From Vampirovibrio sp. (GTDB lineage: Bacteria; Cyanobacteriota; Vampirovibrionia; Vampirovibrionales; Vampirovibrionaceae), in the NCBI GenBank assembly GCA_021323475.1, contig JAJQJM010000002.1, forward strand, positions 1 to 58,578: a stretch of 58,578 nucleotides of DNA, written 5' to 3'. The notes beneath the pieces were generated by a model. That model did no database searches and had not been told where the DNA came from. It saw only the letters and a list, made by a program, of their open reading frames with translations. A program made the position numbers and the translations under genes. Shown here in pieces: positions 1 through 58,578 of this stretch; within the stretch, counting starts at the first letter, position 1, and every line of letters starts with the position of its first letter.

Positions 1-35
1 TTAGATTTGAACGGAGTCTTTTAATGTTTCACTAT

Positions 36-51
36 TCAGTTTTCAAGGTAC
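36..51 (-). promoter_or_regulatory. boxA-like leader element of a leftward operon (probably rRNA) that runs off the left edge
   Basis: Minus strand reads GTACCTTGAAAACTGAA. This resembles the (T)CTTTGAAAACT-type boxes I recall from rrn leaders. It lies just downstream of four tandem strong promoters. Confidence 0.35.
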
Positions 52-70
52 GAGGGGCTTTGGGAGTCTT

Positions 71-99
71 ATCCTAGTTCGACCAGTTGAGCTTGTCAA
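71..99 (-). promoter_or_regulatory. sigma70-type promoter, tandem copy 1 (closest to the left edge)
   Basis: Minus strand: TTGACA (99-94), 17-nt spacer, TAGGAT (76-71). An A-tract (AAAAAGAGAG) sits directly upstream of the -35. Confidence 0.6.
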
Positions 100-150
100 C
101 TCTCTTTTTCAGGGGGCTCACCAGGAGGACTTCCGTTTCTTGGGAGTCTT

Positions 151-179
151 ATCCTAGTTCGACCGGCTGAGCTTGTCAA
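151..179 (-). promoter_or_regulatory. sigma70-type promoter, tandem copy 2
   Basis: Minus strand: TTGACA (179-174), 17-nt spacer, TAGGAT (156-151). An A-tract lies upstream. The module is nearly identical to copy 1. Confidence 0.6.
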
Positions 180-253
180 CTCTCTTTTTTTGAAGCGTGA
201 CTTGCTTGAGAAAGGTCTAGTGAGGGGAGGACTTCCGCGTCTTGCGGAGCTTC

Positions 254-282
254 ATCCTATTGCGACCAGAGGAGCTTGTCAA
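254..282 (-). promoter_or_regulatory. sigma70-type promoter, tandem copy 3
   Basis: Minus strand: TTGACA (282-277), 17-nt spacer, TAGGAT (259-254). An A-tract lies upstream. The flanks have diverged from copies 1 and 2. Confidence 0.5.
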
Positions 283-332
283 CCCTTCTTTTTGGCCTTG
301 CCAGGAATCACTTCGCGACTTGGGGGAGTAAT

Positions 333-361
333 ATCTTATTTCTCCCTTTCGGGTTTGTCAA
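333..361 (-). promoter_or_regulatory. sigma70-type promoter, tandem copy 4 (most distal)
   Basis: Minus strand: TTGACA (361-356), 17-nt spacer, TAAGAT (338-333). Confidence 0.4.
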
Positions 362-425
362 CACTCTAATCCGGAATTTTTATTTCCTGCCCAACGAAGC
401 TTATCAAAGCCTTTTCGACTGCACT

Positions 426-455
426 TTACCAATTTCACCCCTTACTTTATATAGT
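426..455 (+). promoter_or_regulatory. candidate promoter of the efflux operon
   Basis: TTACCA (426-431), 18-nt spacer, TATAGT (450-455). Confidence 0.3.
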
Positions 456-474
456 ATGCCACCCTTAAAAACAC

Positions 475-490
475 GCAAGTACATACTTGC
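475..490. promoter_or_regulatory. perfect palindrome, candidate operator for the operon-encoded TetR repressor
   Basis: GCAAGTA-ca-TACTTGC has 7-bp perfect inverted arms. It sits ~20 nt downstream of the candidate -10 and 75 nt upstream of the first efflux gene. Confidence 0.35.
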
Positions 491-564
491 ATTTGTGAAT
501 TTCATAAGCTAATCTGTCATATACCGACCTATACCGAATGCACTTGAAAAGAAGGCTCTTTTAC

Positions 565-2001
565 ATGAAGGCAGGCATTTACAGACTCATTTCCAGCCTA
601 CTGATTACAATGGCCTGTCTGCCGATACCGGCATCCTTAGCGGCAAGTCCGCCAGAAAAACCCACTGTCCCGACTCTTCCTCAATGGGCTGAACAAAGCG
701 AATCAGCCTCAACGGGCACACCACTCAGACTGCAGGCCGAGTTTCCGGATCAGCAATGGTGGAACTTGTTTAACGATGCCTATCTGCCCAGCTACATTAA
801 CGGGGCCATCCAGAACAATCCGTCTTTGAATATTGCAGCGGAACGGGTCATCCAGGCACGCGCCCTGGTGCGGCAAAACGTGGCATTGGAATTGCCTTCT
901 GTAGATGTGAACCCCAGCTATTATCATATCGGCTTGCCTCAGCAGGGTGCGGGAGTCGGCGTTAACCTGCCACGCTCCCTGAATTTTTATTCTCTGCCGT
1001 TGCAAGCCTCCTATGAGCTGGACTTATGGGGACGTAACCTGGATCAAATCCGCTCATCCAAACGACAGATGGAGGCTACGGAATTTCAGAGCAAAACCGT
1101 TTTGACCGGCATTATTAGCGAAGTAGCCTCGGCATACGTCAATCTGCTTCGAGCAGACGCCCTGATTCGCACCCAACAGGAGAATCTGGCTTTGCTGAAC
1201 CGCATTGAAGAGTTGAAGCGCTCCCAGAATCAGGCCGGATTAACATCCTATGACGAAGTGATTCGGGCCGAGCGGGACACAACGGAGGCGGAAAGCCAGC
1301 TTGCCAAGTACCAGCAGCAACAGGCCGTCTTTGCCCATCAGCTTTCCGTGCTGACGGGAACTTCGCCGTCCCCGCAAGCACAGCTTCAGCGCGGCAGCCT
1401 GGAAGAGCTGGCGTTACCGGTGGAAACCCAGGTGGGCATTCCGTCCGAATTATTAGCCCGCCGCCCTGATTTACTGGCGCAGGAGAAACTGCTGGAAAGC
1501 GCCCATCTGGATGTGTCCGTCGCCCGAAAGGCATTTTTGCCCAAAATCAACCTGGGCGCCTTCTTCGTGATGGGCGCATTGGATATTCATAATCTGTTCG
1601 ATTGGGGCAATCTGGTGAACGTACAATCCGCCGTAGTGAACCAGCCCCTCTTTAAAGGCGGCAAACTGAAAGCGGAACTGAAGTACCGGAAATCCAAGCA
1701 AAAAGAGCAACTGGAGAACTATCGGCAGACGATTTTAAATGCTTTCAAGGATGTAGAAGACAGCATTGCCTTATTAAAAGCCGATAGCGCCACGCTGGAA
1801 GCCAACCAGAAACGGCTGCTTCTTACCGAAAAAAACCTGGGGCTGACGCAGAGCCTGGCCCAACAAGGGTTGGTTCCCCGTTTGAATACCCTGCAAAGCC
1901 AAAGCGAAGTCATCCGGTACCGGCAACTCGCCATGCAAAGCAAAGCCGATAAGGCCATCGACACCATCAGTCTCTATAAAGCGCTGGGCGGCGGATTCTA
2001 A
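565..2001 (+). CDS. outer-membrane efflux factor (TolC/OprM/NodT family)
   Basis: The ORF has an N-terminal signal/lipoprotein-like segment (LLITMAC), a two-repeat OEP-like helical sequence, and a C-terminal LYKALGGGF. I placed the start at ATG 565 because AAGAAGG lies 9 nt upstream. The ORF is open from 538. Confidence 0.85.
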   Translation: MKAGIYRLISSLLITMACLPIPASLAASPPEKPTVPTLPQWAEQSESASTGTPLRLQAEFPDQQWWNLFNDAYLPSYINGAIQNNPSLNIAAERVIQARALVRQNVALELPSVDVNPSYYHIGLPQQGAGVGVNLPRSLNFYSLPLQASYELDLWGRNLDQIRSSKRQMEATEFQSKTVLTGIISEVASAYVNLLRADALIRTQQENLALLNRIEELKRSQNQAGLTSYDEVIRAERDTTEAESQLAKYQQQQAVFAHQLSVLTGTSPSPQAQLQRGSLEELALPVETQVGIPSELLARRPDLLAQEKLLESAHLDVSVARKAFLPKINLGAFFVMGALDIHNLFDWGNLVNVQSAVVNQPLFKGGKLKAELKYRKSKQKEQLENYRQTILNAFKDVEDSIALLKADSATLEANQKRLLLTEKNLGLTQSLAQQGLVPRLNTLQSQSEVIRYRQLAMQSKADKAIDTISLYKALGGGF

Positions 2002-2028
2002 AAAGACTTTACAGAAGGAACCCATGTT

Positions 2029-3348
2029 ATGACGGATACAGCACCCCCACCCGAACAAGAAACTTTGAAAAAGGGCAAATCGCCGCGTAGAAAAATGATG
2101 CCGTCCGGCAAGGGATTGTTAATCATCCTGGGTCTTTTTCTGCTGGCAACACTCGGGGGGGTGGCCTGGTGGCTACACAGTTCCCAATTTGAGCAAACCG
2201 ACAACGCGACCATTGAAGGCCATGTTCACCCGGTAAGCGCCAAAGTGGCCGGCAACGTGGTTAAGGTTCTGGTGGATGACAATCAGGCCGTCCAGCAAGG
2301 CCAATTAGTAGCTGTCATCGACCCCAGGGATTATCAAATTGCGCTCAGCGAGGCGGAGCATAACCTGGCAAACGCCAAAGCCCAAGCCAAAACCGCCTAT
2401 CAAAATATAGAGGTTTCCCGCAAGCAGGCCGCTTCCCAAATTACCCAGGCCAAAGGGGGTATTACCGCATCCCAAAGTAGCATTACTCAGGCGCGGCAAA
2501 CCGTGGCGGAAGCAAACGCCGCCGTGGAGCAGGCCCGGCAGATGGTGCAGGAACAGGAAACCAGCTACCAAAAAGCCTTGTCCGATTACAACCGCTACCG
2601 CAACGTGGATCCGGAAGCCATTTCCGCCCAGCAGTTGGAAACAGCGGCCACCAATGTCAGAAATGCGGAGACGTCCCGCAATGCGGCACAGGCATCGCTG
2701 GCACAGGCGCAGGCCCGCTTAAGGCAGAGCCGTTCCTCGGTTTCCGGCAGCGTGTCCAAGCTCACCCAATCGAAGGGGATAGCTCAGGGGGCGCAAGCGC
2801 AGGCGCTTCAGGTGGATGTGGTGAAATCCCAGTATGAAAGCGCCAAAACCGCCATTGCCGTTGCAGAGGATGCCGTCCGGCAAGCCAAGCTGAACCTGAG
2901 CTACACCCGCATCGTCGCACCTGCCTCCGGGCGTATTGGCAGAAAAATGCTGGAAATCGGCCAGCGGGTACAGCCGGGTGAGCCGCTGATGTCGGTAGTC
3001 AGCCCGCAAATCTGGATTGTGGCCAATTACAAGGAAACCCAACTGGAACGCATGCGCCCCGGTCAGCCGGTAGAAGTGCATGTGGACGCATTCCCCAGCC
3101 ACCGGTTTACCGGCCGGTTGGATAGTTTCTCCCCGGCGTCCGGTGCTCAGTTCGCCCTGCTCCCGCCGGAAAACGCGACCGGCAACTTCACCAAAATCGT
3201 GCAGCGCATTCCAGTCAAAATACTACTGGATGCCAAAAGCCTGGACGGTTATGAAGACTTACTGGTGCCCGGTATGTCCACCGTGGTCAGCGTCAAGGTC
3301 AGTGCGCCCGGCAATCGGGGCAAGCAAATAGCCACGCAGCGGCAGTAA
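2029..3348 (+). CDS. HlyD/EmrA-family membrane fusion protein
   Basis: The protein has one N-terminal TM helix, a long Ala/Gln-rich coiled coil, and a YTRIVAPASGRIG barrel motif. RBS AGAAGGAA lies upstream. Confidence 0.9.
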   Translation: MTDTAPPPEQETLKKGKSPRRKMMPSGKGLLIILGLFLLATLGGVAWWLHSSQFEQTDNATIEGHVHPVSAKVAGNVVKVLVDDNQAVQQGQLVAVIDPRDYQIALSEAEHNLANAKAQAKTAYQNIEVSRKQAASQITQAKGGITASQSSITQARQTVAEANAAVEQARQMVQEQETSYQKALSDYNRYRNVDPEAISAQQLETAATNVRNAETSRNAAQASLAQAQARLRQSRSSVSGSVSKLTQSKGIAQGAQAQALQVDVVKSQYESAKTAIAVAEDAVRQAKLNLSYTRIVAPASGRIGRKMLEIGQRVQPGEPLMSVVSPQIWIVANYKETQLERMRPGQPVEVHVDAFPSHRFTGRLDSFSPASGAQFALLPPENATGNFTKIVQRIPVKILLDAKSLDGYEDLLVPGMSTVVSVKVSAPGNRGKQIATQRQ

Positions 3349-3360
3349 AGGATATTCATC

Positions 3361-3978
3361 GTGACGCTTTCTGAAACTATGAAATTTGAAAAACCCAAAG
3401 CCAAAGACCGGATCTTAGACGCCGCCGCCAAAGTATTTGCGGAACAAGGCATCAAAGGAGCCACCACGCGGGAAATCGCCAAGCTGGCGGACGTGAATGA
3501 AACCACCCTCTTCCGGAATTTCCAAAGCAAGGAGCTATTGCTGAAAGCCGTAGTGGAAAAGGCTTCCGCAGAAATCACCGAAGCCTTGGTAGGCCCCGGC
3601 ATGAGCAACCACAACTTGCACAAGGATCTGCTGTATTACGCAGAGGCTTACAGCAAGGTGCTGGCAAAAAATGAGCCGATGGTGCGCATGTTTATCGGGG
3701 AAGCTTACCGGCAGAAAGAAGAAGCCAGCCTGATTGCCGTCAGTGCCTGGAAGCCGGTACGGGATAAGTTGATCGCCTATCTGGAAGACGCGAAGGCCAA
3801 CGGGCAGGTTCGGTCGGATTTGGACACGATCCAAGCCATTGATATGCTGAAAGGGATTCTGTTGGCGCATATGTTGCGCAAAGGACACGGCACCATTGAA
3901 TATTCCACCGACAGCTACCTGCAGACGGTGTTGGAAATTTTCATTCGGGGCATTGTCCCGCCACCCGCAACCCGTTAA
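3361..3978 (+). CDS. TetR/AcrR-family transcriptional regulator
   Basis: The N-terminal HTH reads ILDAAAKVFAEQGIKGATTREIAKLADVNETTLFRNFQSK. The start is GTG with AAAGGA upstream. Confidence 0.9.
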   Translation: MTLSETMKFEKPKAKDRILDAAAKVFAEQGIKGATTREIAKLADVNETTLFRNFQSKELLLKAVVEKASAEITEALVGPGMSNHNLHKDLLYYAEAYSKVLAKNEPMVRMFIGEAYRQKEEASLIAVSAWKPVRDKLIAYLEDAKANGQVRSDLDTIQAIDMLKGILLAHMLRKGHGTIEYSTDSYLQTVLEIFIRGIVPPPATR

Positions 3979-3992
3979 GGAAGGTCCCGTTC

Positions 3993-5582
3993 ATGGAAGC
4001 CACTAATCCAGCCTTGACCGATGACCTGACAGACGCCCCCAAACCCGGCTGGTGGAAATGGACTGTGGCCTTAACCGCATCCCTGGGCGCCATTCTGGAA
4101 GTCATTGATACCAGCATCGTCAACGTGGCGCTACCAGAAATGCAGGGAAATTTGGGCGCGACGCTATCCGAAATCGGTTGGGTCGTCACCGGTTACGCGG
4201 TGGCCAACGTGGTAATGATTCCGCTCAGCGCCTGGCTGGGCGATTACTTCGGCAAAAAAGCCTATTTCATTTTTTGCCTGATTGGATTTACCCTGGCATC
4301 CGTTTTTTGCGGATTCGCCAACAGCTTGCCCATGCTGATTTTCGCCAGAGTCTTGCAAGGGCTGGCGGGCGGCGGCTTGCTGGCCAAGGCCCAGGCCATT
4401 CTGTTTGAAACCTTTCCCCGTGAGGAGCAAGGCCTTGCACAAGGCGTATTCGGCTTGGGCGTTATGATTGGCCCAGCGCTTGGCCCGACTCTGGGCGGTT
4501 TTTTGACAGACACGATGGGCTGGCGCTCCATCTTTTTCATCAATATTCCCTTCGGTATTCTGGCGGTGATCATGGCCGCCATTTTCTTTTTGCCGGATCG
4601 GTTTAATGAGGCCATGAACCGCAAAGTGGACTGGCTGGGCATTGGGCTACTGACCCTCGGGTTAGCCTGTTTTCAAACCATGCTGGAAGAAGGGCAGCGG
4701 GAAGACTGGTTCGATTCTCCGTTTATCATCCTCATGGGCATACTCAGCCTTGTGGGAATCGTTCTGTTCATCTGGCGGGAATTGAGCATCGATTACCCGG
4801 CGGTCAACTTGCGAGTGCTGCGTTATAAATCCCTGGCGGCCGGCAGCGCGTTTTCCATGGTGTTGGGGATGGGCCTGTATGGCGCGCTATTTGTTATTCC
4901 CGTATTTGCTCAAAATATTTTGCATTACACGGCTACTCAAACCGGCATGTTGATGCTGCCCAGCGCCATTGCGTCCGCCCTGTTCATGATGCAGGGAAGC
5001 CAGCTCAGCCGGTGGTTCGATCCCCGCCTGATTATCGCTATCGGGGCTATTATTTTGTCGCTTACGTTGTTTCATCTGGCAGGTATCAACCCCAACACCG
5101 GGGAGGATAGCCTATACTGGCCGTTAATCTGGCGAGGCATCGGAACCGTGTTGATGTTTTTGCCCTTGACGCTTGCTACCATCGGCCCGATTCCCAAAGA
5201 AGACATTTCAGCAGCCACCGGCTTTTTCAACCTGACCCGGCAAATCGGGGGCAGCATCGGTATTGCGGTACTGACCACTATGCTGGCCCAACGGGAAAAT
5301 TTCCACCGCACCATTTTATCCGAGCATCTCAGTTTATACGACCCAGCCGTCCGAATGCGGCTTGAGGGCATGACGCAGGCCTTTCAGCATCGGGGTTCGG
5401 ATGCCGTGGTCGCCAAAAGTCAGGCGCTGATGACGCTGGATAACATGCTGAACCTGCAATCCACCATTTTATCGTTTGCCGATATTTTCTGGATGGTGGG
5501 CATTGCATTTCTGTTATCGCTGGGACTGCTCTTTTTCCTGGGTAAGGGTAACCCTGCCGCCATGCCTGCGGATACCCATTAA
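3993..5582 (+). CDS. MFS drug:H+ antiporter, DHA2 / EmrB-QacA family (14 TMS)
   Basis: The VIDTSIVNVALPEMQG motif is present, hydrophobicity indicates multiple TM helices, and GGAAGG RBS lies upstream. Confidence 0.9.
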   Translation: MEATNPALTDDLTDAPKPGWWKWTVALTASLGAILEVIDTSIVNVALPEMQGNLGATLSEIGWVVTGYAVANVVMIPLSAWLGDYFGKKAYFIFCLIGFTLASVFCGFANSLPMLIFARVLQGLAGGGLLAKAQAILFETFPREEQGLAQGVFGLGVMIGPALGPTLGGFLTDTMGWRSIFFINIPFGILAVIMAAIFFLPDRFNEAMNRKVDWLGIGLLTLGLACFQTMLEEGQREDWFDSPFIILMGILSLVGIVLFIWRELSIDYPAVNLRVLRYKSLAAGSAFSMVLGMGLYGALFVIPVFAQNILHYTATQTGMLMLPSAIASALFMMQGSQLSRWFDPRLIIAIGAIILSLTLFHLAGINPNTGEDSLYWPLIWRGIGTVLMFLPLTLATIGPIPKEDISAATGFFNLTRQIGGSIGIAVLTTMLAQRENFHRTILSEHLSLYDPAVRMRLEGMTQAFQHRGSDAVVAKSQALMTLDNMLNLQSTILSFADIFWMVGIAFLLSLGLLFFLGKGNPAAMPADTH

Positions 5583-5676
5583 AAAATCGCATTGAAATTA
5601 CCGAAGAAAAAATAAACTGCAGCATGCAAATTCGCGTGACTGCAGTGAGGGGGGAAAAGAATGTGGTTGCGCCAAC

Positions 5677-6978
5677 CTACGGGGTGGCAACAGAATACTG
5701 AAGCGCGGTATACAAATCCTCTTTGAAAACCGGGGATAACGTGGTGTAAAACGAGAGGGGCAATGCTTCCAGCGGGAGTGATTGCTGGATGGCCTGCTGT
5801 ACCGCTTGCCCGGTTATCATATAAGCATCCCGAAACGGTACGCCCTTTTTAACTAGGTAATTTGCCAACTCCGTCGCGTTCAGGTAGCCTTCCTTTACGC
5901 AAGCGGTCATACGAGCCGCATTGGGAGTCAGCGTTTTGATCATGGACGCAAGAGCCTGTAGACAGAGTTTCAGGGTGTCGACCGTATCGAACAGACCTTC
6001 TTTGTCCTCTTGCATGTCTTTATTATACGCAAGCGGCAGCGCTTTCATAAGCGTTAGCGCAGCTAACAAACTTCCATATACCCGACCGGTCTTGCCGCGT
6101 ATCAACTCGGCCAAATCAGGGTTTTTCTTCTGGGGCATCATGCTGCTGCCGGTAGTATAGGCAGCATCCAGCGCCACAAAATTAAATTCCTGGCTGCACC
6201 ACAGCACCAATTCCTCACAAAAACGGCTGAGATGCATCATCACAATCGAAGCCGCGCCGAGAAACTCAAGCACATGATCCCGATCCGACACCGCATCCAG
6301 CGTATTCTGCATCACACCATGAAAGCCAAGTTGCTCGGCCACCATGTTGCGGTCCAGCGGAAAACTGGACCCGGCCAACGCACCGGCCCCCAAAGGGCAT
6401 ACCATCATGCGGCGGCTGCAATCCTGCAATCGCTCTCTATCCCGTTGTAACATGGCATGATAAGCCATCAGGTGCTGACCGAACGTGACCGGCTGTGCGC
6501 GCTGCAAGTGCGTATAGCCCGGCATCAGCGTATCCCCGGCTTGCTCGGCTTTTTCTTCCAACGCTTGCTGAAGATTGAACAATAAATCCTCAATCGTCTG
6601 GATCTCGACTTCCAGATACAACCGCAAATCCGTCGCCACCTGATCGTTCCGGCTACGGCCGGTATGCAGCTTCTTACCCGCCTCTCCGATGCGGCGGGTC
6701 AGCTCCATTTCCACAAAGGTGTGGATATCCTCAACCTCCAGATCAATCGCCAGCTTGCCGCTGTCCAGATCGGTCAAAATCGCTTGCAGACCGACCACCA
6801 TCGCTTCGGATTCCAAAGCGGAAATAATGCCTTGTTTTCCCAGCATGGCGGCATGCGCAATACTGGCCCGAATATCGTATGGATACAGACGCTGATCGAA
6901 CGAAATGGAGCGGTTCAATTGCTCCGTGACCGGGTCTACGTTGCCGTTAAACCGGCCCTGCCATAGTTTGTTGCTCAT
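5677..6978 (-). CDS. argH: argininosuccinate lyase
   Basis: The N-terminus reads LWQGRF and the fumarate-lyase signature GSSMMPQKKNPD is present. The start overlaps the argG stop in a 4-nt ATGA. Confidence 0.95.
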   Translation of the reverse strand: MSNKLWQGRFNGNVDPVTEQLNRSISFDQRLYPYDIRASIAHAAMLGKQGIISALESEAMVVGLQAILTDLDSGKLAIDLEVEDIHTFVEMELTRRIGEAGKKLHTGRSRNDQVATDLRLYLEVEIQTIEDLLFNLQQALEEKAEQAGDTLMPGYTHLQRAQPVTFGQHLMAYHAMLQRDRERLQDCSRRMMVCPLGAGALAGSSFPLDRNMVAEQLGFHGVMQNTLDAVSDRDHVLEFLGAASIVMMHLSRFCEELVLWCSQEFNFVALDAAYTTGSSMMPQKKNPDLAELIRGKTGRVYGSLLAALTLMKALPLAYNKDMQEDKEGLFDTVDTLKLCLQALASMIKTLTPNAARMTACVKEGYLNATELANYLVKKGVPFRDAYMITGQAVQQAIQQSLPLEALPLSFYTTLSPVFKEDLYTALQYSVATP

Positions 6979-8231
6979 ACGGTTGCTCCTGCCAATTCAG
7001 CGGTTTGGCCTGTTTTTTGATGCATGAGGGCCCGCACTTTAGATGGTAACCCGTACAAGGTAATGAACCCTTCCGCATCGCTGTGCCGGTACAGCTCACC
7101 GGTGGTAAAGCTGGCCAGCTCTTGATCGTACAACGAATATGGAGACTGCACCCCGGCGGGAATGATATTGCCCTTATAGAGCATCAGTTTGACCGTACCG
7201 GTTACCGTTTTTTGAGTCGCATCCACAAACGCATCCAGCGCTTCCCGCAACGGCGTAAACCACAGGCCGCCATAGACCAGCTCGGAATATTTAATGGCAA
7301 TTTGCTGTTTCATACTCTTGGTCTGGGCATCCAGGCACAACTGTTCCAGCAAGCCATGCGCCCGGTAGAGCAAGGTTCCGCCCGGCGTTTCATAAACGCC
7401 TCTGGCCTTCAGGCCCACTACCCGGTTTTCCACCATATCCAGAATGCCAATGCCGTGCTTGCCGCCCAGCGTGTTTAATTCAATCAGCAAATCTTCCGGT
7501 GATAAAGCCACTCCATTCACCTGCGTGGGAATGCCCTGCTCAAACGCAATTTCAACCAGTTCGCCTTCAGCAGGTGCTTGTTGCGGCGTTGAAGACAATT
7601 GCAACAGGTGCTCATAATTGGGCGCGTTGGCGGGGTTTTCCAGCTCCAGTCCCTCATGGCTCAGGTGCCACAGGTTTTGATCTCGACTATAACTTTGTTC
7701 TTTTTTAACCGGGTATTCGATGCCTTTACTTTCCAGGTACGCAATCGCATCCTCCCGAGATTGAATACTCCACAACCGCCACGGGGCAATAATCTTGAAG
7801 TCCGGCGCCAACGCCTGAATGGCCAACTCGAACCGCACCTGATCATTCCCTTTACCGGTAGCGCCGTGGCAAATAATAGTGCTGCCTTCCTGCCGGGCAA
7901 TTTCAATCAGTTTTTGGGCAATCAGCGGGCGCGCCATTGCGGTGCCCAACAGGTAATACCCTTCATACACCGCGCCGGCTTTCAGGCACGGGAAAATATA
8001 ATCGCTCACGAACTCCGCCTGGACATCAACCACAAACGCCTTGCTGGCGCCGGAAGCCAAGGCCCGCTCCTTTAAGTAGGTCATATCATCAGGCATGCCG
8101 ACATTCACGCATACGGCAATAATCTCGTACGCATAATTCTCTTTTAGCCACGGGATGATAGTAGTGGTATCCAACCCACCGGAATATGCCAAGACGACTT
8201 TTTCAGGTTGACTGTTTTCAGATTGCTTCAT
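6975..8231 (-). CDS. argG: argininosuccinate synthase
   Basis: The AYSGGLDTT ATP-binding motif is present and AGGAG RBS lies upstream. Confidence 0.95.
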   Translation of the reverse strand: MKQSENSQPEKVVLAYSGGLDTTTIIPWLKENYAYEIIAVCVNVGMPDDMTYLKERALASGASKAFVVDVQAEFVSDYIFPCLKAGAVYEGYYLLGTAMARPLIAQKLIEIARQEGSTIICHGATGKGNDQVRFELAIQALAPDFKIIAPWRLWSIQSREDAIAYLESKGIEYPVKKEQSYSRDQNLWHLSHEGLELENPANAPNYEHLLQLSSTPQQAPAEGELVEIAFEQGIPTQVNGVALSPEDLLIELNTLGGKHGIGILDMVENRVVGLKARGVYETPGGTLLYRAHGLLEQLCLDAQTKSMKQQIAIKYSELVYGGLWFTPLREALDAFVDATQKTVTGTVKLMLYKGNIIPAGVQSPYSLYDQELASFTTGELYRHSDAEGFITLYGLPSKVRALMHQKTGQTAELAGATV

Positions 8232-8270
8232 TTGTAAAACTCCTTCGATTTGATTGAATAAAATTTGAAA

Positions 8271-9524
8271 TTAATTTTCCGACAGCGCCGACTCCAAAAT
8301 AGCAAGGGCTTCATCAATGTGCGCTTCGGTTGCAATCAGGGGCGGCACCAACCGAATCACATTCGGCCCAGCGCCAACCACCAGCAAGCCTTGCGCCATG
8401 CATTTTTCGACAATGGGCGCTACAGGTTGACTGAATTCAATGCCCTGCATGAATTTCATGCCGCGTACATCCACAATTTTTTCCGGATATTTCACTTTGA
8501 GAGCGGTTAGCTTTTGGGACAGATAAGCGCCTTGTTCCATCACATTCAGCAACCCATCCTGCTCTAAAAGCACGTTCAAAACCACCTTCGCCGCGGTGCA
8601 GGCTAACGGGTTTCCGCCGAACGTGGAGGCATGATCCCCCGGATTGAAAGACGGAGCTACTTTCGCGGATGCCATCATCGCACCAATCGGGAAACCGCCA
8701 CCCAGACCTTTTGCCAGCGTGATAATATCCGGCCGGACGCCCGTCCATTCAAAGGCGAACAACTTGCCGGTCCGACCGATGCCGGTCTGTACCTCATCGA
8801 AAATCAACAGAATATCCTGTTCATCGCAAATGGAACGAATCACTTTCAGGTAATCGGGATTCGCCAGCTTAATGCCGCCCTCGCCCTGAATCGGTTCAAT
8901 CACGATCGCGCAAGTTTGCTCGCTGATGGCGGCGTTCAGGGCTTCCAAATTATTGATGGGCACATGCACAATATCCGGCACCAGGGGCGCATAACCCGCA
9001 TGGTACTTGCCTTGCCCGGTGAGGGACATCGCCCCGTAGGTTCTGCCATGAAAACTGTTCTGCATGGCAATCACCTGGGTGCGCTGCTCATTGTAGCGGG
9101 AAACGCTATACTTGCGCGCCAACTTCAGGGCCGCTTCAATCGATTCAGCACCGCTGTTACAAAAGAACACCTGAGCAAAACCGCTGGCCTCAGTCAATGT
9201 TTCGGCCAATTCAATCTGCGGGGTGTTCCAATATAAATTGGAACAATGCATCAATTGGGCACATTGAGTGGCCAACGCCTCGGTTAAAGCCGGGTGCGCA
9301 TGGCCCAAGCTATTAACTGCGATGCCGGATACAAAGTCCAGATAACGTTTGCCCTGGATATCCCATAAGTAGCAGCCTTCGCCCTTTTCCAGCACCACGG
9401 GAAAATGTTGATAAGTGTTCATCACCGCTTGCTGGCCCCGGCTTAGCCAATCGGTTTGCAACGGGCTTTCCAGAATAGTTGTTTGCGCTACAGCCAATCC
9501 CTCCGATACTAACGCTGCGTTCAT
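8271..9524 (-). CDS. argD: acetylornithine aminotransferase (class III PLP)
   Basis: The DEVQTGIGRTGKLFA motif is present. The start overlaps the argB stop by 4 nt. Confidence 0.9.
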   Translation of the reverse strand: MNAALVSEGLAVAQTTILESPLQTDWLSRGQQAVMNTYQHFPVVLEKGEGCYLWDIQGKRYLDFVSGIAVNSLGHAHPALTEALATQCAQLMHCSNLYWNTPQIELAETLTEASGFAQVFFCNSGAESIEAALKLARKYSVSRYNEQRTQVIAMQNSFHGRTYGAMSLTGQGKYHAGYAPLVPDIVHVPINNLEALNAAISEQTCAIVIEPIQGEGGIKLANPDYLKVIRSICDEQDILLIFDEVQTGIGRTGKLFAFEWTGVRPDIITLAKGLGGGFPIGAMMASAKVAPSFNPGDHASTFGGNPLACTAAKVVLNVLLEQDGLLNVMEQGAYLSQKLTALKVKYPEKIVDVRGMKFMQGIEFSQPVAPIVEKCMAQGLLVVGAGPNVIRLVPPLIATEAHIDEALAILESALSEN

Positions 9525-10486
9525 CTTTTTCCTCCCTCATTCATAAATTGATAAGACAATTCCCCGGATTTTGAACCGGCGTTTTGAATCATGGTGCCAA
9601 CCCCGTGATGTGTAAAAATTTCCAGCAACAAGGCGTGAGGCACCCGACCGTCCAGAATATGCACCGATTTCACCCCTTGGCAGACCGTTTGAATTGCACT
9701 CTGAACCTTGGGAATCATCCCGCCGGTAATTTGCCCGTCCAGAATGGCCTGCTCCGCTTCCGCCACCGTCAGGGTGGAAAACACCGATTCCGGATTTCCC
9801 GCATCCGCCAACACACCGGGCACATCGGTTAAATAAACCAGTTTTTCCGCCTGCATGGCCTGCGCAATGGCAACCGCCACTTCATCCGCATTAATGTTAT
9901 AGCTTTGGCCCTGCCTATCCATGCCCACGGACGCAATTACCGGAATCATCCCGCTTTCCAACAATACGTGAATCAACTTTGGGTTCACCTGTTGCACAGA
10001 ACCAACCCAGCCCAAATCCGGGCCATTGGTTAGCTTTTTTTGAGCCACTAACAAATGGGTATCTTTTCCGCACAGCCCTACCGCCTGAACGCCCAGCGTT
10101 TGCAATTGCGCCACGATGCGTTTATTGACCTGACCCACCAGCACCATGTCCACCACCGCAATGGCATCATCATCCGTGACTCTCAAGCCGGAAACAAACT
10201 GGGGCTGCTTGCCCAATTGCTGAAGGGTCCGGCTAATTTCCGGCCCGCCGCCATGCACCACAATCGGCTGGATGCCCACCGTCCGCATCAGGGCAATATC
10301 GCTCAGGATGCTTTGGGCGGCAGGGCCTTCCGCCATAACGCTTCCGCCATATTTCACCACCACGGTTTTACCGTGAAACGTCTGCAAATAAGGCAGCGCC
10401 TCAACCAGAATCTCCGCTTTCCTGGTAGCCAGCTCGCGAATTTGAGCCGGACTGGTTCCCTCTTTAATAGTCGCTTGTGCTGACAC
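9521..10486 (-). CDS. argB: acetylglutamate kinase
   Basis: The VVVKYGGS motif is present. The start is GTG, with AGGAG 7 nt upstream inside the end of argJ. Confidence 0.9.
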   Translation of the reverse strand: MSAQATIKEGTSPAQIRELATRKAEILVEALPYLQTFHGKTVVVKYGGSVMAEGPAAQSILSDIALMRTVGIQPIVVHGGGPEISRTLQQLGKQPQFVSGLRVTDDDAIAVVDMVLVGQVNKRIVAQLQTLGVQAVGLCGKDTHLLVAQKKLTNGPDLGWVGSVQQVNPKLIHVLLESGMIPVIASVGMDRQGQSYNINADEVAVAIAQAMQAEKLVYLTDVPGVLADAGNPESVFSTLTVAEAEQAILDGQITGGMIPKVQSAIQTVCQGVKSVHILDGRVPHALLLEIFTHHGVGTMIQNAGSKSGELSYQFMNEGGKR

Positions 10487-10489
10487 GTT

Positions 10490-11776
10490 TTAGCTCCTGT
10501 AGCTACTGTTAATGCTGACGTATTCATGGCTCAAGTCACAGCCCCAGGCCGTCGCCGTTTCGGCGCCCGCCTGCAAATCAACCTGGAATATAATGGTCTT
10601 TTCCTGCAAAACCGTTTTGGCTTGCTCTTCACAGAACGCCAGCGGCTTTCCGTCCTCCAGCATTAAAATACTGCCGGCCTCGCTGCATAGTTCCAAACGG
10701 ACGCATTCCGGATTGAACGCAACACCAGCAGCGCCCATTGCCGCCAGAACCCGCCCCCAATTGGCATCTTCCCCATATACGGCGGACTTGACCAGGCTGG
10801 AGGAAATTACCGATTTCGCCAACGTTTGGGCCACTATTTTAGTGGGTGCATGTTTAACGGTTACGGTTAAAAACTTGGTAGCCCCCTCACCATCCTTGGC
10901 AATGGCCTGGGCCAGATGCATATTCACCAAATCCAGCGCCTGCCTGAATTTGGCATAATTCACACCCTCGCAGCTAATGGGCGGATGATCTGCCATGCCG
11001 TTCGCCAGAACCGCTACCATGTCGTTGGTGCTGGTATCTCCGTCTACGGAAATCATGTGGTAACTGTCATCCACGCTCTCCTTCAGGGCTTTTTGCAGCA
11101 GATCCTGTTCAATGTTGGCATCCGTGGTAATAAAGGCCAGCATGGTCGCCATATTGGGATGAATCATACCGGAACCCTTCGCCATGGCACCTATGGTCAC
11201 CATAGTGCCGTCCAGTTCAAACTGCACCGCAATTTCTTTGGTAAACGTGTCCGTGGTTAAAATGGCTTCCGCCGCCTGAGTGCCTGAATTTTGGCTAGCT
11301 TCCAAGTTCCCGCCCAATTGAGCAAGACCCGTCAACAACGTATCAATTGGCAATGGCACGCCAATCACGCCGGTAGAGGCTACCAATACCTCCTCTGGCT
11401 GGCATTGGAGGCAGCTGCTTGCCATTTCCGCCATTTGCCGGGCATGAATCATGCCGTTTGCCCCGGTGCAGGCATTGGCGTTTCCGCTATTTACCACAAT
11501 GCCATAAACAGTATTGCCGCCATTCAATACCTGCTGACTCCAAAGCACCGGCGCCGCCTTGACCGTATTGGTCGTAAACACAGCCCCTACGACCGCAGGT
11601 TTTAAACTGGCGATCATTGCCAAATCTTTTTTCTTCTTTTTAATGCCCGCATGCAGACCGTTGGCCAGAAACCCTTGTGGTGCGGTAATGCCACCGGCAA
11701 TATAATGAAAGCAGTCCAGACCTTCGGCGCTTACCTGCTGGCCAAGATTGGGTAAATCCTGAATCGTGAGTGCCAT
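10490..11776 (-). CDS. argJ: bifunctional ornithine acetyltransferase / N-acetylglutamate synthase
   Basis: The self-cleavage site ATMLAFITTD is present. AGGA lies 8 nt upstream of the ATG. Confidence 0.95.
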   Translation of the reverse strand: MALTIQDLPNLGQQVSAEGLDCFHYIAGGITAPQGFLANGLHAGIKKKKKDLAMIASLKPAVVGAVFTTNTVKAAPVLWSQQVLNGGNTVYGIVVNSGNANACTGANGMIHARQMAEMASSCLQCQPEEVLVASTGVIGVPLPIDTLLTGLAQLGGNLEASQNSGTQAAEAILTTDTFTKEIAVQFELDGTMVTIGAMAKGSGMIHPNMATMLAFITTDANIEQDLLQKALKESVDDSYHMISVDGDTSTNDMVAVLANGMADHPPISCEGVNYAKFRQALDLVNMHLAQAIAKDGEGATKFLTVTVKHAPTKIVAQTLAKSVISSSLVKSAVYGEDANWGRVLAAMGAAGVAFNPECVRLELCSEAGSILMLEDGKPLAFCEEQAKTVLQEKTIIFQVDLQAGAETATAWGCDLSHEYVSINSSYRS

Positions 11777-11824
11777 ACGTTGTATCCTTTCGTACTACGA
11801 CCTTGTATTGCTGAACGTCATGCT

Positions 11825-11861
11825 AAAAACCCCTGGGCTTCGTTGGAATCGAGCTCAGGGG
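11825..11861 (-). terminator. intrinsic terminator/attenuator hairpin between the Arg-rich leader ORF and argJ
   Basis: Minus-strand RNA is CCCCUGAGC-(14-nt loop)-GCCCAGGGG followed by UUUUU. Stem arms are at 11853-11861 and 11830-11838, and the U-run is at 11829-11825. Confidence 0.6.
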
Positions 11862-11886
11862 TTTTGTAAATTCCGGTTCTTGTTCG

Positions 11887-11988
11887 TTAGTGGCGATAAC
11901 GAGAACGGCAGGTCAACATCCCGAGCCCGAAAGTACGGCGGCTACGGCGACGTCGGATTTGAGTATTTTCAAAAAAGGAGATCAACAT
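11887..11988 (-). CDS. candidate arginine leader peptide (33 aa, 9 Arg codons)
   Basis: My own reverse-strand translation gives ATG..TAA = MLISFFENTQIRRRRSRRTFGLGMLTCRSRYRH. Codons 12-18 are CGA CGT CGC CGT AGC CGC CGT. A weak AGG lies 6 nt upstream of the ATG. The ORF sits between a candidate promoter and a terminator just upstream of argJ. Confidence 0.55.
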   Translation of the reverse strand: MLISFFENTQIRRRRSRRTFGLGMLTCRSRYRH

Positions 11989-12018
11989 GTCCAACCTGCC
12001 AATTGATAGTGCCTAGCT

Positions 12019-12047
12019 AAATTACCTTTAAACCCGGCTATTGTCAA
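12019..12047 (-). promoter_or_regulatory. candidate internal promoter for the leader-argJBDGH unit
   Basis: Minus strand: consensus TTGACA (12047-12042), 17-nt spacer, TAATTT (12024-12019). It lies directly after the argC stop. Confidence 0.4.
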
Positions 12048-12068
12048 CAAAAAAACAGCAGGCCGTTA

Positions 12069-13115
12069 TTACACCGGAAACAGAGGAATCGCCTCCAGGC
12101 CGGCAGTCTCTTCCAGATCCAACATCAGGTTCATGTTTTGGATTGCCTGTCCCGCAGCGCCTTTAACCAAATTATCAATGGCCGCTACCACAATAATCCG
12201 GCGGGTCCGCTCATCCAACCGAAAGGCGATATCACAGTAATTGGAGCCCTTGATCCACCGGGTTTCCGGAAGCATTCCGGGCGGCAGAAGCCGGACAAAC
12301 GGTTCCGCATGATAAGCGGCTTCGTACGCCTGCCGTACCTCTTGTTCGGTTACGGAATCGGTTAAATTGGCATAGATAGTGGCCAGAATACCCCGGTTCA
12401 TCGGCACCAGGTGAGGCGTAAAGTTAAGCGTAACCGGCATATTGGCAATGTTGCCCAACGTCTGCTCGATTTCCGGTGTATGCCGATGTGAGGCAACGCC
12501 ATACGCTTTAATGGACTCGTTGCATTCGCTGAAGTGATGCCCCAGGGCCAACGCGCGCCCAGCACCCGTCACGCCGGATTTGGCATCGATGATAATGCTA
12601 TTCGGATCAATCCAGCCTTTTTGCAGTAAGGGCGCAATCGCTAACGCGCTACACGTGGGATAACAACCAGGATTGGCAATCAACCGGGCCTTTTTAATTT
12701 GTTCGCGGCACCACTCCGGCAGTCCATAAATAGCTTGGGCCAATAGCTCCGGTTTGGGATGCGCCAGCCCGTACCAGTGTTCGTATACGTCCGCGCTCTG
12801 CAGGCGAAAGTCCGCGCCTAAATCCACTACGCGGGTTCGGGTCAGCAAGTCCGCATCAATTTTTTGGGCCACATGCCCATGCGGCAAAGCGAAGAATAGA
12901 ACATCCGCCTGCTCTACCAGCGGCTCAATGGCCTCTTCTTCACAAATCAAGGGGATGCGCTTGGCGAAATTGGGATAAACCTGCTCCAAAGGCTGCCCCA
13001 CGTAACTGTGGGAGGTAATGGCCGTCAGTTCCACCTGGGGGTGCTGGACCAACAGCCGTACCAATTCCGCACCCGCATATCCGGTTGCCCCTACCACGCA
13101 TGCCTTTACCGTCAT
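12069..13115 (-). CDS. argC: N-acetyl-gamma-glutamyl-phosphate reductase
   Basis: VVGATGYAG and the catalytic NPGCYPT motif are present. I placed the start at ATG 13115, which has GGAG 9 nt upstream. The ORF is open from TTG 13130. Confidence 0.95.
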   Translation of the reverse strand: MTVKACVVGATGYAGAELVRLLVQHPQVELTAITSHSYVGQPLEQVYPNFAKRIPLICEEEAIEPLVEQADVLFFALPHGHVAQKIDADLLTRTRVVDLGADFRLQSADVYEHWYGLAHPKPELLAQAIYGLPEWCREQIKKARLIANPGCYPTCSALAIAPLLQKGWIDPNSIIIDAKSGVTGAGRALALGHHFSECNESIKAYGVASHRHTPEIEQTLGNIANMPVTLNFTPHLVPMNRGILATIYANLTDSVTEQEVRQAYEAAYHAEPFVRLLPPGMLPETRWIKGSNYCDIAFRLDERTRRIIVVAAIDNLVKGAAGQAIQNMNLMLDLEETAGLEAIPLFPV

Positions 13116-13208
13116 CCAATCCGTCTCCAATCACAATTTAAGGCCATAACGACCATATCGTCGTTTTTTTGAGGCGTGACAACAGCCTCAACCTGCTCGC
13201 AAGAGCGC

Positions 13209-13217
13209 ATTATAGCA
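13209..13217 (-). promoter_or_regulatory. extended -10 promoter for argC
   Basis: Minus strand reads TGCTATAAT (TGn + perfect TATAAT), ~90 nt upstream of the argC ATG. No good -35 is present. Confidence 0.45.
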
Positions 13218-13334
13218 AAACAACCGCAGCAATCGAGAACTTAATACGGAAAATTTTGAATCCCGAGTTTTTAAACGGGCACCGGAGCCGGATGAATTGG
13301 CAGAAGTAAACAAGGGTTCTAGCTTACAGACTAA

Positions 13335-13362
13335 TTGTATCTGCCCGCAAAAGGACTACAAT
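13335..13362 (+). promoter_or_regulatory. sigma70-type promoter of the small acidic protein gene
   Basis: TTGTAT (13335-13340), 16-nt spacer, TACAAT (13357-13362). Confidence 0.5.
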
Positions 13363-13446
13363 AGAGCCTGCTTTGCGCACCGGGCCGGCTCAAACCCGTA
13401 GTAGGCCCGTCAGTAACACATCCGCAGGCAAACAGGAGGACACCTC

Positions 13447-13746
13447 ATGACTGGACGTGAATCATCCGACCCATCGATTACAGAACCCTTCCAGGGGGCT
13501 AACCCGCCTGAGGCGGACCTGGGCAGACCGTCCCGCGAAGAGGAGGAGCGCGAAGAGAACAAGAATATTGAGGATTATATGTCGAACCTTGGCGCGGGCA
13601 CCGGTGTGGATATAGGACCCGGAGCCGCCGGAGAAATGGGCGGAGCAGCGCGAGAGCCCGACCAAGCCCCTCCCAACAAAAAGGAAACTTCCGAGGCATC
13701 GGTTGAGTACCCGGATAGCGGCGATTTGCCCCAAATCAACCGTTAA
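13447..13746 (+). CDS. small acidic, Gly/Pro/Glu-rich, probably disordered protein (99 aa)
   Basis: AGGAGG lies 8 nt upstream of the ATG. The gene has its own promoter and an 11-bp perfect terminator. I recognise no domain. Confidence 0.6.
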   Translation: MTGRESSDPSITEPFQGANPPEADLGRPSREEEEREENKNIEDYMSNLGAGTGVDIGPGAAGEMGGAAREPDQAPPNKKETSEASVEYPDSGDLPQINR

Positions 13747-13765
13747 TCCCCTTTATTAAACTATC

Positions 13766-13794
13766 AGAGCAGCATTTTCCAATGCTGCTCTTTT
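13766..13794 (+). terminator. rho-independent terminator
   Basis: AGAGCAGCATT-ttcc-AATGCTGCTCT forms an 11-bp perfect stem and runs into TTTT. Confidence 0.8.
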
Positions 13795-14177
13795 AAATTC
13801 TTGCGTTCAGCAGCGGCTTCGGTATATAGCCCCACGCTCCCGGTTCATTGTAAGCACTGACTGAAAGAGAAACGGCCATGCAGGACGCCCATGACTTCAA
13901 TCGGGACAGGCAGCAGACAAGGCAGGAAAGCTTCTACTACGGAGGTTTCTGTTCACCTGCCTGGACACGCACGTTTGGTTAAACCCTTCAGCACGGAAGC
14001 GAGGCTCTGCCATAAATAAATAGCCTAGCGGGTAATTTTTTTAAGTGTTGACTATCCGTTAAGCTAAAATTCTTCCCTGAGAGAGAGAAGACTAGTCGCG
14101 TGAATGGGAGAGATTGAAATCGGCTTACAGGCCGGTTCAGTTCAGATGCAGTTGCCACGTTCGGAAAGGAAGGACTT

Positions 14178-16748
14178 ATGCAGCAGGATGCCAACGCCCT
14201 GGCCAAACGCTGGGGAATTTATATTGCTATGGCCGGAAGCATTACATTGGCGACTTCATTGCCGATGCTGGCCGCCCAACCCGTCAACACCATGAATGAT
14301 GGACGCATTGTTAAGGGTGGTGAATACTACAACACCGCAGACGGCAAAACAACCTTCACCAACTCCGGCTCCGGGGGACTTTGGGTGCAAGAAGGCGTTA
14401 CCGTCCGAGGGCTGGAAGCGAACGCCAATGGCAACCTGACCAATAATGGCGGCACCCTTCACTTTTTAGCCCCCGGCAGCGTGGTTCGGATTGACGGCAA
14501 GGTAGATGTCAGCGGTGTTCTAAGCGGCAACGGCGGCTATCTTGGCGACGGCGGAAAAGTCTTTGTGGATTCCGCCTTCCTGTACCAGAGCGGGCACATT
14601 TACGCCAATGGTAATAACGGCGGATTGGTGCAAATGAATGTCGGCTCCGCCGTGTTTGCTCCCGGCTCCAGTATTGAAGCCAAAGGGTTCGGCGGGAACG
14701 GAGGGGCCATCGCCATCAATTCCGACGGACTGGTCAAGATTTCCAACCGGGCATTACTGGACAGCTCTGGCCGGGTGGCGGGAACCTTCGACAGCAACCT
14801 GATTAACATTGAAGGCGGGGCTATCTACAATGCGGGCATTCTCCGCGCCGACGGCGTGGTACCCACCTCCGCATCCGGAGCAATTCCCGGCACCCGTGGG
14901 GGCACCATCCGGCTGGTGGCAACCGGAAACACCAATTTGAACCAAATGGCATCCACCTTGAATGACGCCGCCAACGTATCCCCGAATGACCCGGTGCAAA
15001 CGGCCACTATTTCCCAAACGCAAGCCCAGCAATTGAAAACATCCGCCAATCTCATGCGCATCGCCCAGGACGGCAGTATCGTGAATGAGGCTCCCAGCAG
15101 TCAAAACCCGACCGGCGGCCTGATCAGCGCAACCGGGAGCCAAGGGCCGGTGGCAGATAATAATGATTATATTCAAGATTCCACCCAGCGGGCCGGCGAT
15201 GGCGGCACCATCAGCCTTACCGCCATGAATCATGTGACCAATCGGGGCAAAGTAACCGCCAGCGGCGGAGATGGCCTGCTGGGCGACACCTCGACAAATG
15301 GGGGCAACGGTGGAGCGATTGTGGTACTTGCCAACGGCAGCATCATCAACAGCCAGGATACTCAGAGCGGCTATCGGGGCCGCTATAACGCCAATGGAGG
15401 CCGGGGCGGCAAAAGCCTGAACACAACCCCCGCATCCACGGGCGGCAATGGCGGCTTGCTGGCATTCAGCTATGGTGACCAAATGATTAACAGCGGCGTC
15501 ATTCAAGCCATCGGTGGCGTTGGCGGTGCGGGAGGCAGTGCGCCGACAGTGGGAACGGGCGGCGCTGGCGGGCAAGGCGGACTCATCGTGTTGAGCGGCA
15601 ACGCGAACCCTATTGGCGGTGGCTACCTGGATGCTAACGGCGGATGGGGTGGATCTGGCCTCGTGGGCGGAAATGGAGGCCTCGCAGGAACAATCGTGGC
15701 TCCGGTCCCCAATCAGTTAAGCCATGGCCAAATCGCATTTCAGTCCGACGGAGGAAAGGGGGCCAGCTTAGGCCAAAGTACACCGTCTCCCATTGGGCAG
15801 ACTCGACCTCTAAACCAAATCACGGCCGAGAACGAATTGCTGACCCACGGCGAAAATCTGATTCTGCTGACCCGAAACGAAGGCGGGTTACGCAAGTTTA
15901 CATTAAGAGATCGGGCGGAGAGCGCCAAAATACGCTCCGTGTTGGATCCGAAAGGCCTCGGTGTGGCAAGCCGGGCAATTGCGGCCAAGGAAGCTCCGGG
16001 CACTACCTTGCCCTACCGCAACCTCATTATTGGCAGCAGCGCGAATGACCTGTCATTGGTGCTAAACCGGGAACCCGTGTTTATCACCCCGGATTCCGAG
16101 GTGAACCTGTACCGGTTGAATACGTTAACAGTCCTGAATAACGGGTATACCACCAATACCTTCGGCTGGAGCGTGGGCGATCTCACCCACCAAACCGGCG
16201 GCAGAATCTCCATATTGGCCACGGGCGATATCGAGAACGGGACAGGCTTCAACACCTCCGGTCGGCTGTCCGGCGGCAGCATTAACCTGGCAAGCAAAAC
16301 CAACATCAGCAATTACGATGTGCTGGGAACCAGTAACCCGAACGATGGCACAGGCGTCCACGGCGGCAGCCTGATGATGAATGCCCGCCAAAGCCTGTTC
16401 AATGCGGGATTCAGGACAATCAGCACCAGCGGCGGCATGATTGGCGGAACCCAACGTTTTAATGCCAATGGCGATTTCCTGAACCTGGGCGACTTTTATT
16501 CCATAGCCTACAACACGGCGCCCGGTACACCTATTACCGGGGGAAATATTCATGTTCGGGCAGGCACCGTGTACCAGGGCGGTAGCGACGACTACAACCC
16601 CGTCTTTGTGCAGGCCAACGCCATGAGCAATAACCAGGGCTACGGCGGATACGTCTCCATCCATGCACAAACGGTGGATAACACCCTTAGCCAGATTGAG
16701 GCCAACGGCAGCCAGCAAAACGGAACCGTGATTACCGGATCGCCTTAG
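14178..16748 (+). CDS. secreted glycine-rich parallel beta-helix repeat protein (adhesin/Pmp-like)
   Basis: The N-terminus looks like a Sec signal (IYIAMAGSITLATSLPMLAAQP). GGAI motifs recur (GNGGAIAINS, FDSNLINIEGGAIYNAG, GNGGAIVVLANG), and there is a long GGxGG-rich tract. RBS AAGGAAGGA lies upstream. Confidence 0.7.
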   Translation: MQQDANALAKRWGIYIAMAGSITLATSLPMLAAQPVNTMNDGRIVKGGEYYNTADGKTTFTNSGSGGLWVQEGVTVRGLEANANGNLTNNGGTLHFLAPGSVVRIDGKVDVSGVLSGNGGYLGDGGKVFVDSAFLYQSGHIYANGNNGGLVQMNVGSAVFAPGSSIEAKGFGGNGGAIAINSDGLVKISNRALLDSSGRVAGTFDSNLINIEGGAIYNAGILRADGVVPTSASGAIPGTRGGTIRLVATGNTNLNQMASTLNDAANVSPNDPVQTATISQTQAQQLKTSANLMRIAQDGSIVNEAPSSQNPTGGLISATGSQGPVADNNDYIQDSTQRAGDGGTISLTAMNHVTNRGKVTASGGDGLLGDTSTNGGNGGAIVVLANGSIINSQDTQSGYRGRYNANGGRGGKSLNTTPASTGGNGGLLAFSYGDQMINSGVIQAIGGVGGAGGSAPTVGTGGAGGQGGLIVLSGNANPIGGGYLDANGGWGGSGLVGGNGGLAGTIVAPVPNQLSHGQIAFQSDGGKGASLGQSTPSPIGQTRPLNQITAENELLTHGENLILLTRNEGGLRKFTLRDRAESAKIRSVLDPKGLGVASRAIAAKEAPGTTLPYRNLIIGSSANDLSLVLNREPVFITPDSEVNLYRLNTLTVLNNGYTTNTFGWSVGDLTHQTGGRISILATGDIENGTGFNTSGRLSGGSINLASKTNISNYDVLGTSNPNDGTGVHGGSLMMNARQSLFNAGFRTISTSGGMIGGTQRFNANGDFLNLGDFYSIAYNTAPGTPITGGNIHVRAGTVYQGGSDDYNPVFVQANAMSNNQGYGGYVSIHAQTVDNTLSQIEANGSQQNGTVITGSP

Positions 16749-16767
16749 CCTTTGCAACCCGTCAAAT

Positions 16768-16811
16768 CCAAACGGGCGTTGGATTATTCAACGCCCGTTT
16801 GGTGCCTTTTT
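16768..16811 (+). terminator. rho-independent terminator
   Basis: CCAAACGGGCGTT-(9 nt)-AACGCCCGTTTGG forms a 13-bp perfect stem. The downstream sequence TGCCTTTTT is T-rich. Confidence 0.65.
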
Positions 16812-17081
16812 GAGAAGCTTCTTTAAATCCTCACGATGAATTAAATTGCGTCGATTCAATTGGTTGCAGCTTTAACAGGAAGGGTAACATCAACGTAACT
16901 TGCGTTATGCCCCGGAGCAATAGACTTCCATGAATTTCTCTGGTATTCGAATAGGCAGAGATGACAAGACGGGTTTTTAGATGCTGAGCAGGGGAACAAA
17001 CGGCAGCCGGTTTTGCCCTGGTTTACCCTGAATACGCCTCTGGAGGGACAGCCCTCAACTCCCGTCAACCCAAAGGAAAAA

Positions 17082-18401
17082 ATGATGGAACGCTTTTTTA
17101 CAGCTCACTGCCTCTTTAAAAAAATCTACCGGGAAGGTTATCTCTTCAAGCGCTACCTGCGTGAACTTCAGCAATCTTACCGGCTTTCCGCGGATGAGTT
17201 GGCGGCCTACCAGCGACGGCAGTTGCGGGACATGGTTCAGCATTGCTATAAAAATATTCCTTATTACCGGGACCAGTTTCGGCAGCTTGGCCTGAAGCCG
17301 GACATGATTCGAACACTGTCAGACTTATCGGAACTTCCTATATTGGATAAGCAGACTGTAAAGGATAATTTTGACAAGCTCATCGATCGCAAACGCCTTA
17401 CCCCTTGGTGCCATAAAGCAAAAACTAGCGGAACAACCGGCTCTCCCGGCGTATTTATCCGGGATCGGGACGCCATTGTGTTTGAACATGCCGCTGTTTG
17501 GCGACAATGGGCTCAAGCCGGGGATACCGGCAAAAAGCGCGTGACAATCCGGGGCGGTATGGTCGTACCCATGACTCAAGCCGAGCCTCCCTTCTGGCGT
17601 TACAACCCGATCCATCGGGAACTGATCATGTGCTGCTATCATCTGTCTCCTAAAACCGGCAAGGCTTATATCGATAAAATTCTGGAGTTCAAACCGTCCG
17701 TTCTATACAGCTCCCCAACCATCGTTTATACGCTAGCCAAGCTGTTTAAGGCGTATCGTGTGCGCTACCCGTTCGAGCATATTTTCATGTCATCGGAAAA
17801 TTTGTCCTCTGAAATGGCCCAGCTCATCCGTCAGGTTTTTGACGCGCCCATTTCCGATTGGTACGGCCAGGCGGAACGCGTGGCGGCCATCGCCACGTGC
17901 CCGCAAGGCACCTACCATATTCAGGAAGACTACTCTTTGGTGGAACTGATTGATACCCCCAACGGCAAAGAGCTGGTAGGCACCCAGTTACGCAATAAGG
18001 TTATGCCTTTGTTACGCTACCGCACCGGGGATTATGTGGCGGACGAATCTCCCGATTGTACCTGCGGCAGCAATTTTCGCACCGTCGCCAATATTATCGG
18101 CAGGCTAAACGCCTACCTGGTGACTCCCGAAGGCTACCGCATTTTTAACACCACCCATATTCCGGCCAGTATCAACAACCTGATTGAAACCCAGTTCGTG
18201 CAGGAAAAACCCGGAGAAGTGCGTATTAAAGTGCTAACCAACGGTAGCTTCCAAACGGAAGATCGCGAGGCCCTCATCCAGAAAACGCTACAATACACAT
18301 CGCCAACCATGAAGGTGGAAATTGAAGAAGTCAGCCACATTCCCCGCGGCCCGAACGGGAAATTCATCAGCATTTTGAATCAGGTGGAATCCCTCAATTA
18401 A
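17082..18401 (+). CDS. adenylate-forming enzyme, phenylacetate-CoA ligase (PaaK)/CapK-like family
   Basis: The AMP-binding loop KTSGTTGSPGVF is present and the length and architecture match PaaK-like proteins. I placed the start at ATG 17082, which has AAGGAAAA upstream. The ORF is open from 17013. Confidence 0.8.
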   Translation: MMERFFTAHCLFKKIYREGYLFKRYLRELQQSYRLSADELAAYQRRQLRDMVQHCYKNIPYYRDQFRQLGLKPDMIRTLSDLSELPILDKQTVKDNFDKLIDRKRLTPWCHKAKTSGTTGSPGVFIRDRDAIVFEHAAVWRQWAQAGDTGKKRVTIRGGMVVPMTQAEPPFWRYNPIHRELIMCCYHLSPKTGKAYIDKILEFKPSVLYSSPTIVYTLAKLFKAYRVRYPFEHIFMSSENLSSEMAQLIRQVFDAPISDWYGQAERVAAIATCPQGTYHIQEDYSLVELIDTPNGKELVGTQLRNKVMPLLRYRTGDYVADESPDCTCGSNFRTVANIIGRLNAYLVTPEGYRIFNTTHIPASINNLIETQFVQEKPGEVRIKVLTNGSFQTEDREALIQKTLQYTSPTMKVEIEEVSHIPRGPNGKFISILNQVESLN

Positions 18402-18449
18402 ATCCATAGCCGGATGAAAGTTTTAAATCCCCAAAATTCATAAAACAAC

Positions 18450-18478
18450 TTGTCTTGTATCAAGCTTTATAGTATAGT
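18450..18478 (+). promoter_or_regulatory. sigma70-type promoter preceding a ~340-nt leader
   Basis: TTGTCT (18450-18455), 17-nt spacer, TATAGT (18473-18478). Confidence 0.5.
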
Positions 18479-18571
18479 CGGCCGGTACTGGCTGAAACCT
18501 GCATCGGTATTTCTGCAGACACAGCCTTAAACCATTCCAAAACCGCGTATCTACTTCCGGGAGTCAAGTGA

Positions 18572-18652
18572 ATGATGAACAACAACGGATTTCAACCAAA
18601 TGGTTTGCTTCAATCCAACGGATTGCGGACCGTTAGGTTCTGTTGTTGTTAG
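18572..18652 (+). ncRNA. structured leader element (candidate three-way junction) that coincides with a 26-codon sORF
   Basis: P1 pairs AACAACAAC (18578-86) with GTTGTTGTT (18642-50). P2 is GGATT..AACC/GGTT..AATCC. P3 is AACGG/CCGTT. The same span reads MMNNNGFQPNGLLQSNGLRTVRFCCC, with GGGAG 8 nt upstream of the ATG. Confidence 0.4.
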
Positions 18653-18765
18653 TATCCATTTTTTGGTAGCCAGCATCGTTTGGTAATCTTATCGCTGGCC
18701 TGATCCAAGTCATATAGAGACCTTCAAATCCAATTGCGGATTTTGACTCGATTTGTCGCTAAATC

Positions 18766-18800
18766 ACCGCCCCGAGCGCTCCATATCGGGCGGTATTTTG
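18766..18800 (+). terminator. terminator-like hairpin inside the leader, 17 nt before the amidotransferase ATG
   Basis: ACCGCCC-(15-nt loop)-GGGCGGT is followed by ATTTTG. Confidence 0.4.
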
Positions 18801-18816
18801 AAGAGGTACCCGACCC

Positions 18817-19914
18817 ATGTCTCAGTTATCGCCAATTCAATCACGCGTTTTTGCGGCCCAATCACGGCCTTTATCAACAAGACTACACTCACCATCGCCT
18901 CGTTTCGGCTGCCGCCTGACTGGCGCCATGAGCACCACGGGCTCCACAGACGGGGATCAGTTCGTCAAAAGCATGACCGTCAACTTACCCGAAATCGCAG
19001 ACAAAAAACATGCCCTAACGGAAGGGGTTCATGCGGCGGCGGCCTTACTAAGGAATGATCAGTCACACGGCTGGGGTTACGCGCATTTTACGGTGAGCCA
19101 ATCACCAGGCACAGGCATCACGCTGAAGCAATTCAAGAGCCCCCTAAGCATTCTGCGCGATCCTCAATACCAGGCTCAGCGCCGCTCCTTCCAAACCGAC
19201 ACGCTTTCATCCGGCATTGCCCACGTCCGTAAAGCCACCGGGGGAACCGACATCCGAAAGGAGAACGCTCATCCTTTCAGCCTGAAGCTGGATAATACGG
19301 AATGGACCTTTGTACATAACGGCCGTTGGGACAATGCGCTTTCTCCAGCCATTCAGGCGCGCTTAAAGCAAGATCCGGTCTTTACGCCCAAGGGCACGAC
19401 AGATTCCGAGCATGCCTTTCTGGCCTTGATGCAGGCCATCCGCACACAACTGGGCACCTTGAATACTGAGCAAGTCGGCCAAGACAAAATGACACGCGCG
19501 TTTGCAGACGGCATCCGTCAGCTCACCCAGGAGCCTAGCCCATTCGTGACCGCTACCATTCCGGATTCCAACCTGAAGATTGGCGGTAAAGTCCGGGTTG
19601 GCCCAGCCTACAACTTTGTAGCCAACGATGGAGACCTAATGATAGCGTACCGTAACGGGCAAAGCCTATACTTGGGCGTCCAACGGGATGACAAAGGAAA
19701 AGTCGTTGCCCACGGGGTAGCCACAGAGCCGACTGCGCTACCGGGCGTGGTTTGGTTTGATGTGCCCGAGAACACGCTGGTAGTTATTTCCAAACAGAAA
19801 ACCACCGGGCAGTCCGCGGCCCAGGTGTTACCGCTGGAAAGCATTTCTCCGCTAAAAAAAGATTCTTACCCTCAAATGTTCTATAAATTCTTGCAAAGAT
19901 TTTCTGCAAGCTAA
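18817..19914 (+). CDS. class II (Ntn) glutamine amidotransferase, YafJ-like, with a 31-aa N-terminal propeptide
   Basis: CRLTGAMS aligns with the MCELLGMS N-terminus of YafJ-type enzymes. Other matching segments are HGWGYAHF, AHVRKATGG..ENAHPF, FVHNG and TDSEHAF. The catalytic Cys is residue 32. Confidence 0.8.
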   Translation: MSQLSPIQSRVFAAQSRPLSTRLHSPSPRFGCRLTGAMSTTGSTDGDQFVKSMTVNLPEIADKKHALTEGVHAAAALLRNDQSHGWGYAHFTVSQSPGTGITLKQFKSPLSILRDPQYQAQRRSFQTDTLSSGIAHVRKATGGTDIRKENAHPFSLKLDNTEWTFVHNGRWDNALSPAIQARLKQDPVFTPKGTTDSEHAFLALMQAIRTQLGTLNTEQVGQDKMTRAFADGIRQLTQEPSPFVTATIPDSNLKIGGKVRVGPAYNFVANDGDLMIAYRNGQSLYLGVQRDDKGKVVAHGVATEPTALPGVVWFDVPENTLVVISKQKTTGQSAAQVLPLESISPLKKDSYPQMFYKFLQRFSAS

Positions 19915-19935
19915 TTGCGGGTATCTTACACAGCT

Positions 19936-19961
19936 GGAAGAAAACTCTTCCATTATTTTTT
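19936..19961 (+). terminator. weak rho-independent terminator
   Basis: GGAAGA-aaac-TCTTCC is followed by ATTATTTTTT. Confidence 0.35.
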
Positions 19962-20042
19962 CCTTCTCACACGCTTTTCGGAAAGCGCGCCAGTTTCGGC
20001 TGTTTGCTTTACAATCAGAAAAACACAGCCGTGAGGTGGACC

Positions 20043-21329
20043 TTGAAAAAGCAATTGATCTTCATGCATCAGAATTATCCTGCGCAATTTGGGCCCATTA
20101 CCCGCTTCCTGTTGCAGGAATACGACGTGAACATTGCCTTTTTCAGCCAATACACCGCTAAAAACCCGGTGCCCGGCATTCGCCATTACACTTACAAACC
20201 TGTTAGCACCGGCCATGAGCAAAAACCTTATTTCTTTTCCAGATATTTTGAAATGGAATGCACCGCCATGCATGGGGTACATAACGCTGTGGTAACCAGC
20301 GGCCTGCAACCGGATCTCTTCATAGGCCATGTGGCGTTCGGCAACATGGGGCTGCTGCATGTGGAATACCCGGAGGTTCCCAAAATCGGCTTTTTTGAAC
20401 TGTTTTACGATCCCTACGGACGTTATTCGGAAAGCCGCCCCGAATACCCGGCTCCCAAGCCCAACCGTTTGCGGGTTCCGCTTAGGAATGCCACACAGTT
20501 GATTGAGCTTGAGTATTGCACCAAAGGGTACTCCCCTACAGGGTTTCAGCGTTCAACCTATCCCGAAGCATACCAGTCTAAACTCTCCGTATTTTTTGAC
20601 GGAATTGACACCCATCAGTATAAACCGGGCGACGTAGCTGCCAACAGCCAATTGCCTCGCACCTGGCCCGCCGATGCCCGACTGGTAACATACGTGGCCC
20701 GTGGCCTGGAGGCCATGCGCGGATTTGACATTTTTATGGAAGTCGCGCACCGGGTTTCTCAAAAACGGCCGGATGTGCATTTTGTCATCGCCGGAAACCC
20801 CAAAACCCATTACGGTTCCGAAATGCTGCAAATCAAGGAAGAGACCTTCAAAGATTATGTGATGAAGCTGCATCCGTACGACCTGAACCGCTTCCACTTT
20901 CTGAACTGGATTCCGGAACCCGCATTGGTAGACTTATTCCGCCTCAGCGATTGCCACTTCTATTGGACAGTGCCATTCACGCTCTCTTGGAGCCTGTTTC
21001 AAGCCATGTCCACCGGGTGTTTGGTATTGGGTTCCAATTCCGCGCCGGTGCGAGAAGCCATTACGGACGGTGTTAATGGCGTCCTGCTGGAGCCCTATAA
21101 TATTGATGCCCTGGAGGCCGGCATGTTGGACATGTTGGATTACCCGGAACGCTACCAGCCCTTGCGGGAGGCGGCAAGGCAAGACATGGTGGAAAAGTAC
21201 GGCTTTGAAGTCTGCCTACCAAACCTGGCGGAGTTTTATTTGGCTACTGGCAGCCCGGCTGCGCCCGCGATTGATTCAACACCCACTCATGGGCTTTCTG
21301 TGCCCGCTAACATTCCCTATAGCTTGTAA
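20043..21329 (+). CDS. glycosyltransferase family 4
   Basis: The N-terminus resembles the (I/L)FxHQN(F/Y)PxQF type, and the C-terminal GT-B motif is GSNSAPVREAITDGVNGVLLEP. I suggest TTG 20043 as the start because GAGGTG lies upstream. The ORF is open from 20004. Confidence 0.8.
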   Translation: MKKQLIFMHQNYPAQFGPITRFLLQEYDVNIAFFSQYTAKNPVPGIRHYTYKPVSTGHEQKPYFFSRYFEMECTAMHGVHNAVVTSGLQPDLFIGHVAFGNMGLLHVEYPEVPKIGFFELFYDPYGRYSESRPEYPAPKPNRLRVPLRNATQLIELEYCTKGYSPTGFQRSTYPEAYQSKLSVFFDGIDTHQYKPGDVAANSQLPRTWPADARLVTYVARGLEAMRGFDIFMEVAHRVSQKRPDVHFVIAGNPKTHYGSEMLQIKEETFKDYVMKLHPYDLNRFHFLNWIPEPALVDLFRLSDCHFYWTVPFTLSWSLFQAMSTGCLVLGSNSAPVREAITDGVNGVLLEPYNIDALEAGMLDMLDYPERYQPLREAARQDMVEKYGFEVCLPNLAEFYLATGSPAAPAIDSTPTHGLSVPANIPYSL

Positions 21330-22409
21330 TCAGACAGGACAGTCAGCTGTTTGAGGACAAGCTAACAGATATTGATCGCAGACCGTTTCTATATCGAAGC
21401 GCTTGAGCGCCATGACCCTTGCCTTGCGTGAGGATTCTTCCAACTGACCTTGCATTTGAATAATAGCCTGGGCGTATTTCTCGACAGGGGCTTTCGACAT
21501 CCGTTCAAAATCCCGATGCGGCAACCAGGTAAAGGGGATTGACTCATCCACCAGAAGGCCGCCTGATGGGCTAACCAGCTCCCCAACACCGCCATGATTC
21601 ACCCCTACCACCGGAAGCCCACATGCCAGAGCCTCAATCACCACATTAGGACAGGAATCCCAATAAGATAAGTTCAACATCAAATCACACGCCCGGTAAA
21701 CCGAAGCCAGCTCATTATGGGGCTTCTTCCCGTGGAATGTATAATGCAGCCCTTCCCGCAAACCCAGCCCATCGGCCACATTCCGGGCATAGGCAAAAGA
21801 GGCCCCATCATCGCCACCGAGAATATGCAAATGATAAGCCTGTCGTGTCTGGTGTACCAAGCGGCTCAAAATCCGAAAGCTGTCATGCAACCGGTGATAT
21901 GGACGGAAACTGTGCGACACCAGAATATTCACAGTCCCTGGCAGACGGATGTCATGCTGAGGGCCTTCCGGGGAAAACTCATTCAAATCGACGCCATTAT
22001 AGATGATATGACCAGGTTGGGTTGGTGCTACAAACTTCTGGCTAATGGCCCTGGAGAACTCGCTTTGGTAAATAATGTCATTCGCCGCCAATAAGTTCTC
22101 CCGAATTTTAGCGTTCTTTTTGCGGTTAACCTTGGCGGAGTACCAGTCATCCAGCACAGGCACCCGTAGCACAAAGGGCTTTCGTATTTTATGGTGGCGA
22201 TCGCAATAGCAGCCATCCATCCGTACCACGACTTTCGTTTTACCAGCCTTTTGGCGTTCTGTGATCCAATCCGGTAATGGCTGAAATGAAAGCTGGATCC
22301 AGTAATCGGGCTCCTCCAACGAAAAACGGCCCCGTTTCTCCAGGGCCTTCTGCAAACGGGTCAGAAAAATTCCCGGCCCTTGATGGGGGCTTGCTTCGAA
22401 TCCGATCAT
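21330..22409 (-). CDS. glycosyltransferase (GT-B, family 1/4)
   Basis: The motif PVVGVNHGGVGELVSPSGGLLVDE is present. I preferred ATG 22409. The ORF is open to TTG 22436. Confidence 0.8.
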   Translation of the reverse strand: MIGFEASPHQGPGIFLTRLQKALEKRGRFSLEEPDYWIQLSFQPLPDWITERQKAGKTKVVVRMDGCYCDRHHKIRKPFVLRVPVLDDWYSAKVNRKKNAKIRENLLAANDIIYQSEFSRAISQKFVAPTQPGHIIYNGVDLNEFSPEGPQHDIRLPGTVNILVSHSFRPYHRLHDSFRILSRLVHQTRQAYHLHILGGDDGASFAYARNVADGLGLREGLHYTFHGKKPHNELASVYRACDLMLNLSYWDSCPNVVIEALACGLPVVGVNHGGVGELVSPSGGLLVDESIPFTWLPHRDFERMSKAPVEKYAQAIIQMQGQLEESSRKARVMALKRFDIETVCDQYLLACPQTADCPV

Positions 22410-22603
22410 GACTGCATTATACCAAAGCGAACCCAAGCTTTCTGGAAGCCCCCCTATTCAGCCCTACACACCACTACAGTATGTATAAAGCACCCAATAT
22501 CCAAACTTAATCCGTTACTAAAAGTGTAAAAACGGCTACCATTAATCAGCTTCCGCTGGTACCATTCATAAGTGAGAATCCAAAGCTGCTAGGAATATGC
22601 CCC

Positions 22604-23281
22604 ATGTCTCTTACTTATAAGCCGCATCAACAATCCTATAATAACCGACAAGAAAAAAGCCAATACGTTTATGAAAAATATCAGCCGCTTCTGCAAGACT
22701 CCATTTTAGATGTCGGTGCTGACCAATGTTTTTTAAAGGATTTCTTAAAACCAGGCCAGCAATATACCGGCATCGGGATTGGCGGCGCGCCTGATATTGA
22801 GTTTAATCTTGAAAGCGGTCCACTACCGTTTGAATCCGATAGCTTTGACACAGTAATGTGCCTGGATGTGCTTGAACACTTGGAAAATATTCACGCCGCT
22901 TTTGATGAACTCTGTCGAGTTAGCCGCAAGCACGTGATCATCGCGTTGCCCAACCCTTGGTACCAGGTTTGGAATGCAATGCACGGCAGAATATATACCC
23001 CGGAGCAACCCATGGTGCATTATGGCCTTCCTTTGGAAAGACAAGAAGACCGTCATAAATGGTTTTTCAATCATGAGGAAGCCGTCAATTTTGTGCGCTA
23101 CAGAGCCGCTAAAAACAAGATGACCGTTATCCAAATGGATTGGCAAGGCGGACAGGAAGAGAAAAAGTGGAAAAAACGTTTATTCAGACGCTTGTTACTT
23201 GGGAAAAGACATAACCCCCTCAATCTGTTTGCCAGCACCTTATGGGTGGTACTGCAAAAAAACCGGAACAGCAGAACTTAG
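22604..23281 (+). CDS. class I SAM-dependent methyltransferase
   Basis: Motif I reads ILDVGADQCF. VMCLDVLEHLENI is also present. Confidence 0.75.
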   Translation: MSLTYKPHQQSYNNRQEKSQYVYEKYQPLLQDSILDVGADQCFLKDFLKPGQQYTGIGIGGAPDIEFNLESGPLPFESDSFDTVMCLDVLEHLENIHAAFDELCRVSRKHVIIALPNPWYQVWNAMHGRIYTPEQPMVHYGLPLERQEDRHKWFFNHEEAVNFVRYRAAKNKMTVIQMDWQGGQEEKKWKKRLFRRLLLGKRHNPLNLFASTLWVVLQKNRNSRT

Positions 23282-23315
23282 CATCAATAGAAGTAAGCTG
23301 TCAGTAGCAGGATAT

Positions 23316-25094
23316 CTAATCAACGGCTTCTACCTGCAATAAGCGCAGTGCCTGTTGGGGTTCGGCAATATAGTAAAGCCGGACTTTATCTGTATTATAA
23401 ATAGCCCCATGCTGAATGACTGACGTGACAGACTCATACGGAATATGCAGAGACTCCCATAAAGAAGGTGTGTGGCGAACATATGGCAAATCATAAGTTG
23501 CTATTCTGTATGGTGCCAATTGCTCTTCTAGTGAACCGACCTTAGCCCATCCCCCCTCACTCAGATAACAAATTTTAACCGGGGGTAAGCATAACCGATT
23601 GTATTGGACTTCCTCAAATAGAAAGTAATGAACTTTATTAGAAGCGAGTAATGCTTTAAAATCTTCAACCGAGTGGAACTTTAGCACTTTTCGCTCTGGA
23701 AAATAGATGGAATACACAGGAAAACGGTAAGGAGTGGCAATGGGTTCTCCCGGCTGAAGCTTAGGCTTCAAATCCTTGGCCAACTGATTATAACCAGAAG
23801 AGAGCTGTGTAAACCCGTAACTAAACGGCAATGCAGGAATAGTCACCAAGCCCAGCAGAAAGACTGCGACAGCTACCTGGACTGACTTTTGTCTAAACGG
23901 CAGCCAACTGATAACAGATTGAATGCCTATTCCACAAACCAGAATTAGCAATGGAAAAAAGGGTGCCGCTAAACGAAATCGTTTTTCCGGATAAAGAAAC
24001 AACAATGCCAAACTCGCTCCGGATAAGATCCAAAGCAAAAACCAATCCGCCCGCTTCTTTCTCCAGATTTGCCAGCTTAACAGCACAGTCCCAATTGCCA
24101 GAAACAGGATGAAGAACCATCCTTCCGTATCCAGCAGGCTCTTCACAAAATATAAGTAATCGGTGGCAGCATGCACCTCATCATTCGTGATGGCCCGGCG
24201 AACATGACTTTTGAAAATATGGCTGAAAAGCTCTTGATGGTAAGGAACCACATAACCCTTGTGCAAGGTTGCATGAAAAATTTTCCGTAACCCGTGAGAT
24301 ACTAAATCCCAAAACACCAAAGGCGCAGCAACACCGGCAATAAATGGCCAAATCCTTATCACTTTACTGAAACGCCATTGATGTTGATAAATGAAATAGC
24401 CCAGCTCAAACAGAAATAACAACCCAACCGCCGGGATCATCATATCATTGGTAGTCTGGATCAGCCCGATACCCATTCCGGACCAGAACAACATTTTTCT
24501 GCTGGCAGGCCTACCAAAACGATATCTACTATACAGATAGAAATAAAACAATAAGACGAAGGCGGGCCATTGATACGGAATTCCAAAGCGGGAATAATAG
24601 ATCTGAAAACCCGAGACCGCGGTAATTCCCATTGTCATCAAAGCCAGCCACCGACTGCCAGTCAATTGCAAAAACGTCAAATATACAAGCCCAACGGTCA
24701 GCATTCCCAATACGGCGGACAGATACGCTCCCGCCGCCGGATTATTGATGCCCACCACCATTTGAGTCAACATAAGCAACACAATATAGCTGGGTTTATA
24801 GGTGATATGTGGGTAAAACCCACCATAGTATATGGATTGAAAAGCGTCTTGTACCGGCACCCCCTGCTGAATTTCAGCTAAAAACCGGGGCAATTGCAAA
24901 CAGGTTTTGGCAATTTGCATATACCAAGCTTCATCGTAGGCAAAAATGCCCTGCTTCTCAATATTTTCAAACCGTAAAAAAGCAGCCGCTCCAACGATAA
25001 GCACAACCAAAATCCAGAATAGCTTATTCAGCATGCCGGATTCCCAAAGTGCATTTGGCTGACACTCTTTCGGGACTGAGTTATTTTCCATCAT
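23316..25094 (-). CDS. polytopic membrane glycosyltransferase, GT-C fold (ArnT/PMT_2-like)
   Basis: The 592-aa protein has more than 10 predicted TM helices. A YDEAWY acidic motif follows TM1 and a soluble C-terminal domain is present. Confidence 0.55.
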   Translation of the reverse strand: MMENNSVPKECQPNALWESGMLNKLFWILVVLIVGAAAFLRFENIEKQGIFAYDEAWYMQIAKTCLQLPRFLAEIQQGVPVQDAFQSIYYGGFYPHITYKPSYIVLLMLTQMVVGINNPAAGAYLSAVLGMLTVGLVYLTFLQLTGSRWLALMTMGITAVSGFQIYYSRFGIPYQWPAFVLLFYFYLYSRYRFGRPASRKMLFWSGMGIGLIQTTNDMMIPAVGLLFLFELGYFIYQHQWRFSKVIRIWPFIAGVAAPLVFWDLVSHGLRKIFHATLHKGYVVPYHQELFSHIFKSHVRRAITNDEVHAATDYLYFVKSLLDTEGWFFILFLAIGTVLLSWQIWRKKRADWFLLWILSGASLALLFLYPEKRFRLAAPFFPLLILVCGIGIQSVISWLPFRQKSVQVAVAVFLLGLVTIPALPFSYGFTQLSSGYNQLAKDLKPKLQPGEPIATPYRFPVYSIYFPERKVLKFHSVEDFKALLASNKVHYFLFEEVQYNRLCLPPVKICYLSEGGWAKVGSLEEQLAPYRIATYDLPYVRHTPSLWESLHIPYESVTSVIQHGAIYNTDKVRLYYIAEPQQALRLLQVEAVD

Positions 25095-25245
25095 TCCATC
25101 TCTTCGCTCTATGCCGGGTAGACAGCATCAATGCTCGTAAGGTTTATCATAACGCAGTCAACCGACACATCTAAGCTATAAGCATTCATCTGCTCTAAAA
25201 GGAGGTGACCGAAGGGAGAACCTCACTGTGCTGAAGTAATGAGCT

Positions 25246-26637
25246 TTACTTCCTTTTCATAAGGTAAAGAATGCGCTCCGAGCCCGCAATAGAAGTTGCC
25301 TGTTCAATGCGGAAATACCGGGCAAATACTTCTTCAAATGCCTCCACATGATAAGTATCAAAAATATCTTTGCGAGTGGTCAATAGACGCTGTACCTGAG
25401 AGTCACTCTTCGGGACAAACTCAATAATCAGATACTGAGAAAGGTGCTGGAAAAACTCGGCAATTTTTTCAAACGGAAGATTGTTGGAAATAGCCAGATG
25501 ATGGATCAGGGCAAGCGCCATTACTGTATCTGCAGGGCCTCGGCCAGCAAAAGACTCTCGCTCCGTGTGAGCCCAACCAATCGCAGGACTTGGATTGGTG
25601 AGATCCAGCAGTAAGGGTAGCAGATTCTCTTCATGATCTTGCCGGGCCCATCGATAGTTCTTTTCAACCGCTGCAGGATCAATATCAAACGAGACTGTAT
25701 TTGCACCAAGTTTGCTGGCAATTCTACTGAAAACACCGGTATTGGCCCCTAAGTCCCAAACGCTGGAAGAGCCTGTTTGCTGCAAATAGCTTTCTACCAA
25801 TAGTTTCTTTTCGGTAAAAGCAGCATCATTGTAATTTGTAGCAGAATAATAGTCGCCCCATTCGGTGCCTTTAGGCTGCCAGATTAATTTTCGGACTGTG
25901 GAACTCAGACTGTCCAGCATGCCTTGTAATGCCGTCAAGGGAAGCTGGCTTTGGCGGGCCTGATCAACCTGCTTATCCGCATGCCGCTGTTGAGATCCCG
26001 CATGCAAATGAATATGGGTCAGAATACCAAAATTCAGTTTGGAGGAGAGCGGCAACAGTTTACTGGCCAAATCCAGCGGCAAACCGTCAATGTACTGCTC
26101 CGACAGCTTGCCTAAACGAATATCACAATAGGACATCAGGGCTAAGGGCGCTAAAAAATGCTGGCAAAACTGTCGGTATGCAACCCAGGGAGTACCTGGC
26201 TGATAACGTTCAAATGACAGCGTATCAATGAAAACAGGATTGGCTCCGCGAAATTGCACATTAAAGGCGGAACAATCCTTGAGCGTCATGCCTTTGGCCA
26301 GTGCCCGCTTCTGAATCTCCAGAGTCAGCAACGCCGCATCTTTGAGCTGACTGAAACTCCACTCATAAGGGTATGAAATGAACGGCACCTTTTCAGGCTT
26401 GAGGATCCGGTAATGAAGGCTGGATACCAACCCTTCTACATCATCCGCCTCCTCATGCGGAATCAGCAATCCATCAGCCACTAACTCTGCATACAGACCG
26501 GAGCCCATCAAAAGATCGTACTCGGCCCGATACGCCTGATTTACTTGGCGATACAGAACAGAGCCATCAAAAAAGACGAACCCTGCCGGATCTCTAAAAG
26601 AACTATTGAGTTTTGCTTTGTTGAGTAGCTGATTCAT
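25246..26637 (-). CDS. SAM-dependent methyltransferase with an N-terminal domain of unknown function
   Basis: The C-terminal class I fold has motif I VWDLGANTGVFS. The N-terminus reads FRDPAGFVF. Confidence 0.7.
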   Translation of the reverse strand: MNQLLNKAKLNSSFRDPAGFVFFDGSVLYRQVNQAYRAEYDLLMGSGLYAELVADGLLIPHEEADDVEGLVSSLHYRILKPEKVPFISYPYEWSFSQLKDAALLTLEIQKRALAKGMTLKDCSAFNVQFRGANPVFIDTLSFERYQPGTPWVAYRQFCQHFLAPLALMSYCDIRLGKLSEQYIDGLPLDLASKLLPLSSKLNFGILTHIHLHAGSQQRHADKQVDQARQSQLPLTALQGMLDSLSSTVRKLIWQPKGTEWGDYYSATNYNDAAFTEKKLLVESYLQQTGSSSVWDLGANTGVFSRIASKLGANTVSFDIDPAAVEKNYRWARQDHEENLLPLLLDLTNPSPAIGWAHTERESFAGRGPADTVMALALIHHLAISNNLPFEKIAEFFQHLSQYLIIEFVPKSDSQVQRLLTTRKDIFDTYHVEAFEEVFARYFRIEQATSIAGSERILYLMKRK

Positions 26638-26854
26638 TTTGCTGCGATTTGGAGAACATGCGGGAAACCATAGTTTTCAGGCTCACCCAGTAAGACTTTA
26701 AAACGAACAGAAAACCAAACAAGGAGGCAAGCGCCACTTGAATCACATAACTTCCACTACCAGGATCGATATAGGCCTGCGCAGGCTCGGGTGATATTGC
26801 CATAATGCCGATAATCAGCAATGCCCAGTTGGCCCGTTTTCCAATTTCAGACAT
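26603..26854 (-). CDS. small membrane protein with AYIDPGSGS motif
   Basis: ATG 26854 has AAGGGA upstream. The protein has a hydrophobic N-terminal segment, then AQAYIDPGSGSYVIQ, then a TM helix. It overlaps the next gene by 35 nt. Confidence 0.5.
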   Translation of the reverse strand: MSEIGKRANWALLIIGIMAISPEPAQAYIDPGSGSYVIQVALASLFGFLFVLKSYWVSLKTMVSRMFSKSQQNESATQQSKTQ

Positions 26855-27009
26855 GAAAGTAAATCCCTTTCCACATCGCTTAAGTCTGGTTTTAATATTC
26901 GACAATTTTCATTTGTTTAAATATCAAAACGCACGAGCTTGGTAAGAAATCCAGTAGATACCACGATATTAGGCTATTATTGCATACGCTCTCAATCTGT
27001 TCAAGGAAA

Positions 27010-29148
27010 TCATGAGGATGCCAATGATAGACCAATCTTTCCGTTTTTACGCGAAATAACATAAATTTGCGGATCGTTCTGCCCGGCCTTAAAAGCAAAT
27101 TCCGGCACAACAAAATAAAACCGGTACCGCTCTCCCTTCTCAGGCGCATATGCACGGCTCAGCGAAACGATTCGTCCGTTAAGCGACAAGGCTAAATCCA
27201 CAATAGGTTGTGGTGATTCGCCAGGTTTAAAGGATAGCTCCCCTAACAGAAAGCCTGGTAAATACGGGCCCTTCAGAGATACATTGCCCAATTTAGCCGG
27301 CTCCAATAAACGAGCAGTAACCGCTTTCTCCTTTATTCCGCCCCACTGGCCGGTACGCTGCCCCAGCAATTGCGGATAGTCTCCTGTGGCATAGAGAGAA
27401 CCAAAGCCAGGGGCCTTATGAGCAAATAGCTCATTTTTTAAGGTCAGGGGCTGTCGATAATGAGCCTGTAATGTTTGGCGAGACACAGTAAACTTTTCCA
27501 AATCCCGGCCGTAAGCTGTAATGCTTTTACGATTGGGGAAAGGGTCCTGGCGAAGAGAGACGCCATCTACATGCCAGGGAATTTGCCCCCCTGTCACATC
27601 AGCAATAGTAGGCACAATATCAATTGTTTCAGCAGGAATATCGCTAATTACGGGCGCTTTTTGGTGCGGGTACTTCACAAATAAAGGTACTTGCAGAATC
27701 GAAGCGTCATTTTCAGGGCCGACCGCCCGCGTATCCCCCTTCATGCCAAAAGAAATCCCGTGGTCAGCCACCACCATGATTAATGCCTTATCAAACAACC
27801 CTTTTGCCTTTAACCGCTCCAGCATTTGACCCAACAAGCGATCCGTATACATCAGCTGCATCAGGTGCCGTTGATACCCTTGCGTTCGCGCCCAGTCATT
27901 TTCCCAAGATTTATATTGATATTTATGCTTGGCTGTATGAATCGACTTGATACCGAAGAAGATGGCATCAGGACTGGTCCCGTCATCGTATTGCTTGCCC
28001 GATGGAAAATAAACCCAAGGGCTATGCGGTAATTCCAGGTGCATCATGTAAAAAGTATTGTCAGGATGTGGCGTTTCCAACTGGGTCAGGAACTGCTCAA
28101 AAAATTGATGGCGGGTTTGCATCGCCGTCTTGGCTTCACCAAAGTTAGCCCAATCCTTATCTACGGAAGGCAGCTTGGAGGCCATACCCTTGGGCGCTAT
28201 CAAATGCAGATATATGGTTTTCACATCCGTCATCAACCCTGCCTGACGCTGCCAGACAGATGAGCGTCCCGGCGGGGGACACAACCGCTCTGGACATAAT
28301 TCTGTCAGGGATTCAACGGCAGCAACCTGATAAGAGCCTCCCATCAACGTAAACACATTATCAGGATAGTTGGAATACGTACCCGTCCTGAATTTGTCCG
28401 GCAGTCGACTGCTGAGAATAATAGGCACCGCAAAGGCCGTCCTATCCGCAACGGTTGCTGCATTGCGGTACCAAGTGGATTGCCCTGCAAACGCTGCAAA
28501 ATAGGGGAACTGTTCCGCATCAATCTTTCCCTGTGTATTGAGCAGCGAAGAGATCGGAAGCTCATCGAAGATTAGTAAAACCACTGGAATTTGTGATTCG
28601 ATGCGAGGCGGCGCAATAGAGTGAACCCCCTTTGGGAAAGCCAATTTGCGCAAAGGAGTCAGCAATAAGAAAAACAGCGGCACCAACAGAACAGCAGGCC
28701 CCAACCAGCCCAGATAGCTCCGAAACTCGGGCTGACGCACATACAACATTGTAAGTCCGCCCGCCAGGATACTGGAAAGGAGAACCGTCACCAGATCGGA
28801 TTCTATACCTAGAACCTTTACCAGCGGCAAACAAAGGAGTAACACCAGCAAAAATACCATGCCTACCTGTAAAATACGCCACAACTTTGGACAACATCTC
28901 GCAAGCAGCCAAGCCAGAAGACCAAACAAAACCGGCACCAAGCAACACAACAGAACTACAAACAGGACAATATCCAAACCTTTGGCTCCATGAGCCAAGA
29001 AAAATTGAATATGCTGCTTATCCGACAATAAGGCTAAAAGCGGTTGCGCCGCAGCAAATACCCATAATACGCCTACCGCTAAAATCTGCTGGACAAGGCC
29101 TTTCTTAAGAATGCGAAAGAGGGTCATATATTTAGCAAACCTGCGCAA
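27010..29148 (-). CDS. membrane-anchored sulfatase-fold (alkaline-phosphatase superfamily) transferase, LtaS/OpgB/EptA-like
   Basis: An N-terminal block of ~5 TM helices is followed by a sulfatase-type domain containing MVVADHGISFG. The start is uncertain (TTG 29148 or ATG 29127). Confidence 0.7.
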   Translation of the reverse strand: MRRFAKYMTLFRILKKGLVQQILAVGVLWVFAAAQPLLALLSDKQHIQFFLAHGAKGLDIVLFVVLLCCLVPVLFGLLAWLLARCCPKLWRILQVGMVFLLVLLLCLPLVKVLGIESDLVTVLLSSILAGGLTMLYVRQPEFRSYLGWLGPAVLLVPLFFLLLTPLRKLAFPKGVHSIAPPRIESQIPVVLLIFDELPISSLLNTQGKIDAEQFPYFAAFAGQSTWYRNAATVADRTAFAVPIILSSRLPDKFRTGTYSNYPDNVFTLMGGSYQVAAVESLTELCPERLCPPPGRSSVWQRQAGLMTDVKTIYLHLIAPKGMASKLPSVDKDWANFGEAKTAMQTRHQFFEQFLTQLETPHPDNTFYMMHLELPHSPWVYFPSGKQYDDGTSPDAIFFGIKSIHTAKHKYQYKSWENDWARTQGYQRHLMQLMYTDRLLGQMLERLKAKGLFDKALIMVVADHGISFGMKGDTRAVGPENDASILQVPLFVKYPHQKAPVISDIPAETIDIVPTIADVTGGQIPWHVDGVSLRQDPFPNRKSITAYGRDLEKFTVSRQTLQAHYRQPLTLKNELFAHKAPGFGSLYATGDYPQLLGQRTGQWGGIKEKAVTARLLEPAKLGNVSLKGPYLPGFLLGELSFKPGESPQPIVDLALSLNGRIVSLSRAYAPEKGERYRFYFVVPEFAFKAGQNDPQIYVISRKNGKIGLSLASS

Positions 29149-29214
29149 GAAATAAAAACACCTGAAACATCATTCCCAATATTCATCCATATAAACAGCA
29201 CCATTCACGGAAGT

Positions 29215-30000
29215 TCAACCTGCCCGTCTAATCAGTTCAATATCAAAAAAGTAGGCCATCCATGGATTTAATGGTGATAAAAGCCGCTCTACCCTTAAAA
29301 GCAGTGGCATCAACCCGGCTGGTATCAAACTTCGGTAGGTGATACCGCCAGTAATAAAGTAGCTGATCATAGTATGGCGTCGTAAGCGAACTTCAAATTC
29401 AGGAAACTCCTTCTCAAAGAGTGCAATGTCTCTGCAAAATATAATCCACGGCAGAGCCAGATTACTCATACTCAATGGTCCGCCCGGCGGAAGCTGCCAA
29501 TCAGCCGCATGCTCATCATAGGGCTCATGATGAAAATTCTTACGAATCAGCCCACCTAACAAACTATGGTACGGCTCAATCATCAATACTCGGCCACCCG
29601 GTTTCAGTACACGCGCGGCTTGCCGGAAAAACGCCCGGGAATTCGGAATATGATGTAACACGTTTTGCATAAAAATTCCGGAAACCGAAGCATCCTCCCA
29701 CGGTAAGGCATGGGCATCCACTACCTGATCCACGGAAGGAAGAGGCAAGACATCGGTGGTAATCAGCTCCGGCATAAAGTCTTTAGCAAACCCTCCCCCG
29801 GAACCAATTTCAACCATGAGACCACCTGACGGGCACTGCTGGGCACACTCTTTATACTTTTGGTAAAAGCGACTATATACCGTATACAAAGCCTTCTTTC
29901 GCTGGATTAACAACCGATGAAGCTGGGTGGTATCCGGATGATCCTGATCCAATGCCTGAAGCGCAGGTTCTTTTAGAAGTTTCTTAAGCACTTTTACCAT
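29215..30000 (-). CDS. class I SAM-dependent methyltransferase
   Basis: Motif I reads MVEIGSGGGF. LKPGGRVLMIEP is also present. Confidence 0.75.
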   Translation of the reverse strand: MVKVLKKLLKEPALQALDQDHPDTTQLHRLLIQRKKALYTVYSRFYQKYKECAQQCPSGGLMVEIGSGGGFAKDFMPELITTDVLPLPSVDQVVDAHALPWEDASVSGIFMQNVLHHIPNSRAFFRQAARVLKPGGRVLMIEPYHSLLGGLIRKNFHHEPYDEHAADWQLPPGGPLSMSNLALPWIIFCRDIALFEKEFPEFEVRLRRHTMISYFITGGITYRSLIPAGLMPLLLRVERLLSPLNPWMAYFFDIELIRRAG

Positions 30001-30116
30001 ACAAAAACCACAATAGAGACCGTAAACCAGAAGCTATCCTATCCTAAATCCCTATAGGCAAACAGTCAACCAAGGCAAAACAGCAAAATGGCTCACTTAA
30101 GTTGCAACCGCCTTGA

Positions 30117-31889
30117 TTATACCAAGCTCAAACCGTCCGCAGGAGAAAACTGCAGATGGTACAGTTTACTGTAAAAGCCATTTCGCTCCAGCAATTCCGT
30201 ATGAGAACCAATTTCCATAATTTGCCCTTTCACCATAACCACAATCCGACTGGCGTATTTAATTGTGGAAAGGCGGTGCGCCACAATAAAGACGGTTCGG
30301 TTTTTCATGATATCCAACAATGCATTCTGAATCATTTGTTCGGACTCGCTATCCAGAGCGCTGGTGGCCTCATCCAACAATAAAATGGGCGCATCTTTCA
30401 AGAACGCTCTGGCAATAGAGATTCGTTGTTTTTGCCCTCCTGACAACATACCACCCCGCTCACCCACTCGGGTATTCAAACCTTCCGGAATAGAATCAAT
30501 CCAGTCCAGAAGGTATGCCTTGCGAGCCGCTTCATAGACCTCTTCATCCGAAGCCTCCAACCGGCCAAAGCGAATATTATCTGCAATTGTACCGTCAAAC
30601 AAAACCGTATCCTGGGAGACTATCGCAATTTCAGAACGCAATTGTTCGAGAGAAGTGTCACGAAGGTTCACGCCGTTATACAAAACGGCACCGTCTATCG
30701 GATCCAGAAAACGAGGAATCAATTCTATTAATGTTGACTTTCCGCCACCACTAGGCCCAACGAACGCAATCGTTTCCCCTGCCCGAACGGTCAAGTTTAT
30801 ATGCTGAAGTACCGGGACTCCAGGCTTATACTCAAAGTCAAGATTACGGAATTCCAAAGTTTCCAAAGGAGTTAATGGTATCGGATCGTCTGACTGTCGC
30901 ATATCCGGCTTGAGATCCATTTTCTGAAATACCCGCTCCGCCGGAGCTAAAATCCGCTGAATTTTACCCAGAATGGCAGCAATCACCTTTACCGGCTTAT
31001 ATAACAGAACAAGGGCCACCAAGAACGATACAACGTCCCCATGCGTCATGGCTCCGGTTTGAATTTGATAAGTGCTGAGCAAGATAATTCCACTAATACC
31101 CAAGCCGGCAATAAATTGCATAATCGGCTTCAGTATGGTTTCCGACTTGCTGATGCGCATTGAGGTAGAAAAAAATTGGTCCAGCGCTTTTTCAAATCGC
31201 TTTCGTTGAAAATCCTGCCGCTGAAAAGAAAGAATCTCTTTCATTCCAAACAAAGTTTCATAAATGGTATTGACCAACCCCGCGGATACTTCTCGGGATT
31301 GATGATCCAAACGTCGAATTTTCTGACTGATGAAATGCAGCGGCAAGCCAATCATCGAAATAATCAGGATGGCAAAAATGGCCAGCTGCCAATTACGGGT
31401 GAAAAGCACCACCGCCAGAAAAAGCCCCGTGAACAATTGTATGATGAAGCCTTGAAGATTAGTGACAATGGCCTGCTGTAAAGTAGTAGGATCGGTATAA
31501 TATCTGGTAATCAACTCACCGGATGAGTTACGTTTGAAATATCCCAAGTCCATCACAATCAAATGCTGAAATAGCTCTCTACGAATATCGCGAGTAATTG
31601 CAAACCCGATATAGTTCGTAAAGTAATCACTAATATACTCGAATAAACCCTGCATGATCGTGACGATCAAAACAGCTACCGGCAGTAAGAGGATGTATTT
31701 TGCATCCTTACCTTGGATCATTGCATCCAGAAAAGGACCAATCATCCAGGCGATTAAACCATTCAGCGAAGAAGCCGGTACAGAAGCCAACAATGACCAT
31801 ATAAAGCGCGTTTTATACGGCTTAATATAGCCCAGCAAACGGACGTAAAGTTTTTGATCCTTCTTGGGGTTCGATTGAGGGTTCGACAT
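30117..31889 (-). CDS. ABC exporter, fused permease/ATPase, MsbA-like
   Basis: A six-TM N-terminal domain precedes Walker A GPSGGGKST, signature LSGGQKQR and Walker B ILLLDEATSALD. Confidence 0.9.
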   Translation of the reverse strand: MSNPQSNPKKDQKLYVRLLGYIKPYKTRFIWSLLASVPASSLNGLIAWMIGPFLDAMIQGKDAKYILLLPVAVLIVTIMQGLFEYISDYFTNYIGFAITRDIRRELFQHLIVMDLGYFKRNSSGELITRYYTDPTTLQQAIVTNLQGFIIQLFTGLFLAVVLFTRNWQLAIFAILIISMIGLPLHFISQKIRRLDHQSREVSAGLVNTIYETLFGMKEILSFQRQDFQRKRFEKALDQFFSTSMRISKSETILKPIMQFIAGLGISGIILLSTYQIQTGAMTHGDVVSFLVALVLLYKPVKVIAAILGKIQRILAPAERVFQKMDLKPDMRQSDDPIPLTPLETLEFRNLDFEYKPGVPVLQHINLTVRAGETIAFVGPSGGGKSTLIELIPRFLDPIDGAVLYNGVNLRDTSLEQLRSEIAIVSQDTVLFDGTIADNIRFGRLEASDEEVYEAARKAYLLDWIDSIPEGLNTRVGERGGMLSGGQKQRISIARAFLKDAPILLLDEATSALDSESEQMIQNALLDIMKNRTVFIVAHRLSTIKYASRIVVMVKGQIMEIGSHTELLERNGFYSKLYHLQFSPADGLSLV

Positions 31890-32028
31890 GAGACGCAAGG
31901 TGACCTTTCGTGCTTATGTGTATTGTACCCCAAACCCGCAGAAAGGCATGATGTCAAAGGATACAGGAGTCCATCCAGTAACGTAGCCGCCTTCCAAATC
32001 CACTTGAAGGCTGGCTACAATGCCCAAG

Positions 32029-33570
32029 TTAATGACCAGTTACCTTACAGTCGGCCTTGTCACTCATATCATAAAACGCATATGGCCGACGAGGATATAT
32101 AAAATATTGCTTATCAGGCAAGTCCGTATAATCCATGCCGTAATAGTAGCTCAACACCCGGCGAAATGTATTGACTGGTGTAATCGTGGGATAGACGACA
32201 TTGAACTTGTTGTCAGCTCCATTGCCGGGCAGATAATAAGCGTTCAAAATAGATAGACGCTCCTGAATATAGGATGGAGTCCAGCCATCAGTAAGATTAC
32301 CGGTAAGAGGAGTGCCATGATCCCCCTGAATGATGATGATAGGAGGTGTTTTGGAATGCGCCAGAATTTGGTCGATAATCTTGATAATACGATGGTTCAG
32401 ATAAACAAGCTGATCATTAAACGCCGCCTTCAGCATGACCTTATCTTTGGAGTAAGGATCCACCGATACGGGATTACCATTATGATCAAAGTGGAACGGT
32501 GGATGCGGGCTGATAACGTGAGAAAAGACGAATTTAGGCCCTGAAATCTGAGGAACCTCTTCTTCCAACTGTTGCAGCGAATGAAGAATATGCTTGCGGA
32601 GCGTTGTGTAATATAAGTCATTTTTCCAATACTTGGATAGCAGGGTTGTTTCCATAAATTCCAATGGAAACTCGTCGGCAGGGCCAACGAGGTTAATATC
32701 CGCATTTACATTTTTCTTAAATGGAGGAGACCAGCTTCCGACATGCACATACTTGTAGCCCATCTGTTTCAGGATTCTTTGAAGGTCATAATCCTTGAGC
32801 ATATCAGTGTAAACTGAGTAATCATTCGTTTTATCTTTATAGGTCTTCTCTAAATAATTTAAATACTTGAAGTTCAAGGACGAAGACAGTGAAAGAAAGG
32901 TTCGCGGGTAATTACTACAACTTTTAGGAGCCACGTAAAATCCCCTACGCTGTAACGCATCCACAAAAGATTTATTTGAACCGTCCAACAAACGTTCGAT
33001 AATGTCAGCCCGCGGATAAGCGTCAAAAATCATGTAATACACATCGGGTTTTTGCCCGTGCAAAACGGCAGCAAGCCGGCCTTTGATCGCCTCTTCCGAT
33101 TTAGAATGAGACACGTGGGCAGCGTTGCCAGCCATATAAGCGCCGACTGTCACACCGCTCATCACCAATAATGCAATCGAGAAAAACGTTAAAAAACGAG
33201 TTACCGGCTCCAGGCTGGCTTTAGCTCGAAACGCATAAAAACACCCTAGTGCCACAAGTACGCCCTGAAACAACAAAACTTTGTCACTGTTAATTGAAAT
33301 ACCGTATGCCTGCTTCAGTTCATTATGCAAACCCAACAGGTGCCCATAAGCAAAAAATAGAAAAATCAAAAGCGAAGTAACGAACGCTGCGCGCCGCTTA
33401 TCTGAGATAATAATACCCAGCAAGGCATAGATTAACAGTACACCCCCTAATGATAGCGCCAACGGCACCAGGATATCCGTGAAAGGCGTTTCATCCAGAC
33501 TGACTGAATACAGGTATAGGACAGGATAGGCCGCAAAAAACAAGGGATGTAGAGGCGCTTTACGATGCAT
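32029..33570 (-). CDS. second membrane-anchored sulfatase-fold protein
   Basis: An N-terminal TM block is followed by a domain containing IIIQGDHGTP. Confidence 0.6.
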   Translation of the reverse strand: MHRKAPLHPLFFAAYPVLYLYSVSLDETPFTDILVPLALSLGGVLLIYALLGIIISDKRRAAFVTSLLIFLFFAYGHLLGLHNELKQAYGISINSDKVLLFQGVLVALGCFYAFRAKASLEPVTRFLTFFSIALLVMSGVTVGAYMAGNAAHVSHSKSEEAIKGRLAAVLHGQKPDVYYMIFDAYPRADIIERLLDGSNKSFVDALQRRGFYVAPKSCSNYPRTFLSLSSSLNFKYLNYLEKTYKDKTNDYSVYTDMLKDYDLQRILKQMGYKYVHVGSWSPPFKKNVNADINLVGPADEFPLEFMETTLLSKYWKNDLYYTTLRKHILHSLQQLEEEVPQISGPKFVFSHVISPHPPFHFDHNGNPVSVDPYSKDKVMLKAAFNDQLVYLNHRIIKIIDQILAHSKTPPIIIIQGDHGTPLTGNLTDGWTPSYIQERLSILNAYYLPGNGADNKFNVVYPTITPVNTFRRVLSYYYGMDYTDLPDKQYFIYPRRPYAFYDMSDKADCKVTGH

Positions 33571-33815
33571 TCACTGATTTACCTTTTGGAGTTTTCGGAT
33601 TGCACGATGGGGGACATGACTACTTATGTCAGGCTATAAAGTGAGGATTATGAATTATTACATCCTGACAATTGCCCATTGGCTATCTAATCGCTATTGA
33701 TGGGCAGATATCGGTTGAATACCAGCATAGCCTTGTTCATAGTACCAGAAGCCAAAGGCGAGTACAAATGCGCGACTTGGACTCACTTACAAAAGACCTC
33801 ATCTATCCACCTCCG

Positions 33816-33829
33816 GCTTTTGCAAAAGC
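33816..33829. promoter_or_regulatory. 14-bp perfect palindrome in a divergent intergenic region
   Basis: The sequence is GCTTTTGCAAAAGC, ~90 nt upstream of the GT2 gene. Confidence 0.2.
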
Positions 33830-33914
33830 GGCGCTCTCGATTATAGCAAACAGCCCCTAAGTATTTGCTTCCAGACCAAGCGTGCATAAATGTTTTTACA
33901 CTATAATTGTCTGT

Positions 33915-34799
33915 ATGAAACCGTATGTGTCTTTCTTAATCCCCTGTTTCAATTATGCCCGGTATCTGCGTGAGTGTCTGGACAGCATTCTGAACCAGAG
34001 CTTTACAAATTTTGAAGTTCTGATCCTTGATGATGCTTCTACCGACGAAACCCCTGAGTTGGCCCGAGAGATAGCCGCTACAGATTCAAGGGTTCAGTAT
34101 TATCGCCATGAAAAAAACATCGGCCACCTGAACAATTATAATTTCGGTATCCAAAAGGCTCAGGGCGAGCTAATCTGGCTTATCTCCGCCGATGATTACC
34201 TGGCGTCCGGCACGATTTTAGAATCCTTTACCCAACAGTTTCAGGCCCACCCTCAACTGGGTTATGCGTTCTGTCGCGTTCAATGTATGGATGAGCATTC
34301 CAACCCCTACCCCAAATTCATCCCTCGCCTCGAAGAAAAGTCGCTTTCAAGCGAGCCCCACCTGTATCCCGGCAGGGCCTTATTTCGCGAGCTGGTAAAG
34401 GGCAATTTTATTCCCGCGCCAAGCGTACTGGCCCGAAAAGCCTGCTACCAGCAGTATGGTCACTTTCATTCCGAACTCACCCATAGTGGAGACTGGTACA
34501 ATTGGCTGCTCTTTTCGTTGGACTGGGACGTCTATTACGATCCCGAACCCAAAGTGTATTACCGCAAACACAACCAGAACATGCACATGACTTACCAGAA
34601 GCCCCGCCACGCTCTGGATAATTCCCTGCTTTGCTATTTAGAACTGGAAAAATTCCTGAAAAAACACCAATATCCGGCAGTGTTACTGCGCAGCGCTTAT
34701 CTGGCCAAGCTTTACTTCATGAAAAAGAACGGGTATCCCGTATCGCCCTTGGGCAAGTTGTTCCTACTGTATGGAAAAATGATGAGGCATCTTGCCTGA
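33915..34799 (+). CDS. glycosyltransferase family 2
   Basis: The N-terminal region reads SFLIPCFNYARYLRECLDSILNQSF..ILDDASTDET. I preferred ATG 33915. The ORF is open from GTG 33882. Confidence 0.85.
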   Translation: MKPYVSFLIPCFNYARYLRECLDSILNQSFTNFEVLILDDASTDETPELAREIAATDSRVQYYRHEKNIGHLNNYNFGIQKAQGELIWLISADDYLASGTILESFTQQFQAHPQLGYAFCRVQCMDEHSNPYPKFIPRLEEKSLSSEPHLYPGRALFRELVKGNFIPAPSVLARKACYQQYGHFHSELTHSGDWYNWLLFSLDWDVYYDPEPKVYYRKHNQNMHMTYQKPRHALDNSLLCYLELEKFLKKHQYPAVLLRSAYLAKLYFMKKNGYPVSPLGKLFLLYGKMMRHLA

Positions 34800-34809
34800 A
34801 GCAGGTGGC

Positions 34810-36036
34810 TTAAGAGACGGGCTGCTTTGCAGATACTAAATGCGTGATTTGCAGGCATACGCAGTCAATCACATACCGCACTTCATCGTCCGTCATGGTT
34901 GGGAAAATCGGCAGCATTACGGACGTTTTTGAGACAGTCTCCGTTTGCGGCAAGACAATTCCTTGCTCATAGACCGGCTCTTTATGCATGGGAGGAATAC
35001 CCCGACGGGTGGTAATGCCCTGCTGCTGCAAGGCAAGCATAAATTCATCACGTTGCGTCTGGGTAGCGCCCCGCAACCGAAGGGGATAGGATTGATAATT
35101 CCACCGGGTCACATATGTAGGTGGCTGGATGATGGAAAGTTCCTCGATCTGCCCGAATGCCTGGTTATACGCATCGGCAATCTGGTTACGCCGCACGATA
35201 AATGATTCCAGATGCTCCATTTGCCGGATGCCTATGGCCGCCTGCATATCCGTCAGACGATAGTTATAGCCCACCACATCATAACGCTCATATGTGGTTG
35301 CAGCCGATTGATGCCGTACGAAGTCGGAAATGGACATGCCATGAGCCCGCAGCACTCTGGCTTTCTCGGCCAAGGTTTCATCGTTTGTAAGCAGCATGCC
35401 GCCTTCGCCGGTGGTAATCACCTTACGGGGGTGGAAGCTCAATGAATTGGTAAAGCCGGAACTGCCCAAGGGATTATTCTTATATGTGGAGCCCAGCCCG
35501 CAGGCGTTATCCTCCATCAAAGTCAGGTGATAGCGCTTTGCCAATGCCGCAAACGTGTCAATATCCGCCGGAATGCCCAATTGATGCACCAGCAAAATGC
35601 CTTTCAACTTGCGGCCTGTCTTCCGGTTAACACCCTCAGACGTGTACCTTTCCTGAATACAGGCTTCCGCCGCTTGCGGATCCATATTCAGGGTATTGGG
35701 ATCAATATCTACAAAGCAAGGCTCCGCTCCGGAATGTCGAATCGCATTCGCCGTTGCGATAAAGCTGTAAGACGGGCACAGAACCTCATCCCCCGCCCCA
35801 ATGCCATGAATGAGCATAGAAATGTGCAAGGCGCTGGTGCAGGAATTGACGGCCACCCCATAACGGGCCTGCGTGTACTCGCACACCGCCTGTTCAAAAC
35901 GCTGGGTCAACGGCCCCATGGATACCCAACCGGACTGCAGGGACTGGGCAATCAGCTCTGTTTCATCCCCGATCAGGGTTGGTTTGGCAATAGGGATGTT
36001 AAATTGTTTTTTTGCTGTTTCCATTCTTGTGTCCAT
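34810..36036 (-). CDS. DegT/DnrJ/EryC1-family PLP sugar aminotransferase
   Basis: The N-terminus reads IPIAKPTLIGDE, and the SFHPRKVITTGEGGML lysine motif is present. Confidence 0.85.
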   Translation of the reverse strand: MDTRMETAKKQFNIPIAKPTLIGDETELIAQSLQSGWVSMGPLTQRFEQAVCEYTQARYGVAVNSCTSALHISMLIHGIGAGDEVLCPSYSFIATANAIRHSGAEPCFVDIDPNTLNMDPQAAEACIQERYTSEGVNRKTGRKLKGILLVHQLGIPADIDTFAALAKRYHLTLMEDNACGLGSTYKNNPLGSSGFTNSLSFHPRKVITTGEGGMLLTNDETLAEKARVLRAHGMSISDFVRHQSAATTYERYDVVGYNYRLTDMQAAIGIRQMEHLESFIVRRNQIADAYNQAFGQIEELSIIQPPTYVTRWNYQSYPLRLRGATQTQRDEFMLALQQQGITTRRGIPPMHKEPVYEQGIVLPQTETVSKTSVMLPIFPTMTDDEVRYVIDCVCLQITHLVSAKQPVS

Positions 36037-36494
36037 TGCTCAATATCATCCTCAATCGTTCTGATTACCCGCCCTGGAACCCCTACCACCATTGAATAAG
36101 GTGGGATTACGGTATCCTCTAGCACCACGGCGCCCGCACCGATAATGCTATGGTGTCCGATACGGCAACCCATCATCACTACCGCATTCTCGCCGATAAA
36201 CACATGATCTTCCACCACGGTTGGCTTTTGATCAACTTGTCCGTAAGCGCGCTCCGTTACGCAGCGTTTCACCGTGGAGTGCGTCAGAATCGCGGCACCG
36301 CAACTGATGTCGCAACCCTTACCGATACTAAGCCCACCCTGCCCGTCAATCAGTACAAACGCACCAATCCAAGTATTCTCTCCAATTTCCGGCTCGCCAG
36401 TAATCCAGCAATGCGCATTATACTTATTAGCCGGAATATGGTGGGTTTGTCCGTCCGGAAAGTTAGCGGGTGGCTGTTGCAGGTACTTGGGCAT
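35973..36494 (-). CDS. left-handed beta-helix (hexapeptide) sugar N-acetyltransferase
   Basis: Hexapeptide repeats are visible (IGENTWIGAFVLIDG.., IGENAVVMMGCRIG.., IGAGAVVLEDTVIPP). I placed the start at ATG 36494. The ORF is open to 36605. Confidence 0.75.
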   Translation of the reverse strand: MPKYLQQPPANFPDGQTHHIPANKYNAHCWITGEPEIGENTWIGAFVLIDGQGGLSIGKGCDISCGAAILTHSTVKRCVTERAYGQVDQKPTVVEDHVFIGENAVVMMGCRIGHHSIIGAGAVVLEDTVIPPYSMVVGVPGRVIRTIEDDIEQWTQEWKQQKNNLTSLLPNQP

Positions 36495-37515
36495 CGGCTT
36501 GTTGTTCCAATTTCCAGTTATGGGTCTGGCATTCAGCCAATAATGCTTTCGGATCGGGATAGTGCTTGAGGAACCAATCAATGTATAACTTGAGCCCTTC
36601 CTCAATCGGGATGGACGGTTTATAGCCGGTGGCTTCCTGCAGACGGGTCACGTTCGCAAAATGACGACGCACATCGCCCGGACGCTCGGGCTCCCAGATA
36701 ATGCCAAGCTCTTCCTTGCCCAGCAGTTTTAGAAGCAGCTTGGCAATTTGGGCAATGGTCACTTCCTGGCCGTAAGCCAAGTTGACCGCTTGCCCCATGA
36801 AGGCATCACATTGCCCGGCACGAATCAGAGATTCTACGGTATCGGTCACAAACGTAAAATCACGAGTGGCGGAACCATCCCCGAAAACAATGGGAGGCAG
36901 GTTGTTTAAAATACGAATCACAAAGCGCGGAATTACCTCACCGCTGGCACCTTCATAATGCTCACGGTAGCCATAGGTATTAAACGGGCGCAGTATCATA
37001 GCGGGCATGCCATACGTCAAATAATAGGCTCTGGTATAAAGCTCCCCAGCCAGTTTACTGGCGCCATAAACAGTTGTTGGCTCTACAGGATGAGTGTCCT
37101 CGTTCATAGGCACCACTTTGGCGGTACCGTATGCCTCCGAGGACGAGCAGTAAATAAAACGCTCCAGCCTCGGATTCATCAACCGGGCTGCCTCTAACAG
37201 ATTTAAAGTGCCGGTCGCGTTGACTTCATGCACATAATGGGGCTTATCAAAACAGACCCGTAGGCATTGCACCGCTAGGTGATAGATTACATCTACATCT
37301 TTCACCAGAGACTTCACCAGCTCATAATCCATAATGGAGCCTTCCACCAAGGTCAAGCGCCCACTAGCTTTAGCGTCGGCCAGGTTATCCGGCTTTCCAG
37401 TCGAAAAGTCGTCCAGCACCACCACCTGATTTTCTTTTATCAGGGCGTCCACTAGGTTACTGCCGATAAAACCGGCTCCACCCGTTACCAGAATTCGTTT
37501 GTTTTTGAGTTCCAT
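36463..37515 (-). CDS. extended-SDR NAD-dependent sugar epimerase/dehydratase
   Basis: VTGGAGFIGSNL and the catalytic YGASKLAGE are present. I placed the start at ATG 37515 (MELKNKRILVTGG). The ORF is open to 37638. Confidence 0.85.
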   Translation of the reverse strand: MELKNKRILVTGGAGFIGSNLVDALIKENQVVVLDDFSTGKPDNLADAKASGRLTLVEGSIMDYELVKSLVKDVDVIYHLAVQCLRVCFDKPHYVHEVNATGTLNLLEAARLMNPRLERFIYCSSSEAYGTAKVVPMNEDTHPVEPTTVYGASKLAGELYTRAYYLTYGMPAMILRPFNTYGYREHYEGASGEVIPRFVIRILNNLPPIVFGDGSATRDFTFVTDTVESLIRAGQCDAFMGQAVNLAYGQEVTIAQIAKLLLKLLGKEELGIIWEPERPGDVRRHFANVTRLQEATGYKPSIPIEEGLKLYIDWFLKHYPDPKALLAECQTHNWKLEQQADAQVPATATR

Positions 37516-37579
37516 AACAGCCTGCTGTCCTTGTTTTAATGGCGTAAAACTAATTTCGTGGGATGCATCATGACCCGTG

Positions 37580-38083
37580 TCAGCCCAGTGAAGCGACTTC
37601 AGCTTTTTTAACCACTCGGGCCGGGTTGCCTGCCACAACCGCCCCTGCCGGAACGTCCCTGGTCACAACGGCACCCGCGCCAATCAAGGCATTTTCGCCC
37701 ACGGTTACATTGCAGAGAATAACCGCGCCGGAGCCAATGGAAGCGCCCCGTTTAATAACCGTTGGATGAACCGCCCAGTCGGCTTCGGTTTGCAGTCCAC
37801 CCTCCGGGTTGGTGGCACGTGGAAACGGATCGTTGATAAAGACGACCCCATGACCCACGAACACGTTATCCTCAATCATCACGCCCTCGCAAATAAAGGT
37901 GTGGCTTGAAATTTTACAGTGATTACCGATGCTGGCGTTTTTCTGGATTTCAACAAACGTACCAATCTTAGAATGGTTGCCAATCGCGCAGCCATAAAGG
38001 TTCACAAAATCAAAGATCTTGGTGCCCTCGCCCACAACCACATCCGAGGCGATTTTTTGCAAGGAGCCAGCATTATAAGCCAT
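37580..38083 (-). CDS. wbpD: UDP-2-acetamido-3-amino-2,3-dideoxy-glucuronate N-acetyltransferase-like (LbH)
   Basis: The hexapeptide-repeat protein matches the ~170-190 aa WbpD/WlbB type. Its start forms a TAATG overlap with the upstream oxidoreductase gene. Confidence 0.65.
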   Translation of the reverse strand: MAYNAGSLQKIASDVVVGEGTKIFDFVNLYGCAIGNHSKIGTFVEIQKNASIGNHCKISSHTFICEGVMIEDNVFVGHGVVFINDPFPRATNPEGGLQTEADWAVHPTVIKRGASIGSGAVILCNVTVGENALIGAGAVVTRDVPAGAVVAGNPARVVKKAEVASLG

Positions 38084-39150
38084 TACACCACTCCTACCGA
38101 GTTAATTACAATCGTCTTTCCGGTACGCATAGACTCATTTGCGGCTTCCAGGATCTGCACAACCCTTAAGCCAGCTTGCCCATCGGTAATGGGGCGCTGT
38201 TTATTGAGAACACAGTCCACAAAATGGCCGATCTCGATCTTCAGGGCTTCCGTCAAATCCAGATTCGGAGCCATCATATCGCCCACTCGGTAGCCGACCA
38301 GATTGGCGTACCGCTGCTCATCACTCTCCGGCTCACCGACGGTAATGCCTTTATCGTAAATACGCAGCTTTTCCATAGATTCCAAATCATCATAGACAAT
38401 CATGCGGCTTTTACCGCCCACCAGAATCTGGCGCACCTTGACCGGCGACAACCAGCTCACGTGGAAGTGAGCAATCAGGTCATTCTCAAAGGTCACGGTA
38501 ATATAGGCAATGTCTTCCAAGCCGTTCCCGGCATGGCAACTGCCCGTTGCGTGAATGGTGCGCGGCGCCTTCCCCACGATGTAATCCATGATGGACAGAT
38601 CGTGAGGCGCCAGGTCCCAGACCACATTAATATCACTCTGAAACAGGCCCAGGTTAATGCGAACAGAGTCGAAATACAGCAGCTCGCCCAGCGCGCCGCT
38701 GTCCACCTCCTGCTTAATCCGGCGGACCGCCCCATGAAATACAAAGGTATGATCGACCATCAGTATAAGCTTGCGCTCCTCCGCTAATGCAATCAGTTCC
38801 ATACACTCTTTTGAGTTCATGGCCATGGGCTTTTCCACCAGCACATGCTTGCCGGCTTCCAATGCCTGTTTTGCCAGAGGGAAATGTGTATGTACCGGCG
38901 TAGCAATGGCAATCGCATCAATGCCCGAATGATTCAGCAAATCCTGATAGGCATCCGTTGTTAACACGTTTGGATACCGTTTAGCGATTTTCGACAGCTT
39001 TTTAGGGTCCAGATCGCAAACCGCAACCAGCTCCGCCTGATCGTTTTCATAAAAATTCCGGATCAGATTGGGGCCCCAGTAGCCGCAGCCTACCACAGCC
39101 ACTGCAAGCGACCGCTGATTTGCAGAGTGACCTGCCTGCTGTGTATTCAT
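38083..39150 (-). CDS. wbpB: Gfo/Idh/MocA-family UDP-GlcNAcA 3-dehydrogenase-like oxidoreductase
   Basis: The Rossmann motif VVGCGYWGPNLIRNF is present and the gene sits beside wbpD and wbpE. I placed the start at ATG 39150 (AAGGG 8 nt upstream). The ORF is open to GTG 39210. Confidence 0.7.
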   Translation of the reverse strand: MNTQQAGHSANQRSLAVAVVGCGYWGPNLIRNFYENDQAELVAVCDLDPKKLSKIAKRYPNVLTTDAYQDLLNHSGIDAIAIATPVHTHFPLAKQALEAGKHVLVEKPMAMNSKECMELIALAEERKLILMVDHTFVFHGAVRRIKQEVDSGALGELLYFDSVRINLGLFQSDINVVWDLAPHDLSIMDYIVGKAPRTIHATGSCHAGNGLEDIAYITVTFENDLIAHFHVSWLSPVKVRQILVGGKSRMIVYDDLESMEKLRIYDKGITVGEPESDEQRYANLVGYRVGDMMAPNLDLTEALKIEIGHFVDCVLNKQRPITDGQAGLRVVQILEAANESMRTGKTIVINSVGVV

Positions 39151-39358
39151 GTGTTGAGCCCTTACGTTAAACCCTAATACCGGCATTTCGCCTAATGATG
39201 ACATAACCACCTTGCATAGACAAGCAAAGCAGTAACCATACAGGCAGACTGCCGAATGAATGGCGCTTACGAAACGCAGACCTATTTTTATTGATTCCAG
39301 CCCGTTACCTTTGCGGTAAGATGGACTGTTACCAAGTCAAGATGAGGAGCCGCACCGC

Positions 39359-40483
39359 ATGACCGTAAAGGCCGTGATTCCACTTGTTAACCTTCGTCGG
39401 CAACTAGACCGGCACTATGATGAGTTTGCGGAGTGCTACAGGACACTGGCCGAAAAGACCGACTTCGTTGGTGGTGCTGCCGTATCGGAATTTGAGGCGG
39501 CTTTTGCGGAATACAGCCATGTCGAGCATTGCATCGGGGTCGGTAATGGTACGGATGCGCTCTATCTGATTTTTCGGGCATTGGACTTAAAGCCGGGCAA
39601 TGAAGTCATCGTTCCCGCCATGAGCTTTATCGCCACCGCTGAAATTTTGCCTCCGTTGGGGGTGAAGGTGGTGTTTGCCGACATTGATCCTGACACCTAC
39701 ACATTGTCTCCTGAAAAGGTTCACCCCTTAATTACGAAGGCAACCAAGGCCATCCTACCGGTACACCTGTACGGGCAGCCTGCTGATATGGCTCAACTCC
39801 AAACGCTGGCGGATGAGCACGGCTTGTTACTGATTGAAGACGCTGCCCAGGCTCATGGCGCCGCATTTGAGGGCAAACGGGTCGGGTCTATGGGAAAAGC
39901 GGCTGGCTTTAGCTTTTACCCCGGCAAAAACCTGGGCGCCTTTGGTGACGGCGGAGCCATTACCACCAATGACACCGAGTTGGCGGATAAAATCCGCATG
40001 CTGGCCAATCATGGTCGCTTAACCAAGTATGAACATGCCATGCCCGGTATAAATAGCCGTCTGGACACATTCCAGGCCCAGATTCTTTCCGTCAAACTCA
40101 AATATCTGGACGAGTGGAACAATCAACGTCGTCATTGGGCCAATCAATTCAACGAGCTACTGGCTGATATTCCTGAAATTACCTTGCCTCACGTGGCTAA
40201 CAACCGTACCCATGTATACCACCTGTACGTCATTCAAACCCCGTACCGGGATGAGCTGCTGACCTTCCTGCACGAACAGGGGATTTATGCCGGTATTCAC
40301 TACCCAATTCCCTTACACTTACAGCCGGCTTTTCAAACGTTAGGCTATCAGGAAGGCAACTTTCCGGTTTCCGAAAAGTTAGGAAATGAATGCCTGTCGT
40401 TGCCGCTATTTCCAGAAATGACCCAGGCGGAATTTGAAGCCATAGTGCATTCTGTAAGACAGTTCTTTCAGAATCGCAGGTAG
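39359..40483 (+). CDS. wbpE: DegT-family aminotransferase (UDP-2-acetamido-2-deoxy-3-oxo-glucuronate aminotransferase-like)
   Basis: The [17 protein letters not shown] motif is present. GAGGAG RBS lies upstream. The gene is divergent from wbpB. Confidence 0.7.
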
Positions 40484-40663
40484 TAAGGCCCACATCTCTC
40501 GACGCCAACATAGACGTCCCGGCAGGGTGTGACTTTTGCTGAAAGCAACAGACAGACTTCCAAAGTTGCCCAAAACAAGACTTATTTCAGGTCAACCTTT
40601 TATTTTGCGGTGATCCGTTTTACTCTATAGTAGTTATTTGCCTCCCCAAAAAGAGTGAGTTCC

Positions 40664-42013
40664 ATGACCCGCGTCCAGCCCCCCAGTGTTGCAATCAGCC
40701 CGAAAAGTACCGTCCTGGAAAAACTTGAAGCCGCAGAAGCCCAGGTTGGCATCATCGGCTTGGGTTATGTTGGCCTGCCTTTGGCATTAACCATGCGGGA
40801 AGCAGGATTTCCCGTCATCGGCTTTGATGTAAACGCTGAGCGGGTTCAAAAGCTGAATGCCGGCCACAGTTATGTGGATGATATCTCGGATAATGAGCTT
40901 CAAGCAGGCATCCAATCTGGAAAACTCAAGGCCACCACTGACTTTTCGCTACTAGCGGAGATGGACGTCGTCATTATCGCAGTACCTACCCCCATTACCC
41001 GAAACCGGGTCCCTGATATCTCCTACATTGAAAAAGCGGCGGCAGCCGTGGCGAAACATCTGAAGCCGGGGCAGTTGGTGGTACTGGAAAGCACCACTTA
41101 CCCTGGTACGACAGAGGAAGTCCTGTTACCGGTTTTGAAAGAATCCGGCCTGACCGAAGGCGAGGACTTCTTCCTGGCCTACTCGCCGGAGCGTGTGGAT
41201 CCGGGGAACGAAAAATTCCATACCCGCAATACGCCCAAAATTGTGGGAGGCCTGACGCCAAATTGCCAAAAAATGGCTGTAGCACTGTATCAAAAGGCTA
41301 TTACCACGGTGGTGCCCGTCAGCTCGGTGCGGGTGGCGGAAATGGTAAAAGTGTTTGAGAACACATTCCGCGCGGTTAATATCGGACTGGTCAATGAACT
41401 CGCCCTGGTATGCGACAAACTGCAGATGAATGTGTGGGAAGTGATTGATGCCGCCGCCACCAAGCCATTCGGCATGATGAAATTCACACCGGGACCAGGC
41501 ATTGGCGGGCATTGCATTCCGGTGGATCCGTTTTACCTGACCTGGAAGGTCAAAGAGCTGGGTTTTCAGACCCGCTTCATTGAGTTGGCTGGCGAAATTA
41601 ATACCACCATGCCCCACTTTGTGCGGGAGAAAGTCCTGCGGGCGCTGGGCGAATCTTTCAAATCCATTAATGGCAGCACCATCCTCATCATTGGGGTGGC
41701 TTATAAGCCCAATGTAACGGATTGGCGGGAGTCACCGGCCCAACATGTCATTGATATCCTGTCCCAGGACGGCGCTTTAATTCAATACCACGACCCTTAC
41801 GTGGATACCATTGAGGATCGGGGCGGTCGAGTGTATTACAACTCTTCTTTAAGCGATGCGCTTCTCTCAGAAGTAGATTGTGTGCTGATTTTAACCAATC
41901 ATAGTAATATCGACTTCAACCAAATCGCGCAGCATGCCAAAGTAGTCGTGGATACACGCAATGTGGTTCGGGAGATTGACCCCAAATACCACGACAAAAT
42001 CCGTCTGCTTTAG
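40664..42013 (+). CDS. wbpA: UDP-N-acetyl-D-glucosamine 6-dehydrogenase-like nucleotide-sugar dehydrogenase
   Basis: IIGLGYVGLPLAL and GHSYVDDI are present, and the protein has the UDPG/MGDP dehydrogenase architecture. I placed the start at ATG 40664. The ORF is open from GTG 40655. Confidence 0.75.
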   Translation: MTRVQPPSVAISPKSTVLEKLEAAEAQVGIIGLGYVGLPLALTMREAGFPVIGFDVNAERVQKLNAGHSYVDDISDNELQAGIQSGKLKATTDFSLLAEMDVVIIAVPTPITRNRVPDISYIEKAAAAVAKHLKPGQLVVLESTTYPGTTEEVLLPVLKESGLTEGEDFFLAYSPERVDPGNEKFHTRNTPKIVGGLTPNCQKMAVALYQKAITTVVPVSSVRVAEMVKVFENTFRAVNIGLVNELALVCDKLQMNVWEVIDAAATKPFGMMKFTPGPGIGGHCIPVDPFYLTWKVKELGFQTRFIELAGEINTTMPHFVREKVLRALGESFKSINGSTILIIGVAYKPNVTDWRESPAQHVIDILSQDGALIQYHDPYVDTIEDRGGRVYYNSSLSDALLSEVDCVLILTNHSNIDFNQIAQHAKVVVDTRNVVREIDPKYHDKIRLL

Positions 42014-42018
42014 AGTTT

Positions 42019-43437
42019 ATGACGCTTACCAACCCAGATCTCAGCACCCAAACAAAACGCAGCCTTTTCTGGAGTGGGGGAAGCTATGCCATAACGGCTC
42101 TTCTGAACTTCGGAACCCTGTTTGTTCTCGTCAAATTGCTCTCCCCTGCGGATATGGCCATGATTTTTATTGCGGTCATCTTTCAGGATTTAGCCATGTT
42201 GTTTGTGGATAACGGCATGGGCAGCTATGTAGTCCAGCAGGAAACTCTGACACACCGGGAGCGTTCCAGCCTGTTTTATCAAGGGCTCTTGCTTGGAGTT
42301 GGGCTCGCAGCAGCCTTATACTTTGCTTCATCTTTGCTGGCATTGTTTTTTAACTCACCGGCATTAAGCCCCACTCTGAAAATTACCGCCTTCAGCCTTG
42401 TACCGATTGCCCTCGCCTTTCCTCAAAAAGGCTTACTGCAAAAGCAAATGCACTTTCGAGCCATTGCCACCGCTGAATTCATCGGCATGCTCACGGCCTC
42501 CGCTGTCACCATTGGCCTTGCCGTAGCAGGTTATGGCTTTGTAAGCTACTTATACGGTTTCCTATCCCGCAAAGCATTGGAGCTTCTAATGCTATGGGGC
42601 AAAGAGCCTTGGATTCCCCAAATATGCATTGTACCGGAGCAGGTGGTTAAGCTGTTCCGGTTTAGCGCTTATGCAGCTGGCGGCGTATTATCCGCTTACG
42701 CAGTCAGGCTGGTGGATACTGCCATTGTAGGGCGCATATTGGGCGTTCAAACTCTGGGCTTATACTCCCTGGCTAACAATCTGGTATTTTTTCCGGTCAA
42801 TAAATGTGTTAGCACATTCAGCCGGGTATTTATCGCCACCTTCAGCCAATTAAAACACAATGAATCAGCATTAAAGGATTCATTCTACAAAGCATTCAAA
42901 AATCTTGCTGGTCTATTGGTACCTGCATTGCTTGGCCTGGCAATCTTTATCCCGGATCTTATGGCCGCTTTCTTCAAGCCTGCCTGGTTTTCTACGGCGC
43001 AATTGGTGCAAATTATGGTACTGAACGGACTGCTCATTATGTTTCTGCGACTAAGCGAGCCTTTGTTACTTGGCTTGGGCAAAGCCCGCCCTGTGTTCAT
43101 CATAAACGGCATCAATATTTTGCTGACATCTGTCCTGCTACTTGGCTTGACGCCTTATGGAGCCCAATTCGCGGCCTGGGCGGTAGTGCTGGGCACCGTA
43201 CCCTCGGTATGGCTGATGAGTCAAGCGTTGCGGGAGTTAATGGGATTTTCCTGGAAAACTGCATTGCGCAATACGCAACCCATTATAACGGCCTCTATAG
43301 TTAGCCTGTTAAGCACTATCAGCCTCAAAATTGCCTTACATAGCTGCCTGAGCCCGATGTTCACCCTACTCCTACTAGGCCCGCTCTTTCTGGGACTGTA
43401 TTTTATTTTATGGAAAACAGTGAAAGCCAGAGCTTAG
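42019..43437 (+). CDS. wzx: MOP-superfamily polysaccharide flippase
   Basis: The 472-aa protein has ~12-14 TM helices and a Wzx-like N-terminus. Confidence 0.75.
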   Translation: MTLTNPDLSTQTKRSLFWSGGSYAITALLNFGTLFVLVKLLSPADMAMIFIAVIFQDLAMLFVDNGMGSYVVQQETLTHRERSSLFYQGLLLGVGLAAALYFASSLLALFFNSPALSPTLKITAFSLVPIALAFPQKGLLQKQMHFRAIATAEFIGMLTASAVTIGLAVAGYGFVSYLYGFLSRKALELLMLWGKEPWIPQICIVPEQVVKLFRFSAYAAGGVLSAYAVRLVDTAIVGRILGVQTLGLYSLANNLVFFPVNKCVSTFSRVFIATFSQLKHNESALKDSFYKAFKNLAGLLVPALLGLAIFIPDLMAAFFKPAWFSTAQLVQIMVLNGLLIMFLRLSEPLLLGLGKARPVFIINGINILLTSVLLLGLTPYGAQFAAWAVVLGTVPSVWLMSQALRELMGFSWKTALRNTQPIITASIVSLLSTISLKIALHSCLSPMFTLLLLGPLFLGLYFILWKTVKARA

Positions 43438-43620
43438 TCAGGCTTTCAGCTCACTAATATCGAAAAAGCGGGATGAGGCCACATAAGGAGACTTCGCCGC
43501 TTGTTTTTTGATGAGAATAAAAACCAGCGCTTTACGGATCAATCTGGAAAAAAGCGGAAAACGCCCGAACGTCATCATATAAAGCCGGAGTATGACCAGT
43601 TTTAAGGGCGTCATCAACAT
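43438..43620 (-). CDS. small basic hydrophobic protein (60 aa), uncertain
   Basis: Its ATG overlaps the stop of the upstream gene (ATGTTGATGA-type coupling). I recognise no domain. Confidence 0.3.
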   Translation of the reverse strand: MLMTPLKLVILRLYMMTFGRFPLFSRLIRKALVFILIKKQAAKSPYVASSRFFDISELKA

Positions 43621-44582
43621 GTCGTCGTTTGCTCCAACATTTGCACCGTTAACAGATAATCGGTGGCCAAGGCAATGCAGTAACGGTCATCCATCCACTG
43701 AGGGTTAATGACCACATCCTGTTCCAAACCATTCTGTAATCGATTCAGGATTTGAGGCGCAAACGCCGCCAAGCCGGACGGATATAAATACTGGGTTCGC
43801 CGGCTGGTTTGGCTTGCATCGTAGCGACCATCCTCACCAATTCGAGGTTCAAGGAAACTGGCAGCGCGCTGACAAGCGGCCATAATATCGCCATCGTTGG
43901 TTTTCTCAACATATAACGCCAACAATCCCAGCGAAATCGTCAGATAGCCGATATCCATGCCGCCGTACTCGGGAAAATATCCGGTGGGATGCTGGGCTTG
44001 CAGAATCAAATCCTTCCGTTTAGCCGCTGCGCATAGAAATTTCTTGTCCCCTGTCAGGGTTGCCAGGTTGTGCAAGGCAACTAACGAGGCTGCCTCCTGG
44101 TTAAACACGGTGGGGTTGTTATTAGCCGCTAACCATTTGCCGGTTTTCGTCAGGGCACCCATATCGGCAGTCAGCTTACCGTCCAGTAACAGCAAGCTTT
44201 CCGTAACGGACAAGGTGGAAAACGAGGTGGCACAGAAACTACGCTCAAACGGATACACCTCATTCACACTGCCGTCGCCATTCCGGTGCTTCAACCAGAA
44301 GTCGAGCATGCCTTGAATCCAAGTCACCAACCGGGGATTTTGATAAAACCGACCATTCTCGCCCTTAAAGGGATACTTATAGAGCAGAGCTAAATACCAG
44401 CACACTTCCTGCAAGCGGGCATTGGGCAAATCCAGCAATCGGTAATGCCAATAGTTGCGGTCGCAGCAGCCAAACGTTCTGGAAGCGGGCTCCCGGTCGC
44501 ACAAGCCCAAAATCCGTGGAGCCTGTAATAAGGCTAAGTGGCTGAAAACAGAGAATCCCGTCTTAACTGAATGAGTCGACAT
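43614..44582 (-). CDS. hypothetical protein of the glycan locus
   Basis: The long ORF shows coding-like composition. It contains a conserved-looking segment GCCDRNYWHY. I placed the start at ATG 44582. The ORF is open to 44729. Confidence 0.55.
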   Translation of the reverse strand: MSTHSVKTGFSVFSHLALLQAPRILGLCDREPASRTFGCCDRNYWHYRLLDLPNARLQEVCWYLALLYKYPFKGENGRFYQNPRLVTWIQGMLDFWLKHRNGDGSVNEVYPFERSFCATSFSTLSVTESLLLLDGKLTADMGALTKTGKWLAANNNPTVFNQEAASLVALHNLATLTGDKKFLCAAAKRKDLILQAQHPTGYFPEYGGMDIGYLTISLGLLALYVEKTNDGDIMAACQRAASFLEPRIGEDGRYDASQTSRRTQYLYPSGLAAFAPQILNRLQNGLEQDVVINPQWMDDRYCIALATDYLLTVQMLEQTTTC

Positions 44583-44914
44583 GATGCGTTTAAGCTCTAT
44601 TCCAATCAGGGGCCAAGAATCACCCCCACCGGAGAAGCATAACAAATAGCTGCTTATGAAAACAGCCTCTAGAGACTTTTTTACCTGAACAGTTTTGAAA
44701 TTACACAGAACTCCTTTAAAATTCCACATTGACTTACCGTATAATTATTTGAGCAATCCTAAAGCCTCAGCGTTTTTATAAGAGTCTCTAATCAGCTACT
44801 CAGCATTACGTTAACCGAATATAAAGATTTCTCGACAGGCATTCCATTCCACCCTGTCTTCGGTAGAATAATAAGCTACGTAAGCGTGGTACCTCAGCTT
44901 CAAAAGGAGTGTTC

Positions 44915-46366
44915 ATGAAAGTCCTGGTTCTTAACCCGCCAACGCGTCAAACCGGCAATGTCATTCGTGATGTACTGTATGGCTGCTGGTGCAATGGAAA
45001 GCGTATTGGGGGTGGAACAGTACCTCCATTCGGCCTGCTGAGCCTGGCAACCACTTTGAAGCAAGCCGGCTTCGACACCACCTTCCTGGATGCTATGGGC
45101 CAGGGATTCAGCGTGGAATACGTGCGTAAAATGGTGGGCGAATACGATGCCGTAGTCTGCTCCACCTCTACCATGACCGTCAATGAGGACTGTGTTACCC
45201 TTCAGGAACTGCAAAATTCCAATCCCAAGCTGAAAACCGTGATTTTCGGCTCCCACGCTACGTTTATGCCGGAACACACCTTGGCCAAGGGCGGCATTGA
45301 CTTCATCGTCCGCAACGAACCCGAGTTTGCCGTTCGTGACCTGCTGAAAGCTGTTGATCGCAATGACGGCTCCGAATTCAAAGCGCTGGGCGTTGGCTTT
45401 AAAAACGAGCAGGGCGAGTCAGTCATCAACGCTGATTACCCTTATATCGAGAACATTGACGAGCTGCCGATTCCCGACGTTACCATGCTGCCCAAGAATG
45501 TAGACTGGTTCAACCCCATCGTCAAGCAAACCCCTTATGTAACTGCGTTTGCCTCCCGTGGCTGCCCAGCAAAGTGCACCTTCTGCACCGCGCCCTACTT
45601 CTACGGGGCCAATATCCGTTATAAGTCCGTTGATCGGATGATCAAGGAAGTGAAATACTACCTGGACAACGGGTTTAAAGAAGTTTACTTCCGCGATGAG
45701 ACGTTTACAGCCAACAAGCGCTTCGTAATGGAATTCTGCCAGCGGGTGCTGGATGAAGGCCTGAAATTTACCTGGATTGCCAATGCCCGCGTGGTTACCG
45801 TGGATGAAGAAATGTTGATCCTGATGAAAAAGGCGGGCTGCCACCTGATTAAATACGGGGTGGAATCCGGCGTTCAGGAACTGCTTGATAACGTCCGCAA
45901 GGGCATCCGCCTGGAAGACACCCGCAAGGCGTTCGCATTGATGCATCAAGTGGGAATTGATTCCCACGCGCACATGATGCTGGGCATTCCCGGTGAAACC
46001 GAGGAAACCATTGAGCAGACCATCCGCTTCGTCAATGAAATCGAGCCGACGACCGTAACCTTTGGTATTTGCACACCCTACCCCGGAACGCCCCTGTACG
46101 AGGAAGTGGCACAAGTGCACCCGGAGATCCGCGATGGTTCCGATTCCGACCTGGGCGCCCTGCACAAGAAGGGCTTGTTCAACAGTATTTACACCGAACT
46201 GGAGTCGGATGACCTGGAATCCGCTATGAAGCGGGCTTACCAGGCATTCTATGCCCGTCCGTCCTACATTGCCAAAACCATTGGCCGGGTTAAGTCGCTG
46301 GATGACATTAAGCGGTTTGCCAAGGCCGGTACCAAGGTGCTTGATTTCGCGATGCGTGGAGAGTAA
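44915..46366 (+). CDS. B12-binding-domain radical SAM enzyme
   Basis: An N-terminal cobalamin-binding-like Rossmann segment precedes the CxxxCxxC cluster motif ASRGCPAKCTFCTAP. AAGGAG lies 5 nt upstream of ATG 44915. Confidence 0.85.
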   Translation: MKVLVLNPPTRQTGNVIRDVLYGCWCNGKRIGGGTVPPFGLLSLATTLKQAGFDTTFLDAMGQGFSVEYVRKMVGEYDAVVCSTSTMTVNEDCVTLQELQNSNPKLKTVIFGSHATFMPEHTLAKGGIDFIVRNEPEFAVRDLLKAVDRNDGSEFKALGVGFKNEQGESVINADYPYIENIDELPIPDVTMLPKNVDWFNPIVKQTPYVTAFASRGCPAKCTFCTAPYFYGANIRYKSVDRMIKEVKYYLDNGFKEVYFRDETFTANKRFVMEFCQRVLDEGLKFTWIANARVVTVDEEMLILMKKAGCHLIKYGVESGVQELLDNVRKGIRLEDTRKAFALMHQVGIDSHAHMMLGIPGETEETIEQTIRFVNEIEPTTVTFGICTPYPGTPLYEEVAQVHPEIRDGSDSDLGALHKKGLFNSIYTELESDDLESAMKRAYQAFYARPSYIAKTIGRVKSLDDIKRFAKAGTKVLDFAMRGE

Positions 46367-47241
46367 TGGCTTCAAACACGCTCACCGTCAGTTGTATTAT
46401 TCCCGCTTATAACGAAGGAGAAGCCATCCGTGAGGTGGTCTCCGAGATTCAGGCAGTTTATCCCGATTTTGAACTGATCGTTGTGGATGACGGCTCCAGG
46501 GATAATACCGCCGAGGTGGCCGAGCAGGCTGGAGCCAAAGTCATTCGCCACACCTACAACATTGGCAATGGCGCGGCGGTTAAAACCGGCATCCGCAATG
46601 CCACCGGCGATGTGATTGTGATGCTGGATGCCGACGGACAACACCCACCTAATGAAATCGCCCGTTTGCTGCAGCACATTGGCCCATACGATATGGCCGT
46701 TGGCGCCCGCACCAGCATGTCCAAAGTGTCCAAGTTCCGCTCCTTCGGAAATTGGGGCTTAATTCGGATTGCGGAATTTTTGACCGGAGCGGAGATTCCG
46801 GATTTAACCTCCGGTTTTCGGGCTATCAAGCGGGATAAGGTCATGGAGTTCATTCACCTGTTTCCCAACCAATACTCTTACCCCACCACCATTACTATGT
46901 GCATGCTGAAGTCCGGCTATTTCGTAAAATTCGTGCCGATGGACTCCATTCGCCGCCGGGAGTTGGGAACCAGCAATATTAAACCATTTCGGGATGGCAT
47001 GAAGTTCATTAACATCATGGTTCGTATCATCATGCTGTTTGATCCTCAAAAAGTCTTTTTACCACTGGGTTCGTTTTGCTTTTTGCTGGGTATCTTGATT
47101 GCTCTGGTTCAAATTCTCACGAAATTGGCTGTTACGGGTTCTGCAGTGATGATGGTACTTTCCGGCTTGCTAATCGTCCTATTCGGGCTGGTGGCGGACC
47201 AAGTGGCAGCCGTCCGCCGTGAAATGAGTCGTTTGCGCTAA
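46366..47241 (+). CDS. GT2 polyprenol-phosphate glycosyltransferase-like (DPM1/GtrB/ArnC type)
   Basis: The catalytic region reads SCIIPAYNEGEAI..VVDDGSRDNT..LDADGQHP, and two C-terminal TM helices follow. The start forms a TAATG overlap with the radical SAM gene. Confidence 0.8.
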   Translation: MASNTLTVSCIIPAYNEGEAIREVVSEIQAVYPDFELIVVDDGSRDNTAEVAEQAGAKVIRHTYNIGNGAAVKTGIRNATGDVIVMLDADGQHPPNEIARLLQHIGPYDMAVGARTSMSKVSKFRSFGNWGLIRIAEFLTGAEIPDLTSGFRAIKRDKVMEFIHLFPNQYSYPTTITMCMLKSGYFVKFVPMDSIRRRELGTSNIKPFRDGMKFINIMVRIIMLFDPQKVFLPLGSFCFLLGILIALVQILTKLAVTGSAVMMVLSGLLIVLFGLVADQVAAVRREMSRLR

Positions 47242-47302
47242 CATCACGCTCATTCGGCTTAACCTTTACACCGCGCCATCATTCAGAGCCGTCTTCTTTC
47301 GA

Positions 47303-48031
47303 TTAGATCGCTGGCTGCAAATACTGTTCGTAAGGCAACAGCCGTTGACAATGCTCCGGGCTCATCCCTATGATAAAGCCATATTCCTTGTCTGTTTCCC
47401 GAAACAATATAATTTTTGCATCCGCGTTATTGCCGGAAACGACTTTTAATAAGTCTAGAACCCATTGCTCCCTCTCTGGCATTGAGGCAGGCAAAGGCCC
47501 AGCTGAATAGACAACCTGGTCTTTCTCCAGAATTCTCAACGTGGTATCGACATCGGTGCCAGTCACTTCCACCTTGTTCAGCATTTTTTTCTGCTTGAAA
47601 TAGGTGGTTATTGCCGCTTTCACATCATCAAGCACGTAACCCTTCGGAAGAATAATGCCGAAGTAATTGCATAGCAGGCGATTGATCATCTCTGGCATTA
47701 GCGCCTCGCTTGGCTGTTGGTTCCAAACTTCCGACGTGTACCGGATAATACCGAAGTTCAGGGATTGCCGGAATGCCATGGCCAGTTCCGGATAACAAAC
47801 GCCCATCTCCCGGCGAAACTCCTGACTGGGCAATGCCAGCTCATCAAAAAGCGTTTCTGAAATCTGCCGGACGATGGGATTAGTATTGGCCGGATTCCGC
47901 TTGGAGCCTGGACTATTGGCTCCCTTGCGATTCTTCATTAAAAAATACAGCACCAGGGCCGAACCGGGAATCAGCACCAGTGGCAGCAGTCCGCTCATAG
48001 CATCCGTCATCGTTATCGTGCCCGCTTCCAT
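47303..48031 (-). CDS. hypothetical membrane-anchored protein
   Basis: One N-terminal TM helix (LLPLVLIPGSALVLYFL) precedes a 200-aa soluble domain with no motif I recognise. The gene is divergent from prkA. Confidence 0.55.
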   Translation of the reverse strand: MEAGTITMTDAMSGLLPLVLIPGSALVLYFLMKNRKGANSPGSKRNPANTNPIVRQISETLFDELALPSQEFRREMGVCYPELAMAFRQSLNFGIIRYTSEVWNQQPSEALMPEMINRLLCNYFGIILPKGYVLDDVKAAITTYFKQKKMLNKVEVTGTDVDTTLRILEKDQVVYSAGPLPASMPEREQWVLDLLKVVSGNNADAKIILFRETDKEYGFIIGMSPEHCQRLLPYEQYLQPAI

Positions 48032-48275
48032 ATAGTGGATATAACGCCTATGGTACTACAAAATTACCAATCCGCCTGATTCGCTCCCGGCATTGCAAGT
48101 CCGCCCACTGAATTCTTTTTATATCCTTACATCGCGCTTCACAGTAATCGAGCGGTATTTCCCAACGGGGACAATGATGGCATACGGCTCAGGAATATCT
48201 TTTTTAATTTATACAAAAAATTAAATAGCATCTTTCCTGCGGGAAAAAAAGGAATGTTTCTTTTCATAGAAAAAC

Positions 48276-48304
48276 TTGCTTATATTTTTGGGGTTCTATA
48301 TAAT
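48276..48304 (+). promoter_or_regulatory. sigma70-type promoter of the PrkA module
   Basis: TTGCTT (48276-81), 17-nt spacer, perfect TATAAT (48299-304), within an AT-rich 440-bp intergenic region. Confidence 0.55.
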
Positions 48305-48317
48305 CTCTCCGAACATC

Positions 48318-48356
48318 AAAAGTAAGTATCCATTTTTTATTTTTGCACTTACTTTT
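48318..48356. promoter_or_regulatory. 10-bp perfect inverted repeat just downstream of the promoter (operator or 5'-UTR hairpin)
   Basis: AAAAGTAAGT (48318-27), 19-nt spacer, ACTTACTTTT (48347-56). Confidence 0.4.
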
Positions 48357-48471
48357 TACTGAATGAATTAAATAAGTGGGTTTATAGGCAAGAGAAGAGA
48401 ACTTGCATTTAGTTGCTATTTGTCAGTCCTCGCCATGCTAAGAGACAACCGTATTTGAAGGGGAATACCTT

Positions 48472-50886
48472 ATGATTAACCTCACCACGTTTTCGGGCGT
48501 CAATCGTACGCAGCTACAAACACGTAAAAAAACCGAATCCAAACAGAAACCGGAAGCCCAGTCTCACGCTTCAACCGGCCCTAAAACCCTATTGGCAAAG
48601 CCCTCTGCCGGGCTTGCAAAAGTCTACTTTGGCGGCGTCAATCTGTCGGATGCCATTAAAGGCAGCAGCGAAGTCGCCAAACCCCAGCAACTCAAATCCG
48701 TGATGTCCATTCAGGACTATGTGGACACCATTGAGCAGCATCCACTGTTGCTAAGAAACACCGCCCAATATGCCCAGGACATGATCAACCGGGAAGGTGT
48801 CCGTAAAAAAACCAAGTACGGACGCGACATTCTGGAATACGATTTTTTTACTCACCCTCAAAACCCCGAAATGAAAGGCTTAAAAGGCAATCAGGGCTCC
48901 ATTAACGATGTGATGATGCACATTCGTGCCGCCGCCAGACGGCAGGATTTGGGCAAAAAACCCATTGTACTCATGGGGGGCCCCGGTTCCGGCAAAACCA
49001 GCATCGGTGATTTGATGGTGGACGGCTACGTGCGTTACAGCAAAACCGATGAAGGCGCTCGTTACGCCTCCAAATTGGTGAATCTGCCTGAAGATTTACG
49101 GATGGGTGAGGAATACGTAGAAGAAACCCTGGCCGATCCGTTGCTGTTTTTACCTCAGGAAATTCGTAAACAGGTGGTCAATTCCGCCAAACCCAAATTT
49201 GAAAAATTAAAACAGGAAGTCACCAAAGCCGAGGCGCAGAATGGCTCCGTTCGTCCCAATCTGTACGATTATGAAGTGGGCATTGAAGGCGACTTAACGC
49301 CGAAAACTCAATACATTATGAAACATCTGCAAAACATGTACCTGGATCAGGCCATTAAAATGCAAGGGCTGGACCGGGATGAACTGGAATCCGAGCCTGG
49401 CCAAAAACGCCTGGTAGACCTAAAGCGGCAGGCCTATCACAAAGCGCTGAAAAATCATTTGCAGGTCTATAAGTTCGAATACAATCCCAACGCGGTACCG
49501 GGTGGTATCGGCGTGTTTTCCGCAACGGATTCCAAAACGCTGAACACTGCCAAAATTAATGGCCAGGTCAACATGGTACGGCTGATGGATCTGCCGGAAA
49601 GCGATCCCCGCCGGTACGACTATGTGGACGGAGCCGCGTTCCGGGCCAATCGGGGCGTATTCCGCCTAAAAGAAATGCACAAAAACCCCGAAGCCTTCTA
49701 TCCGTTATTGCTGGACTTGGCACAAAGTCAGTTGATTGAGGTAGAAAGCGGCAACGCCACGGTACACAGTCTGATTCTGGCGGATTCCAACTTCCCGGAA
49801 CTGATTGAAAAGAAGGGCAAAGACGTGCTGACTGCCGCCATGAAGCGCCTGGATCACATTTATGTCACTCACCCGCTGGAGTTGTCTGCGGAAAAAGAAA
49901 TCCAGCACAGCCTGTTCGCGGACTTTGAAAAAGCAACGGGCGCACACGGCAAAAAAGGCCACGTAGCGCCACACACCAAAGACATTGCCGCATTGCTTGC
50001 CGTCATGTCCCGTCTCACAGTTCCAGAAGACAAATTGACGGAAGGTCCCGCGTTCCTGGCCAAAAAAGCCGCCGCCTATAACGGCGACGTGGTGGAAGGC
50101 ATTGAAGAGCAGGAAGTGAACGAATGGTATGAAAAAGGCCAAAAGGCTGATGATATCGAGCAGAAAGAAGGAATGGACGGCCTGTCGGTTCGGGAGATGC
50201 AAACCCTGACTAACCTGGTGACCAACGACCTGAACGTGCGTGATCTGAATTCCATTGACGGGTATGGTTATCTGCGCATTGTGCGCGATGTGCTGGAAAA
50301 GAACCGGCTGACCCTTTCCGATGAGATCAAGGAAAAGTCCCTGAACCTGCTGGGTGTGGCCGAACGGCAACTGGATGATCGCGTCAAGGGTGACGTGACC
50401 GAGGCATTGGCCGGTGATCCGTCTTATATGCAAAACATTTTTGATGCCTACCTGACCAACGTGATTGCCGAGAAGCGGGGCAAACGGGTGAGAGATCCGC
50501 TGACCAGCGAAATGGTGCCACCCGATAAGGACTTGATGGAAGACATTGAAAAACGCATGGGCCTGACGACTTATAACGATCGGCGCCAGTATCGGGATAG
50601 CCTGGCGGCGCGGGTCGGGATGCTAACCATGGAAGGACGTAAATACGAACTGGATAATGATCCGAAACTGAAGAAAGCGATTCTGGATCGGGCATACGCC
50701 AGAACGGTGGATCGGATTGACTCCAAAGTGCTGCTGACGTCTCATCCGAACCAGCGGGAAAAAGAACAACAAAACACGCTGGTGCAGCGCTTAATTGCCA
50801 GAGGATATAACGAGCTTACGGCCAATAACGCGCTGGCTCGCGTCAGCATGTTGGCCAAACGCGATCCGAAAATCCTGAACTCGTAG
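48472..50886 (+). CDS. prkA: PrkA-family AAA+/serine-kinase-like protein, paralogue 1 (804 aa)
   Basis: Walker A is GGPGSGKTS. FRANRGVFRLKEMHKNPEAFYPLLLDLAQ aligns with the YeaG segment CRANQGIMEFVEMFKAPIKVLHPLLTATQ. GAAGGGG RBS lies upstream. Confidence 0.85.
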   Translation: MINLTTFSGVNRTQLQTRKKTESKQKPEAQSHASTGPKTLLAKPSAGLAKVYFGGVNLSDAIKGSSEVAKPQQLKSVMSIQDYVDTIEQHPLLLRNTAQYAQDMINREGVRKKTKYGRDILEYDFFTHPQNPEMKGLKGNQGSINDVMMHIRAAARRQDLGKKPIVLMGGPGSGKTSIGDLMVDGYVRYSKTDEGARYASKLVNLPEDLRMGEEYVEETLADPLLFLPQEIRKQVVNSAKPKFEKLKQEVTKAEAQNGSVRPNLYDYEVGIEGDLTPKTQYIMKHLQNMYLDQAIKMQGLDRDELESEPGQKRLVDLKRQAYHKALKNHLQVYKFEYNPNAVPGGIGVFSATDSKTLNTAKINGQVNMVRLMDLPESDPRRYDYVDGAAFRANRGVFRLKEMHKNPEAFYPLLLDLAQSQLIEVESGNATVHSLILADSNFPELIEKKGKDVLTAAMKRLDHIYVTHPLELSAEKEIQHSLFADFEKATGAHGKKGHVAPHTKDIAALLAVMSRLTVPEDKLTEGPAFLAKKAAAYNGDVVEGIEEQEVNEWYEKGQKADDIEQKEGMDGLSVREMQTLTNLVTNDLNVRDLNSIDGYGYLRIVRDVLEKNRLTLSDEIKEKSLNLLGVAERQLDDRVKGDVTEALAGDPSYMQNIFDAYLTNVIAEKRGKRVRDPLTSEMVPPDKDLMEDIEKRMGLTTYNDRRQYRDSLAARVGMLTMEGRKYELDNDPKLKKAILDRAYARTVDRIDSKVLLTSHPNQREKEQQNTLVQRLIARGYNELTANNALARVSMLAKRDPKILNS

Positions 50887-50898
50887 GGGACTGAATGG

Positions 50899-52884
50899 AT
50901 GATGCCCACAGTGATTCCTCCCGGTTACGGGAGTATTCCTAAACCCGGCGTTGCAGGCATTGCCAAGACGCCCAAAAAGCCGAAGCCCGTGCCGCATGGT
51001 ATGGAGCAAACCCATGTCAGCCCGCCTCGTACAGGTGGAATGGACGCGCTTTCCGCCTACAATCGCACACGGTTGAAATCGGTTCATCCAAGATTTAAAG
51101 GCTCGGAGGGGGTAGGGCGTTATCCGTTTGATCAGGTGGATATACGGCTGGGCACACACCCTGATACCCCCTATTTGAACAAGCTGGATCACTGGATGCG
51201 CAAGGTCTGGGAAGAGGCCACCAAACCGCGCCCCGGCTTTGAAAACGGCTGGCTGCAACCGATGGATACCCTGTTTCAGGTATCAAATCAGGTGGACCTG
51301 ATGGAGGCTGCCGCCCGGAGCGGTTTCCCCACCCGCTACCGCCATTGGTCCTGGGGCCAGGATTTCAACAATCAGTACCAGCGCCAGCGGTTCGGCCTGG
51401 GACGCTTGTATGAAATGGTCATCAACACCAACCCGTCCTATGCGTTCTTATATGATCGCAACCCGGTTTACGCCCAAAAGGTGGTAATGGCCCACGTATT
51501 GGGGCATACGGACTTTTTCAGAAACAACGTCATGTACTCGGAAACCAACCGGAACATGGTACGGGTTATGGCCGACCACAAGGCCAAAATTGAGCGTTAT
51601 TATCAGGATCCACGCCTGTCCCGTACAACGCAAGGCGGAGTGCATCCGGTAGAAAAATTCCTGAACAAATTCAACGCGTTGGAATGGCTGGTGGACATGA
51701 ACGCGTTATCGCCCCCACCGTTGGAATCGGAAAAAGCGCCTGAACACCGGGAAGAGGACGACTTCGGCAAAGTCGGTGTTAATACTAAAAAATTGGGTGT
51801 CGCCCCTTGGATGCAGGACTTTCTGTATACCAACAAGGCATGGCAAAAGTACCGGAATGATACGATTCAGGAAGGGGACGCCACCCATGCCAAAACGCTG
51901 AAGCAGCCCACCCGCGATATTCTGGGTTTTCTGGTGGAAAACGCCAAGGTGTTGCATCCGTGGCAGCAGGATATTTTACGCACCCTGCGGGAGGAGTCGT
52001 ATTACTTCGTTCCGCAGGTGCGCACCAAACTGATGAACGAAGGCTGGGCCACCTTCTGGCACCATAAGCTGATGAACGATTGCCCCAGCCTGATCGACGA
52101 ATCCGAAACCACGGATATCGCCAAAAAGATGGCTGGGGTTGAAGCGCCTTCCCAGAATGGGATTAACCCATACCAGGTCGGGTATGCTATTTTCCAAAAT
52201 ATTTACGATCGGGCCGCATACGGATTGGATGATTTTGACACCACCTTCCAGCCCAATAAGACCATTAAATACAAAGACCTGCGGGACCGGATGGAGCATA
52301 CTAAGCCCAACGAAGAAGCCGGATTGAAAAAAGTGCTGGACGTTCGAAAACAGTATAACGATGTGGAATTCATTCGCACGTTCTTCACGCCGGAAGTCGC
52401 CGAAAAGCTGGGCATGGTAGTGACCAACGAACGAGAGGAATGGGATTCCCGAATGGGTCAGCGGGTCAAAGTGAAATTCGTGGAGTCGGACGATTTCAAC
52501 CAATTGAAATCGATGATTCTGGCCCAGTACCAGAACATGTTTCCCACGCTTAGTTTAGTAGACGCCAACCACAATAATCAGGGTGAATTGCTCATCAAGC
52601 ATGAAAACACGGTACAGGATTTGGACTTACAGGATACAAAAGAAACGCTGGCCGTGCTGAATGAATTCTGGGGACATCCCATTCACCTGGACACCATGTT
52701 TGAGGTGGAGGGGGATGTGCCGCCACCAAGGCCGAACCCATGGGGCTTTGGCTTTATTGAGCCGGAGGTTCCGGAGTTTAAGCGCCAACCGGTTCGGCTG
52801 TCTTATAAAAACGGGAAAATGCAGATGTTTACCTTGTCCAAGGACGGTAAGCCCCTCAAAAACATTACGGATAAATATTTATAA
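50899..52884 (+). CDS. spoVR: SpoVR/YcgB-family protein (661 aa)
   Basis: AHVLGHTDFFRNN and YYFVPQVRTKLMNEGWATFWH are present. GGGGA RBS lies upstream. Confidence 0.85.
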   Translation: MMPTVIPPGYGSIPKPGVAGIAKTPKKPKPVPHGMEQTHVSPPRTGGMDALSAYNRTRLKSVHPRFKGSEGVGRYPFDQVDIRLGTHPDTPYLNKLDHWMRKVWEEATKPRPGFENGWLQPMDTLFQVSNQVDLMEAAARSGFPTRYRHWSWGQDFNNQYQRQRFGLGRLYEMVINTNPSYAFLYDRNPVYAQKVVMAHVLGHTDFFRNNVMYSETNRNMVRVMADHKAKIERYYQDPRLSRTTQGGVHPVEKFLNKFNALEWLVDMNALSPPPLESEKAPEHREEDDFGKVGVNTKKLGVAPWMQDFLYTNKAWQKYRNDTIQEGDATHAKTLKQPTRDILGFLVENAKVLHPWQQDILRTLREESYYFVPQVRTKLMNEGWATFWHHKLMNDCPSLIDESETTDIAKKMAGVEAPSQNGINPYQVGYAIFQNIYDRAAYGLDDFDTTFQPNKTIKYKDLRDRMEHTKPNEEAGLKKVLDVRKQYNDVEFIRTFFTPEVAEKLGMVVTNEREEWDSRMGQRVKVKFVESDDFNQLKSMILAQYQNMFPTLSLVDANHNNQGELLIKHENTVQDLDLQDTKETLAVLNEFWGHPIHLDTMFEVEGDVPPPRPNPWGFGFIEPEVPEFKRQPVRLSYKNGKMQMFTLSKDGKPLKNITDKYL

Positions 52885-52919
52885 CAATTCACGCATTCGC
52901 GAACCATAGGTAACTCGCA

Positions 52920-54944
52920 ATGACCAGCATGACGCCAACCAGTTCCGCCACATCGCTGTTGCGGCCAGCCATTGAAAAACGCCTCCACACAAAGTCGGTT
53001 AAATTCAAAGGTGATGAGCCTGCCAAACCGATCGAACAAACATCAAACGATCGATTTTCCGCAACGTCAACAGATTCCGTAACCGTCGTTGCAAAACCGG
53101 AGCCTCATCCCCATACGCCTCAGGCCTCGCCTTGGCTGAAAGTGCTGGATGACATGCTGGAAAATGCGCATGCGGAACAAGAGGAAATCAACGGCATTCC
53201 GGTGGCGGAACTGATTTATATGCGGGAAAAAATCCGTCGGGCACCCAAAATCGCCCCCGTTGACGAGCAAGGCAAGGTTCGAGAATTACACCCCTGCCCG
53301 TTACCGGGTCAGCCTTCCCAACTGTGGGCCATGCTGAGCCGGGACACCATTGGCTCCGATCACCCGGATTCCAAACGGTTCTGGGATATTATCGACGGCA
53401 AAAACACGCCGAAAGATATGCTGGATAAAATTTCCAAACGGCAGGTTAAAATCGGCCCCAAGGGGCAAATCAGCTTTCCCTCCCCTAATATCAAGCGCCC
53501 GCGGATTTGGTGGGGACAGCCAGGCTCCCAGCAAAGCAAACGGGGACAGCAAGGTAAAAACGGTCAGCCGGGCCAAGGCCAGGGAATCGGCTCACATCCC
53601 GGTAAAAAAGCGGGCGACGTGATCGGCAAACGACCGGCCAAGGGCGGCAAGGGAGCCGGGCGAGAAGGCGAAGCCGGAGAAGGCGCAGGCGATTACCCGA
53701 AAGAACTATGGACGCCGCCGGTGCCGCGTTCGCAGGTAGCCAAGCTATTACAATCAGAATGGGGGCTGCCCTTCATCGAACCGCGCGGCAAGGGAAAAAT
53801 GAACCAGTTTCAGGAGTTTTGGGATCAAACCACTACGACGCCGCCCAATCTGGTTGAAAAATACCCGACGTTGAAAAACGCCATTCAACGTTCATTCGCC
53901 AAAGCCTGGTACGACAAGCCAATGAGCATGACCGAGCGCATCCGCAACGGCATGCATCCGGGCTCAGCGGCCATTCCAATCAAAGAAATACAGATTCAGG
54001 GCAACACCCTGGTGGGCAAAAAAACATTGGACAAAGCGATGGAGGAATTTCAGGGAAAAGACCTGACTTACGAGGATTTAACCAAAATCCTGACCCGTCT
54101 GGATCAAAAATATCAGGCGGCCGGTTACCCAACATCCAAGGCCATTATTCCGCCGCAACCACTGGATTCCCAGAAGCTGGTGGTTGATGTGCGCGAAGTG
54201 CGTGACACGTTTAATCCCAGGGATATTCAGGTTCACTCCAAAGATAAAGTTCGCATTGCCGCCCGTGTGGCGCCCAAGCCGGTGGCTAAAACGGCCATTC
54301 TCTACATTATGGATGTATCCGGTTCGGTCAGTAACGACATGAAGGAAATGGCACGGGTGCAGAATTATTTTCTGGATACGCACCTGATGTACCAGTATGG
54401 GTTGGTAGCCGCCCAACTGGCCAACGAAAAATACGATGACAAAAAACACTTCGGGCAAGGCGTGGTACGCCGGTTTATCGTGCATACCGATGGAGCCGAG
54501 GAAACCACCGAGGAGGAATTTTACACCACCGGGCAATCCGGCGGCACCAAAATTTCTTCCGGCTTTAAATTAGCCAAGGACATTATTGAAAAAGACTTCC
54601 CAAAGGATGAATGGAACATTTACGTGTTCTACCAGGGTGACGGAGACAATTACCAAAGCGATAACGACACCAGCATCAAACTGATGAAAGATCTGCTGGA
54701 GGACGGTGTCAATATGATTGGCTATACCCATTTAGCCCCGTATTACGAAGGCAGCACCTCCAACTCCGACGGGCTGAACCGTTGGAATTTTTACGGAGAG
54801 GTTCAGAAGCATCTGGGCGATCGCCAAAACGTTAGAACATCCATTCTGCATCGCCCGGAAATCCAGGAGTACAAGCAATCGATTCAGCGTCTGTTGGAAG
54901 AAAGCAAAAGTGGAGAAACCAAGAGCGGAGCGAAAAAGTCATGA
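52920..54944 (+). CDS. yeaH: YeaH/YhbH (DUF444, vWA-like) family protein with inserted POTRA-like module (674 aa)
   Basis: A Gly-rich GQPGQGQGIGSHPGKKAGDV..GEGAGDY tract is followed by the MIDAS-like IMDVSGSV and by GQSGGTKISS and YQGDGDN. Confidence 0.85.
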   Translation: MTSMTPTSSATSLLRPAIEKRLHTKSVKFKGDEPAKPIEQTSNDRFSATSTDSVTVVAKPEPHPHTPQASPWLKVLDDMLENAHAEQEEINGIPVAELIYMREKIRRAPKIAPVDEQGKVRELHPCPLPGQPSQLWAMLSRDTIGSDHPDSKRFWDIIDGKNTPKDMLDKISKRQVKIGPKGQISFPSPNIKRPRIWWGQPGSQQSKRGQQGKNGQPGQGQGIGSHPGKKAGDVIGKRPAKGGKGAGREGEAGEGAGDYPKELWTPPVPRSQVAKLLQSEWGLPFIEPRGKGKMNQFQEFWDQTTTTPPNLVEKYPTLKNAIQRSFAKAWYDKPMSMTERIRNGMHPGSAAIPIKEIQIQGNTLVGKKTLDKAMEEFQGKDLTYEDLTKILTRLDQKYQAAGYPTSKAIIPPQPLDSQKLVVDVREVRDTFNPRDIQVHSKDKVRIAARVAPKPVAKTAILYIMDVSGSVSNDMKEMARVQNYFLDTHLMYQYGLVAAQLANEKYDDKKHFGQGVVRRFIVHTDGAEETTEEEFYTTGQSGGTKISSGFKLAKDIIEKDFPKDEWNIYVFYQGDGDNYQSDNDTSIKLMKDLLEDGVNMIGYTHLAPYYEGSTSNSDGLNRWNFYGEVQKHLGDRQNVRTSILHRPEIQEYKQSIQRLLEESKSGETKSGAKKS

Positions 54945-57481
54945 TTACCTTACCGCCATCCCTGAACGTAATACCAGCTAAAAAGCAGGTCCGGAAATCC
55001 CTTGGTACTCCACCGACACCTATCTCGAATGCCCCTCGGCCAAGTTCGCGCACTTTGCAAAAGGACACGGTGCAGTTTTCCGGGCAACACCCGAAAGCTG
55101 ATGCCGCCGAGCAAACCAAGGCGGGTCAATATGTAGATAATCTGCTGGATCAATGCGATCAGCAGACCACTGTTCAACGAATGACGCTGCGGGATTTCCT
55201 GCTGAACTCCAAACTGGAGCCCAAGCGTTATTTACCGACCGCCAGTTCATATGTGCTGGATGCATTCGATTATTACGATAAGCCAGGCGGACCGCAGCAG
55301 GTAACCGTGTATGGCGAGCCCATGCGTCGTTTCAATATTATGAACACGCCCTGGAACAATCACCTGTCGAACCCAGCCCGTATCTACGGTCATGAGCCAA
55401 CCGTCAATCGCATATGGGAAATTTTGCGCTCGTTTAAACAACAACCGAACGCGGATCGGGGTATTGCGCTGTTTGGCCCGCATGGCAGCGGCAAAAGCGT
55501 TATTGCCAAATCCCTGATGACGGGCGTGGAAAATTTTTCCAGGCAAGATGAGGGGGCCTTATGGACCTATTCCTTTGTGTTTCCGGACGGACAAAAAGTA
55601 AAGGCCCAGCCCAAGGATGAGGCTGATATCTGGATGCAGGACGTGGCAGATGGTAAAACGCTGATGGAGCCGGATAAAATTGCGGCCCAATTGATGGCGA
55701 ACCTCAATTTAAATCCTATTTTCTTGTTGCCTCCTCAGCAACGCACCGCCTTTTTACAGGATTTGAAAAAAGAAGGCAAAATTGAGCCCGATTTTAATAT
55801 TGACTATTATCTGAAAGCGAACCTGGAAGGCAATGCCCAGCGCATTTTAAACAAGTTGCACCACTTGTATAGCGAAGATCCCAAAAAATTCCAGAAAACG
55901 ATGGAGCACATCCAGGTGGAGCGCTGGACCATGTCCGCACAGGACTACCGAGGACTGGTGGAAGTGCCGGCCTCCCGCAACCCGGACGCGGTGATGCGGG
56001 AAATTCCCGGTGAGCATCCGCTGGCCAAAGCGCCGGATTTGGTAAAAACTGCCGGGAAACGGGCATTGGAAGGACTCATGCCTCGCGCCCATCGCGGTAT
56101 TTTTTACATGGATGATTTCGGCCGTAACGGCATGCCGTTCGATCATTTGCTGATGCCGCTGGAAACGGGAGAAGTGACCATTCAAGAATTGCACGGACCT
56201 GGCATTACCAAGGAATTATTGGACTTTGTGCCCTTGTTGTCCGTAAACCCGGAAGTGTTGGAACGCACCAAACAGCACGGCAATTTTGACGCATTGGAGC
56301 AGCGCATGCTGTTTGTTCCGGTTCCCTTTGAGCGCCGCTATAAAGTGGAATCCCAGGTCATGGCGCCAATTTTAAACCATGCCAAGGCCCTTGGTAAAAA
56401 AATCGCGCCGGACACCCTGGAATCCTTTGCCTTGTGGGTGGCCATGAGCCGCATGTTCCCCATCGATAAAAATTACCAGCCCTACCAGGAAATCAGCAAA
56501 AACAACAAGGATTTTGCATCCGCGCTGAGCAAGCTGACGCCATTAGGCAAAGCCCTGCTGTACCAGGGCGAGGCTGTTCCCGGCCTGTGCGCGGATGAGC
56601 AGGAAGCCCTGGTGGAAAACCTGAAAACCATCGCCGGAGAGCATAACCAATCTTTGGGAGAAACGGAATTTACGCTCTATGAAGGTGGGGTCGGCATGTC
56701 GAATCGGGCGGCCACGAACGTGCTGAAACGAGTAACAGCCCGGCACGACAATGAGCCTATCAGTTTTTTGGACATGTTTGAGGCCATTGCCAGGTACGCC
56801 GGCAATAAACCCCAATACGAAATGAAGCGCGCCCAAATTCTGAAGGACAAGGGTAAAACCATTCCATTTCAATCCGGGCTGGAACTGCTGAGAGAGGTTG
56901 AAGATTTTCAGCGGCAGAAATTCATGAAGCAGCTGAAGGATGCCTTGGGCATGTACCAGGACCCGTCCGTTTACGCCCAGCGCATCCAGCAATACGGGGA
57001 TCATATCGCCGCCATGCAGGAAGGAAAGTCGGTGCCTCCGCGTTCCCAAGTGGACGGTGACCCCAAACCCAGCCGGCGATTGATTCTCAGTTTCGAGCAA
57101 ACCGCTCACCCGGATAGGCGATTAACTGATAGCGAGCGCAAAGCGTATCGTACCGATTTTTTGGCCCGCGCAATCGATTGGGACACGGATCTGCCGGATG
57201 AGGAGAACGTCACCCAGATCTATCAGAATGAAATGAGTCGGTTACGCACGAAAGACGAGCAGGAAAACAAGCAATACTTGACCGAGTTCCGCAATAACGT
57301 CAAAATCCTGCTCAAGGACCCGCAAGCCTTTGAGCCCCAAAAGGGCCTGCCTTCCACCCAGAGGTTGGAAAATGCGCTAAAAACGCTGGGCGATATGGGC
57401 TACAGCCCGGAAGTGCTGCCGAAAATTCTGGATTGGGCCTTGGAACACCGTTACGTGGCCGAACAGGTCAAATCGCAATAG
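54941..57481 (+). CDS. prkA: PrkA-family AAA+/serine-kinase-like protein, paralogue 2 (846 aa)
   Basis: Walker A is GPHGSGKSV. AHRGIFYMDDFGRNGMPFDHLLMPLETGE aligns with the PrkA core. The start forms an ATGA overlap with the yeaH stop. Confidence 0.8.
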   Translation: MITLPPSLNVIPAKKQVRKSLGTPPTPISNAPRPSSRTLQKDTVQFSGQHPKADAAEQTKAGQYVDNLLDQCDQQTTVQRMTLRDFLLNSKLEPKRYLPTASSYVLDAFDYYDKPGGPQQVTVYGEPMRRFNIMNTPWNNHLSNPARIYGHEPTVNRIWEILRSFKQQPNADRGIALFGPHGSGKSVIAKSLMTGVENFSRQDEGALWTYSFVFPDGQKVKAQPKDEADIWMQDVADGKTLMEPDKIAAQLMANLNLNPIFLLPPQQRTAFLQDLKKEGKIEPDFNIDYYLKANLEGNAQRILNKLHHLYSEDPKKFQKTMEHIQVERWTMSAQDYRGLVEVPASRNPDAVMREIPGEHPLAKAPDLVKTAGKRALEGLMPRAHRGIFYMDDFGRNGMPFDHLLMPLETGEVTIQELHGPGITKELLDFVPLLSVNPEVLERTKQHGNFDALEQRMLFVPVPFERRYKVESQVMAPILNHAKALGKKIAPDTLESFALWVAMSRMFPIDKNYQPYQEISKNNKDFASALSKLTPLGKALLYQGEAVPGLCADEQEALVENLKTIAGEHNQSLGETEFTLYEGGVGMSNRAATNVLKRVTARHDNEPISFLDMFEAIARYAGNKPQYEMKRAQILKDKGKTIPFQSGLELLREVEDFQRQKFMKQLKDALGMYQDPSVYAQRIQQYGDHIAAMQEGKSVPPRSQVDGDPKPSRRLILSFEQTAHPDRRLTDSERKAYRTDFLARAIDWDTDLPDEENVTQIYQNEMSRLRTKDEQENKQYLTEFRNNVKILLKDPQAFEPQKGLPSTQRLENALKTLGDMGYSPEVLPKILDWALEHRYVAEQVKSQ

Positions 57482-57484
57482 CAC

Positions 57485-58495
57485 TTATGCATTCAAATAC
57501 AGCGACGGGGCACTCAAATGTTTACGGGGTATTTTTCCGCAGTCCAGAAACTCGCCCCGTTCAGAAATAGTTCGATAGGTCAACCCCTGAGGGGTAATTT
57601 CAAACAGCATAAAGTGCAGGCGTTTGAGCAAACCGTTGCCCTCCGGGCCGCCACGTTTGGGAGTATCCAGCTTGCCCCCGGCACCACTCACCAAATGATA
57701 CGTACCGTTGATCAGCACCGGTTTTTCATAGTGGTGCTCATGCCCGGCCATATACAAATCCACCCCGTATTTGGTAAAAAGCGGCGCTAACTGCTGAGAC
57801 AATATCATTTGCTCCATGTTGCGCTTGGGTTTGGTTTTCGCCCCGGTAGAATACAGCGGATGGTGGGCATAAACCACCTTCATGGAAGCGGTGCTACTGG
57901 CCAGGGTTCGTTCCAGCCAGGCCAACTGGCTGGCTGCCTTCTGTTGAGCCAAGAATGGATTTGCAAAATCCTGTGGGTTGGTGCCGGGTAACAACATGTT
58001 GGTATCCAGCCCCCAGAATTCAATATCGTAGCCCGGTGGCCCCAACTTGAAGTTATAAAACGGCGGCACACCCCAATAAGCCGATTGCCAATCGCCATAG
58101 CCCTGCTTCACATCGTGATTGCCCCGGACGGGCCTGAATTGCACACCTCGTTGGAATAAGTCCTGATACGGGCGGGCAATCCGATCCTGGAACAGGGATG
58201 GCTCCCCGTTAGGGTAAACGTTATCTCCCAGTACCATCACCGTATTAAACGGCGCAATACGGTGCCAAACGGAAAGCTGACGGGCTACCTGGTACTGGGC
58301 GGCATCCCCCGTGCCGGCGTCTCCCATCACGGCAAAGCGAAAAGGCGCGTTTTTCGGATTGGGCCAAAAGGTATACTCCGGCCCCACATGCGGATTAAAC
58401 GACACCTGCGAGGCGTAACCACCCAGCGGCAACCTGGAAGGCAATGGACGATAAGCTGGTATGGCGGACGGTGCAAGAGTCATAGCAGACTGCAA
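57485..58495 (-). CDS. calcineurin-like metallophosphoesterase
   Basis: The motifs GDAG, GDNVY, GNHD, AHHPLYS and GHEHHYE occur in canonical order after a ~50-aa N-terminal extension. Confidence 0.85.
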   Translation of the reverse strand: MQSAMTLAPSAIPAYRPLPSRLPLGGYASQVSFNPHVGPEYTFWPNPKNAPFRFAVMGDAGTGDAAQYQVARQLSVWHRIAPFNTVMVLGDNVYPNGEPSLFQDRIARPYQDLFQRGVQFRPVRGNHDVKQGYGDWQSAYWGVPPFYNFKLGPPGYDIEFWGLDTNMLLPGTNPQDFANPFLAQQKAASQLAWLERTLASSTASMKVVYAHHPLYSTGAKTKPKRNMEQMILSQQLAPLFTKYGVDLYMAGHEHHYEKPVLINGTYHLVSGAGGKLDTPKRGGPEGNGLLKRLHFMLFEITPQGLTYRTISERGEFLDCGKIPRKHLSAPSLYLNA

Positions 58496-58578
58496 CCTGT
58501 AAAGTCGGGAAAAATTGGAGTCATGAGTGTTTTAGCAATACCGTTGGGGCAGGGCGGATCGATCCACTCAGCCTGAGA

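Follow-up and report, generated by a model that had tools for sequence, protein, structure and literature searches.

Arginine biosynthesis is a textbook amino-acid pathway under the control of a repressor (ArgR/AhrC) or, in Firmicutes, of T-boxes, and to our knowledge the arg genes of E. coli are regulated without attenuation. Outside the Proteobacteria, a leader-peptide attenuator in Thermus thermophilus governs lysine synthesis by the AAA pathway, which is evolutionarily related to arginine biosynthesis; it uses lysine codons and belongs to a different phylum from the locus described here. In the fungal AAP system (arg-2/CPA1 uORF), high free arginine stalls the ribosome through a conserved nascent peptide, and translation is repressed. 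Published accounts of RNA-level control list T-boxes for arginine genes and attenuators only for His, Thr and Phe (PMC1262725), and leader peptides were at the time known only in Proteobacteria and Actinobacteria (PMC2965389). An earlier note on this DNA had held that characterised arginine operons answer to ArgR/AhrC-type repressors and not to leader peptides; with T-boxes added to the repressors, this agrees with PMC1262725, with Rfam and with the open-access literature and bioRxiv, where we found no leader-peptide attenuator described for bacterial arginine biosynthesis.

On the minus strand of the 58.6-kb stretch of DNA analysed here (the window), sequence reading and ORF listing revealed the order argC, leader, argJBDGH, with each arg gene identified by an NCBIfam equivalog match exceeding the curated cut-off (Table 1). 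We conclude, with a probability of roughly 80%, that the leader works as a ribosome-mediated (leader-peptide) transcription attenuator, through which the supply of charged tRNA-Arg sets argJBDGH expression. Judged by its sequence, the element is real and conserved and belongs to the classical attenuator class as an apparently undescribed member, with a new amino-acid specificity and in a new lineage. All of the elements that the earlier note had listed in the spacer were found, on the minus strand, where it had placed them and in the right order. The whole element is compact, at about 190 nt. argC lies outside the control of the attenuator and is unlinked to the element in several relatives.

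Table 1. Features of the argC–argJ region in the window, and leader peptides of the related loci
Feature	Position	Strand	Description
argC	12069-13130	(-)	upstream neighbour, stop 12071-12069; NCBIfam equivalog
-35 hexamer TTGACA	12042-12047	(-)	leader/argJ promoter; perfect; 22 nt past argC stop
Putative -10 TAATTT	12019-12024	(-)	17-nt spacer from -35; weak, 3/6 consensus matches
GGCAGGU	11994-12000	(-)	in leader ribosome-binding region; 5' arm of long-range helix with 11913-11907
Leader sORF MLISFFENTQIRRRRSRRTFGLGMLTCRSRYRH	11887-11988	(-)	33 codons plus stop; ATG at 11988, TAA ending 11887
Arg-codon run, segment 1	11935-11955	(-)	codons 12-18: CGA CGT CGC CGT AGC CGC CGT
Segment 2 UCGGGCUCGGG	11920-11930	(-)	partners: Arg-run region (1:2) or terminator 5' arm (antiterminator)
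ACCUGCC	11907-11913	(-)	3' partner of GGCAGGU in ribosome-binding region; MFE folds
Hairpin across sORF stop codon	11873-11908	(-)	weak, -6.8 kcal/mol
Intrinsic terminator hairpin CCCCUGAGCUCG...CGAAGCCCAGGGG	11830-11861	(-)	predicted, -15.4 kcal/mol
Segment 3 CCUGAGCUCGA	11849-11859	(-)	in terminator 5' arm; common to 2:3 and 3:4 helices
Terminator U-tract UUUUU	11825-11829	(-)	from sequence
argJ Shine-Dalgarno AAGGA	11785-11789	(-)	from sequence; GAAAGGA kept in L083-L086
argJBDGH block	5677-11776	(-)	placed under predicted attenuator
argJ	10490-11776	(-)	regulated gene, ATG at 11776; NCBIfam equivalog
argB	9521-10486	(-)	regulated gene; NCBIfam equivalog
argD	8271-9524	(-)	regulated gene; NCBIfam equivalog
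argG	6975-8231	(-)	regulated gene; NCBIfam equivalog
argH	5677-6978	(-)	regulated gene; NCBIfam equivalog
L083 leader peptide			MLIAFLNATESRRRRSRRMEGLGMLTCRSRYHH
L084 leader peptide			MFISFLATFENRRRRVRRNRGLGMFACYS
L085 leader peptide			MFISFSSMSQNRRRRVRRSTGPGMLNCCLL
L086 leader peptide			MQSRPRSFIPESRRRRLFGPGNKPAVVITEY
L087 leader peptide			MLVAFNSNIQSRRRRSRRNPAGANIAVSI
L089 leader peptide			MSLLGNCPLESRRRRVRRSHGLGMLPASD
L090 leader peptide			MSLLLGCPLIESRRRVRRNAWTRNAACPNES
L171 leader peptide			MTLLSNRFPRRPRRPYLERLGPVATS
L173 leader peptide			MFSSEFYHLRRVRRSPYARGVGNRLFSST
L175 leader peptide			MISVSITNRQPRPRRRPRTVRGLETLHL
L001 leader peptide			MQFSKSLTHNRRFPRRANALGDCSHLLI
L015 leader peptide			MKSVSYIANTNRRSRRVRMKDSGQ

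Comparison with relatives covered 13 distinct loci, the window and 12 others whose ArgJ proteins are 52–77% identical to that of the window; all 13 are related to one another, and counts over them are not independent events. A scan of a genome collection with full-length ArgJ gave, among the matches listed, proteins at most 55% identical, and the element was present in 2 of the 80 loci listed (L001 and L015). Closer ArgJ proteins (60–97% identity) were identified by protein search in metagenomes, and every one of their contigs that was readable carried the element. Three of the 12 loci bear Melainabacteria, Obscuribacteraceae or Vampirovibrio-type labels, among them L001 (Melainabacteria) and L015 (Obscuribacteraceae, a family of Candidatus Melainabacteria, order Obscuribacterales), and the carriers are probably related uncultured genomes of the Melainabacteria. 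This Melainabacteria/Obscuribacterales-like lineage is the sister group of Cyanobacteria. The earlier note had made its proposal depend on conservation in relatives, and the Arg cluster, the complementary segment and the terminator were indeed kept in all 12 of the other loci. Among roughly 135–150 ArgJ loci outside the clade, drawn from the matches listed (78 from genomes, 80 from metagenomes, and 149 with enough upstream sequence), no convincing combination of an Arg-rich sORF and a terminator was found. The 80 metagenome loci were the distant matches listed when metagenomes were scanned with an alignment of the ArgJ C-terminus specific to the clade; 0 of these 80 carried the element, and they served as negative controls. 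The upstream gene is not argC in L086, L089, L090, L173 and L015, and the element still lies 5' of argJ in each. Because of these five loci, the element can be assigned to argJ and is no 3' end of argC.

The leader begins with the promoter that the earlier note had placed directly after the argC stop and continues with the 33-codon ORF that it had listed next, both of which are present. Transcription is predicted to start near 12012. A TTGAC[AG] box precedes the sORF ATG in 13/13 loci, at 55–66 nt in 8 and at 76–157 nt in the others, and the relatives have TAnnnT-like hexamers at equal spacing from the -35. A consensus promoter scan did not call the leader promoter, whose -10 has only 3/6 matches, and a consensus terminator scan did not call the terminator, whose hairpin loop exceeds the scanner's 8-nt maximum; since neither was called, it is the folds and the conservation among relatives that carry the promoter and terminator assignments. 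ATG-initiated sORFs of 24–33 codons occupy the equivalent position in the 12 other loci, and the leader Shine-Dalgarno sequence is weak or oddly spaced in several of the 13. The sORF is presumably translated. The encoded peptides, 24–33 aa long, are poorly conserved beyond the Arg cluster, and in L090 a frameshift after the run, relative to its near relative L089, changes GLGML to WTRNA while the RNA segment GGACUCGG is kept.

The sequence bore out the claim that six of the seven codons from 12 to 18 specify Arg with mixed synonymous codons, and every one of the 13 loci has 4–6 Arg codons inside 8 codons, with third positions that vary synonymously among loci. Arg accounts for 22% of leader codons, compared with 4.8% in the long ORFs of the window. 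The run codons (n=68) comprise 30 CGC, 20 CGT, 16 CGA, 2 CGG and 0 AGR, so that 66/68 are CGU, CGC or CGA; CGG, the commonest Arg codon in the genes of the window (32%), is avoided in the leader runs. The sensor appears tuned to one isoacceptor, the inosine-containing tRNA-Arg(ICG) that reads CGU/CGC/CGA. Across all six frames of the window, 8 windows of 7 codons held at least 6 Arg codons, compared with 0.7 expected from shuffles, and these 8 represent four sites; all but the leader run and its antisense reading are out of frame within large genes. Arg-codon runs at 53656-53690 (+) and at about 50089 (-) are accordingly not leaders, as both are out of frame in large genes.

Neither a T-box nor an ARG-box was detected at the locus. 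Rfam 15 gave no match in the whole window at gathering thresholds, including Trp_leader, His_leader, Leu_leader, Thr_leader and T-box, and a permissive Rfam search of 11600-12300 yielded only a chance-level snoRNA match (E=8.4); as no Rfam family matched, the element belongs to no curated leader family and is neither a T-box nor a riboswitch. A search for the ARG-box TNTGAATWWWWATTCANW allowing up to 3 mismatches found no site at 11990-12070 or 13130-13450, and over the whole window the pattern occurred at chance level (9 matches, 10.8 expected).

These codon and family data bear on the alternative that survives best, in which the same RNA switch reads a signal other than Arg charging. The signal could be general translation speed, lowered by a poly-basic nascent chain or the slow CGA codon whatever the arginine supply, or else a small ligand or protein that binds the leader RNA. 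Ribosomes are indeed slowed by nascent poly-arginine and by CGA codons, and CGA opens the run in 10/13 loci, as this explanation would have it. We nevertheless consider it unlikely. Nothing in the coding sequence is conserved except clustered codons for the amino acid in which the regulated pathway ends, the signature of amino-acid-specific attenuation; there is no Rfam riboswitch or T-box match; and with a slowdown independent of the signal, read-through would be constitutive and the terminator would have no purpose.

Folding identified the RNA structures that an attenuator would need. The terminator with its UUUUU tract, as described by the earlier note, was recovered, and equivalent hairpins are predicted in 13/13 loci (-11.6 to -22.9 kcal/mol), each followed by U4-7 that ends 19–72 nt 5' of the argJ ATG; such hairpins would be expected to terminate transcription in vivo. 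The antiterminator proposed earlier proved real in its pairing but too short at 9 bp, since segments 2 and 3 form 11 bp with a duplex energy of -20.8 kcal/mol that was equalled by 0/1000 dinucleotide shuffles. The 1:2 hairpin, at -20.0 kcal/mol in the window, is predicted in 12/13 loci (-16 to -22 kcal/mol) but was not clearly better than composition-matched shuffles across the 13 loci (z -0.4 to -3.1), and in these models it is a weakly supported fit to an attenuator. The long-range helix between GGCAGGU in the ribosome-binding region and ACCUGCC is present in MFE folds with a duplex energy of -15.8 kcal/mol, and a GCCTGC-like motif is retained in L083, L084, L086, L089 and L090. The hairpin described at the sORF stop codon, whose 5' arm holds three further Arg codons (28, 30 and 32), exists in the window, but among the relatives it was kept only in the two closest, L081 and L083.

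In the mechanism that we propose, transcription would begin at the TTGACA promoter just past argC, and a ribosome would translate the 33-codon leader while RNA polymerase moves on downstream. With Arg-tRNA scarce, the ribosome would stall at the first Arg codons (12–16) and cover segment 1, while segment 2 UCGGGCUCGGG would stay unoccupied and could pair with the terminator 5' arm as this emerges; this 2:3 pairing would block the terminator, and polymerase would read into argJ. With Arg-tRNA plentiful, the ribosome would pass segment 2 and reach the stop codon, segment 2 would be covered by the ribosome or re-paired with the Arg-codon region (1:2), and the 3:4 terminator would form and end transcription at the U-tract near 11825. 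The attenuator would thus be expected to respond to arginine.

We simulated ribosome positions on the transcript, keeping unpaired a footprint that reaches 15 nt 5' and 12 nt 3' of the first A-site nucleotide, and folded a decision-state transcript that ends just before the 3' arm of the terminator (segment 4). The antiterminator probability in the window was 0.12 for naked RNA, 0.89–0.93 with the A site on Arg codons 12–16, 0.00 with the A site on codons 18–27 and 0.01 at the stop codon. In 12/13 loci the probability was high with the ribosome on the Arg codons and 0 once segment 2 was covered; the simulated switch failed in L086 at its Arg codons, of which the leader run has only 4. The folding of terminator against antiterminator that the earlier note had suggested therefore yielded a switch in the decision state in 12/13 loci, but not at full-length equilibrium, where the terminator dominated in 10/13 loci whatever the ribosome position and L175, L001 and L015 switched even so. 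Because full-length equilibrium favours the terminator in those 10, the switch would have to be kinetic and co-transcriptional, as in other attenuators. We assume tight transcription–translation coupling in this lineage.

In each of the 13 loci, the best partner of the terminator 5' arm sits inside the sORF, at about codons 16–23. It begins no more than 14 nt past the last Arg codon of the run, a codon that it overlaps in L001. The 2:3 duplex energies range from -15 to -27 kcal/mol across loci, comparable to the terminator, and in 12/13 loci the complementarity is stronger than in 975 or more of 1000 dinucleotide shuffles (p<0.025), with L085 the exception (161 of 1000). Segment 3 consists of an invariant C-run followed, depending on the locus, by UGAGCUC, CGGCC, CGAGUC, AGCC, UUCCGACG, GAACC or AAGUGCC, and in every case segments 2 and 4 both change to match it, with 3–4 Watson-Crick pair types at each variable column in both helices. 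Because a MAFFT alignment of the 13 leaders misaligned the divergent terminators, we tabulated pairs locus by locus. The helix pairs were defined for each sequence by energy minimisation, which makes the comparison with non-cognate combinations the meaningful control: cognate segments 2 and 3 formed a mean of 5.15 of 6 pairs, compared with 2.29 for non-cognate segments, and the terminator helix 4.69 compared with 1.97. The terminator and the competing antiterminator thus covary together.

This covariation also weighs against a second alternative, in which ribosomes stalled on the sORF act on argJ by way of translation, mRNA stability or factor-dependent termination and not through the intrinsic terminator. 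Such a route has a precedent in the consecutive Arg codons of Salmonella speF orf34 (PMC6386406), which reportedly act through Rho-dependent termination. At the arg locus, a canonical GC-rich hairpin with U4-7 has been kept, with a 5' arm that covaries with segment 2, and the argJ Shine-Dalgarno sequence lies at least 36 nt 3' of the U-tract and takes no part in the predicted alternative helices. We therefore regard this alternative as very unlikely.

Strongly disfavoured is the reading of the sORF as a chance frame and of the hairpin as an argC terminator or a transcript-stabilising structure, with argJ under an independent promoter. The region does lie directly 3' of argC, and the consensus scanners called neither a promoter nor a terminator. 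Against this, a promoter 5' and a terminator 3' of the sORF would put the terminator inside the argJ transcript; the sORF, the Arg run and the 2:3 complementarity are conserved with covariation across the 13 loci, five of which have no upstream argC; and Arg runs as dense as that of the leader turn up about 10 times less often when the sequence is shuffled. Equally hard to credit is a functional small protein, either the 33-aa Arg-rich peptide acting in trans (as some leader peptides such as peTrpL reportedly do) or an 84-aa antisense ORF at 11766-12020 (+). In the sense peptide, conservation is confined to the Arg cluster, the length ranges over 24–33 aa and a frameshift is tolerated in L090. 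On the other strand, public annotation has ORFs across the homologous region of L087, L173 and L175, but the antisense stop-free stretches differ among relatives in frame, length (37–94 aa) and sequence. The 84-aa antisense ORF was rejected as a gene on these grounds.

Taken together, every defining feature of a classical attenuator that can be tested in silico was found, and the trp/his/leu-type architecture that the earlier note had claimed draws support from the elements themselves, their conservation, their covariation and their thermodynamic plausibility. Beyond the attenuator itself, we lean towards the broader view that this is the first arginine-specific classical attenuator, serving a Melainabacteria/Obscuribacterales-like lineage instead of or besides an ArgR-type repressor or T-box and sensing a single isoacceptor. 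If so, classical attenuation would extend to the Cyanobacteria/Melainabacteria group, a conserved Arg-codon attenuator would fill a gap in the known repertoire of amino-acid attenuation, and tight coupling of transcription and translation would be implied in this uncultured lineage. The element would also supply a rule for annotating a recurrent 'empty' spacer that gene callers now fill with spurious antisense ORFs, and could be used to report Arg-tRNA charging and to point indirectly to coupling in organisms that cannot yet be cultured.

Among systems that respond to arginine, protein repression by ArgR/AhrC at ARG-box operators shares with this locus the feedback control of arginine biosynthesis genes; it differs in acting at the promoter, and no ARG-box-like site with up to 3 mismatches lies near the leader promoter or 5' of argC. 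The fungal AAP also combines an upstream ORF, ribosome stalling and an arginine-pathway gene, whereas here it is the Arg codons and not the peptide that are conserved, and scarce Arg-tRNA is predicted to trigger read-through of transcription. The lysine attenuator of Thermus thermophilus has no detectable homology to the element, and no Rfam leader family matches it in sequence or structure. Salmonella speF orf34, which reportedly acts through Rho and not through a hairpin and U-tract terminator, comes closest as a functional precedent for sensing by Arg codons. There, too, Arg codons stand in a row in a short upstream ORF, and the speed of the ribosome on it reports arginine availability and remodels the leader RNA (PMC6386406). 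The gene under control, however, is a polyamine gene (ornithine decarboxylase), regulated through alternative mRNA conformations, and the leader shows no homology to the element. The arginine T-box leaders of Firmicutes are RNA terminator/antiterminator switches that also read tRNA-Arg charging 5' of arg genes (PMC1262725). The T-box, however, binds uncharged tRNA directly and without translation, whereas the element here has a translatable ORF and no specifier loop.

The closest likeness is to the classical attenuators themselves, for which we compared trpL, hisL, leuL, thrL, pheL and ilvL/ivbL of Proteobacteria and the trp, leu and ilv leaders of Actinobacteria. The element differs from these in its arginine codons, for which the open-access literature and bioRxiv offered no case, in its probable Melainabacteria lineage and, in the window, in its position inside the arg cluster, after argC. 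It shares with them the succession of promoter, short ORF with end-product codons, intrinsic terminator and first biosynthetic gene, the four segments with mutually exclusive 1:2/3:4 and 2:3 helices, and the geometry, with regulatory codons 15–36 nt 5' of segment 2. As the mechanism of attenuation is already known, the advance lies in scope and not in principle.

Codon choice within the arginine-rich leader between argC and argJ suggests that the sequence is tuned to a single tRNA-Arg (ICG) isoacceptor. Across 13 loci, including the window, CGU, CGC or CGA account for 66 of the 68 Arg-run codons; CGG occurs twice and AGR never, even though, within the window's genes, 32% of Arg codons are CGG. 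The run opens with CGA in 10 of the 13 loci. Comparison of two related leaders, L090 and L089, revealed a natural frameshift 3' of the Arg run that alters the C-terminal half of the leader peptide and leaves the antiterminator RNA segment, GGACUCGG, unaltered. Dense Arg runs of up to RRRSRRRRRR also occur at two other sites in the window; both were rejected as leader peptides, being alternative frames inside large genes. The features discussed here are compiled below.

Coordinates of leader-associated and other features (window positions unless a related locus is named)
Feature	Position	Strand	Remark
argC, leader, argJ argB argD argG argH (gene order)	5677-13130		
GGCAGGU, leader ribosome-binding region	12000-11994	-	can pair with ACCUGCC
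ACCUGCC, codons 26-28	11913-11907	-	just 3' of segment 2 (antiterminator strand); can pair with GGCAGGU
CRSRYR, looser second Arg-codon cluster, codons 28, 30, 32	11907-11893	-	5' arm of stop-codon hairpin
T7 run	12049-12055	-	directly upstream of leader -35 box
ARG-box-like TTTCAAATTTTATTCAAT	8253-8270		short argD-argG spacer; 2 mismatches to consensus
ORF antisense to leader	11766-12020	+	hypothetical protein
ORF antisense to leader region	L087 2302-2514	-	public gene call, hypothetical protein
ORF antisense to leader region	L173 2214-2468	-	public gene call, hypothetical protein
ORF antisense to leader region	L175 2314-2460	-	public gene call, hypothetical protein
Dense Arg-codon run	53656-53690	+	alternative frame within 674-aa ORF at 52920-54944
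Dense Arg-codon run	~50089	-	alternative frame within 804-aa ORF at 48472-50886

The CRSRYR cluster at the leader stop, found only in the window and the related loci L081 and L083, may act as a second checkpoint, because placing a ribosome at codon 29 in simulated folding again favoured the antiterminator (probability 0.97). The leader ribosome-binding region is also predicted to form a long-range helix (-15.8 kcal/mol in the window), and relatives' leaders keep GCAGG or GUAGG upstream together with a GCCUGC-like motif downstream. Once the leader has been transcribed, this helix might block further initiation on it.

The T7 run resembles an UP-element more than it does a terminator of argC, since no convincing hairpin precedes it. 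T-rich tracts occupy the equivalent place in the related loci L083 and L084. ARG-box-like matches across the window, among them the one tabulated, number no more than expected by chance. Relatives do not share the hypothetical proteins called antisense to the leader, and these ORFs resemble artefacts of gene annotation over the CG-rich Arg run.

Neither argF nor carAB lies within the arg cluster or nearby; the ornithine carbamoyltransferase step must therefore be encoded elsewhere, and is perhaps regulated elsewhere too. An 856-aa ORF upstream of the cluster (14178-16748, +) had no NCBIfam match at E<=0.001.

In the clade ArgJ proteins that accompany the leader, the N-terminus is extended by about 25-30 residues and the C-terminal part carries the motif SH[ED]YV[ST]INSSYRS. 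Both features are useful markers for finding further members; Firmicute ArgJ proteins of similar overall identity have neither the extension nor the motif.

Follow-up and report, generated by a model that had tools for sequence, protein, structure and literature searches.

The DNA analysed here is a stretch of 58,578 nucleotides from Vampirovibrio sp. (the window), and the region of interest within it is a gap of 415 nt that separates a gene for a PaaK/F390-synthetase-like ligase (17013-18401) from the gene for an EgtC-like amidotransferase. This gap forms the leader region of the amidotransferase gene. From its 5' end it contains a promoter-like site, a short open reading frame (sORF) preceded by a Shine–Dalgarno (SD) sequence, a long hairpin lying within the sORF, a second, terminator-like hairpin and the SD of the amidotransferase itself (Table 1). 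The "intergenic" region is thus the site of a conserved, unannotated coding feature.

Table 1. Features of the sORF–amidotransferase locus in the window, and the Cys-run sORFs of the related loci
Feature	Position	Strand	Basis and remarks
Promoter-like site, sigma-70-type, TTGTCT-17-TATAGT	18450-18478	+	Motif scan; predicted transcription start site (TSS) near 18485
SD of the sORF, GGGAG	18559-18563	+	8 nt 5' of the ATG; read off the sequence
Leader sORF, 26 codons, MMNNN start, CCC then stop	18572-18652	+	Translation; homologous Cys-run sORFs in relatives
Long bulged hairpin within the sORF, 73 nt	18578-18650	+	MFE -31.2 kcal/mol, z -5.8
Terminator-like hairpin, stem 18766-18772 with 18788-18794, then AUUUUG	18766-18800	+	-13.9 kcal/mol, z -2.3
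SD of the amidotransferase, AAGAGG	18801-18806	+	Sequence; kept in the three-way alignment A4
EgtC-like class II (Ntn) glutamine amidotransferase	18817-19914	+	Pfam GATase_4, GATase_6
Terminator-like 7-bp hairpin and T-run TTATTTTTTC	19935-19962	+	Directly 3' of the amidotransferase gene
Cys-run sORF of G004	L003:1203-1289		28 codons; double ATG then S-N-N; six Cys at the end
Cys-run sORF of the JGI contig	L017:3715-3801		Near-identical copy of the G004 sORF; 6 Cys
Cys-run sORF of G039	L010:701-793		30 codons, 13 Cys; seven consecutive just before the end

The sORF begins with two Met codons and a run of three AAC (Asn) codons at 18578-18586, and it ends with three Cys codons (18641-18649) immediately before the stop codon at 18650-18652. 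The encoded peptide contains five Asn and two Gln residues in all. An earlier reading of this DNA, made from the sequence only, had already picked out the frame together with its SD, and both are borne out. The same reading had placed a good promoter ahead of the amidotransferase, which is indeed present and whose boxes recur in the relatives described below, and a GC-rich hairpin followed by AUUUUG, which we find 17 nt before the ATG at 18817. With only four U residues, this hairpin would be a weak terminator.

The predicted TSS lies ∼87 nt 5' of the sORF ATG, giving the sORF a predicted 5' UTR of ∼60–90 nt. Promoter boxes were found only 5' of the sORF, the spacer between the sORF and the amidotransferase containing no promoter-like site. 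In the motif scan, one promoter-like site was found against 1.4 expected and three terminator-like sites against 1.4 expected, neither count being significant by itself. The terminator-like hairpin and T-run directly after the amidotransferase gene suggest that the GT4 gene further downstream is probably not co-transcribed with it. The sORF and the amidotransferase are therefore best described as a predicted transcription unit of their own, with its own promoter and terminator.

A BLAST search of the leader against 40 relatives gave no match, the leader being too divergent, so the comparison followed the enzyme gene instead. It comprises four loci from three lineages: the window, L003 in genome G004, L017 on a JGI contig and L010 in genome G039; seven further orthologues (P0002, P0003 and P0005-P0009) are left out of the leader comparison. 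G004 belongs to the same genus as the window genome and G039 to another family of the same order, all being Melainabacteria. The amidotransferase of L003 is the closest homologue of the window enzyme, with 52% identity, and that of L010 is ∼32% identical to it. Scans of the GTDB representatives and of JGI each yielded one locus and no more, and samples of 400 genomes at the class and phylum levels gave nothing new at orthologous loci.

The first point to note is that the four loci share a common layout, namely a promoter, a Cys-run sORF of 26–30 codons, a spacer of 164–296 nt and an orthologous Ntn amidotransferase. The C-terminal Cys run has a length of three in the window, six in L003, six in L017 and seven in L010. 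The SD, the double ATG and the intact frame are retained in every case, with an AAGGAG sequence in G004 and JGI at the place equivalent to the GGGAG of the window. The promoter of L003 (TTGTCA-17-TATATT) has the same spacing as that of the window and nearly identical boxes, and is conserved in alignment A4; L010 carries a promoter-like TTGACT-18-TATCAT at the equivalent place 5' of its sORF. Minus-strand ORFs that run across the hairpin are not conserved among the compared loci.

The genes flanking the sORF–amidotransferase pair are different at every locus. Its neighbours are the PaaK-like ligase and GT4 genes in the window, a divergent M4 peptidase gene and a gene for an RTX-repeat protein in G004, and genes for unknown proteins and a GNAT protein in G039. 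The differing flanks, taken with the putative promoter and terminator in the window, suggest that the pair travels as a module. Since the PaaK-like ligase is not a conserved neighbour, the comparison also weakens the idea that ligase and amidotransferase might form a split enzyme.

Cys-run sORFs of this kind are rare. About 13 intergenic sORFs of up to 60 codons in the window genome (G000, 3.3 Mb) contain CCC, and only that of the window has both an ATG and an SD; the others that were checked are out of frame in real genes or random-looking. In G004 and G039, all other runs of at least five Cys codons lie inside a long ORF, in another frame. There is just one convincing intergenic Cys-run sORF in each of the three genomes scanned. 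Across the order, most Cys-codon runs arise from poly-Gln tracts read on the opposite strand or from Leu-rich signal peptides read in a shifted frame. Patterns of TGY x5 are much more frequent across the order than in the reversed control, because of Gln-rich genes such as that for the 456-aa protein of L099 (G034:C1:1204300-1207300, at 1118-2488 on the minus strand), which has an extreme Gln content and carries long poly-Q and QQGYGMP repeats. At L055/L069 (G039:C2:1-2410), tandem repeats of the CCCCCPYSSALD type extend in one frame over ∼1160-1770 on the minus strand, and this stretch overlaps several long ORFs in other frames. The window genome contains two copies of cysK and also cysE, none of which has a Cys-run leader sORF upstream. 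A wider Cys regulon was considered and set aside, with no such sORF before cysK or cysE and the other TGY x5 runs that were examined falling in other frames of long ORFs.

This distribution bears on the view that the sORF serves no dedicated function and arose by chance in a structured 5' UTR, being passed on with the gene. The small sample of loci, and the presence of just three Cys codons in the window, would be consistent with such an accident. However, Cys-run sORFs persist at 52% and ∼32% enzyme identity, with longer runs in the relatives than in the window, intergenic CCC sORFs are rare (the ∼13 in 3.3 Mb given above), and the SD and promoter are conserved. We therefore regard a fortuitous frame as improbable.

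The sORF of the window folds into a long bulged hairpin, the stability of which was matched by none of 200 shuffled sequences. In this fold AACAACAAC (18578-18586) pairs with GUUGUUGUU (18641-18649), with a pair probability of ∼1.0, so that the Asn codons form the 5' arm and the Cys codons the 3' arm. The 9-bp helix of AAC x3 with GUU x3 that had been drawn from the sequence is thus real. The three-way junction that it was proposed to close fares otherwise: its energy of -19.1 kcal/mol compares with an MFE of -32.3 kcal/mol, giving it a probability of ∼1e-10 in the ensemble. A three-way-junction aptamer was accordingly rejected, being 13 kcal/mol worse than the single bulged hairpin, and the consensus of three sequences is unbranched.

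The leaders of G004 and JGI have the same hairpin architecture (z -3.2 each), in which Asn and Gln codons early in the sORF are paired with its Cys codons. An RNAalifold consensus of the window, G004 and JGI sequences is a single unbranched structure of 29 pairs, of which four are changed on both sides and several show one-sided G-U changes. The M-to-L and Q-to-R changes that distinguish G004 and JGI sit within the helix and keep the pairing, and the non-Cys codons that are conserved (AAC, CAA and CAG) are precisely the pairing partners of the Cys codons. The G039 leader has no equivalent hairpin, its local fold not being significant (z -1.3). A covariance model of the hairpin (R1), run on 49 genomes of the order, found only the two genus-level loci on which it had been trained; one further match was discarded as false because it lies inside a TolC-like ORF. 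What appears to be conserved across families is the Cys-coding sORF, and within the genus also an RNA helix involving its Cys codons.

It is possible to suppose that the hairpin itself is the functional element, either as a ligand- or protein-binding RNA or as an element of processing or stability, with the reading frame incidental to it. The z-scores, the four double-sided changes that are retained, the higher identity between G004 and JGI in the sORF region (92%) than in the spacer (86%), and the presence of an RNase III in the window genome would all suit such a role. The compensatory changes, however, come from just two lineages, the covariance model finds nothing else in the 49 genomes, and G039 retains a Cys-rich sORF without the hairpin, whilst SD, double ATG and intact frame are kept every time. 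Nor was a known RNA family matched: the scan of the leader against Rfam 15, at E-values up to 10, gave a single hit, to the snoRNA sR5, which was dismissed as chance (E 6.8; 11 bits, the gathering score being 40). The sequence-only reading had likewise seen, by eye, no match to a riboswitch class, the glutamine (glnA) motif included. Its suggestion of a riboswitch-like aptamer found no support, there being no Rfam match, a junction that is energetically implausible and a covariance model that finds only the two genus-level loci. We give a function of the hairpin independent of the frame little chance. Since related uncultured Melainabacteria keep such an sORF ahead of the same enzyme gene, the likeliest reading of the leader is a ribosome-based sensor of cysteine, of a kind already published, and not a new riboswitch.

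A further possibility is that the sORF senses Asn and/or Gln codons, and that the Cys codons serve only as the complementary arm of the hairpin. The window peptide has its five Asn and two Gln residues, that of G004 two Asn and five Gln, and the downstream enzyme is from a glutamine-hydrolysing family. Against this, the G039 peptide contains 13 Cys compared with one Asn and two Gln, the Cys run alone is conserved across families, and the induction of a glutaminase-type enzyme at Gln shortage would make no physiological sense. Sensing of Asn or Gln is therefore very improbable, and the Asn codons seem to be there to pair with the Cys codons and not as a second sensor.

The enzyme encoded downstream consists of a single Ntn glutaminase-type domain, as in EgtC, the YafJ-type proteins and Dug3. 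Its best NCBIfam match is to EgtC (TIGR03442), at 59.9 bits where the cut-off is 218.65, and the best fold matches of its AlphaFold2 model in Foldseek are also to EgtC (4ZFL and 4ZFJ). The putative catalytic Cys is followed by R-L, comparable to the MCR start of EgtC. It is preceded by an N-terminal extension of ∼31 residues (18817-18912, plus strand), such that Cys32 is the presumed nucleophile. The extension ends RFGC, the F-G-C ending is invariant among the homologues, and in the model residues 1–30 are disordered and the first beta-strand begins at Cys32. All of this fits a predicted self-cleaved propeptide. The window enzyme differs from EgtC in having 365 aa, including the propeptide and insertions, compared with about 230. 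We rejected its identification as EgtC, on account of the score below the cut-off and of EgtD not being found in the genome. More widely, GshA (two families), GshB and EgtD were all not found in the window genome, which is 95% complete, and a glutathione or ergothioneine pathway context was discarded on these grounds.

EgtC is the Ntn hydrolase of ergothioneine biosynthesis, and its substrate is a derivative of gamma-glutamyl-cysteine. Dug3, a class II amidotransferase of yeast, degrades glutathione as a source of sulfur. By analogy with these two enzymes, control of the window enzyme by cysteine supply would be physiologically plausible, though its gene has no recognised place in cysteine or sulfur metabolism. 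A paralogous branch of amidotransferases with an RFGC propeptide is represented in the window genome (C61:10868-11665, minus strand) and in the relatives L007, L008 and L009. In the window genome and the three relatives its gene lies directly 3' of an SDH_alpha (serine-dehydratase alpha-chain) gene, and none of these paralogous loci has a Cys-run sORF.

In mycobacteria, sORFs with a polycysteine C-terminus serve as attenuators that respond to Cys; two or three consecutive Cys codons suffice, and ribosomes that stall for want of Cys-tRNA keep the Cys tract from pairing (Canestrari et al., bioRxiv 10.1101/834739). The window leader resembles the mycobacterial Ms5788A, Rv2334A and 'Cys ribulon' cases in several respects. 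A short unannotated ORF is predicted to head the mRNA and bears consecutive Cys codons at its C-terminal end (at least two at the 3' end of the ORF, as in mycobacteria, in all four loci). The Cys tract supplies an arm of a highly stable RNA duplex, the formation of which a stalled ribosome would prevent. In addition, the non-Cys residues are poorly conserved, and the homologues are found through synteny and not by BLAST.

Starting from the observed sORF, with its conservation, its specificity and its hairpin, we infer that the sORF is translated, that ribosomes stall at its Cys codons and that this is linked to expression of the enzyme. The interpretation that we prefer, and to which we give about an even chance, is that of a Cys-tRNA sensor in the form of a polycysteine leader peptide, a variant of the mycobacterial "Cys ribulon". 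The mRNA would start at the conserved promoter, with the 26-codon, SD-led sORF as its first cistron and three Cys codons before the stop. With Cys-tRNA(Cys) plentiful, ribosomes would finish and leave, and pairing of the Cys with the Asn codons would close the stable 73-nt hairpin. With Cys-tRNA(Cys) scarce, ribosomes would linger at the Cys codons and keep the hairpin from forming. The difference would be read out as raised expression of the single downstream gene, whose EgtC-like product may cleave a gamma-glutamyl amide, possibly that of a cysteine-containing compound. The number of Cys residues and the identity of the other residues vary, whilst the length and position of the ORF are kept; this is sensor-like, and unlike a folded peptide. 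Together with the use of the Cys codons as a helix arm, it fits a ribosome-based sensor best.

There are also clear differences from the mycobacterial systems. The mycobacterial sORFs are leaderless, whereas that of the window has an SD and the predicted upstream TSS. The Cys tract of Ms5788A pairs with the SD of the next gene, whereas the window tract pairs with the Asn and Gln codons of its own sORF. The gene under putative control, for an EgtC-like Ntn hydrolase, is not among the recognised cys or sulfur genes. Finally, the host is a Melainabacterium, with one such leader in each genome scanned and so no regulon.

How the hairpin would be read out is less readily explained. Release of an SD, as in Ms5788A, has no counterpart in the modelling: whichever ribosome position was modelled, little change or none is predicted in the accessibility of the enzyme SD and AUG in any of the four leaders. 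Within the window, all modelled states leave the SD of the amidotransferase mostly base-paired, its predicted partner being 18496-18520. Similarly, the window's terminator-like hairpin is predicted to form with the same probability whether the modelled ribosome covers the first Cys codon, the last one, the stop codon or the entire sORF, in contrast to an attenuator of the trp or his type, where this probability would depend on the position of the ribosome. A search for an antiterminator partner for this hairpin found none, the best competing duplexes being weak, and L003 and L010 have no counterpart of the hairpin itself. Because the hairpin is not conserved and has no antiterminator, a classical transcription attenuator is not supported. 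The earlier suggestion of an Asn/Cys-sensing attenuator can thus be kept in respect of Cys, given that the Cys-run sORF is preserved across two families, but not in respect of Asn or of classical transcription attenuation.

The same mixture of likeness and difference is seen on comparison with trpL, hisL, pheL, leuL and thrL. As in those leaders, the window has an ORF (14–30 codons in the known group) with a run of codons for one amino acid, placed between the promoter and the first gene, and a hairpin followed by a U stretch before that gene. It departs from them in lacking a mutually exclusive antiterminator and in its terminator-like hairpin, which is weak and absent from the relatives. Its regulatory codons, which directly precede the stop, are on the 3' side of the first hairpin, whereas theirs are on the 5' side, and the distance from the sORF stop to the terminator-like hairpin is long, at ∼115 nt.

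Two further routes that would need no RNA switch are removed by the gene content of the window genome. Rho (TIGR00767) and RNase J (TIGR00649) each gave no match above the cut-off in this 95%-complete genome, and we set aside both Rho-dependent control of the tna kind and the shielding of the mRNA from RNase J by a stalled ribosome. For a cysteine-sensing leader, two candidate outputs may be named, namely read-through of the weak terminator-like hairpin in the window genome and processing of the mRNA dependent on the sORF hairpin. The latter could possibly be carried out by the RNase III that is present.

Since no output switch was found for a sensor, and the sORF and enzyme genes co-occur strictly, we keep as a serious rival the view that the product of the sORF is a genuine Cys-rich peptide acting together with the Ntn hydrolase, be it as its substrate, as the precursor of a modified thiol- or metal-binding product or as its partner. 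The two genes would then be a small operon, in which the hairpin and spacer merely tune the ratio of peptide to enzyme. On this account, it would be natural that the pair is mobile, occurring in different contexts, that no other Cys-run sORF is seen in these genomes (before cysK or cysE, for example), that the peptides of the window and G004 share both their N-terminus (MM, S or N, then NN) and a GLR motif, and that no ribosome-dependent RNA switch could be modelled. The pN/pS value of the sORF between G004 and JGI is 0.23 and may be taken as no higher than the 0.17 of the enzyme, three and three changes being too few to discriminate. However, the number of Cys residues ranges from 3 to 13, their spacing is not conserved, and the G039 peptide shares little beyond Cys with the others. 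The conserved AAC, CAA and CAG codons pair with the Cys codons and may be kept for RNA reasons, as the pairing-neutral substitutions between G004 and JGI also suggest. To our knowledge, no class II amidotransferase is a peptide-tailoring enzyme. A predicted complex of the G004 enzyme with its Cys-run peptide had a score of 0.02, which is evidence neither way. Overall we consider a functional peptide unlikely but far from negligible. The more specific proposal, in which the polycysteine peptide is substrate or partner of the hydrolase in an undescribed two-gene system, thiol-rich and possibly metal-binding or modified, that is mobile among Melainabacteria, is likewise unlikely though not negligible.

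If the cysteine-sensor interpretation is correct, ribosome-based cysteine sensing would extend beyond the published mycobacterial cases to the non-photosynthetic sister group of the cyanobacteria, where the sORF is SD-led and the RNA pairing follows a different design. A further gain would be a regulatory clue to an orphan branch of YafJ/EgtC-type Ntn hydrolases, since an enzyme under the control of cysteine supply would probably handle a cysteine-containing gamma-glutamyl compound. The class of polycysteine leaders is already known, and the practical value is modest.

A second short frame with a codon run was noted elsewhere in the window. This 35-codon sORF, which contains RRRRSRR, lies at 11887-11994 on the minus strand between two genes of an arg cluster; a simple scan showed no terminator-like site there. 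As this window sORF precedes an arg gene, codon-run leader ORFs seem to be used in the lineage of this organism.

Follow-up and report, generated by a model that had tools for sequence, protein, structure and literature searches.

A conserved, enlarged PrkA-SpoVR-YeaH-PrkA gene module of Vampirovibrio and its relatives, with an N-terminal tail motif shared by its proteins

The window analyzed in this study, a 58,578-nucleotide stretch of Vampirovibrio sp. DNA, carries a four-gene module that encodes two PrkA proteins, a SpoVR protein and a YeaH/YhbH (DUF444) protein. Our analysis supports the view that this module is a distinct, elaborated and conserved form of the PrkA/YeaH/SpoVR system. On balance, we consider it probable that its products act as an AAA+/vWA protein-remodelling machine linked to proteolysis, the parts of which are recruited or processed via a shared tail. 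The PrkA/YeaG-YeaH-SpoVR/YcgB trio is among the most widespread bacterial modules still without a mechanism, and recent papers do not agree whether PrkA acts as a kinase, as a protease or simply as an ATPase.

The four genes, taken from the list of open reading frames, lie on the plus strand, as do all features of the module described below. The PrkA-1 gene occupies positions 48472-50886 (804 aa), the SpoVR gene 50899-52884 (661 aa), the YeaH gene 52920-54944 (674 aa) and the PrkA-2 gene 54941-57481 (846 aa). The PrkA-1/SpoVR and SpoVR/YeaH gaps are 12 nt and 35 nt, respectively, the YeaH and PrkA-2 genes share an ATGA overlap, and a purine-rich Shine-Dalgarno-like stretch is found upstream of all four starts. 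The coordinates, lengths, gaps, overlap and family names given in the original prediction were confirmed, as the open reading frames were found exactly at these positions and the Pfam matches agreed with the names. A survey of gene neighbourhoods, which had been proposed with that prediction, showed the four-gene order and its tight coupling in seven related contigs, the flanking genes of which are unrelated to each other. This recurrence between differing flanks supports the earlier claim of a distinct, elaborated variant. Both PrkA proteins in the seven related loci are about 802-863 aa long, SpoVR 655-678 aa and YeaH 652-697 aa, and in the window and all seven loci the YeaH and PrkA-2 genes overlap by 1-4 nt or abut. 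The window belongs to a Vampirovibrionales (Melainabacteria) genome, and the locus L001 is from a Vampirovibrio chlorellavorus MAG (72% identity). The architecture PrkA-SpoVR-DUF444-PrkA was also found in three outgroup loci, where the YeaH/PrkA-2 junction is a 4-nt overlap (L010), a 2-nt gap (L013) or an 8-nt overlap (L018).

How much of this arrangement is new was judged against published clusters. In most bacteria, YeaG, YeaH and YcgB are encoded in one operon, and strong cofitness among the three was seen in six bacteria (Price et al., 10.1101/072470). The claim that the locus departs from the model arrangements is valid for the gene order and the additions, but the separate genes of E. 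coli and B. subtilis were a misleading yardstick (10.1101/072470). In haloarchaea, a cluster of two PrkA genes with DUF444 and SpoVR genes was reported in all genomes (Anderson et al. 2011, PMC3102087), so that the novelty implied for two PrkA genes in one cluster could not be upheld. What is without precedent is confined to the bracketing order, the tails and the extra domains. By its description, the haloarchaeal cluster resembles the present one in its gene content and in being lineage-wide. The PrkA genes are, however, adjacent there and bracketing here, and tails, a POTRA domain and ClpP linkage are not reported for it. With the YeaG-YeaH-YcgB proteins of E. coli and the PrkA-YhbH-SpoVR proteins of B. 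subtilis, the module shares the families, the clustering, the Walker A motif and an intact vWA/MIDAS in YeaH, and its role in starvation or dormancy is presumably alike. It differs from YeaG-YeaH-YcgB in its second PrkA and in its order, which is prkA-spoVR-yeaH-prkA and not prkA-yeaH-spoVR. The proteins of the module are 150-250 aa longer than their counterparts, share 24-26% identity with them and miss the NCBIfam equivalog cut-offs by far; they also add motif-bearing tails, a POTRA domain in YeaH and a YeaH segment of about 75 aa that is specific to the clade. The shared tail motif, the extension of the operon from PrkA-2 to ClpP and the POTRA domain in YeaH appear to be undescribed so far; none of the three had been noticed in the original prediction.

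PrkA-1 matches the Pfam models AAA_PrkA (PF08298, 90.4 bits) and PrkA (PF06798, 113.7 bits), both well above the gathering cut-off of 25, and the solved PrkA homologue 9xip (692 aa) with an E-value of 5e-45. It is 24% identical to E. coli YeaG and scored 85.8 bits against the YeaG equivalog model NF011999 of NCBIfam, the cut-off of which is 576. Judged by these scores, PrkA-1 is a member of the PrkA/YeaG family and not an equivalog of YeaG. It groups with canonical PrkA in a neighbour-joining (NJ) tree, and by its sequence it is a divergent member of the canonical PrkA/YeaG branch, with an AAA+ module and the PrkA C-terminal domain. Only about 16 close homologues were found, beyond which the identity falls to 28%. 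The two Walker A motifs named in the original prediction are both intact. The one in PrkA-1, GGPGSGKTS (aa 169-177, positions 48976-49002), has G169, G172, G174 and K175 invariant or nearly so. The strand in the Walker-B region, however, reads NRGVFRLKEMHK in PrkA-1, against NRG..EF.E (NRG-h-h-E-F-h-E) in canonical PrkA: throughout the Vampirovibrio-type clade Arg stands in place of the first Glu, and the second acidic residue is retained. Since the Walker-B-region Glu of canonical PrkA is replaced, the ATPase of PrkA-1 may be altered. An insertion of about 55 aa lies between aa 200 and 343. The best Foldseek matches of the AlphaFold2 (AF2) model (pTM 0.71) were HslU, ClpC1, LonC and ClpA, and NorQ was also matched; the similarity to the unfoldases is weak (TM about 0.2-0.37).

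PrkA-2 is about 19-22% identical to PrkA-1 and 19-20% identical to canonical PrkA. It exceeds the cut-off of 25 for both PF06798 (45.1 bits) and PF08298 (35.5 bits), and its 23.4 bits against NF011999 (cut-off 576) place it outside the canonical YeaG/PrkA branch. The NJ tree, the kind of phylogeny that the original prediction had proposed, split PrkA-1 and canonical PrkA from PrkA-2 and a tail-less class of about 750 aa. The claim of two divergent PrkA paralogues is consistent with this split and with the identity of about 22%. As far as the tree and the sequences indicate, PrkA-2 is a member of a separate, deep "long PrkA" branch, and its paralogy with PrkA-1 is ancient. A word-indexed search found 16 homologues of PrkA-2, all clade members, and an exhaustive profile search found 597 cluster representatives. 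The Walker A motif of PrkA-2, GPHGSGKSV (aa 179-187, positions 55475-55501), is invariant from G179 to S186 in 13 orthologues. Its Walker-B-like strand, GIFYMDDFGR (aa 386-395, positions 56096-56125), has G386, F388, Y389, D391, D392, G394 and R395 invariant, and the region of aa 371-416 gave a Mg_chelatase/ChlI-type AAA match. The changes at the two ATPase sites are complementary, in that the PrkA-1 of this clade lost the canonical Walker-B-region Glu and PrkA-2 has the classical hhhhDD.

The weak Pfam scores of PrkA-2 (45 and 35 bits), together with only 23 bits against the YeaG equivalog model, could be taken to mean that one of the PrkA genes is decaying into a pseudogene or arose as a redundant copy by recent duplication. 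About 190 columns of PrkA-2 are, however, invariant across 13 orthologues of 53-87% identity. The open reading frame is intact in more than 13 species of this identity range, and the invariant columns include Walker A and the Walker-B strand; moreover, the protein stands within a deep branch populated by the 597 cluster representatives, and the tree indicates ancient paralogy. Decay or recent duplication, the former of which had been named beforehand as an outcome that would speak against the original prediction, is therefore extremely improbable, and we regard it as ruled out by the conservation data. These patterns support purifying selection on both PrkA copies.

The SpoVR protein matched PF04293 with 310 bits over aa 119-546, exceeding the gathering score, and is 26% identical to E. 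coli YcgB (E=7e-39). Its scores against SpoVR_C (25.5 bits, cut-off 27.6) and the equivalog model NF008737 (166 bits, cut-off 679) were just below and far below the cut-offs, respectively. Its sequence is lengthened internally by insertions and at the C-terminus by about 60 aa.

The YeaH protein scored 142.5 bits against PF04285, above the gathering score, and missed every cut-off of the NCBIfam equivalog models. Alignment and the AF2 model divide it into a tail, the clade-specific segment, the DUF444 N-region, the POTRA domain and a vWA domain, with insertions of about 100 aa (containing the POTRA domain) and of 19 aa (inside the vWA domain). The vWA domain (positions 54237-54899) has the MIDAS residues D465-x-S467-x-S469, T543 and D574 in invariant alignment columns, and its Foldseek matches were CMG2/ANTXR2, integrin I domains, the Rea1/MDN1 MIDAS and NorD of NorQD (E about 1e-4 to 3e-7). 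Alignment and model thus assign the protein to DUF444, with a C-terminal vWA domain whose MIDAS motif is intact. As in NorQ-NorD, CbbQ-CbbO, RavA-ViaA and Rea1, an AAA+ motor gene stands beside a vWA/MIDAS protein gene; in addition, NorD and the Rea1 MIDAS are among the matches of the YeaH vWA model, as NorQ is among those of the PrkA-1 model. Unlike the motors of such machines, PrkA is not of the MoxR family and has a large C-terminal domain, and SpoVR has no counterpart there.

The POTRA domain of YeaH (aa 353-425, positions 53976-54194) was detected by PF08479 (POTRA_2; E=7.6e-16, 58.2 bits, cut-off 24) and by PF07244 (E=2.8e-5). The AF2 model shows a beta-alpha-alpha-beta-beta fold with pLDDT of 88-94 that matches the TpsB4 POTRA structure 2mhj (E=4e-4). 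While the profile match and the fold are like those of the TpsB, Omp85 and FtsQ POTRA domains, YeaH has a single one, which is placed between the DUF444 N-region and the vWA domain, and the barrel or anchor of the periplasmic proteins is lacking. No beta-barrel or transmembrane domain was detected in YeaH, the tail is hydrophilic and disordered, and no signal peptide was seen by eye. The domain is confined to about 13 close YeaH orthologues and is absent in the 583-aa outgroup proteins and in canonical DUF444 proteins. Judged by these features, the POTRA domain of YeaH is cytoplasmic and was gained in the clade of the window. POTRA domains bind extended peptides by beta-augmentation.

All four proteins carry N-terminal extensions relative to their canonical relatives, of about 55-75 aa in PrkA-1, 100-118 aa in SpoVR, 148 aa in YeaH and 75-80 aa in PrkA-2. 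A motif in them keeps its reading frame across orthologues whose sequences cannot be aligned in the rest of this region, and the extensions are therefore considered to be real and translated. The claim that the proteins are longer through N-terminal extensions holds in that sense; the extensions are not, however, the sole source of the extra length, to which insertions in PrkA-1, YeaH and SpoVR and the C-terminus of SpoVR also contribute. The motif reads [basic/hydrophobic]-x-F-[G/S/A]-G, that is, F followed by G, S or A, mostly as F-x-G. In counts that include related sequences and are not independent, an F-centred motif was found within the first 90-100 aa of 48 of 48 operon proteins from 11 loci, and the density of the strict form [RKHQYL]F[GSA][GA] in the tails was 33 times that in the remainder of the same proteins. 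By the same count, the strict form is rare elsewhere (5/104 canonical PrkA, 5/79 members of the 750-aa class and 0/14 canonical DUF444 proteins), and within these families the motif is thus restricted to the module proteins.

The PrkA-1 motif, V-Y-F-G-G (aa 51-55, positions 48622-48636), lies inside a disordered tail of aa 1-72; LA[KR][VIL][YH]F[GA]GVNL is invariant in eight PrkA-1 orthologues, and the 45 aa before it are unalignable. The SpoVR motif is P-R-F-K-G (aa 64-68, positions 51088-51102). It recurs as [KR]F..G in all eight orthologues and in L010, L013 and L018, often with "L.AY" ahead of it. For YeaH, the orthologue alignment places V-K-F-K-G at aa 27-31 (positions 52998-53012), the equivalents being PRFTG, VRFGG, PRFSG, PKFGG, VHFGM and LQFGT, and for PrkA-2 the orthologue comparison places V-Q-F-S-G at aa 44-48 (positions 55070-55084). 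Some distant PrkA-2-like representatives read "L..Y.G[VI]RF[GSA]" by eye, and the strict motif is present in 7 of 45 long ones (at least 840 aa). Many tails carry two or three copies. AF2 predicts the tails to be disordered, with pLDDT below 50 for that of PrkA-1; they matched no Pfam or NCBIfam model, and in the AF2 monomer models they dock on no domain, the POTRA domain included. Since the outgroups have tails and no POTRA domain, the tails are older than the POTRA insertion, and this domain cannot be their universal receptor. The window also encodes, at 18817-19914, a class-II (Ntn) amidotransferase-like protein with orthologues in L003 and L008.

The operons of the three outgroup loci continue beyond PrkA-2 into ClpP-family genes, which overlap the PrkA-2 gene by 14 nt and 4 nt or lie 42 nt downstream of it, and an M17 aminopeptidase gene comes next in L013 and L018. 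With lengths of 299-426 aa, the ClpP-like proteins contain large insertions, and all have the same tail motif. The copies in L010 and L013 keep the Ser, His and Asp contexts GxAAS[CM]G, HQP and ERD, by which the catalytic triad is kept in at least two of these peptidases. No ClpP gene was found in the operon of the window or elsewhere in its 58 kb, and no docking loop of the IGF/IGL type was identified. As in the Clp and HslUV proteases, then, a ClpP-family gene in the sister operons is coupled to that of an ATPase, PrkA-2, and HslU, ClpC1, ClpA and LonC are the structural neighbours of PrkA-1. Unlike in those proteases, no ClpP gene accompanies the ATPase genes in the window's operon, and in the sister operons the ClpP-like proteins carry tails and large insertions. 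The coupling of a PrkA gene to ClpP-family genes gives genomic support for a link with proteolysis.

It is worth considering whether the tails are cleavable propeptides, in which F-x-G is a processing site and inactive precursors are matured by a lineage-specific protease or on assembly. Precedents are the N-terminal extensions that are cleaved by Prp in ribosomal protein L27 and in the capsid and scaffold proteins of phage 80alpha. The Ntn amidotransferase-like protein has, in the window, L003 and L008, a 27-31-aa tail that ends in ...[PT]RFG directly before a Cys; this Cys must become the N-terminal nucleophile, which places the motif at an obligatory cleavage site. The presence of ClpP-family and M17 peptidase genes in the sister operons also fits. 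Ntn hydrolases, however, usually process themselves and often have a Gly ahead of the nucleophile, which may account for part of the match. With two or three motif copies, many tails would fit multivalent binding better than one cleavage site, and in PrkA-1 the motif continues directly into conserved GVNL..AI. We therefore regard cleavage as the general function of the tails as rather doubtful.

Another possible interpretation is that PrkA-2 is independent of the other three proteins, being co-transcribed for co-regulation only and forming its own homo-oligomer, with a ClpP partner in the sister lineages and no hetero-oligomeric machine. Stand-alone PrkA-2-type genes were found in L012, L014 and L015 (a Melainabacteria MAG) without SpoVR, DUF444 or PrkA-1 genes, and PrkA-2-type proteins can therefore work without PrkA-1. 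The ClpP coupling is to the PrkA-2 gene and not to the PrkA-1 gene, and at 22% identity a mixed ring is uncertain. On the other hand, the overlap or abutment of YeaH and PrkA-2 is kept in the window's clade, with spacing still close in the outgroups; the tail motif of PrkA-2 is common to the other three proteins and missing from the stand-alone homologues; and the ATPase-site substitutions of the two PrkA proteins are complementary. This interpretation is possible, though we lean against it, and the data would also accommodate a hetero-oligomeric PrkA machine.

The reading that we favour, a remodelling machine linked to proteolysis, would be as follows. The module would be a lineage-specific, enlarged PrkA(YeaG)-YeaH-SpoVR(YcgB) starvation or dormancy module, made from one translationally coupled operon. 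The PrkA ATPases would be remodelling or unfolding motors of the HslU/Clp/Lon kind, and YeaH their MIDAS-carrying partner or adaptor, by analogy with other pairs of AAA+ and vWA proteins. The tail motif would serve as a common recruitment or assembly signal, possibly a processing site too, that gathers the parts, and the YeaH POTRA domain is a candidate receptor for extended tail peptides by beta-strand augmentation. In the sister lineages the operon encodes its own ClpP-type peptidase right after PrkA-2, a peptidase that the operon of the window's clade no longer has. The output would be regulated protein turnover or remodelling under nutrient stress. The unfoldase activity, the complex formation and the roles of the tails and of the POTRA domain are what we infer from the gene content, domains and motifs.

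Published work on PrkA bears on this reading from two sides. An ATP-dependent protease activity was reported for B. subtilis PrkA (PMC9512850), while pure B. anthracis PrkA showed ATPase activity and no protease activity (PMC13001217), and a protease role of PrkA is therefore contested. The two PrkA proteins might instead be atypical Ser/Thr kinases with different targets, to which YeaH and SpoVR would be accessory in a starvation phosphorylation pathway. Autophosphorylation and the phosphorylation of substrates were reported for YeaG, a conserved YeaG/YeaH/YcgB signalling pathway was proposed (Price et al., 10.1101/072470), and the source databases, like PDB 9xip, name the homologues "serine protein kinase". 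No kinase activity was seen, however, for B. subtilis or B. anthracis PrkA (PMC9512850, PMC13001217). With Walker A and the Walker-B strand, the conserved catalytic features are of the AAA+ ATPase type; the structural neighbours are unfoldases, and what the sister operons gain are peptidases (ClpP and M17) rather than phosphatases or kinase substrates. A kinase function for the pair seems quite unlikely to us.

A wider and more speculative reading, which we think improbable though worth stating, is that the F-[G/S/A]-G tails are an unrecognised targeting or processing signal of Vampirovibrionia. Its bearers would join, or be matured by, one proteolytic dormancy machine, in which PrkA-2 would feed a ClpP-like ring and PrkA-1, YeaH and SpoVR would regulate. 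The set of proteins under the signal would then comprise the two PrkA, SpoVR, YeaH, the ClpP-like proteins, the Ntn amidotransferase-like enzyme and a few small proteins. If true, this reading would settle the kinase-versus-protease dispute on PrkA in favour of a partnership of unfoldase and peptidase. A motif common to all components points to physical co-assembly or co-processing, and two ancient PrkA branches retained together with complementary ATPase-site changes are a natural clue; no clue of this kind proves a mechanism.

The PADLOC models of anti-phage defence systems gave just two chance-level P-loop matches (E about 0.007-0.009). The sole sizeable gap in the module is the 440-nt, AT-rich non-coding region on the 5' side of PrkA-1 (positions 48032-48471), which is presumed from its sequence and position to be the operon promoter. 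A consensus promoter scan of this region gave no significant match; TTGCTT-N17-TATAAT was read directly from the upstream sequence at about 48278-48306.

The four genes of the module lie on the + strand of the window and encode PrkA-1 (48472-50886, 804 aa), SpoVR (50899-52884, 661 aa), YeaH (52920-54944, 674 aa) and PrkA-2 (54941-57481, 846 aa). Inspection of the open reading frames and Pfam searches confirmed the coordinates, protein lengths, spacing and families given in the original prediction. The AAA_PrkA and PrkA models matched both PrkA-1 and PrkA-2 above their gathering scores, as did the SpoVR model in SpoVR, with SpoVR_C just below the cut-off, and the DUF444 model in YeaH, with an additional POTRA_2 match. 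The spacers are, in order, 12 nt, 35 nt and an ATGA overlap, and a purine-rich, ribosome-binding-like stretch is found 5' of each start. Both Walker A motifs that had been quoted are present and conserved. The module joins two AAA+ paralogues of ancient origin to SpoVR and to a vWA/MIDAS protein in one conserved, coupled operon. All four proteins score below the cut-offs of the NCBIfam equivalog models built for their E. coli or Bacillus counterparts, and the identities of E. coli YeaG and YcgB to their module counterparts are 24-26%. A promoter scan found 10 promoter-like sites against 11.4 expected, which is chance level. Terminator-like sites numbered 29 against 16.6 +/- 4.9 expected; this is a modest excess, but most of them lie inside coding sequence and none at a gene boundary. 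A reading of the module as a defence system was ruled out, PADLOC giving no match.

In a scan of species-representative genomes, the closest named relatives of PrkA-1 came from a Vampirovibrio chlorellavorus MAG (72% identity) and a 'Candidatus Melainabacteria' MAG. In a collection of 5.8 billion proteins, close homologues number only about 16; they are 802-810 aa long and share 65-99% identity. Beyond them the identity falls abruptly to 28%, at the level of ordinary PrkA proteins of 631-646 aa. The survey of genome neighbourhoods called for in the original prediction showed that the four-gene architecture recurs in seven related contigs (L001, L003, L004, L005, L007, L008 and L009), with the order kept and similar lengths. 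YeaH and PrkA-2 overlap or abut in all seven. Since the same genes stand in the same order in these contigs and the flanking genes are unrelated between them, the module is, as judged from sequence, a self-contained and vertically conserved unit of this clade. A second Melainabacteria MAG (L002) was left out of the comparison because its module genes are fragmented; at 7788-16471 they are split into shorter ORFs of 559, 501, 204, 166, 166, 271 and 531 aa. This fragmentation probably reflects frameshift errors of the assembly and not real decay. A tblastn search of the PLSDB plasmids with PrkA-2 gave no match.

The two PrkA proteins share 22% identity. A word-indexed search with PrkA-2 returned only 16 orthologues; an exhaustive profile search returned 597 cluster representatives, of which 159 score below 1e-30. 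The nearest are 850-1013 aa long, and a large class with lengths of about 735-765 aa comes next. In a neighbour-joining tree of 618 columns, which places the two copies in separate groups, the PrkA-1 clade joins canonical PrkA/YeaG and the PrkA-2 clade joins the 750-aa class. PrkA-2 is thus assigned, on its sequence, to a separate deep branch. The original prediction had considered that one PrkA copy might be a decaying pseudogene. For PrkA-2, this possibility and that of a recent duplicate were both ruled out, because about 190 columns are invariant among its orthologues, including the Walker A motif and the classical hhhhDD strand, and because the tree separates the branches. Members of the PrkA-2 branch also occur as stand-alone genes in three loci (L012, L014 and L015, the last from a Melainabacteria MAG). 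An alternative to a joint role in the module is that PrkA-2 acts independently.

The canonical NRG-h-h-E-F-h-E strand has its first glutamate replaced in PrkA-1 of the window's clade (NRGVFRLKEMHK), and R and K stand in the Walker-B region of the protein; in the outgroup loci, PrkA-1 still has this glutamate. The replacement could bear on how the two PrkA copies share their work. Residues 29-169 of 9xip, a solved PrkA homologue of 692 aa, align to aa 60-200 of PrkA-1, and residues 258-683 align to aa 343-789; this points to a tail in PrkA-1 and to about 55 inserted residues. In the AF2 model of PrkA-1 (pTM 0.71), aa 1-72 form the disordered tail, and a structure search with this model gave HslU, ClpC1, LonC, ClpA and NorQ as the closest, though weak, neighbours. 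The N-terminal extensions noticed in the original prediction are real, but they make up only part of the extra length, to which insertions also contribute. Our literature search found no open paper on the solved structures 9xip, 9xiq and 9xir, and none that connects Melainabacteria with PrkA.

It was also claimed that the locus is a distinct variant of the system. In most bacteria, yeaG, yeaH and ycgB form one operon, with strong cofitness in six species (Price et al., 10.1101/072470). All haloarchaeal genomes carry two adjacent PrkA-related genes, always accompanied by genes for DUF444 and SpoVR (Anderson et al. 2011, PMC3102087). Because this haloarchaeal cluster has already been reported, a four-gene cluster with two PrkA paralogues is not new. 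The haloarchaeal PrkA genes are adjacent, however, whereas those of the window bracket the other two genes. The claim accordingly holds for an elaborated, conserved module, but not for the presence of two PrkA proteins in a four-gene module, which has a published precedent. The genome paper of V. chlorellavorus does not mention the module, and in the literature we found nothing on an order in which PrkA genes bracket the other two, on tails that bear the motif, on a POTRA domain inserted in YeaH or on operons extended by ClpP genes. The presumably cytoplasmic POTRA domain of YeaH, the tail motif shared by the proteins and the ClpP coupling in relatives had been missed, and they are the features most deserving follow-up.

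The anatomy of YeaH was derived from an alignment of YeaH/DUF444 proteins and an AF2 model (mean pLDDT 67.6). A disordered tail (aa 1-66) is followed by a folded segment specific to the clade (aa 70-148). Next come the N-region of canonical DUF444 (aa 149-335), which includes a stretch rich in Gly and Gln, and the POTRA insertion (aa 353-425, pLDDT 88-94), whose topology is beta-alpha-alpha-beta-beta. The vWA domain occupies aa 440-660, and its MIDAS motif is intact. The POTRA_2 match in Pfam is strong (E=7.6e-16), and the segment also matches the TpsB4 POTRA structure 2mhj. Foldseek confirmed the vWA fold; its matches include the MIDAS domain of Rea1/MDN1 and NorD of the NorQ/NorD AAA+-vWA machine. 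The POTRA domain is limited to about 13 close YeaH orthologues and is absent from the outgroup YeaH proteins (583-596 aa) and from canonical DUF444.

The N-termini of the four proteins were aligned over eight close loci. The tails are hypervariable and rich in Pro, Ser, Thr, Gln and Lys, and one short element is always retained. It reads LA[KR][VIL][YH]F[GA]G in PrkA-1 (VYFGG, aa 51-55, in the window), [KR]F..G in SpoVR, often preceded by 'L.AY' (PRFKG, aa 64-68), [VP][RKH]F[GSTK]G in YeaH (VKFKG, aa 27-31) and [VIL].F[SATR]G in PrkA-2 (VQFSG, aa 44-48). Every operon protein of three outgroup loci, including the ClpP-like ones, bears the element, and two or three copies per protein are frequent. 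Within the first 90-100 aa, 48/48 operon proteins of 11 loci have one or more F-centred copies (F then G/S/A, mostly F-x-G). When the motif is taken in its strict form, [RKHQYL]F[GSA][GA], 32 of these 48 have it within the first 90 aa, against 5/104 canonical PrkA N-termini, 5/79 members of the 750-aa class and 0/14 canonical DUF444 proteins. Its density is 33-fold higher in the tails than in the rest of the same proteins (Fisher p ~1e-23, indicative only because the sequences are related). A short linear motif is common to all module components and nearly confined to them.

The tails alone matched no Pfam or NCBIfam model. By eye, they fitted neither a prepilin signal nor a double-glycine leader, the -2 Gly not being conserved and the hydrophobic spacing being different. 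No docking of the tails on the POTRA or the PrkA N-domain was seen in AF2 monomer models, in which the tails stayed disordered. The POTRA domain as a universal tail receptor was ruled out, because the outgroups carry tails and have no POTRA.

Outside the module the motif is rare, and in the window only a class-II amidotransferase-like protein (18817-19914, +; GATase_4 match, E=4.7e-19) bears such a tail, of 31 aa. This tail ends in SPRFG directly before the Cys expected as the N-terminal Ntn nucleophile (R29-F30-G31-C32, 18901-18912). The orthologues in L003 (20168-21214, -) and L008 (20704-21729, -), which lie 1-2 kb downstream of the module, read APRFG and TTRFG before the Cys. This RFG-Cys junction favours another possible interpretation, namely that the tails are cleaved propeptides. 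In the interpretation that we prefer, the tails would serve as a common signal for recruitment, assembly or processing.

The motif also starts a few small proteins that adjoin the operon in other loci. A conserved protein of 68-70 aa, with the pattern MR..(T/S)FG[YC]AG[RK]WSP...AVQQAA...NQ[ED]YYQAAQ and the motif at its extreme N-terminus, is encoded divergently just upstream of PrkA-1 in L003 (9156-9362, -) and L008 (9153-9365, -). No counterpart was seen in the 440-nt gap upstream of PrkA-1 in the window. A response-regulator/GGDEF protein of L005 (1942-3459, +), 6.5 kb upstream of the module, starts ...KQQASNQFSGSGV; it is possibly a further copy of the motif, and as a single observation it could be due to chance.

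In sister lineages, ClpP-family genes are joined to the operon. L010, L013 and L018 were named outgroups by sequence distance only. The nearest outgroup YeaH (P0150, 37% identity) belongs to L010, where the order is PrkA(797)-SpoVR(742)-DUF444(583)-PrkA(937), and two ClpP-family genes come next, with products of 370 and 299 aa. L013 and L018 have the order PrkA-SpoVR-DUF444-PrkA-ClpP, followed by an M17 leucyl-aminopeptidase gene. The regions after PrkA-2 (L010, 14549-16590; L013, 12727-15669; L018, 12680-15849) hold one or two long ClpP-family genes. The first ClpP gene of L010 overlaps the PrkA-2 stop by 14 nt and that of L013 by 4 nt; in L018, 42 nt separate PrkA-2 from the ClpP gene that follows it. 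At least two of the products keep the catalytic triad: in the first L010 protein and in that of L013, the sequence contexts of Ser, His and Asp are those of an active ClpP. The second L010 copy has no Ser, much like a ClpR subunit. All ClpP-like proteins of the three loci carry the N-terminal tail motif. The operon of the window's clade has no ClpP gene. L018 also encodes a 125-aa protein starting MQISKAMGPNPRFSGKW.

In the reading that we prefer, the PrkA proteins would act as remodelling or unfolding motors, with YeaH as a putative MIDAS adaptor by analogy with other AAA+/vWA pairs, and the output of the module may be regulated protein turnover in starvation. The POTRA domain of YeaH would be a candidate peptide receptor, perhaps acquired late in this clade. 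PrkA of B. subtilis has been reported as an ATP-dependent, Lon-like protease (PMC9512850), and pure PrkA of B. anthracis showed ATPase activity without protease activity (PMC13001217). A role in a kinase signalling pathway is one rival to this reading.

Other features of the window were also noted. An 856-aa protein (14178-16748, +) with a signal-peptide-like N-terminus has no Pfam match. Its start is conserved (PVNT.NDGR.V.GG.YYNT..GKTTFTNSGSGGLWV), and it resembles an 868-aa protein directly upstream of the module in L003 (6463-9069, +); the protein may be an adhesin that is secreted, or else a substrate of the two-partner-secretion type. The region 22000-34000 has a G+C content of 0.44-0.48, against about 0.51-0.55 elsewhere, and carries minus-strand ORFs, several of which are multi-pass membrane proteins. 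The flanking genes have N-termini that were judged by eye to be sugar-modifying or glycosyltransferase-like, and the region looks like a surface-polysaccharide island. Finally, the translated N-termini of a six-gene run at 5677-13130 (-) read like those of arginine-biosynthesis enzymes, one of them containing ...VVLAYSGGLDTT, which is typical of argininosuccinate synthase.

Follow-up and report, generated by a model that had tools for sequence, protein, structure and literature searches.

The analysed stretch of DNA (the window, 58,578 nucleotides of a Vampirovibrio sp. contig, JAJQJM010000002.1) contains an operon of four genes in the order PrkA1-SpoVR-YeaH-PrkA2. A gene for an amidotransferase-like protein, whose relatives in PDB are 1te5 and 3mdn, lies 32 kb away from it (Table 1). 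The loci were compared over about 14 related genomes and about 15 loci, in which a close, Vampirovibrionales-like clade (Melainabacteria), including the window, was set beside its sister clades. In the peptides below, an arrow marks the known or predicted cleavage site.

Table 1. Genes, extensions and motif copies in the window, and motif-bearing neighbours in two sister-clade loci
Feature	Position	Strand	Remarks
PrkA1, 804 aa, AAA_PrkA and PrkA C-terminal domain	48472..50886	+	Pfam; first operon gene
PrkA1 start, Shine-Dalgarno-like run 8 nt upstream of ATG, GAAGGGGA	48472..50886	+	
PrkA1 N-terminal extension, about residues 1-76	within 48472..50886	+	
PrkA1 conserved motif copy K-V-Y-F-G-G-V, residues 50-56	48619..48639	+	F..G invariant in 9/9 close orthologues; Gibbs-sampling site
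PrkA1 N-proximal copy L-T-T-F-S-G-V-N, residues 4-11	48481..48504	+	not kept in close clade
SpoVR, 661 aa	50899..52884	+	Pfam match from residue 119; residues 1-76 predicted disordered
SpoVR motif H-P-R-F-K-G-S, residues 63-69	51085..51105	+	overlaps peptide first noted at 51067-51102
YeaH/DUF444, 674 aa, inserted POTRA_2-like domain at residues 353-425	52920..54944	+	Pfam
YeaH motif S-V-K-F-K-G-D, residues 26-32	52995..53015	+	orthologue comparison, Gibbs sampling
PrkA2, 846 aa, divergent second PrkA paralogue	54941..57481	+	ORF and Pfam
PrkA2 motif T-V-Q-F-S-G-Q, residues 43-49	55067..55087	+	orthologue comparison, Gibbs sampling
GATase_4 (class II, Ntn-type) amidotransferase-like protein, 365 aa, 31-residue propeptide	18817..19914	+	Pfam, NCBIfam
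Amidotransferase propeptide junction S-P-R-F-G↓C-R	18895..18915	+	Cys32 codon 18910-18912
Motif-start neighbour 'MQISAPRFQG'	L013 6638-7144		
Motif-start neighbour 'MNPVRFNG'	L013 21419-21781		
Motif-start neighbour 'AKPRFNG'	L014 17572-17961		
Motif-start neighbour 'TRFTG'	L014 19324-20394		

All four operon proteins begin with lineage-specific extensions of about 30-100 residues that are predicted to be disordered; in the AlphaFold2 model of SpoVR (pTM 0.80), pLDDT stays below 50 throughout residues 1-76. The original prediction regarded such extensions as atypical for these families, and this is borne out by the late onset of the Pfam match in SpoVR, by the canonical PrkA-YeaH-SpoVR operon of one Saccharibacteria MAG, from which they are absent, and by outgroup YafJ-like GATase_4 proteins, which begin 'MC'. 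In the searches run, extended operon proteins were seen solely among relatives of the window's lineage. The flanks of the extensions are unalignable and the motif is their sole invariant island, F and G being the only invariant columns among 8-9 close orthologues per family.

The conserved core reads [K/S/R]-[V/P/I/L]-[R/K/H/Q/Y]-F-[G/A/S]-G and is carried by PrkA1, SpoVR, YeaH and PrkA2 in all genomes examined. Its register depends on the clade: F-x-G in the Vampirovibrionales-like clade, F-G-x (...[R/K]-F-G-x) in the sister clades. Many proteins have two to three copies, and N-proximal copies are found in some sister-clade proteins. The motif had first been noticed as a 12-residue pattern, x-R-L-x6-F-x-G, in four peptides, which are exact translations of positions 18877-18912, 51067-51102, 52977-53012 and 55049-55084. 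The pattern holds for SpoVR and YeaH, but PrkA2 has R-T-L and the amidotransferase ends in F-G-C. The spacing of 7 residues between Leu and Phe is common to all four window proteins but recurs in none of 8 other SpoVR orthologues, one of 7 of YeaH and three of 7 of PrkA2; Arg-Leu, likewise proposed as part of the motif, is not conserved in the 14 related genomes. Two looser copies had been suggested in PrkA1, of which KVYFGGVN is kept in all orthologues but LTTFSGVN is not conserved within the close clade, while the 'QVSFNP' of a metallophosphoesterase is not conserved and does not belong to the group. Conservation in orthologues, on which the prediction had staked its case, was found for the core, basic-F-G or F-x-G. 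The idea of a common N-terminal signal on unrelated proteins now stands on firmer ground than when it was proposed, as it extends to about 14 genomes, five operon protein families and a large GATase_4 subfamily.

Motif discovery with shuffled controls, which had been recommended, was performed on 57 operon proteins. Gibbs sampling of their first 100 residues, with no prior, converged on the motif (11.8 bits). The median score of the resulting position-specific matrix (PSSM) was 13.7 bits in operon proteins and 2.5 in 180 other ORFs of the same loci, with background 95th percentiles of 7.1 for shuffled sequences and 8.4 for those 180 ORFs. Models that left one family out pointed to the same position in all but one of the 57 proteins (56 of 57), and a strict regular expression matched 42/56 operon-family proteins (GATase_4 included) versus 16/129 other ORFs. 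A chance match in low-complexity sequence is refuted by the orthologue comparison and is hardly credible. The initial pattern was defined post hoc, and for two of the four tails 15-24% of shuffled sequences contain F-x-G (frequencies of 0.15, 0.24, 0.024 and 0.040 in shuffles of the first 80 residues of the four operon proteins in the window); nevertheless, the motif is retained in each orthologue at 30-75% identity, codons for F and G show synonymous variation, and both prior-free discovery and cross-validation recover it. Mis-called starts, which would leave the motif untranslated, deserve as little credence: a Shine-Dalgarno-like purine run precedes the ATG of each long ORF, and the ATG of PrkA2 shares bases with the stop codon of YeaH (ATGA), both of which favour the long, motif-bearing ORFs, as originally assumed. 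We are nearly certain that this is a genuine signal, under selection and shared across families, most likely one for maturation or recognition. We found no mention of it in the literature searched, and this shared Phe-Gly signal seems not to have been described before.

The amidotransferase is active only if its Cys becomes residue 1. In the window protein F30, G31, C32 and R33 are invariant in 8/8 close homologues, and x-F-G↓C-R recurs in about 50 divergent representatives of the GATase_4 subfamily, whose propeptides vary from 4 ('MLFG' in P0311) to about 45 residues. The motif, which had been placed at the cleavage site, indeed abuts the bond before the catalytic Cys, but the first alignment was one residue off (F-G↓C). 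The AlphaFold2 model of this protein (pLDDT 60) is uninformative on the propeptide. Because Ntn-type enzymes (MEROPS C44) normally process themselves, F-G before Cys32 may serve autoproteolysis, and its likeness to a separate operon F-x-G may be convergent. Self-processing is general among Ntn hydrolases (PMC9140057). Ntn junctions often have Gly at position -1, the gene is distant from the operon in the window, and at +2 the amidotransferase has Cys whereas the operon motif of the close clade favours G. We still consider two unrelated phenomena rather improbable. A PSSM derived from operon proteins only had its best match on the junction F (R-F-G↓C) in 61 of 68 subfamily members. Although Cys at +2 is penalized, the median score was 9.6 bits, above the 95th percentile of the background (8.4). 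About two-thirds of the junctions resemble the operon motif in having R, K or Q at position -3. A GATase_4 gene is located just downstream of PrkA2 in L006, L008 and L010, i.e. in 3/7 close-clade loci with downstream sequence (L001 counted from the ORF list), and the propeptide-bearing subfamily was, in the searches run, confined to relatives of this lineage, as were the extended operon proteins. In P0276 and P0287 a Sec-type-like signal peptide, judged by eye, ends right before the Cys; if it is one, an external peptidase can generate Cys1.

In 4/5 sister-clade loci (L013, L014, L015, L017) PrkA2 is followed by a fifth operon gene, coding for a serine peptidase of the ClpP family that retains its Ser-His-Asp triad and has two to three motif copies of its own. 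Neither the window nor any close-clade locus has such a gene, and no long ClpP-like match shares a contig with a close-clade operon. Most close-clade YeaH orthologues with a Pfam record have the POTRA_2 insert; those of sister clades lack it. The motif immediately precedes the family-typical N-terminus of YeaH in sister clades; in the close clade 60-70 further low-complexity residues separate it from the conserved core. A serious rival to cleavage, although a doubtful one, is that the motif serves docking or assembly with no obligatory cut: a short linear element of a disordered tail would plug into a common pocket (hydrophobic clefts of the ClpP-like ring, a PrkA N-domain or, by beta-augmentation, the POTRA-like insert of close-clade YeaH) and hold module subunits and amidotransferase precursor together. 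The IGF/IGL loops by which ClpX and ClpA bind to ClpP in docking are likewise short aromatic-Gly motifs. Docking agrees with the presence of the motif on every module subunit, often in several copies per tail and within predicted disorder, and with the gain of the insert in the clade without the ClpP-like gene. It leaves unexplained why the motif abuts the bond to be cut in about 60 divergent amidotransferase sequences, and why the four residues of P0311 suffice as a propeptide.

A lineage-wide sorting or turnover signal on many proteins (export, compartment targeting, pro-N-degron) would account for several unrelated small neighbours in sister clades that begin with the motif (Table 1), and for the L013 AMP-binding enzyme with 'PRFGQ…VRFGR' upstream in frame. 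It is very improbable, as none of about 95 other close-clade ORFs has a convincing copy, the matches being conserved enzyme motifs or spurious ORFs; the tails lack hydrophobic core, twin-arginine and lipobox features, genes for shells, secretion or transporters are not consistently found nearby, and PrkA, YeaH and SpoVR reside in the cytoplasm of those organisms in which they have been studied.

The best reading, judged from sequence, treats the extensions as propeptides or recognition tails and the motif as the place where a dedicated peptidase would cut or dock. For cleavage itself we tentatively propose the following mechanism. The extensions would be pro-regions of the operon proteins, and the F-G motif the site both recognized and cut, C-terminally to F-G (or F-x), in a dedicated maturation step. 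This would leave the PrkA/SpoVR/YeaH module with the N-termini usual in these families and the amidotransferase with an exposed Cys1. Where the operon encodes a ClpP-like peptidase, this would be the likely enzyme, perhaps supplied with substrate by the PrkA AAA+ ATPases; for the window's clade the enzyme would come from a gene elsewhere. PrkA itself, an AAA+ ATPase, has no protease active site (PMC13001217). A single process may comprise both steps, docking and cleavage.

Counted for cleavage were F-G before the invariant Cys-Arg at propeptide lengths from 4 to about 45 residues, the 'MC' start of outgroup YafJ-like enzymes, P0276/P0287, the PSSM match on the junction F, operon-GATase_4 adjacency, the motif-bearing ClpP-like gene, the motif position in sister-clade YeaH and the disordered SpoVR extension. 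Counted against it were the usual self-processing of Ntn-type enzymes, the uninformative AlphaFold2 model of the amidotransferase propeptide, the multiple motif copies, which fit avidity-type docking better than a single cut, the residues that follow the motif in close-clade YeaH, the clade-dependent register, and the ClpP-like gene missing from close-clade loci.

Several known systems invite comparison. Like the propeptides of MEROPS C44 class II (Ntn) amidotransferases, of which that of Bacillus subtilis PurF has 11 residues, the N-terminal peptide described here ends exactly before the catalytic Cys and needs removal, and the GATase_4 fold family is confirmed; unlike them, it has a conserved basic-F-G at P3-P1, is disordered and up to about 45 residues long, and shares its motif with unrelated proteins. 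Prp, a DUF464 cysteine protease encoded beside rpmA, removes a 9-residue extension of L27 at L-x-L-Q-F-F↓A, and the capsid and scaffold proteins of Staphylococcus phage 80-alpha use the same motif. Here, as a precedent, one dedicated protease cuts unrelated proteins at a single short N-terminal motif containing Phe, but the present extensions are longer (20-100 residues), their core is basic-F-G, and no Prp gene occurs near any locus. ClpP, with the autoprocessing of its propeptide and the docking of its AAA+ partners, resembles the present system in that the sister-clade peptidase stands beside two AAA+ ATPases (PrkA1 and PrkA2) and that the motif is short, joins an aromatic residue to Gly and lies in a flexible segment. 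Here the order is F-G, not G-F, and the motif sits in the N-terminal tails of all partners, peptidase included; the ClpP-like proteins, absent from the window's clade, have extensions of 100-130 residues and score under every NCBIfam ClpP cut-off. Cargo peptides of encapsulins and microcompartments are similar in being short, conserved, in disordered terminal extensions and on unrelated co-encoded proteins, but none of the 15 or so loci has a gene for a shell protein (HK97-fold encapsulin or BMC-H/P). Targeting of this kind was rejected on sequence and context, as were Tat, Sec, lipobox and double-glycine leaders. The canonical PrkA(YeaG)-YeaH(YhbH)-SpoVR(YcgB) stress/sporulation module co-encodes the same three families; the present operon differs from it in gene order, in a second, divergent PrkA, in the POTRA_2 insert of close-clade YeaH, in the sister-clade ClpP-like fifth gene, and in the N-terminal F-G tails on all of its members.

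PrkA (YeaG), YeaH (YhbH) and SpoVR (YcgB) are encoded by a gene triad that is among the most widely conserved in bacteria and is connected with sporulation and survival of starvation. The window encodes them in the order PrkA1-SpoVR-YeaH-PrkA2. The four genes are co-encoded and all four products exceed the Pfam gathering scores (PF08298 plus PF06798, PF04285 and PF04293), which places them in the PrkA/YeaH (DUF444)/SpoVR module. By SpoVR identity, the closest genomes are a Melainabacteria MAG (71%) and a Vampirovibrio chlorellavorus MAG (65%). This gene order, unusual in that two PrkA paralogues flank the other two genes, is common to all 14 related loci; the Saccharibacteria operon reads PrkA-YeaH-SpoVR. 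PrkA2 is very divergent (23 bits against the NCBIfam PrkA model), and YeaH, otherwise thought to be cytoplasmic, carries an inserted POTRA_2 domain. The four operon ORFs and an amidotransferase-like ORF of the same window all start with ATG after a Shine-Dalgarno-like run (5/5), the ATG of PrkA2 overlapping the stop codon of YeaH. N-terminal extensions of these proteins, as originally proposed, are true additions to their families: the Pfam match of SpoVR begins only at residue 119, the canonical proteins of the Saccharibacteria operon have no extension, and YafJ-like outgroup proteins of the GATase_4 family begin directly with 'MC'.

Coordinates of features in the window and in related loci (L002, Melainabacteria MAG CABHPA01; L011, close clade; L013-L015 and L017, sister clades)
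Locus	Feature	Position	Strand	Remarks
Window	Arginine biosynthesis cluster	5677-13115	-	Compact; genomic order argH, argG, argD, argB, argJ, argC
Window	856-aa protein	14178-16748	+	Signal-anchor-like N-terminus; no Pfam match
Window	GATase_4 amidotransferase-like ORF	18817-19914		
Window	Polysaccharide-biosynthesis cluster	~20-47 kb		Glycosyltransferases, methyltransferases, sulfatase-like membrane proteins, ABC exporter, DegT aminotransferases, B12-radical SAM enzyme, Wzx-like flippase
Window	Low-G+C stretch inside polysaccharide cluster	22000-34000		G+C 0.44-0.48 (0.50-0.57 elsewhere); may be horizontally acquired
Window	242-aa protein	47303-48031	-	No Pfam match; directly upstream of operon, divergent orientation
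Window	PrkA1-SpoVR-YeaH-PrkA2	48472-57481		
Window	PrkA1	48472-50886		Heads operon; Pfam 113.7 + 90.4 bits
Window	SpoVR	50899-52884		Pfam 310 bits
Window	YeaH/DUF444	52920-54944		Pfam 142.5 bits; residues 353-425 ShlB-type POTRA_2-like insert, 58 bits
Window	PrkA2, divergent second PrkA	54941-57481		Pfam 45.1 + 35.5 bits
Window	Calcineurin-like metallophosphoesterase	57485-58495	-	Adjoins operon; extension ~50 residues, no signal peptide, no motif
L002	Operon region	7600-16300		Several frameshifts in PrkA1, SpoVR, YeaH; motifs readable in right frames
L011	Metallophosphoesterase	5165-6202	-	~1.3 kb upstream of operon
L013	AMP-binding enzyme	4090-6285	-	Two R-F-G copies in upstream in-frame extension omitted by gene caller
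L013	Motif-starting neighbour	6638-7144		
L013	ClpP-like fifth gene	16204-17253		
L013	Motif-starting neighbour	21419-21781		
L014	ClpP-like fifth gene	16455-17444		
L014	Motif-starting neighbour	17572-17961	-	
L014	Motif-starting neighbour	19324-20394		
L015	ClpP-like fifth gene	6102-7103		Followed on the same strand by M17 leucyl aminopeptidase
L017	ClpP-like fifth gene	10001-11215		

Translation of the window reproduced exactly the four peptides from which the pattern x-R-L-x6-F-x-G had been drawn. The pattern itself fits SpoVR and YeaH, but PrkA2 reads R-T-L and the amidotransferase ends in F-G-C. The N-terminal 150 residues were aligned with MAFFT for the close clade, i.e. the operons of seven Vampirovibrionales-like relatives (L006-L012, of which L009 has PrkA1 and SpoVR only) and of locus L001. 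Neither the Arg-Leu pair nor the seven-residue spacing between Leu and Phe is kept in the orthologues; within the extensions, only the F and the G of F-x-G form invariant or near-invariant columns. Codons for these two residues vary synonymously (TTT/TTC and GGN), so it is the peptide that is under selection, and an element at the nucleotide level is rejected. Two looser copies had been suggested for PrkA1, of which the second, KVYFGGVN, is conserved everywhere and the first is not. The 'QVSFNP' peptide of the metallophosphoesterase drops out of the motif set, being absent from the L011 orthologue; as a neighbour of the operon, this enzyme could be a phosphatase partner. Locus L002, which is frameshifted in several operon genes, was used only qualitatively; the frameshifts may stem from misassembly or mark pseudogenes.

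Five or six unrelated, co-encoded protein families share a conserved N-terminal motif specific to the lineage. Motif discovery on N-termini found it unprompted: a Gibbs sampler without prior, given the N-terminal 100 residues of each of 57 operon proteins, settled on [K/S/R]-[V/P/I/L]-[R/Y/K/H/Q]-F-[G/A/S]-[G…]-x (11.8 bits). Operon proteins score a median of 13.7 bits with the resulting PSSM (minimum 6.8), the 95th percentile of residue shuffles is 7.1, and 180 other ORFs of the same loci have a median of 2.5 and a 95th percentile of 8.4. Models trained with one family left out select the same site in 56 of the 57 proteins, and held-out scores exceed the shuffled 95th percentile in 100% of PrkA1, 79% of SpoVR, 92% of YeaH, 46% of PrkA2 and 100% of ClpP-like proteins. 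A chance or compositional origin is rejected by the shuffles, the 180 background ORFs and this cross-validation. As a strict regular expression, the motif matches 42/56 proteins of the operon families (GATase_4 included) versus 16/129 other ORFs; the 16 are mostly conserved enzyme motifs (ArgH 'WQGRF', YggS 'HFGENR', PRPP synthetase) or spurious ORFs, and the conserved N-terminal 'LWQGRFNG' of ArgH in the window is one such false positive. The sequences are phylogenetically related and motif counts are thus not independent trials; the cross-family result is independent of kinship. An AlphaFold2 model of SpoVR (65 sequences) has a confident core (pTM 0.80) and residues 1-76 with pLDDT below 50; no docking of the tail in cis is seen in it, the tail being simply disordered. 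The model therefore points to a short linear motif in a disordered tail.

Through SpoVR homologues with long N-termini and 34-40% identity, five more distant loci (L013-L017) were reached, referred to here as sister clades. Gene order is kept in 5/5. Their tails are unalignable, yet …[R/K/S]-F-G-x occurs in every operon protein, often in more than one copy. In 4/5 of these loci a ClpP-family peptidase of 329-404 aa (PF00574 on record) follows PrkA2 as a fifth gene. Its catalytic triad is intact (GYAAS…IHQPLGG…ERD) and its N-terminal extension of 100-130 residues itself carries 2-3 motif copies. Scores against NCBIfam ClpP models fall below every cut-off (e.g. 154.7 against 249), so the gene is probably a divergent paralogue rather than an orthologue of housekeeping ClpP. 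By tblastn against the window and all loci no ClpP-like gene was found in the window's clade, and a protein search returned long forms in sister clades only. A metagenome scan for further operons added only L005, one near-identical short contig. Unrelated small proteins beginning with …P-R-F-x-G are encoded next to the operon in L013 and L014, and the client set in those genomes may therefore be wider than the operon module.

The amidotransferase-like protein is a class II (Ntn) enzyme of the GATase_4/YafJ type (PF13230, 68.8 bits; PDB relatives 1te5 and 3mdn), a type recognized by the GATase_4 fold and by a nucleophile Cys, followed by R/E-L-x-G, at the Cys2 position of 'MC…' enzymes. C32 and R33 are invariant and align with the starts of outgroup proteins, MCRL or MCEL, from which it follows, as judged by the alignment, that the 31 preceding residues must be removed for activity. 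The propeptide is variable among eight close homologues, with the exception of invariant F30-G31. That the motif ends exactly at the G|C bond had been correctly recognized, but the register is F-G|C and not F-x-G|. Among 1.84 billion representatives, a profile search revealed a large subfamily (about 320-430 aa). Almost all of its full-length members have a propeptide, 4-45 residues long, that closes with x-F-G|C-R; R, K or Q occupies position -3 in about two-thirds of the subfamily. The PSSM built from operon proteins only places its best match exactly on the junction F in 61/68 members, with a median of 9.6 bits reached although Cys stands for the preferred Gly at +2. In three close-clade loci (L006, L008 and L010) the amidotransferase gene is the immediate downstream neighbour of PrkA2 and is encoded on the other strand. 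Two members of the subfamily, P0276 and P0287, have instead what by eye resembles a Sec-type signal peptide, ending directly before the catalytic Cys; if it is one, these Ntn enzymes would be exported and would owe their maturation to signal peptidase. On autocatalytic removal of the propeptide, the behaviour of MEROPS C44, the AlphaFold2 model of the amidotransferase (8 sequences; pLDDT 60, propeptide below 50) gives no information, being too weak to place the propeptide.

We infer that the motif is a maturation signal. Cleavage is suggested by three observations: the sole protein with a deducible mature N-terminus has to be cut precisely behind F-G, a motif-bearing peptidase lies in the operon of sister clades, and the motif of sister-clade YeaH directly adjoins the N-terminus typical of the family. 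As an AAA+ ATPase without a protease site of its own (PMC13001217), PrkA could plausibly partner the ClpP-like peptidase. A simple cleavage model has four points against it: self-processing is usual among Ntn enzymes (PMC9140057), proteins often carry more than one copy of the motif, its register differs between clades, and no ClpP-like gene is found nearby in the window's clade. The main rival is a purely docking role, including binding to the clade-specific POTRA insert of YeaH, as originally suggested; this insert is on record for most close-clade YeaH orthologues that have a Pfam entry and is missing from sister-clade and canonical YeaH. Returning to maturation, a bolder and, in our opinion, rather improbable version holds that the basic-F-G tails define the clients of an unrecognised PrkA-centred maturation machine. 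The two PrkA AAA+ ATPases would serve the ClpP-like peptidase of the operon as unfoldases or adaptors; in the Vampirovibrionales clade, which has no ClpP-like gene, the Ntn 'amidotransferase' might itself be an F-G-specific peptidase, cutting first itself and then others. Loss of the tails would activate the entire PrkA/YeaH/SpoVR module for dormancy and stress.

Handles on the biochemistry of the triad are offered by the N-terminal motif common to every member, by the operon's ClpP-family peptidase and by the linked enzyme, which needs N-terminal processing. The findings suggest that the triad's proteins are made as precursors or recruited via a common peptide, and that the PrkA ATPases may work with a peptidase. 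We found no published description of the motif in the literature on PrkA/YeaH/SpoVR or on N-terminal extensions in Vampirovibrio and Melainabacteria. It would add an example of one processing or recognition motif spread across unrelated proteins, in non-photosynthetic relatives of cyanobacteria.

Known signals were compared with the motif one by one. Prp/L27-type cleavage, whose motif is shared by staphylococcal phage proteins, involves an extension of about nine residues ending with …L-Q-F-F|A-S-K and a gene for a protease of the DUF464 (Prp) family; here the motif is a different one, the tails are of other lengths, and no Prp gene is listed in the gene tables of the loci examined. Sec, Tat and lipoprotein signal peptides are recognized by a hydrophobic h-region, the twin-Arg motif S/T-R-R-x-F-L-K, or a lipobox L-[AS]-[GA]-C after the h-region; by inspection, the tails are hydrophilic and of low complexity, with no hydrophobic run. 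Double-glycine (C39) leaders end with G-G/A/S, have L-S-x-x-E-L-x-x-I upstream and are encoded adjacent to an ABC transporter with C39 domain; here F is often followed by A, S, K, R or T, the amidotransferase junction is G|C, and a C39 ABC transporter is matched, weakly, in close-clade locus L007 alone, about 8 kb upstream. Encapsulin or microcompartment targeting peptides need a co-encoded shell protein, and shell families are absent from the gene tables of the window and of every locus. The closest precedents are propeptides of Ntn amidotransferases, the Prp/L27 motif, ClpP propeptides together with IGF-loop docking, and encapsulin or microcompartment peptides, from all of which the operon motif differs in sequence, tail length or gene context.
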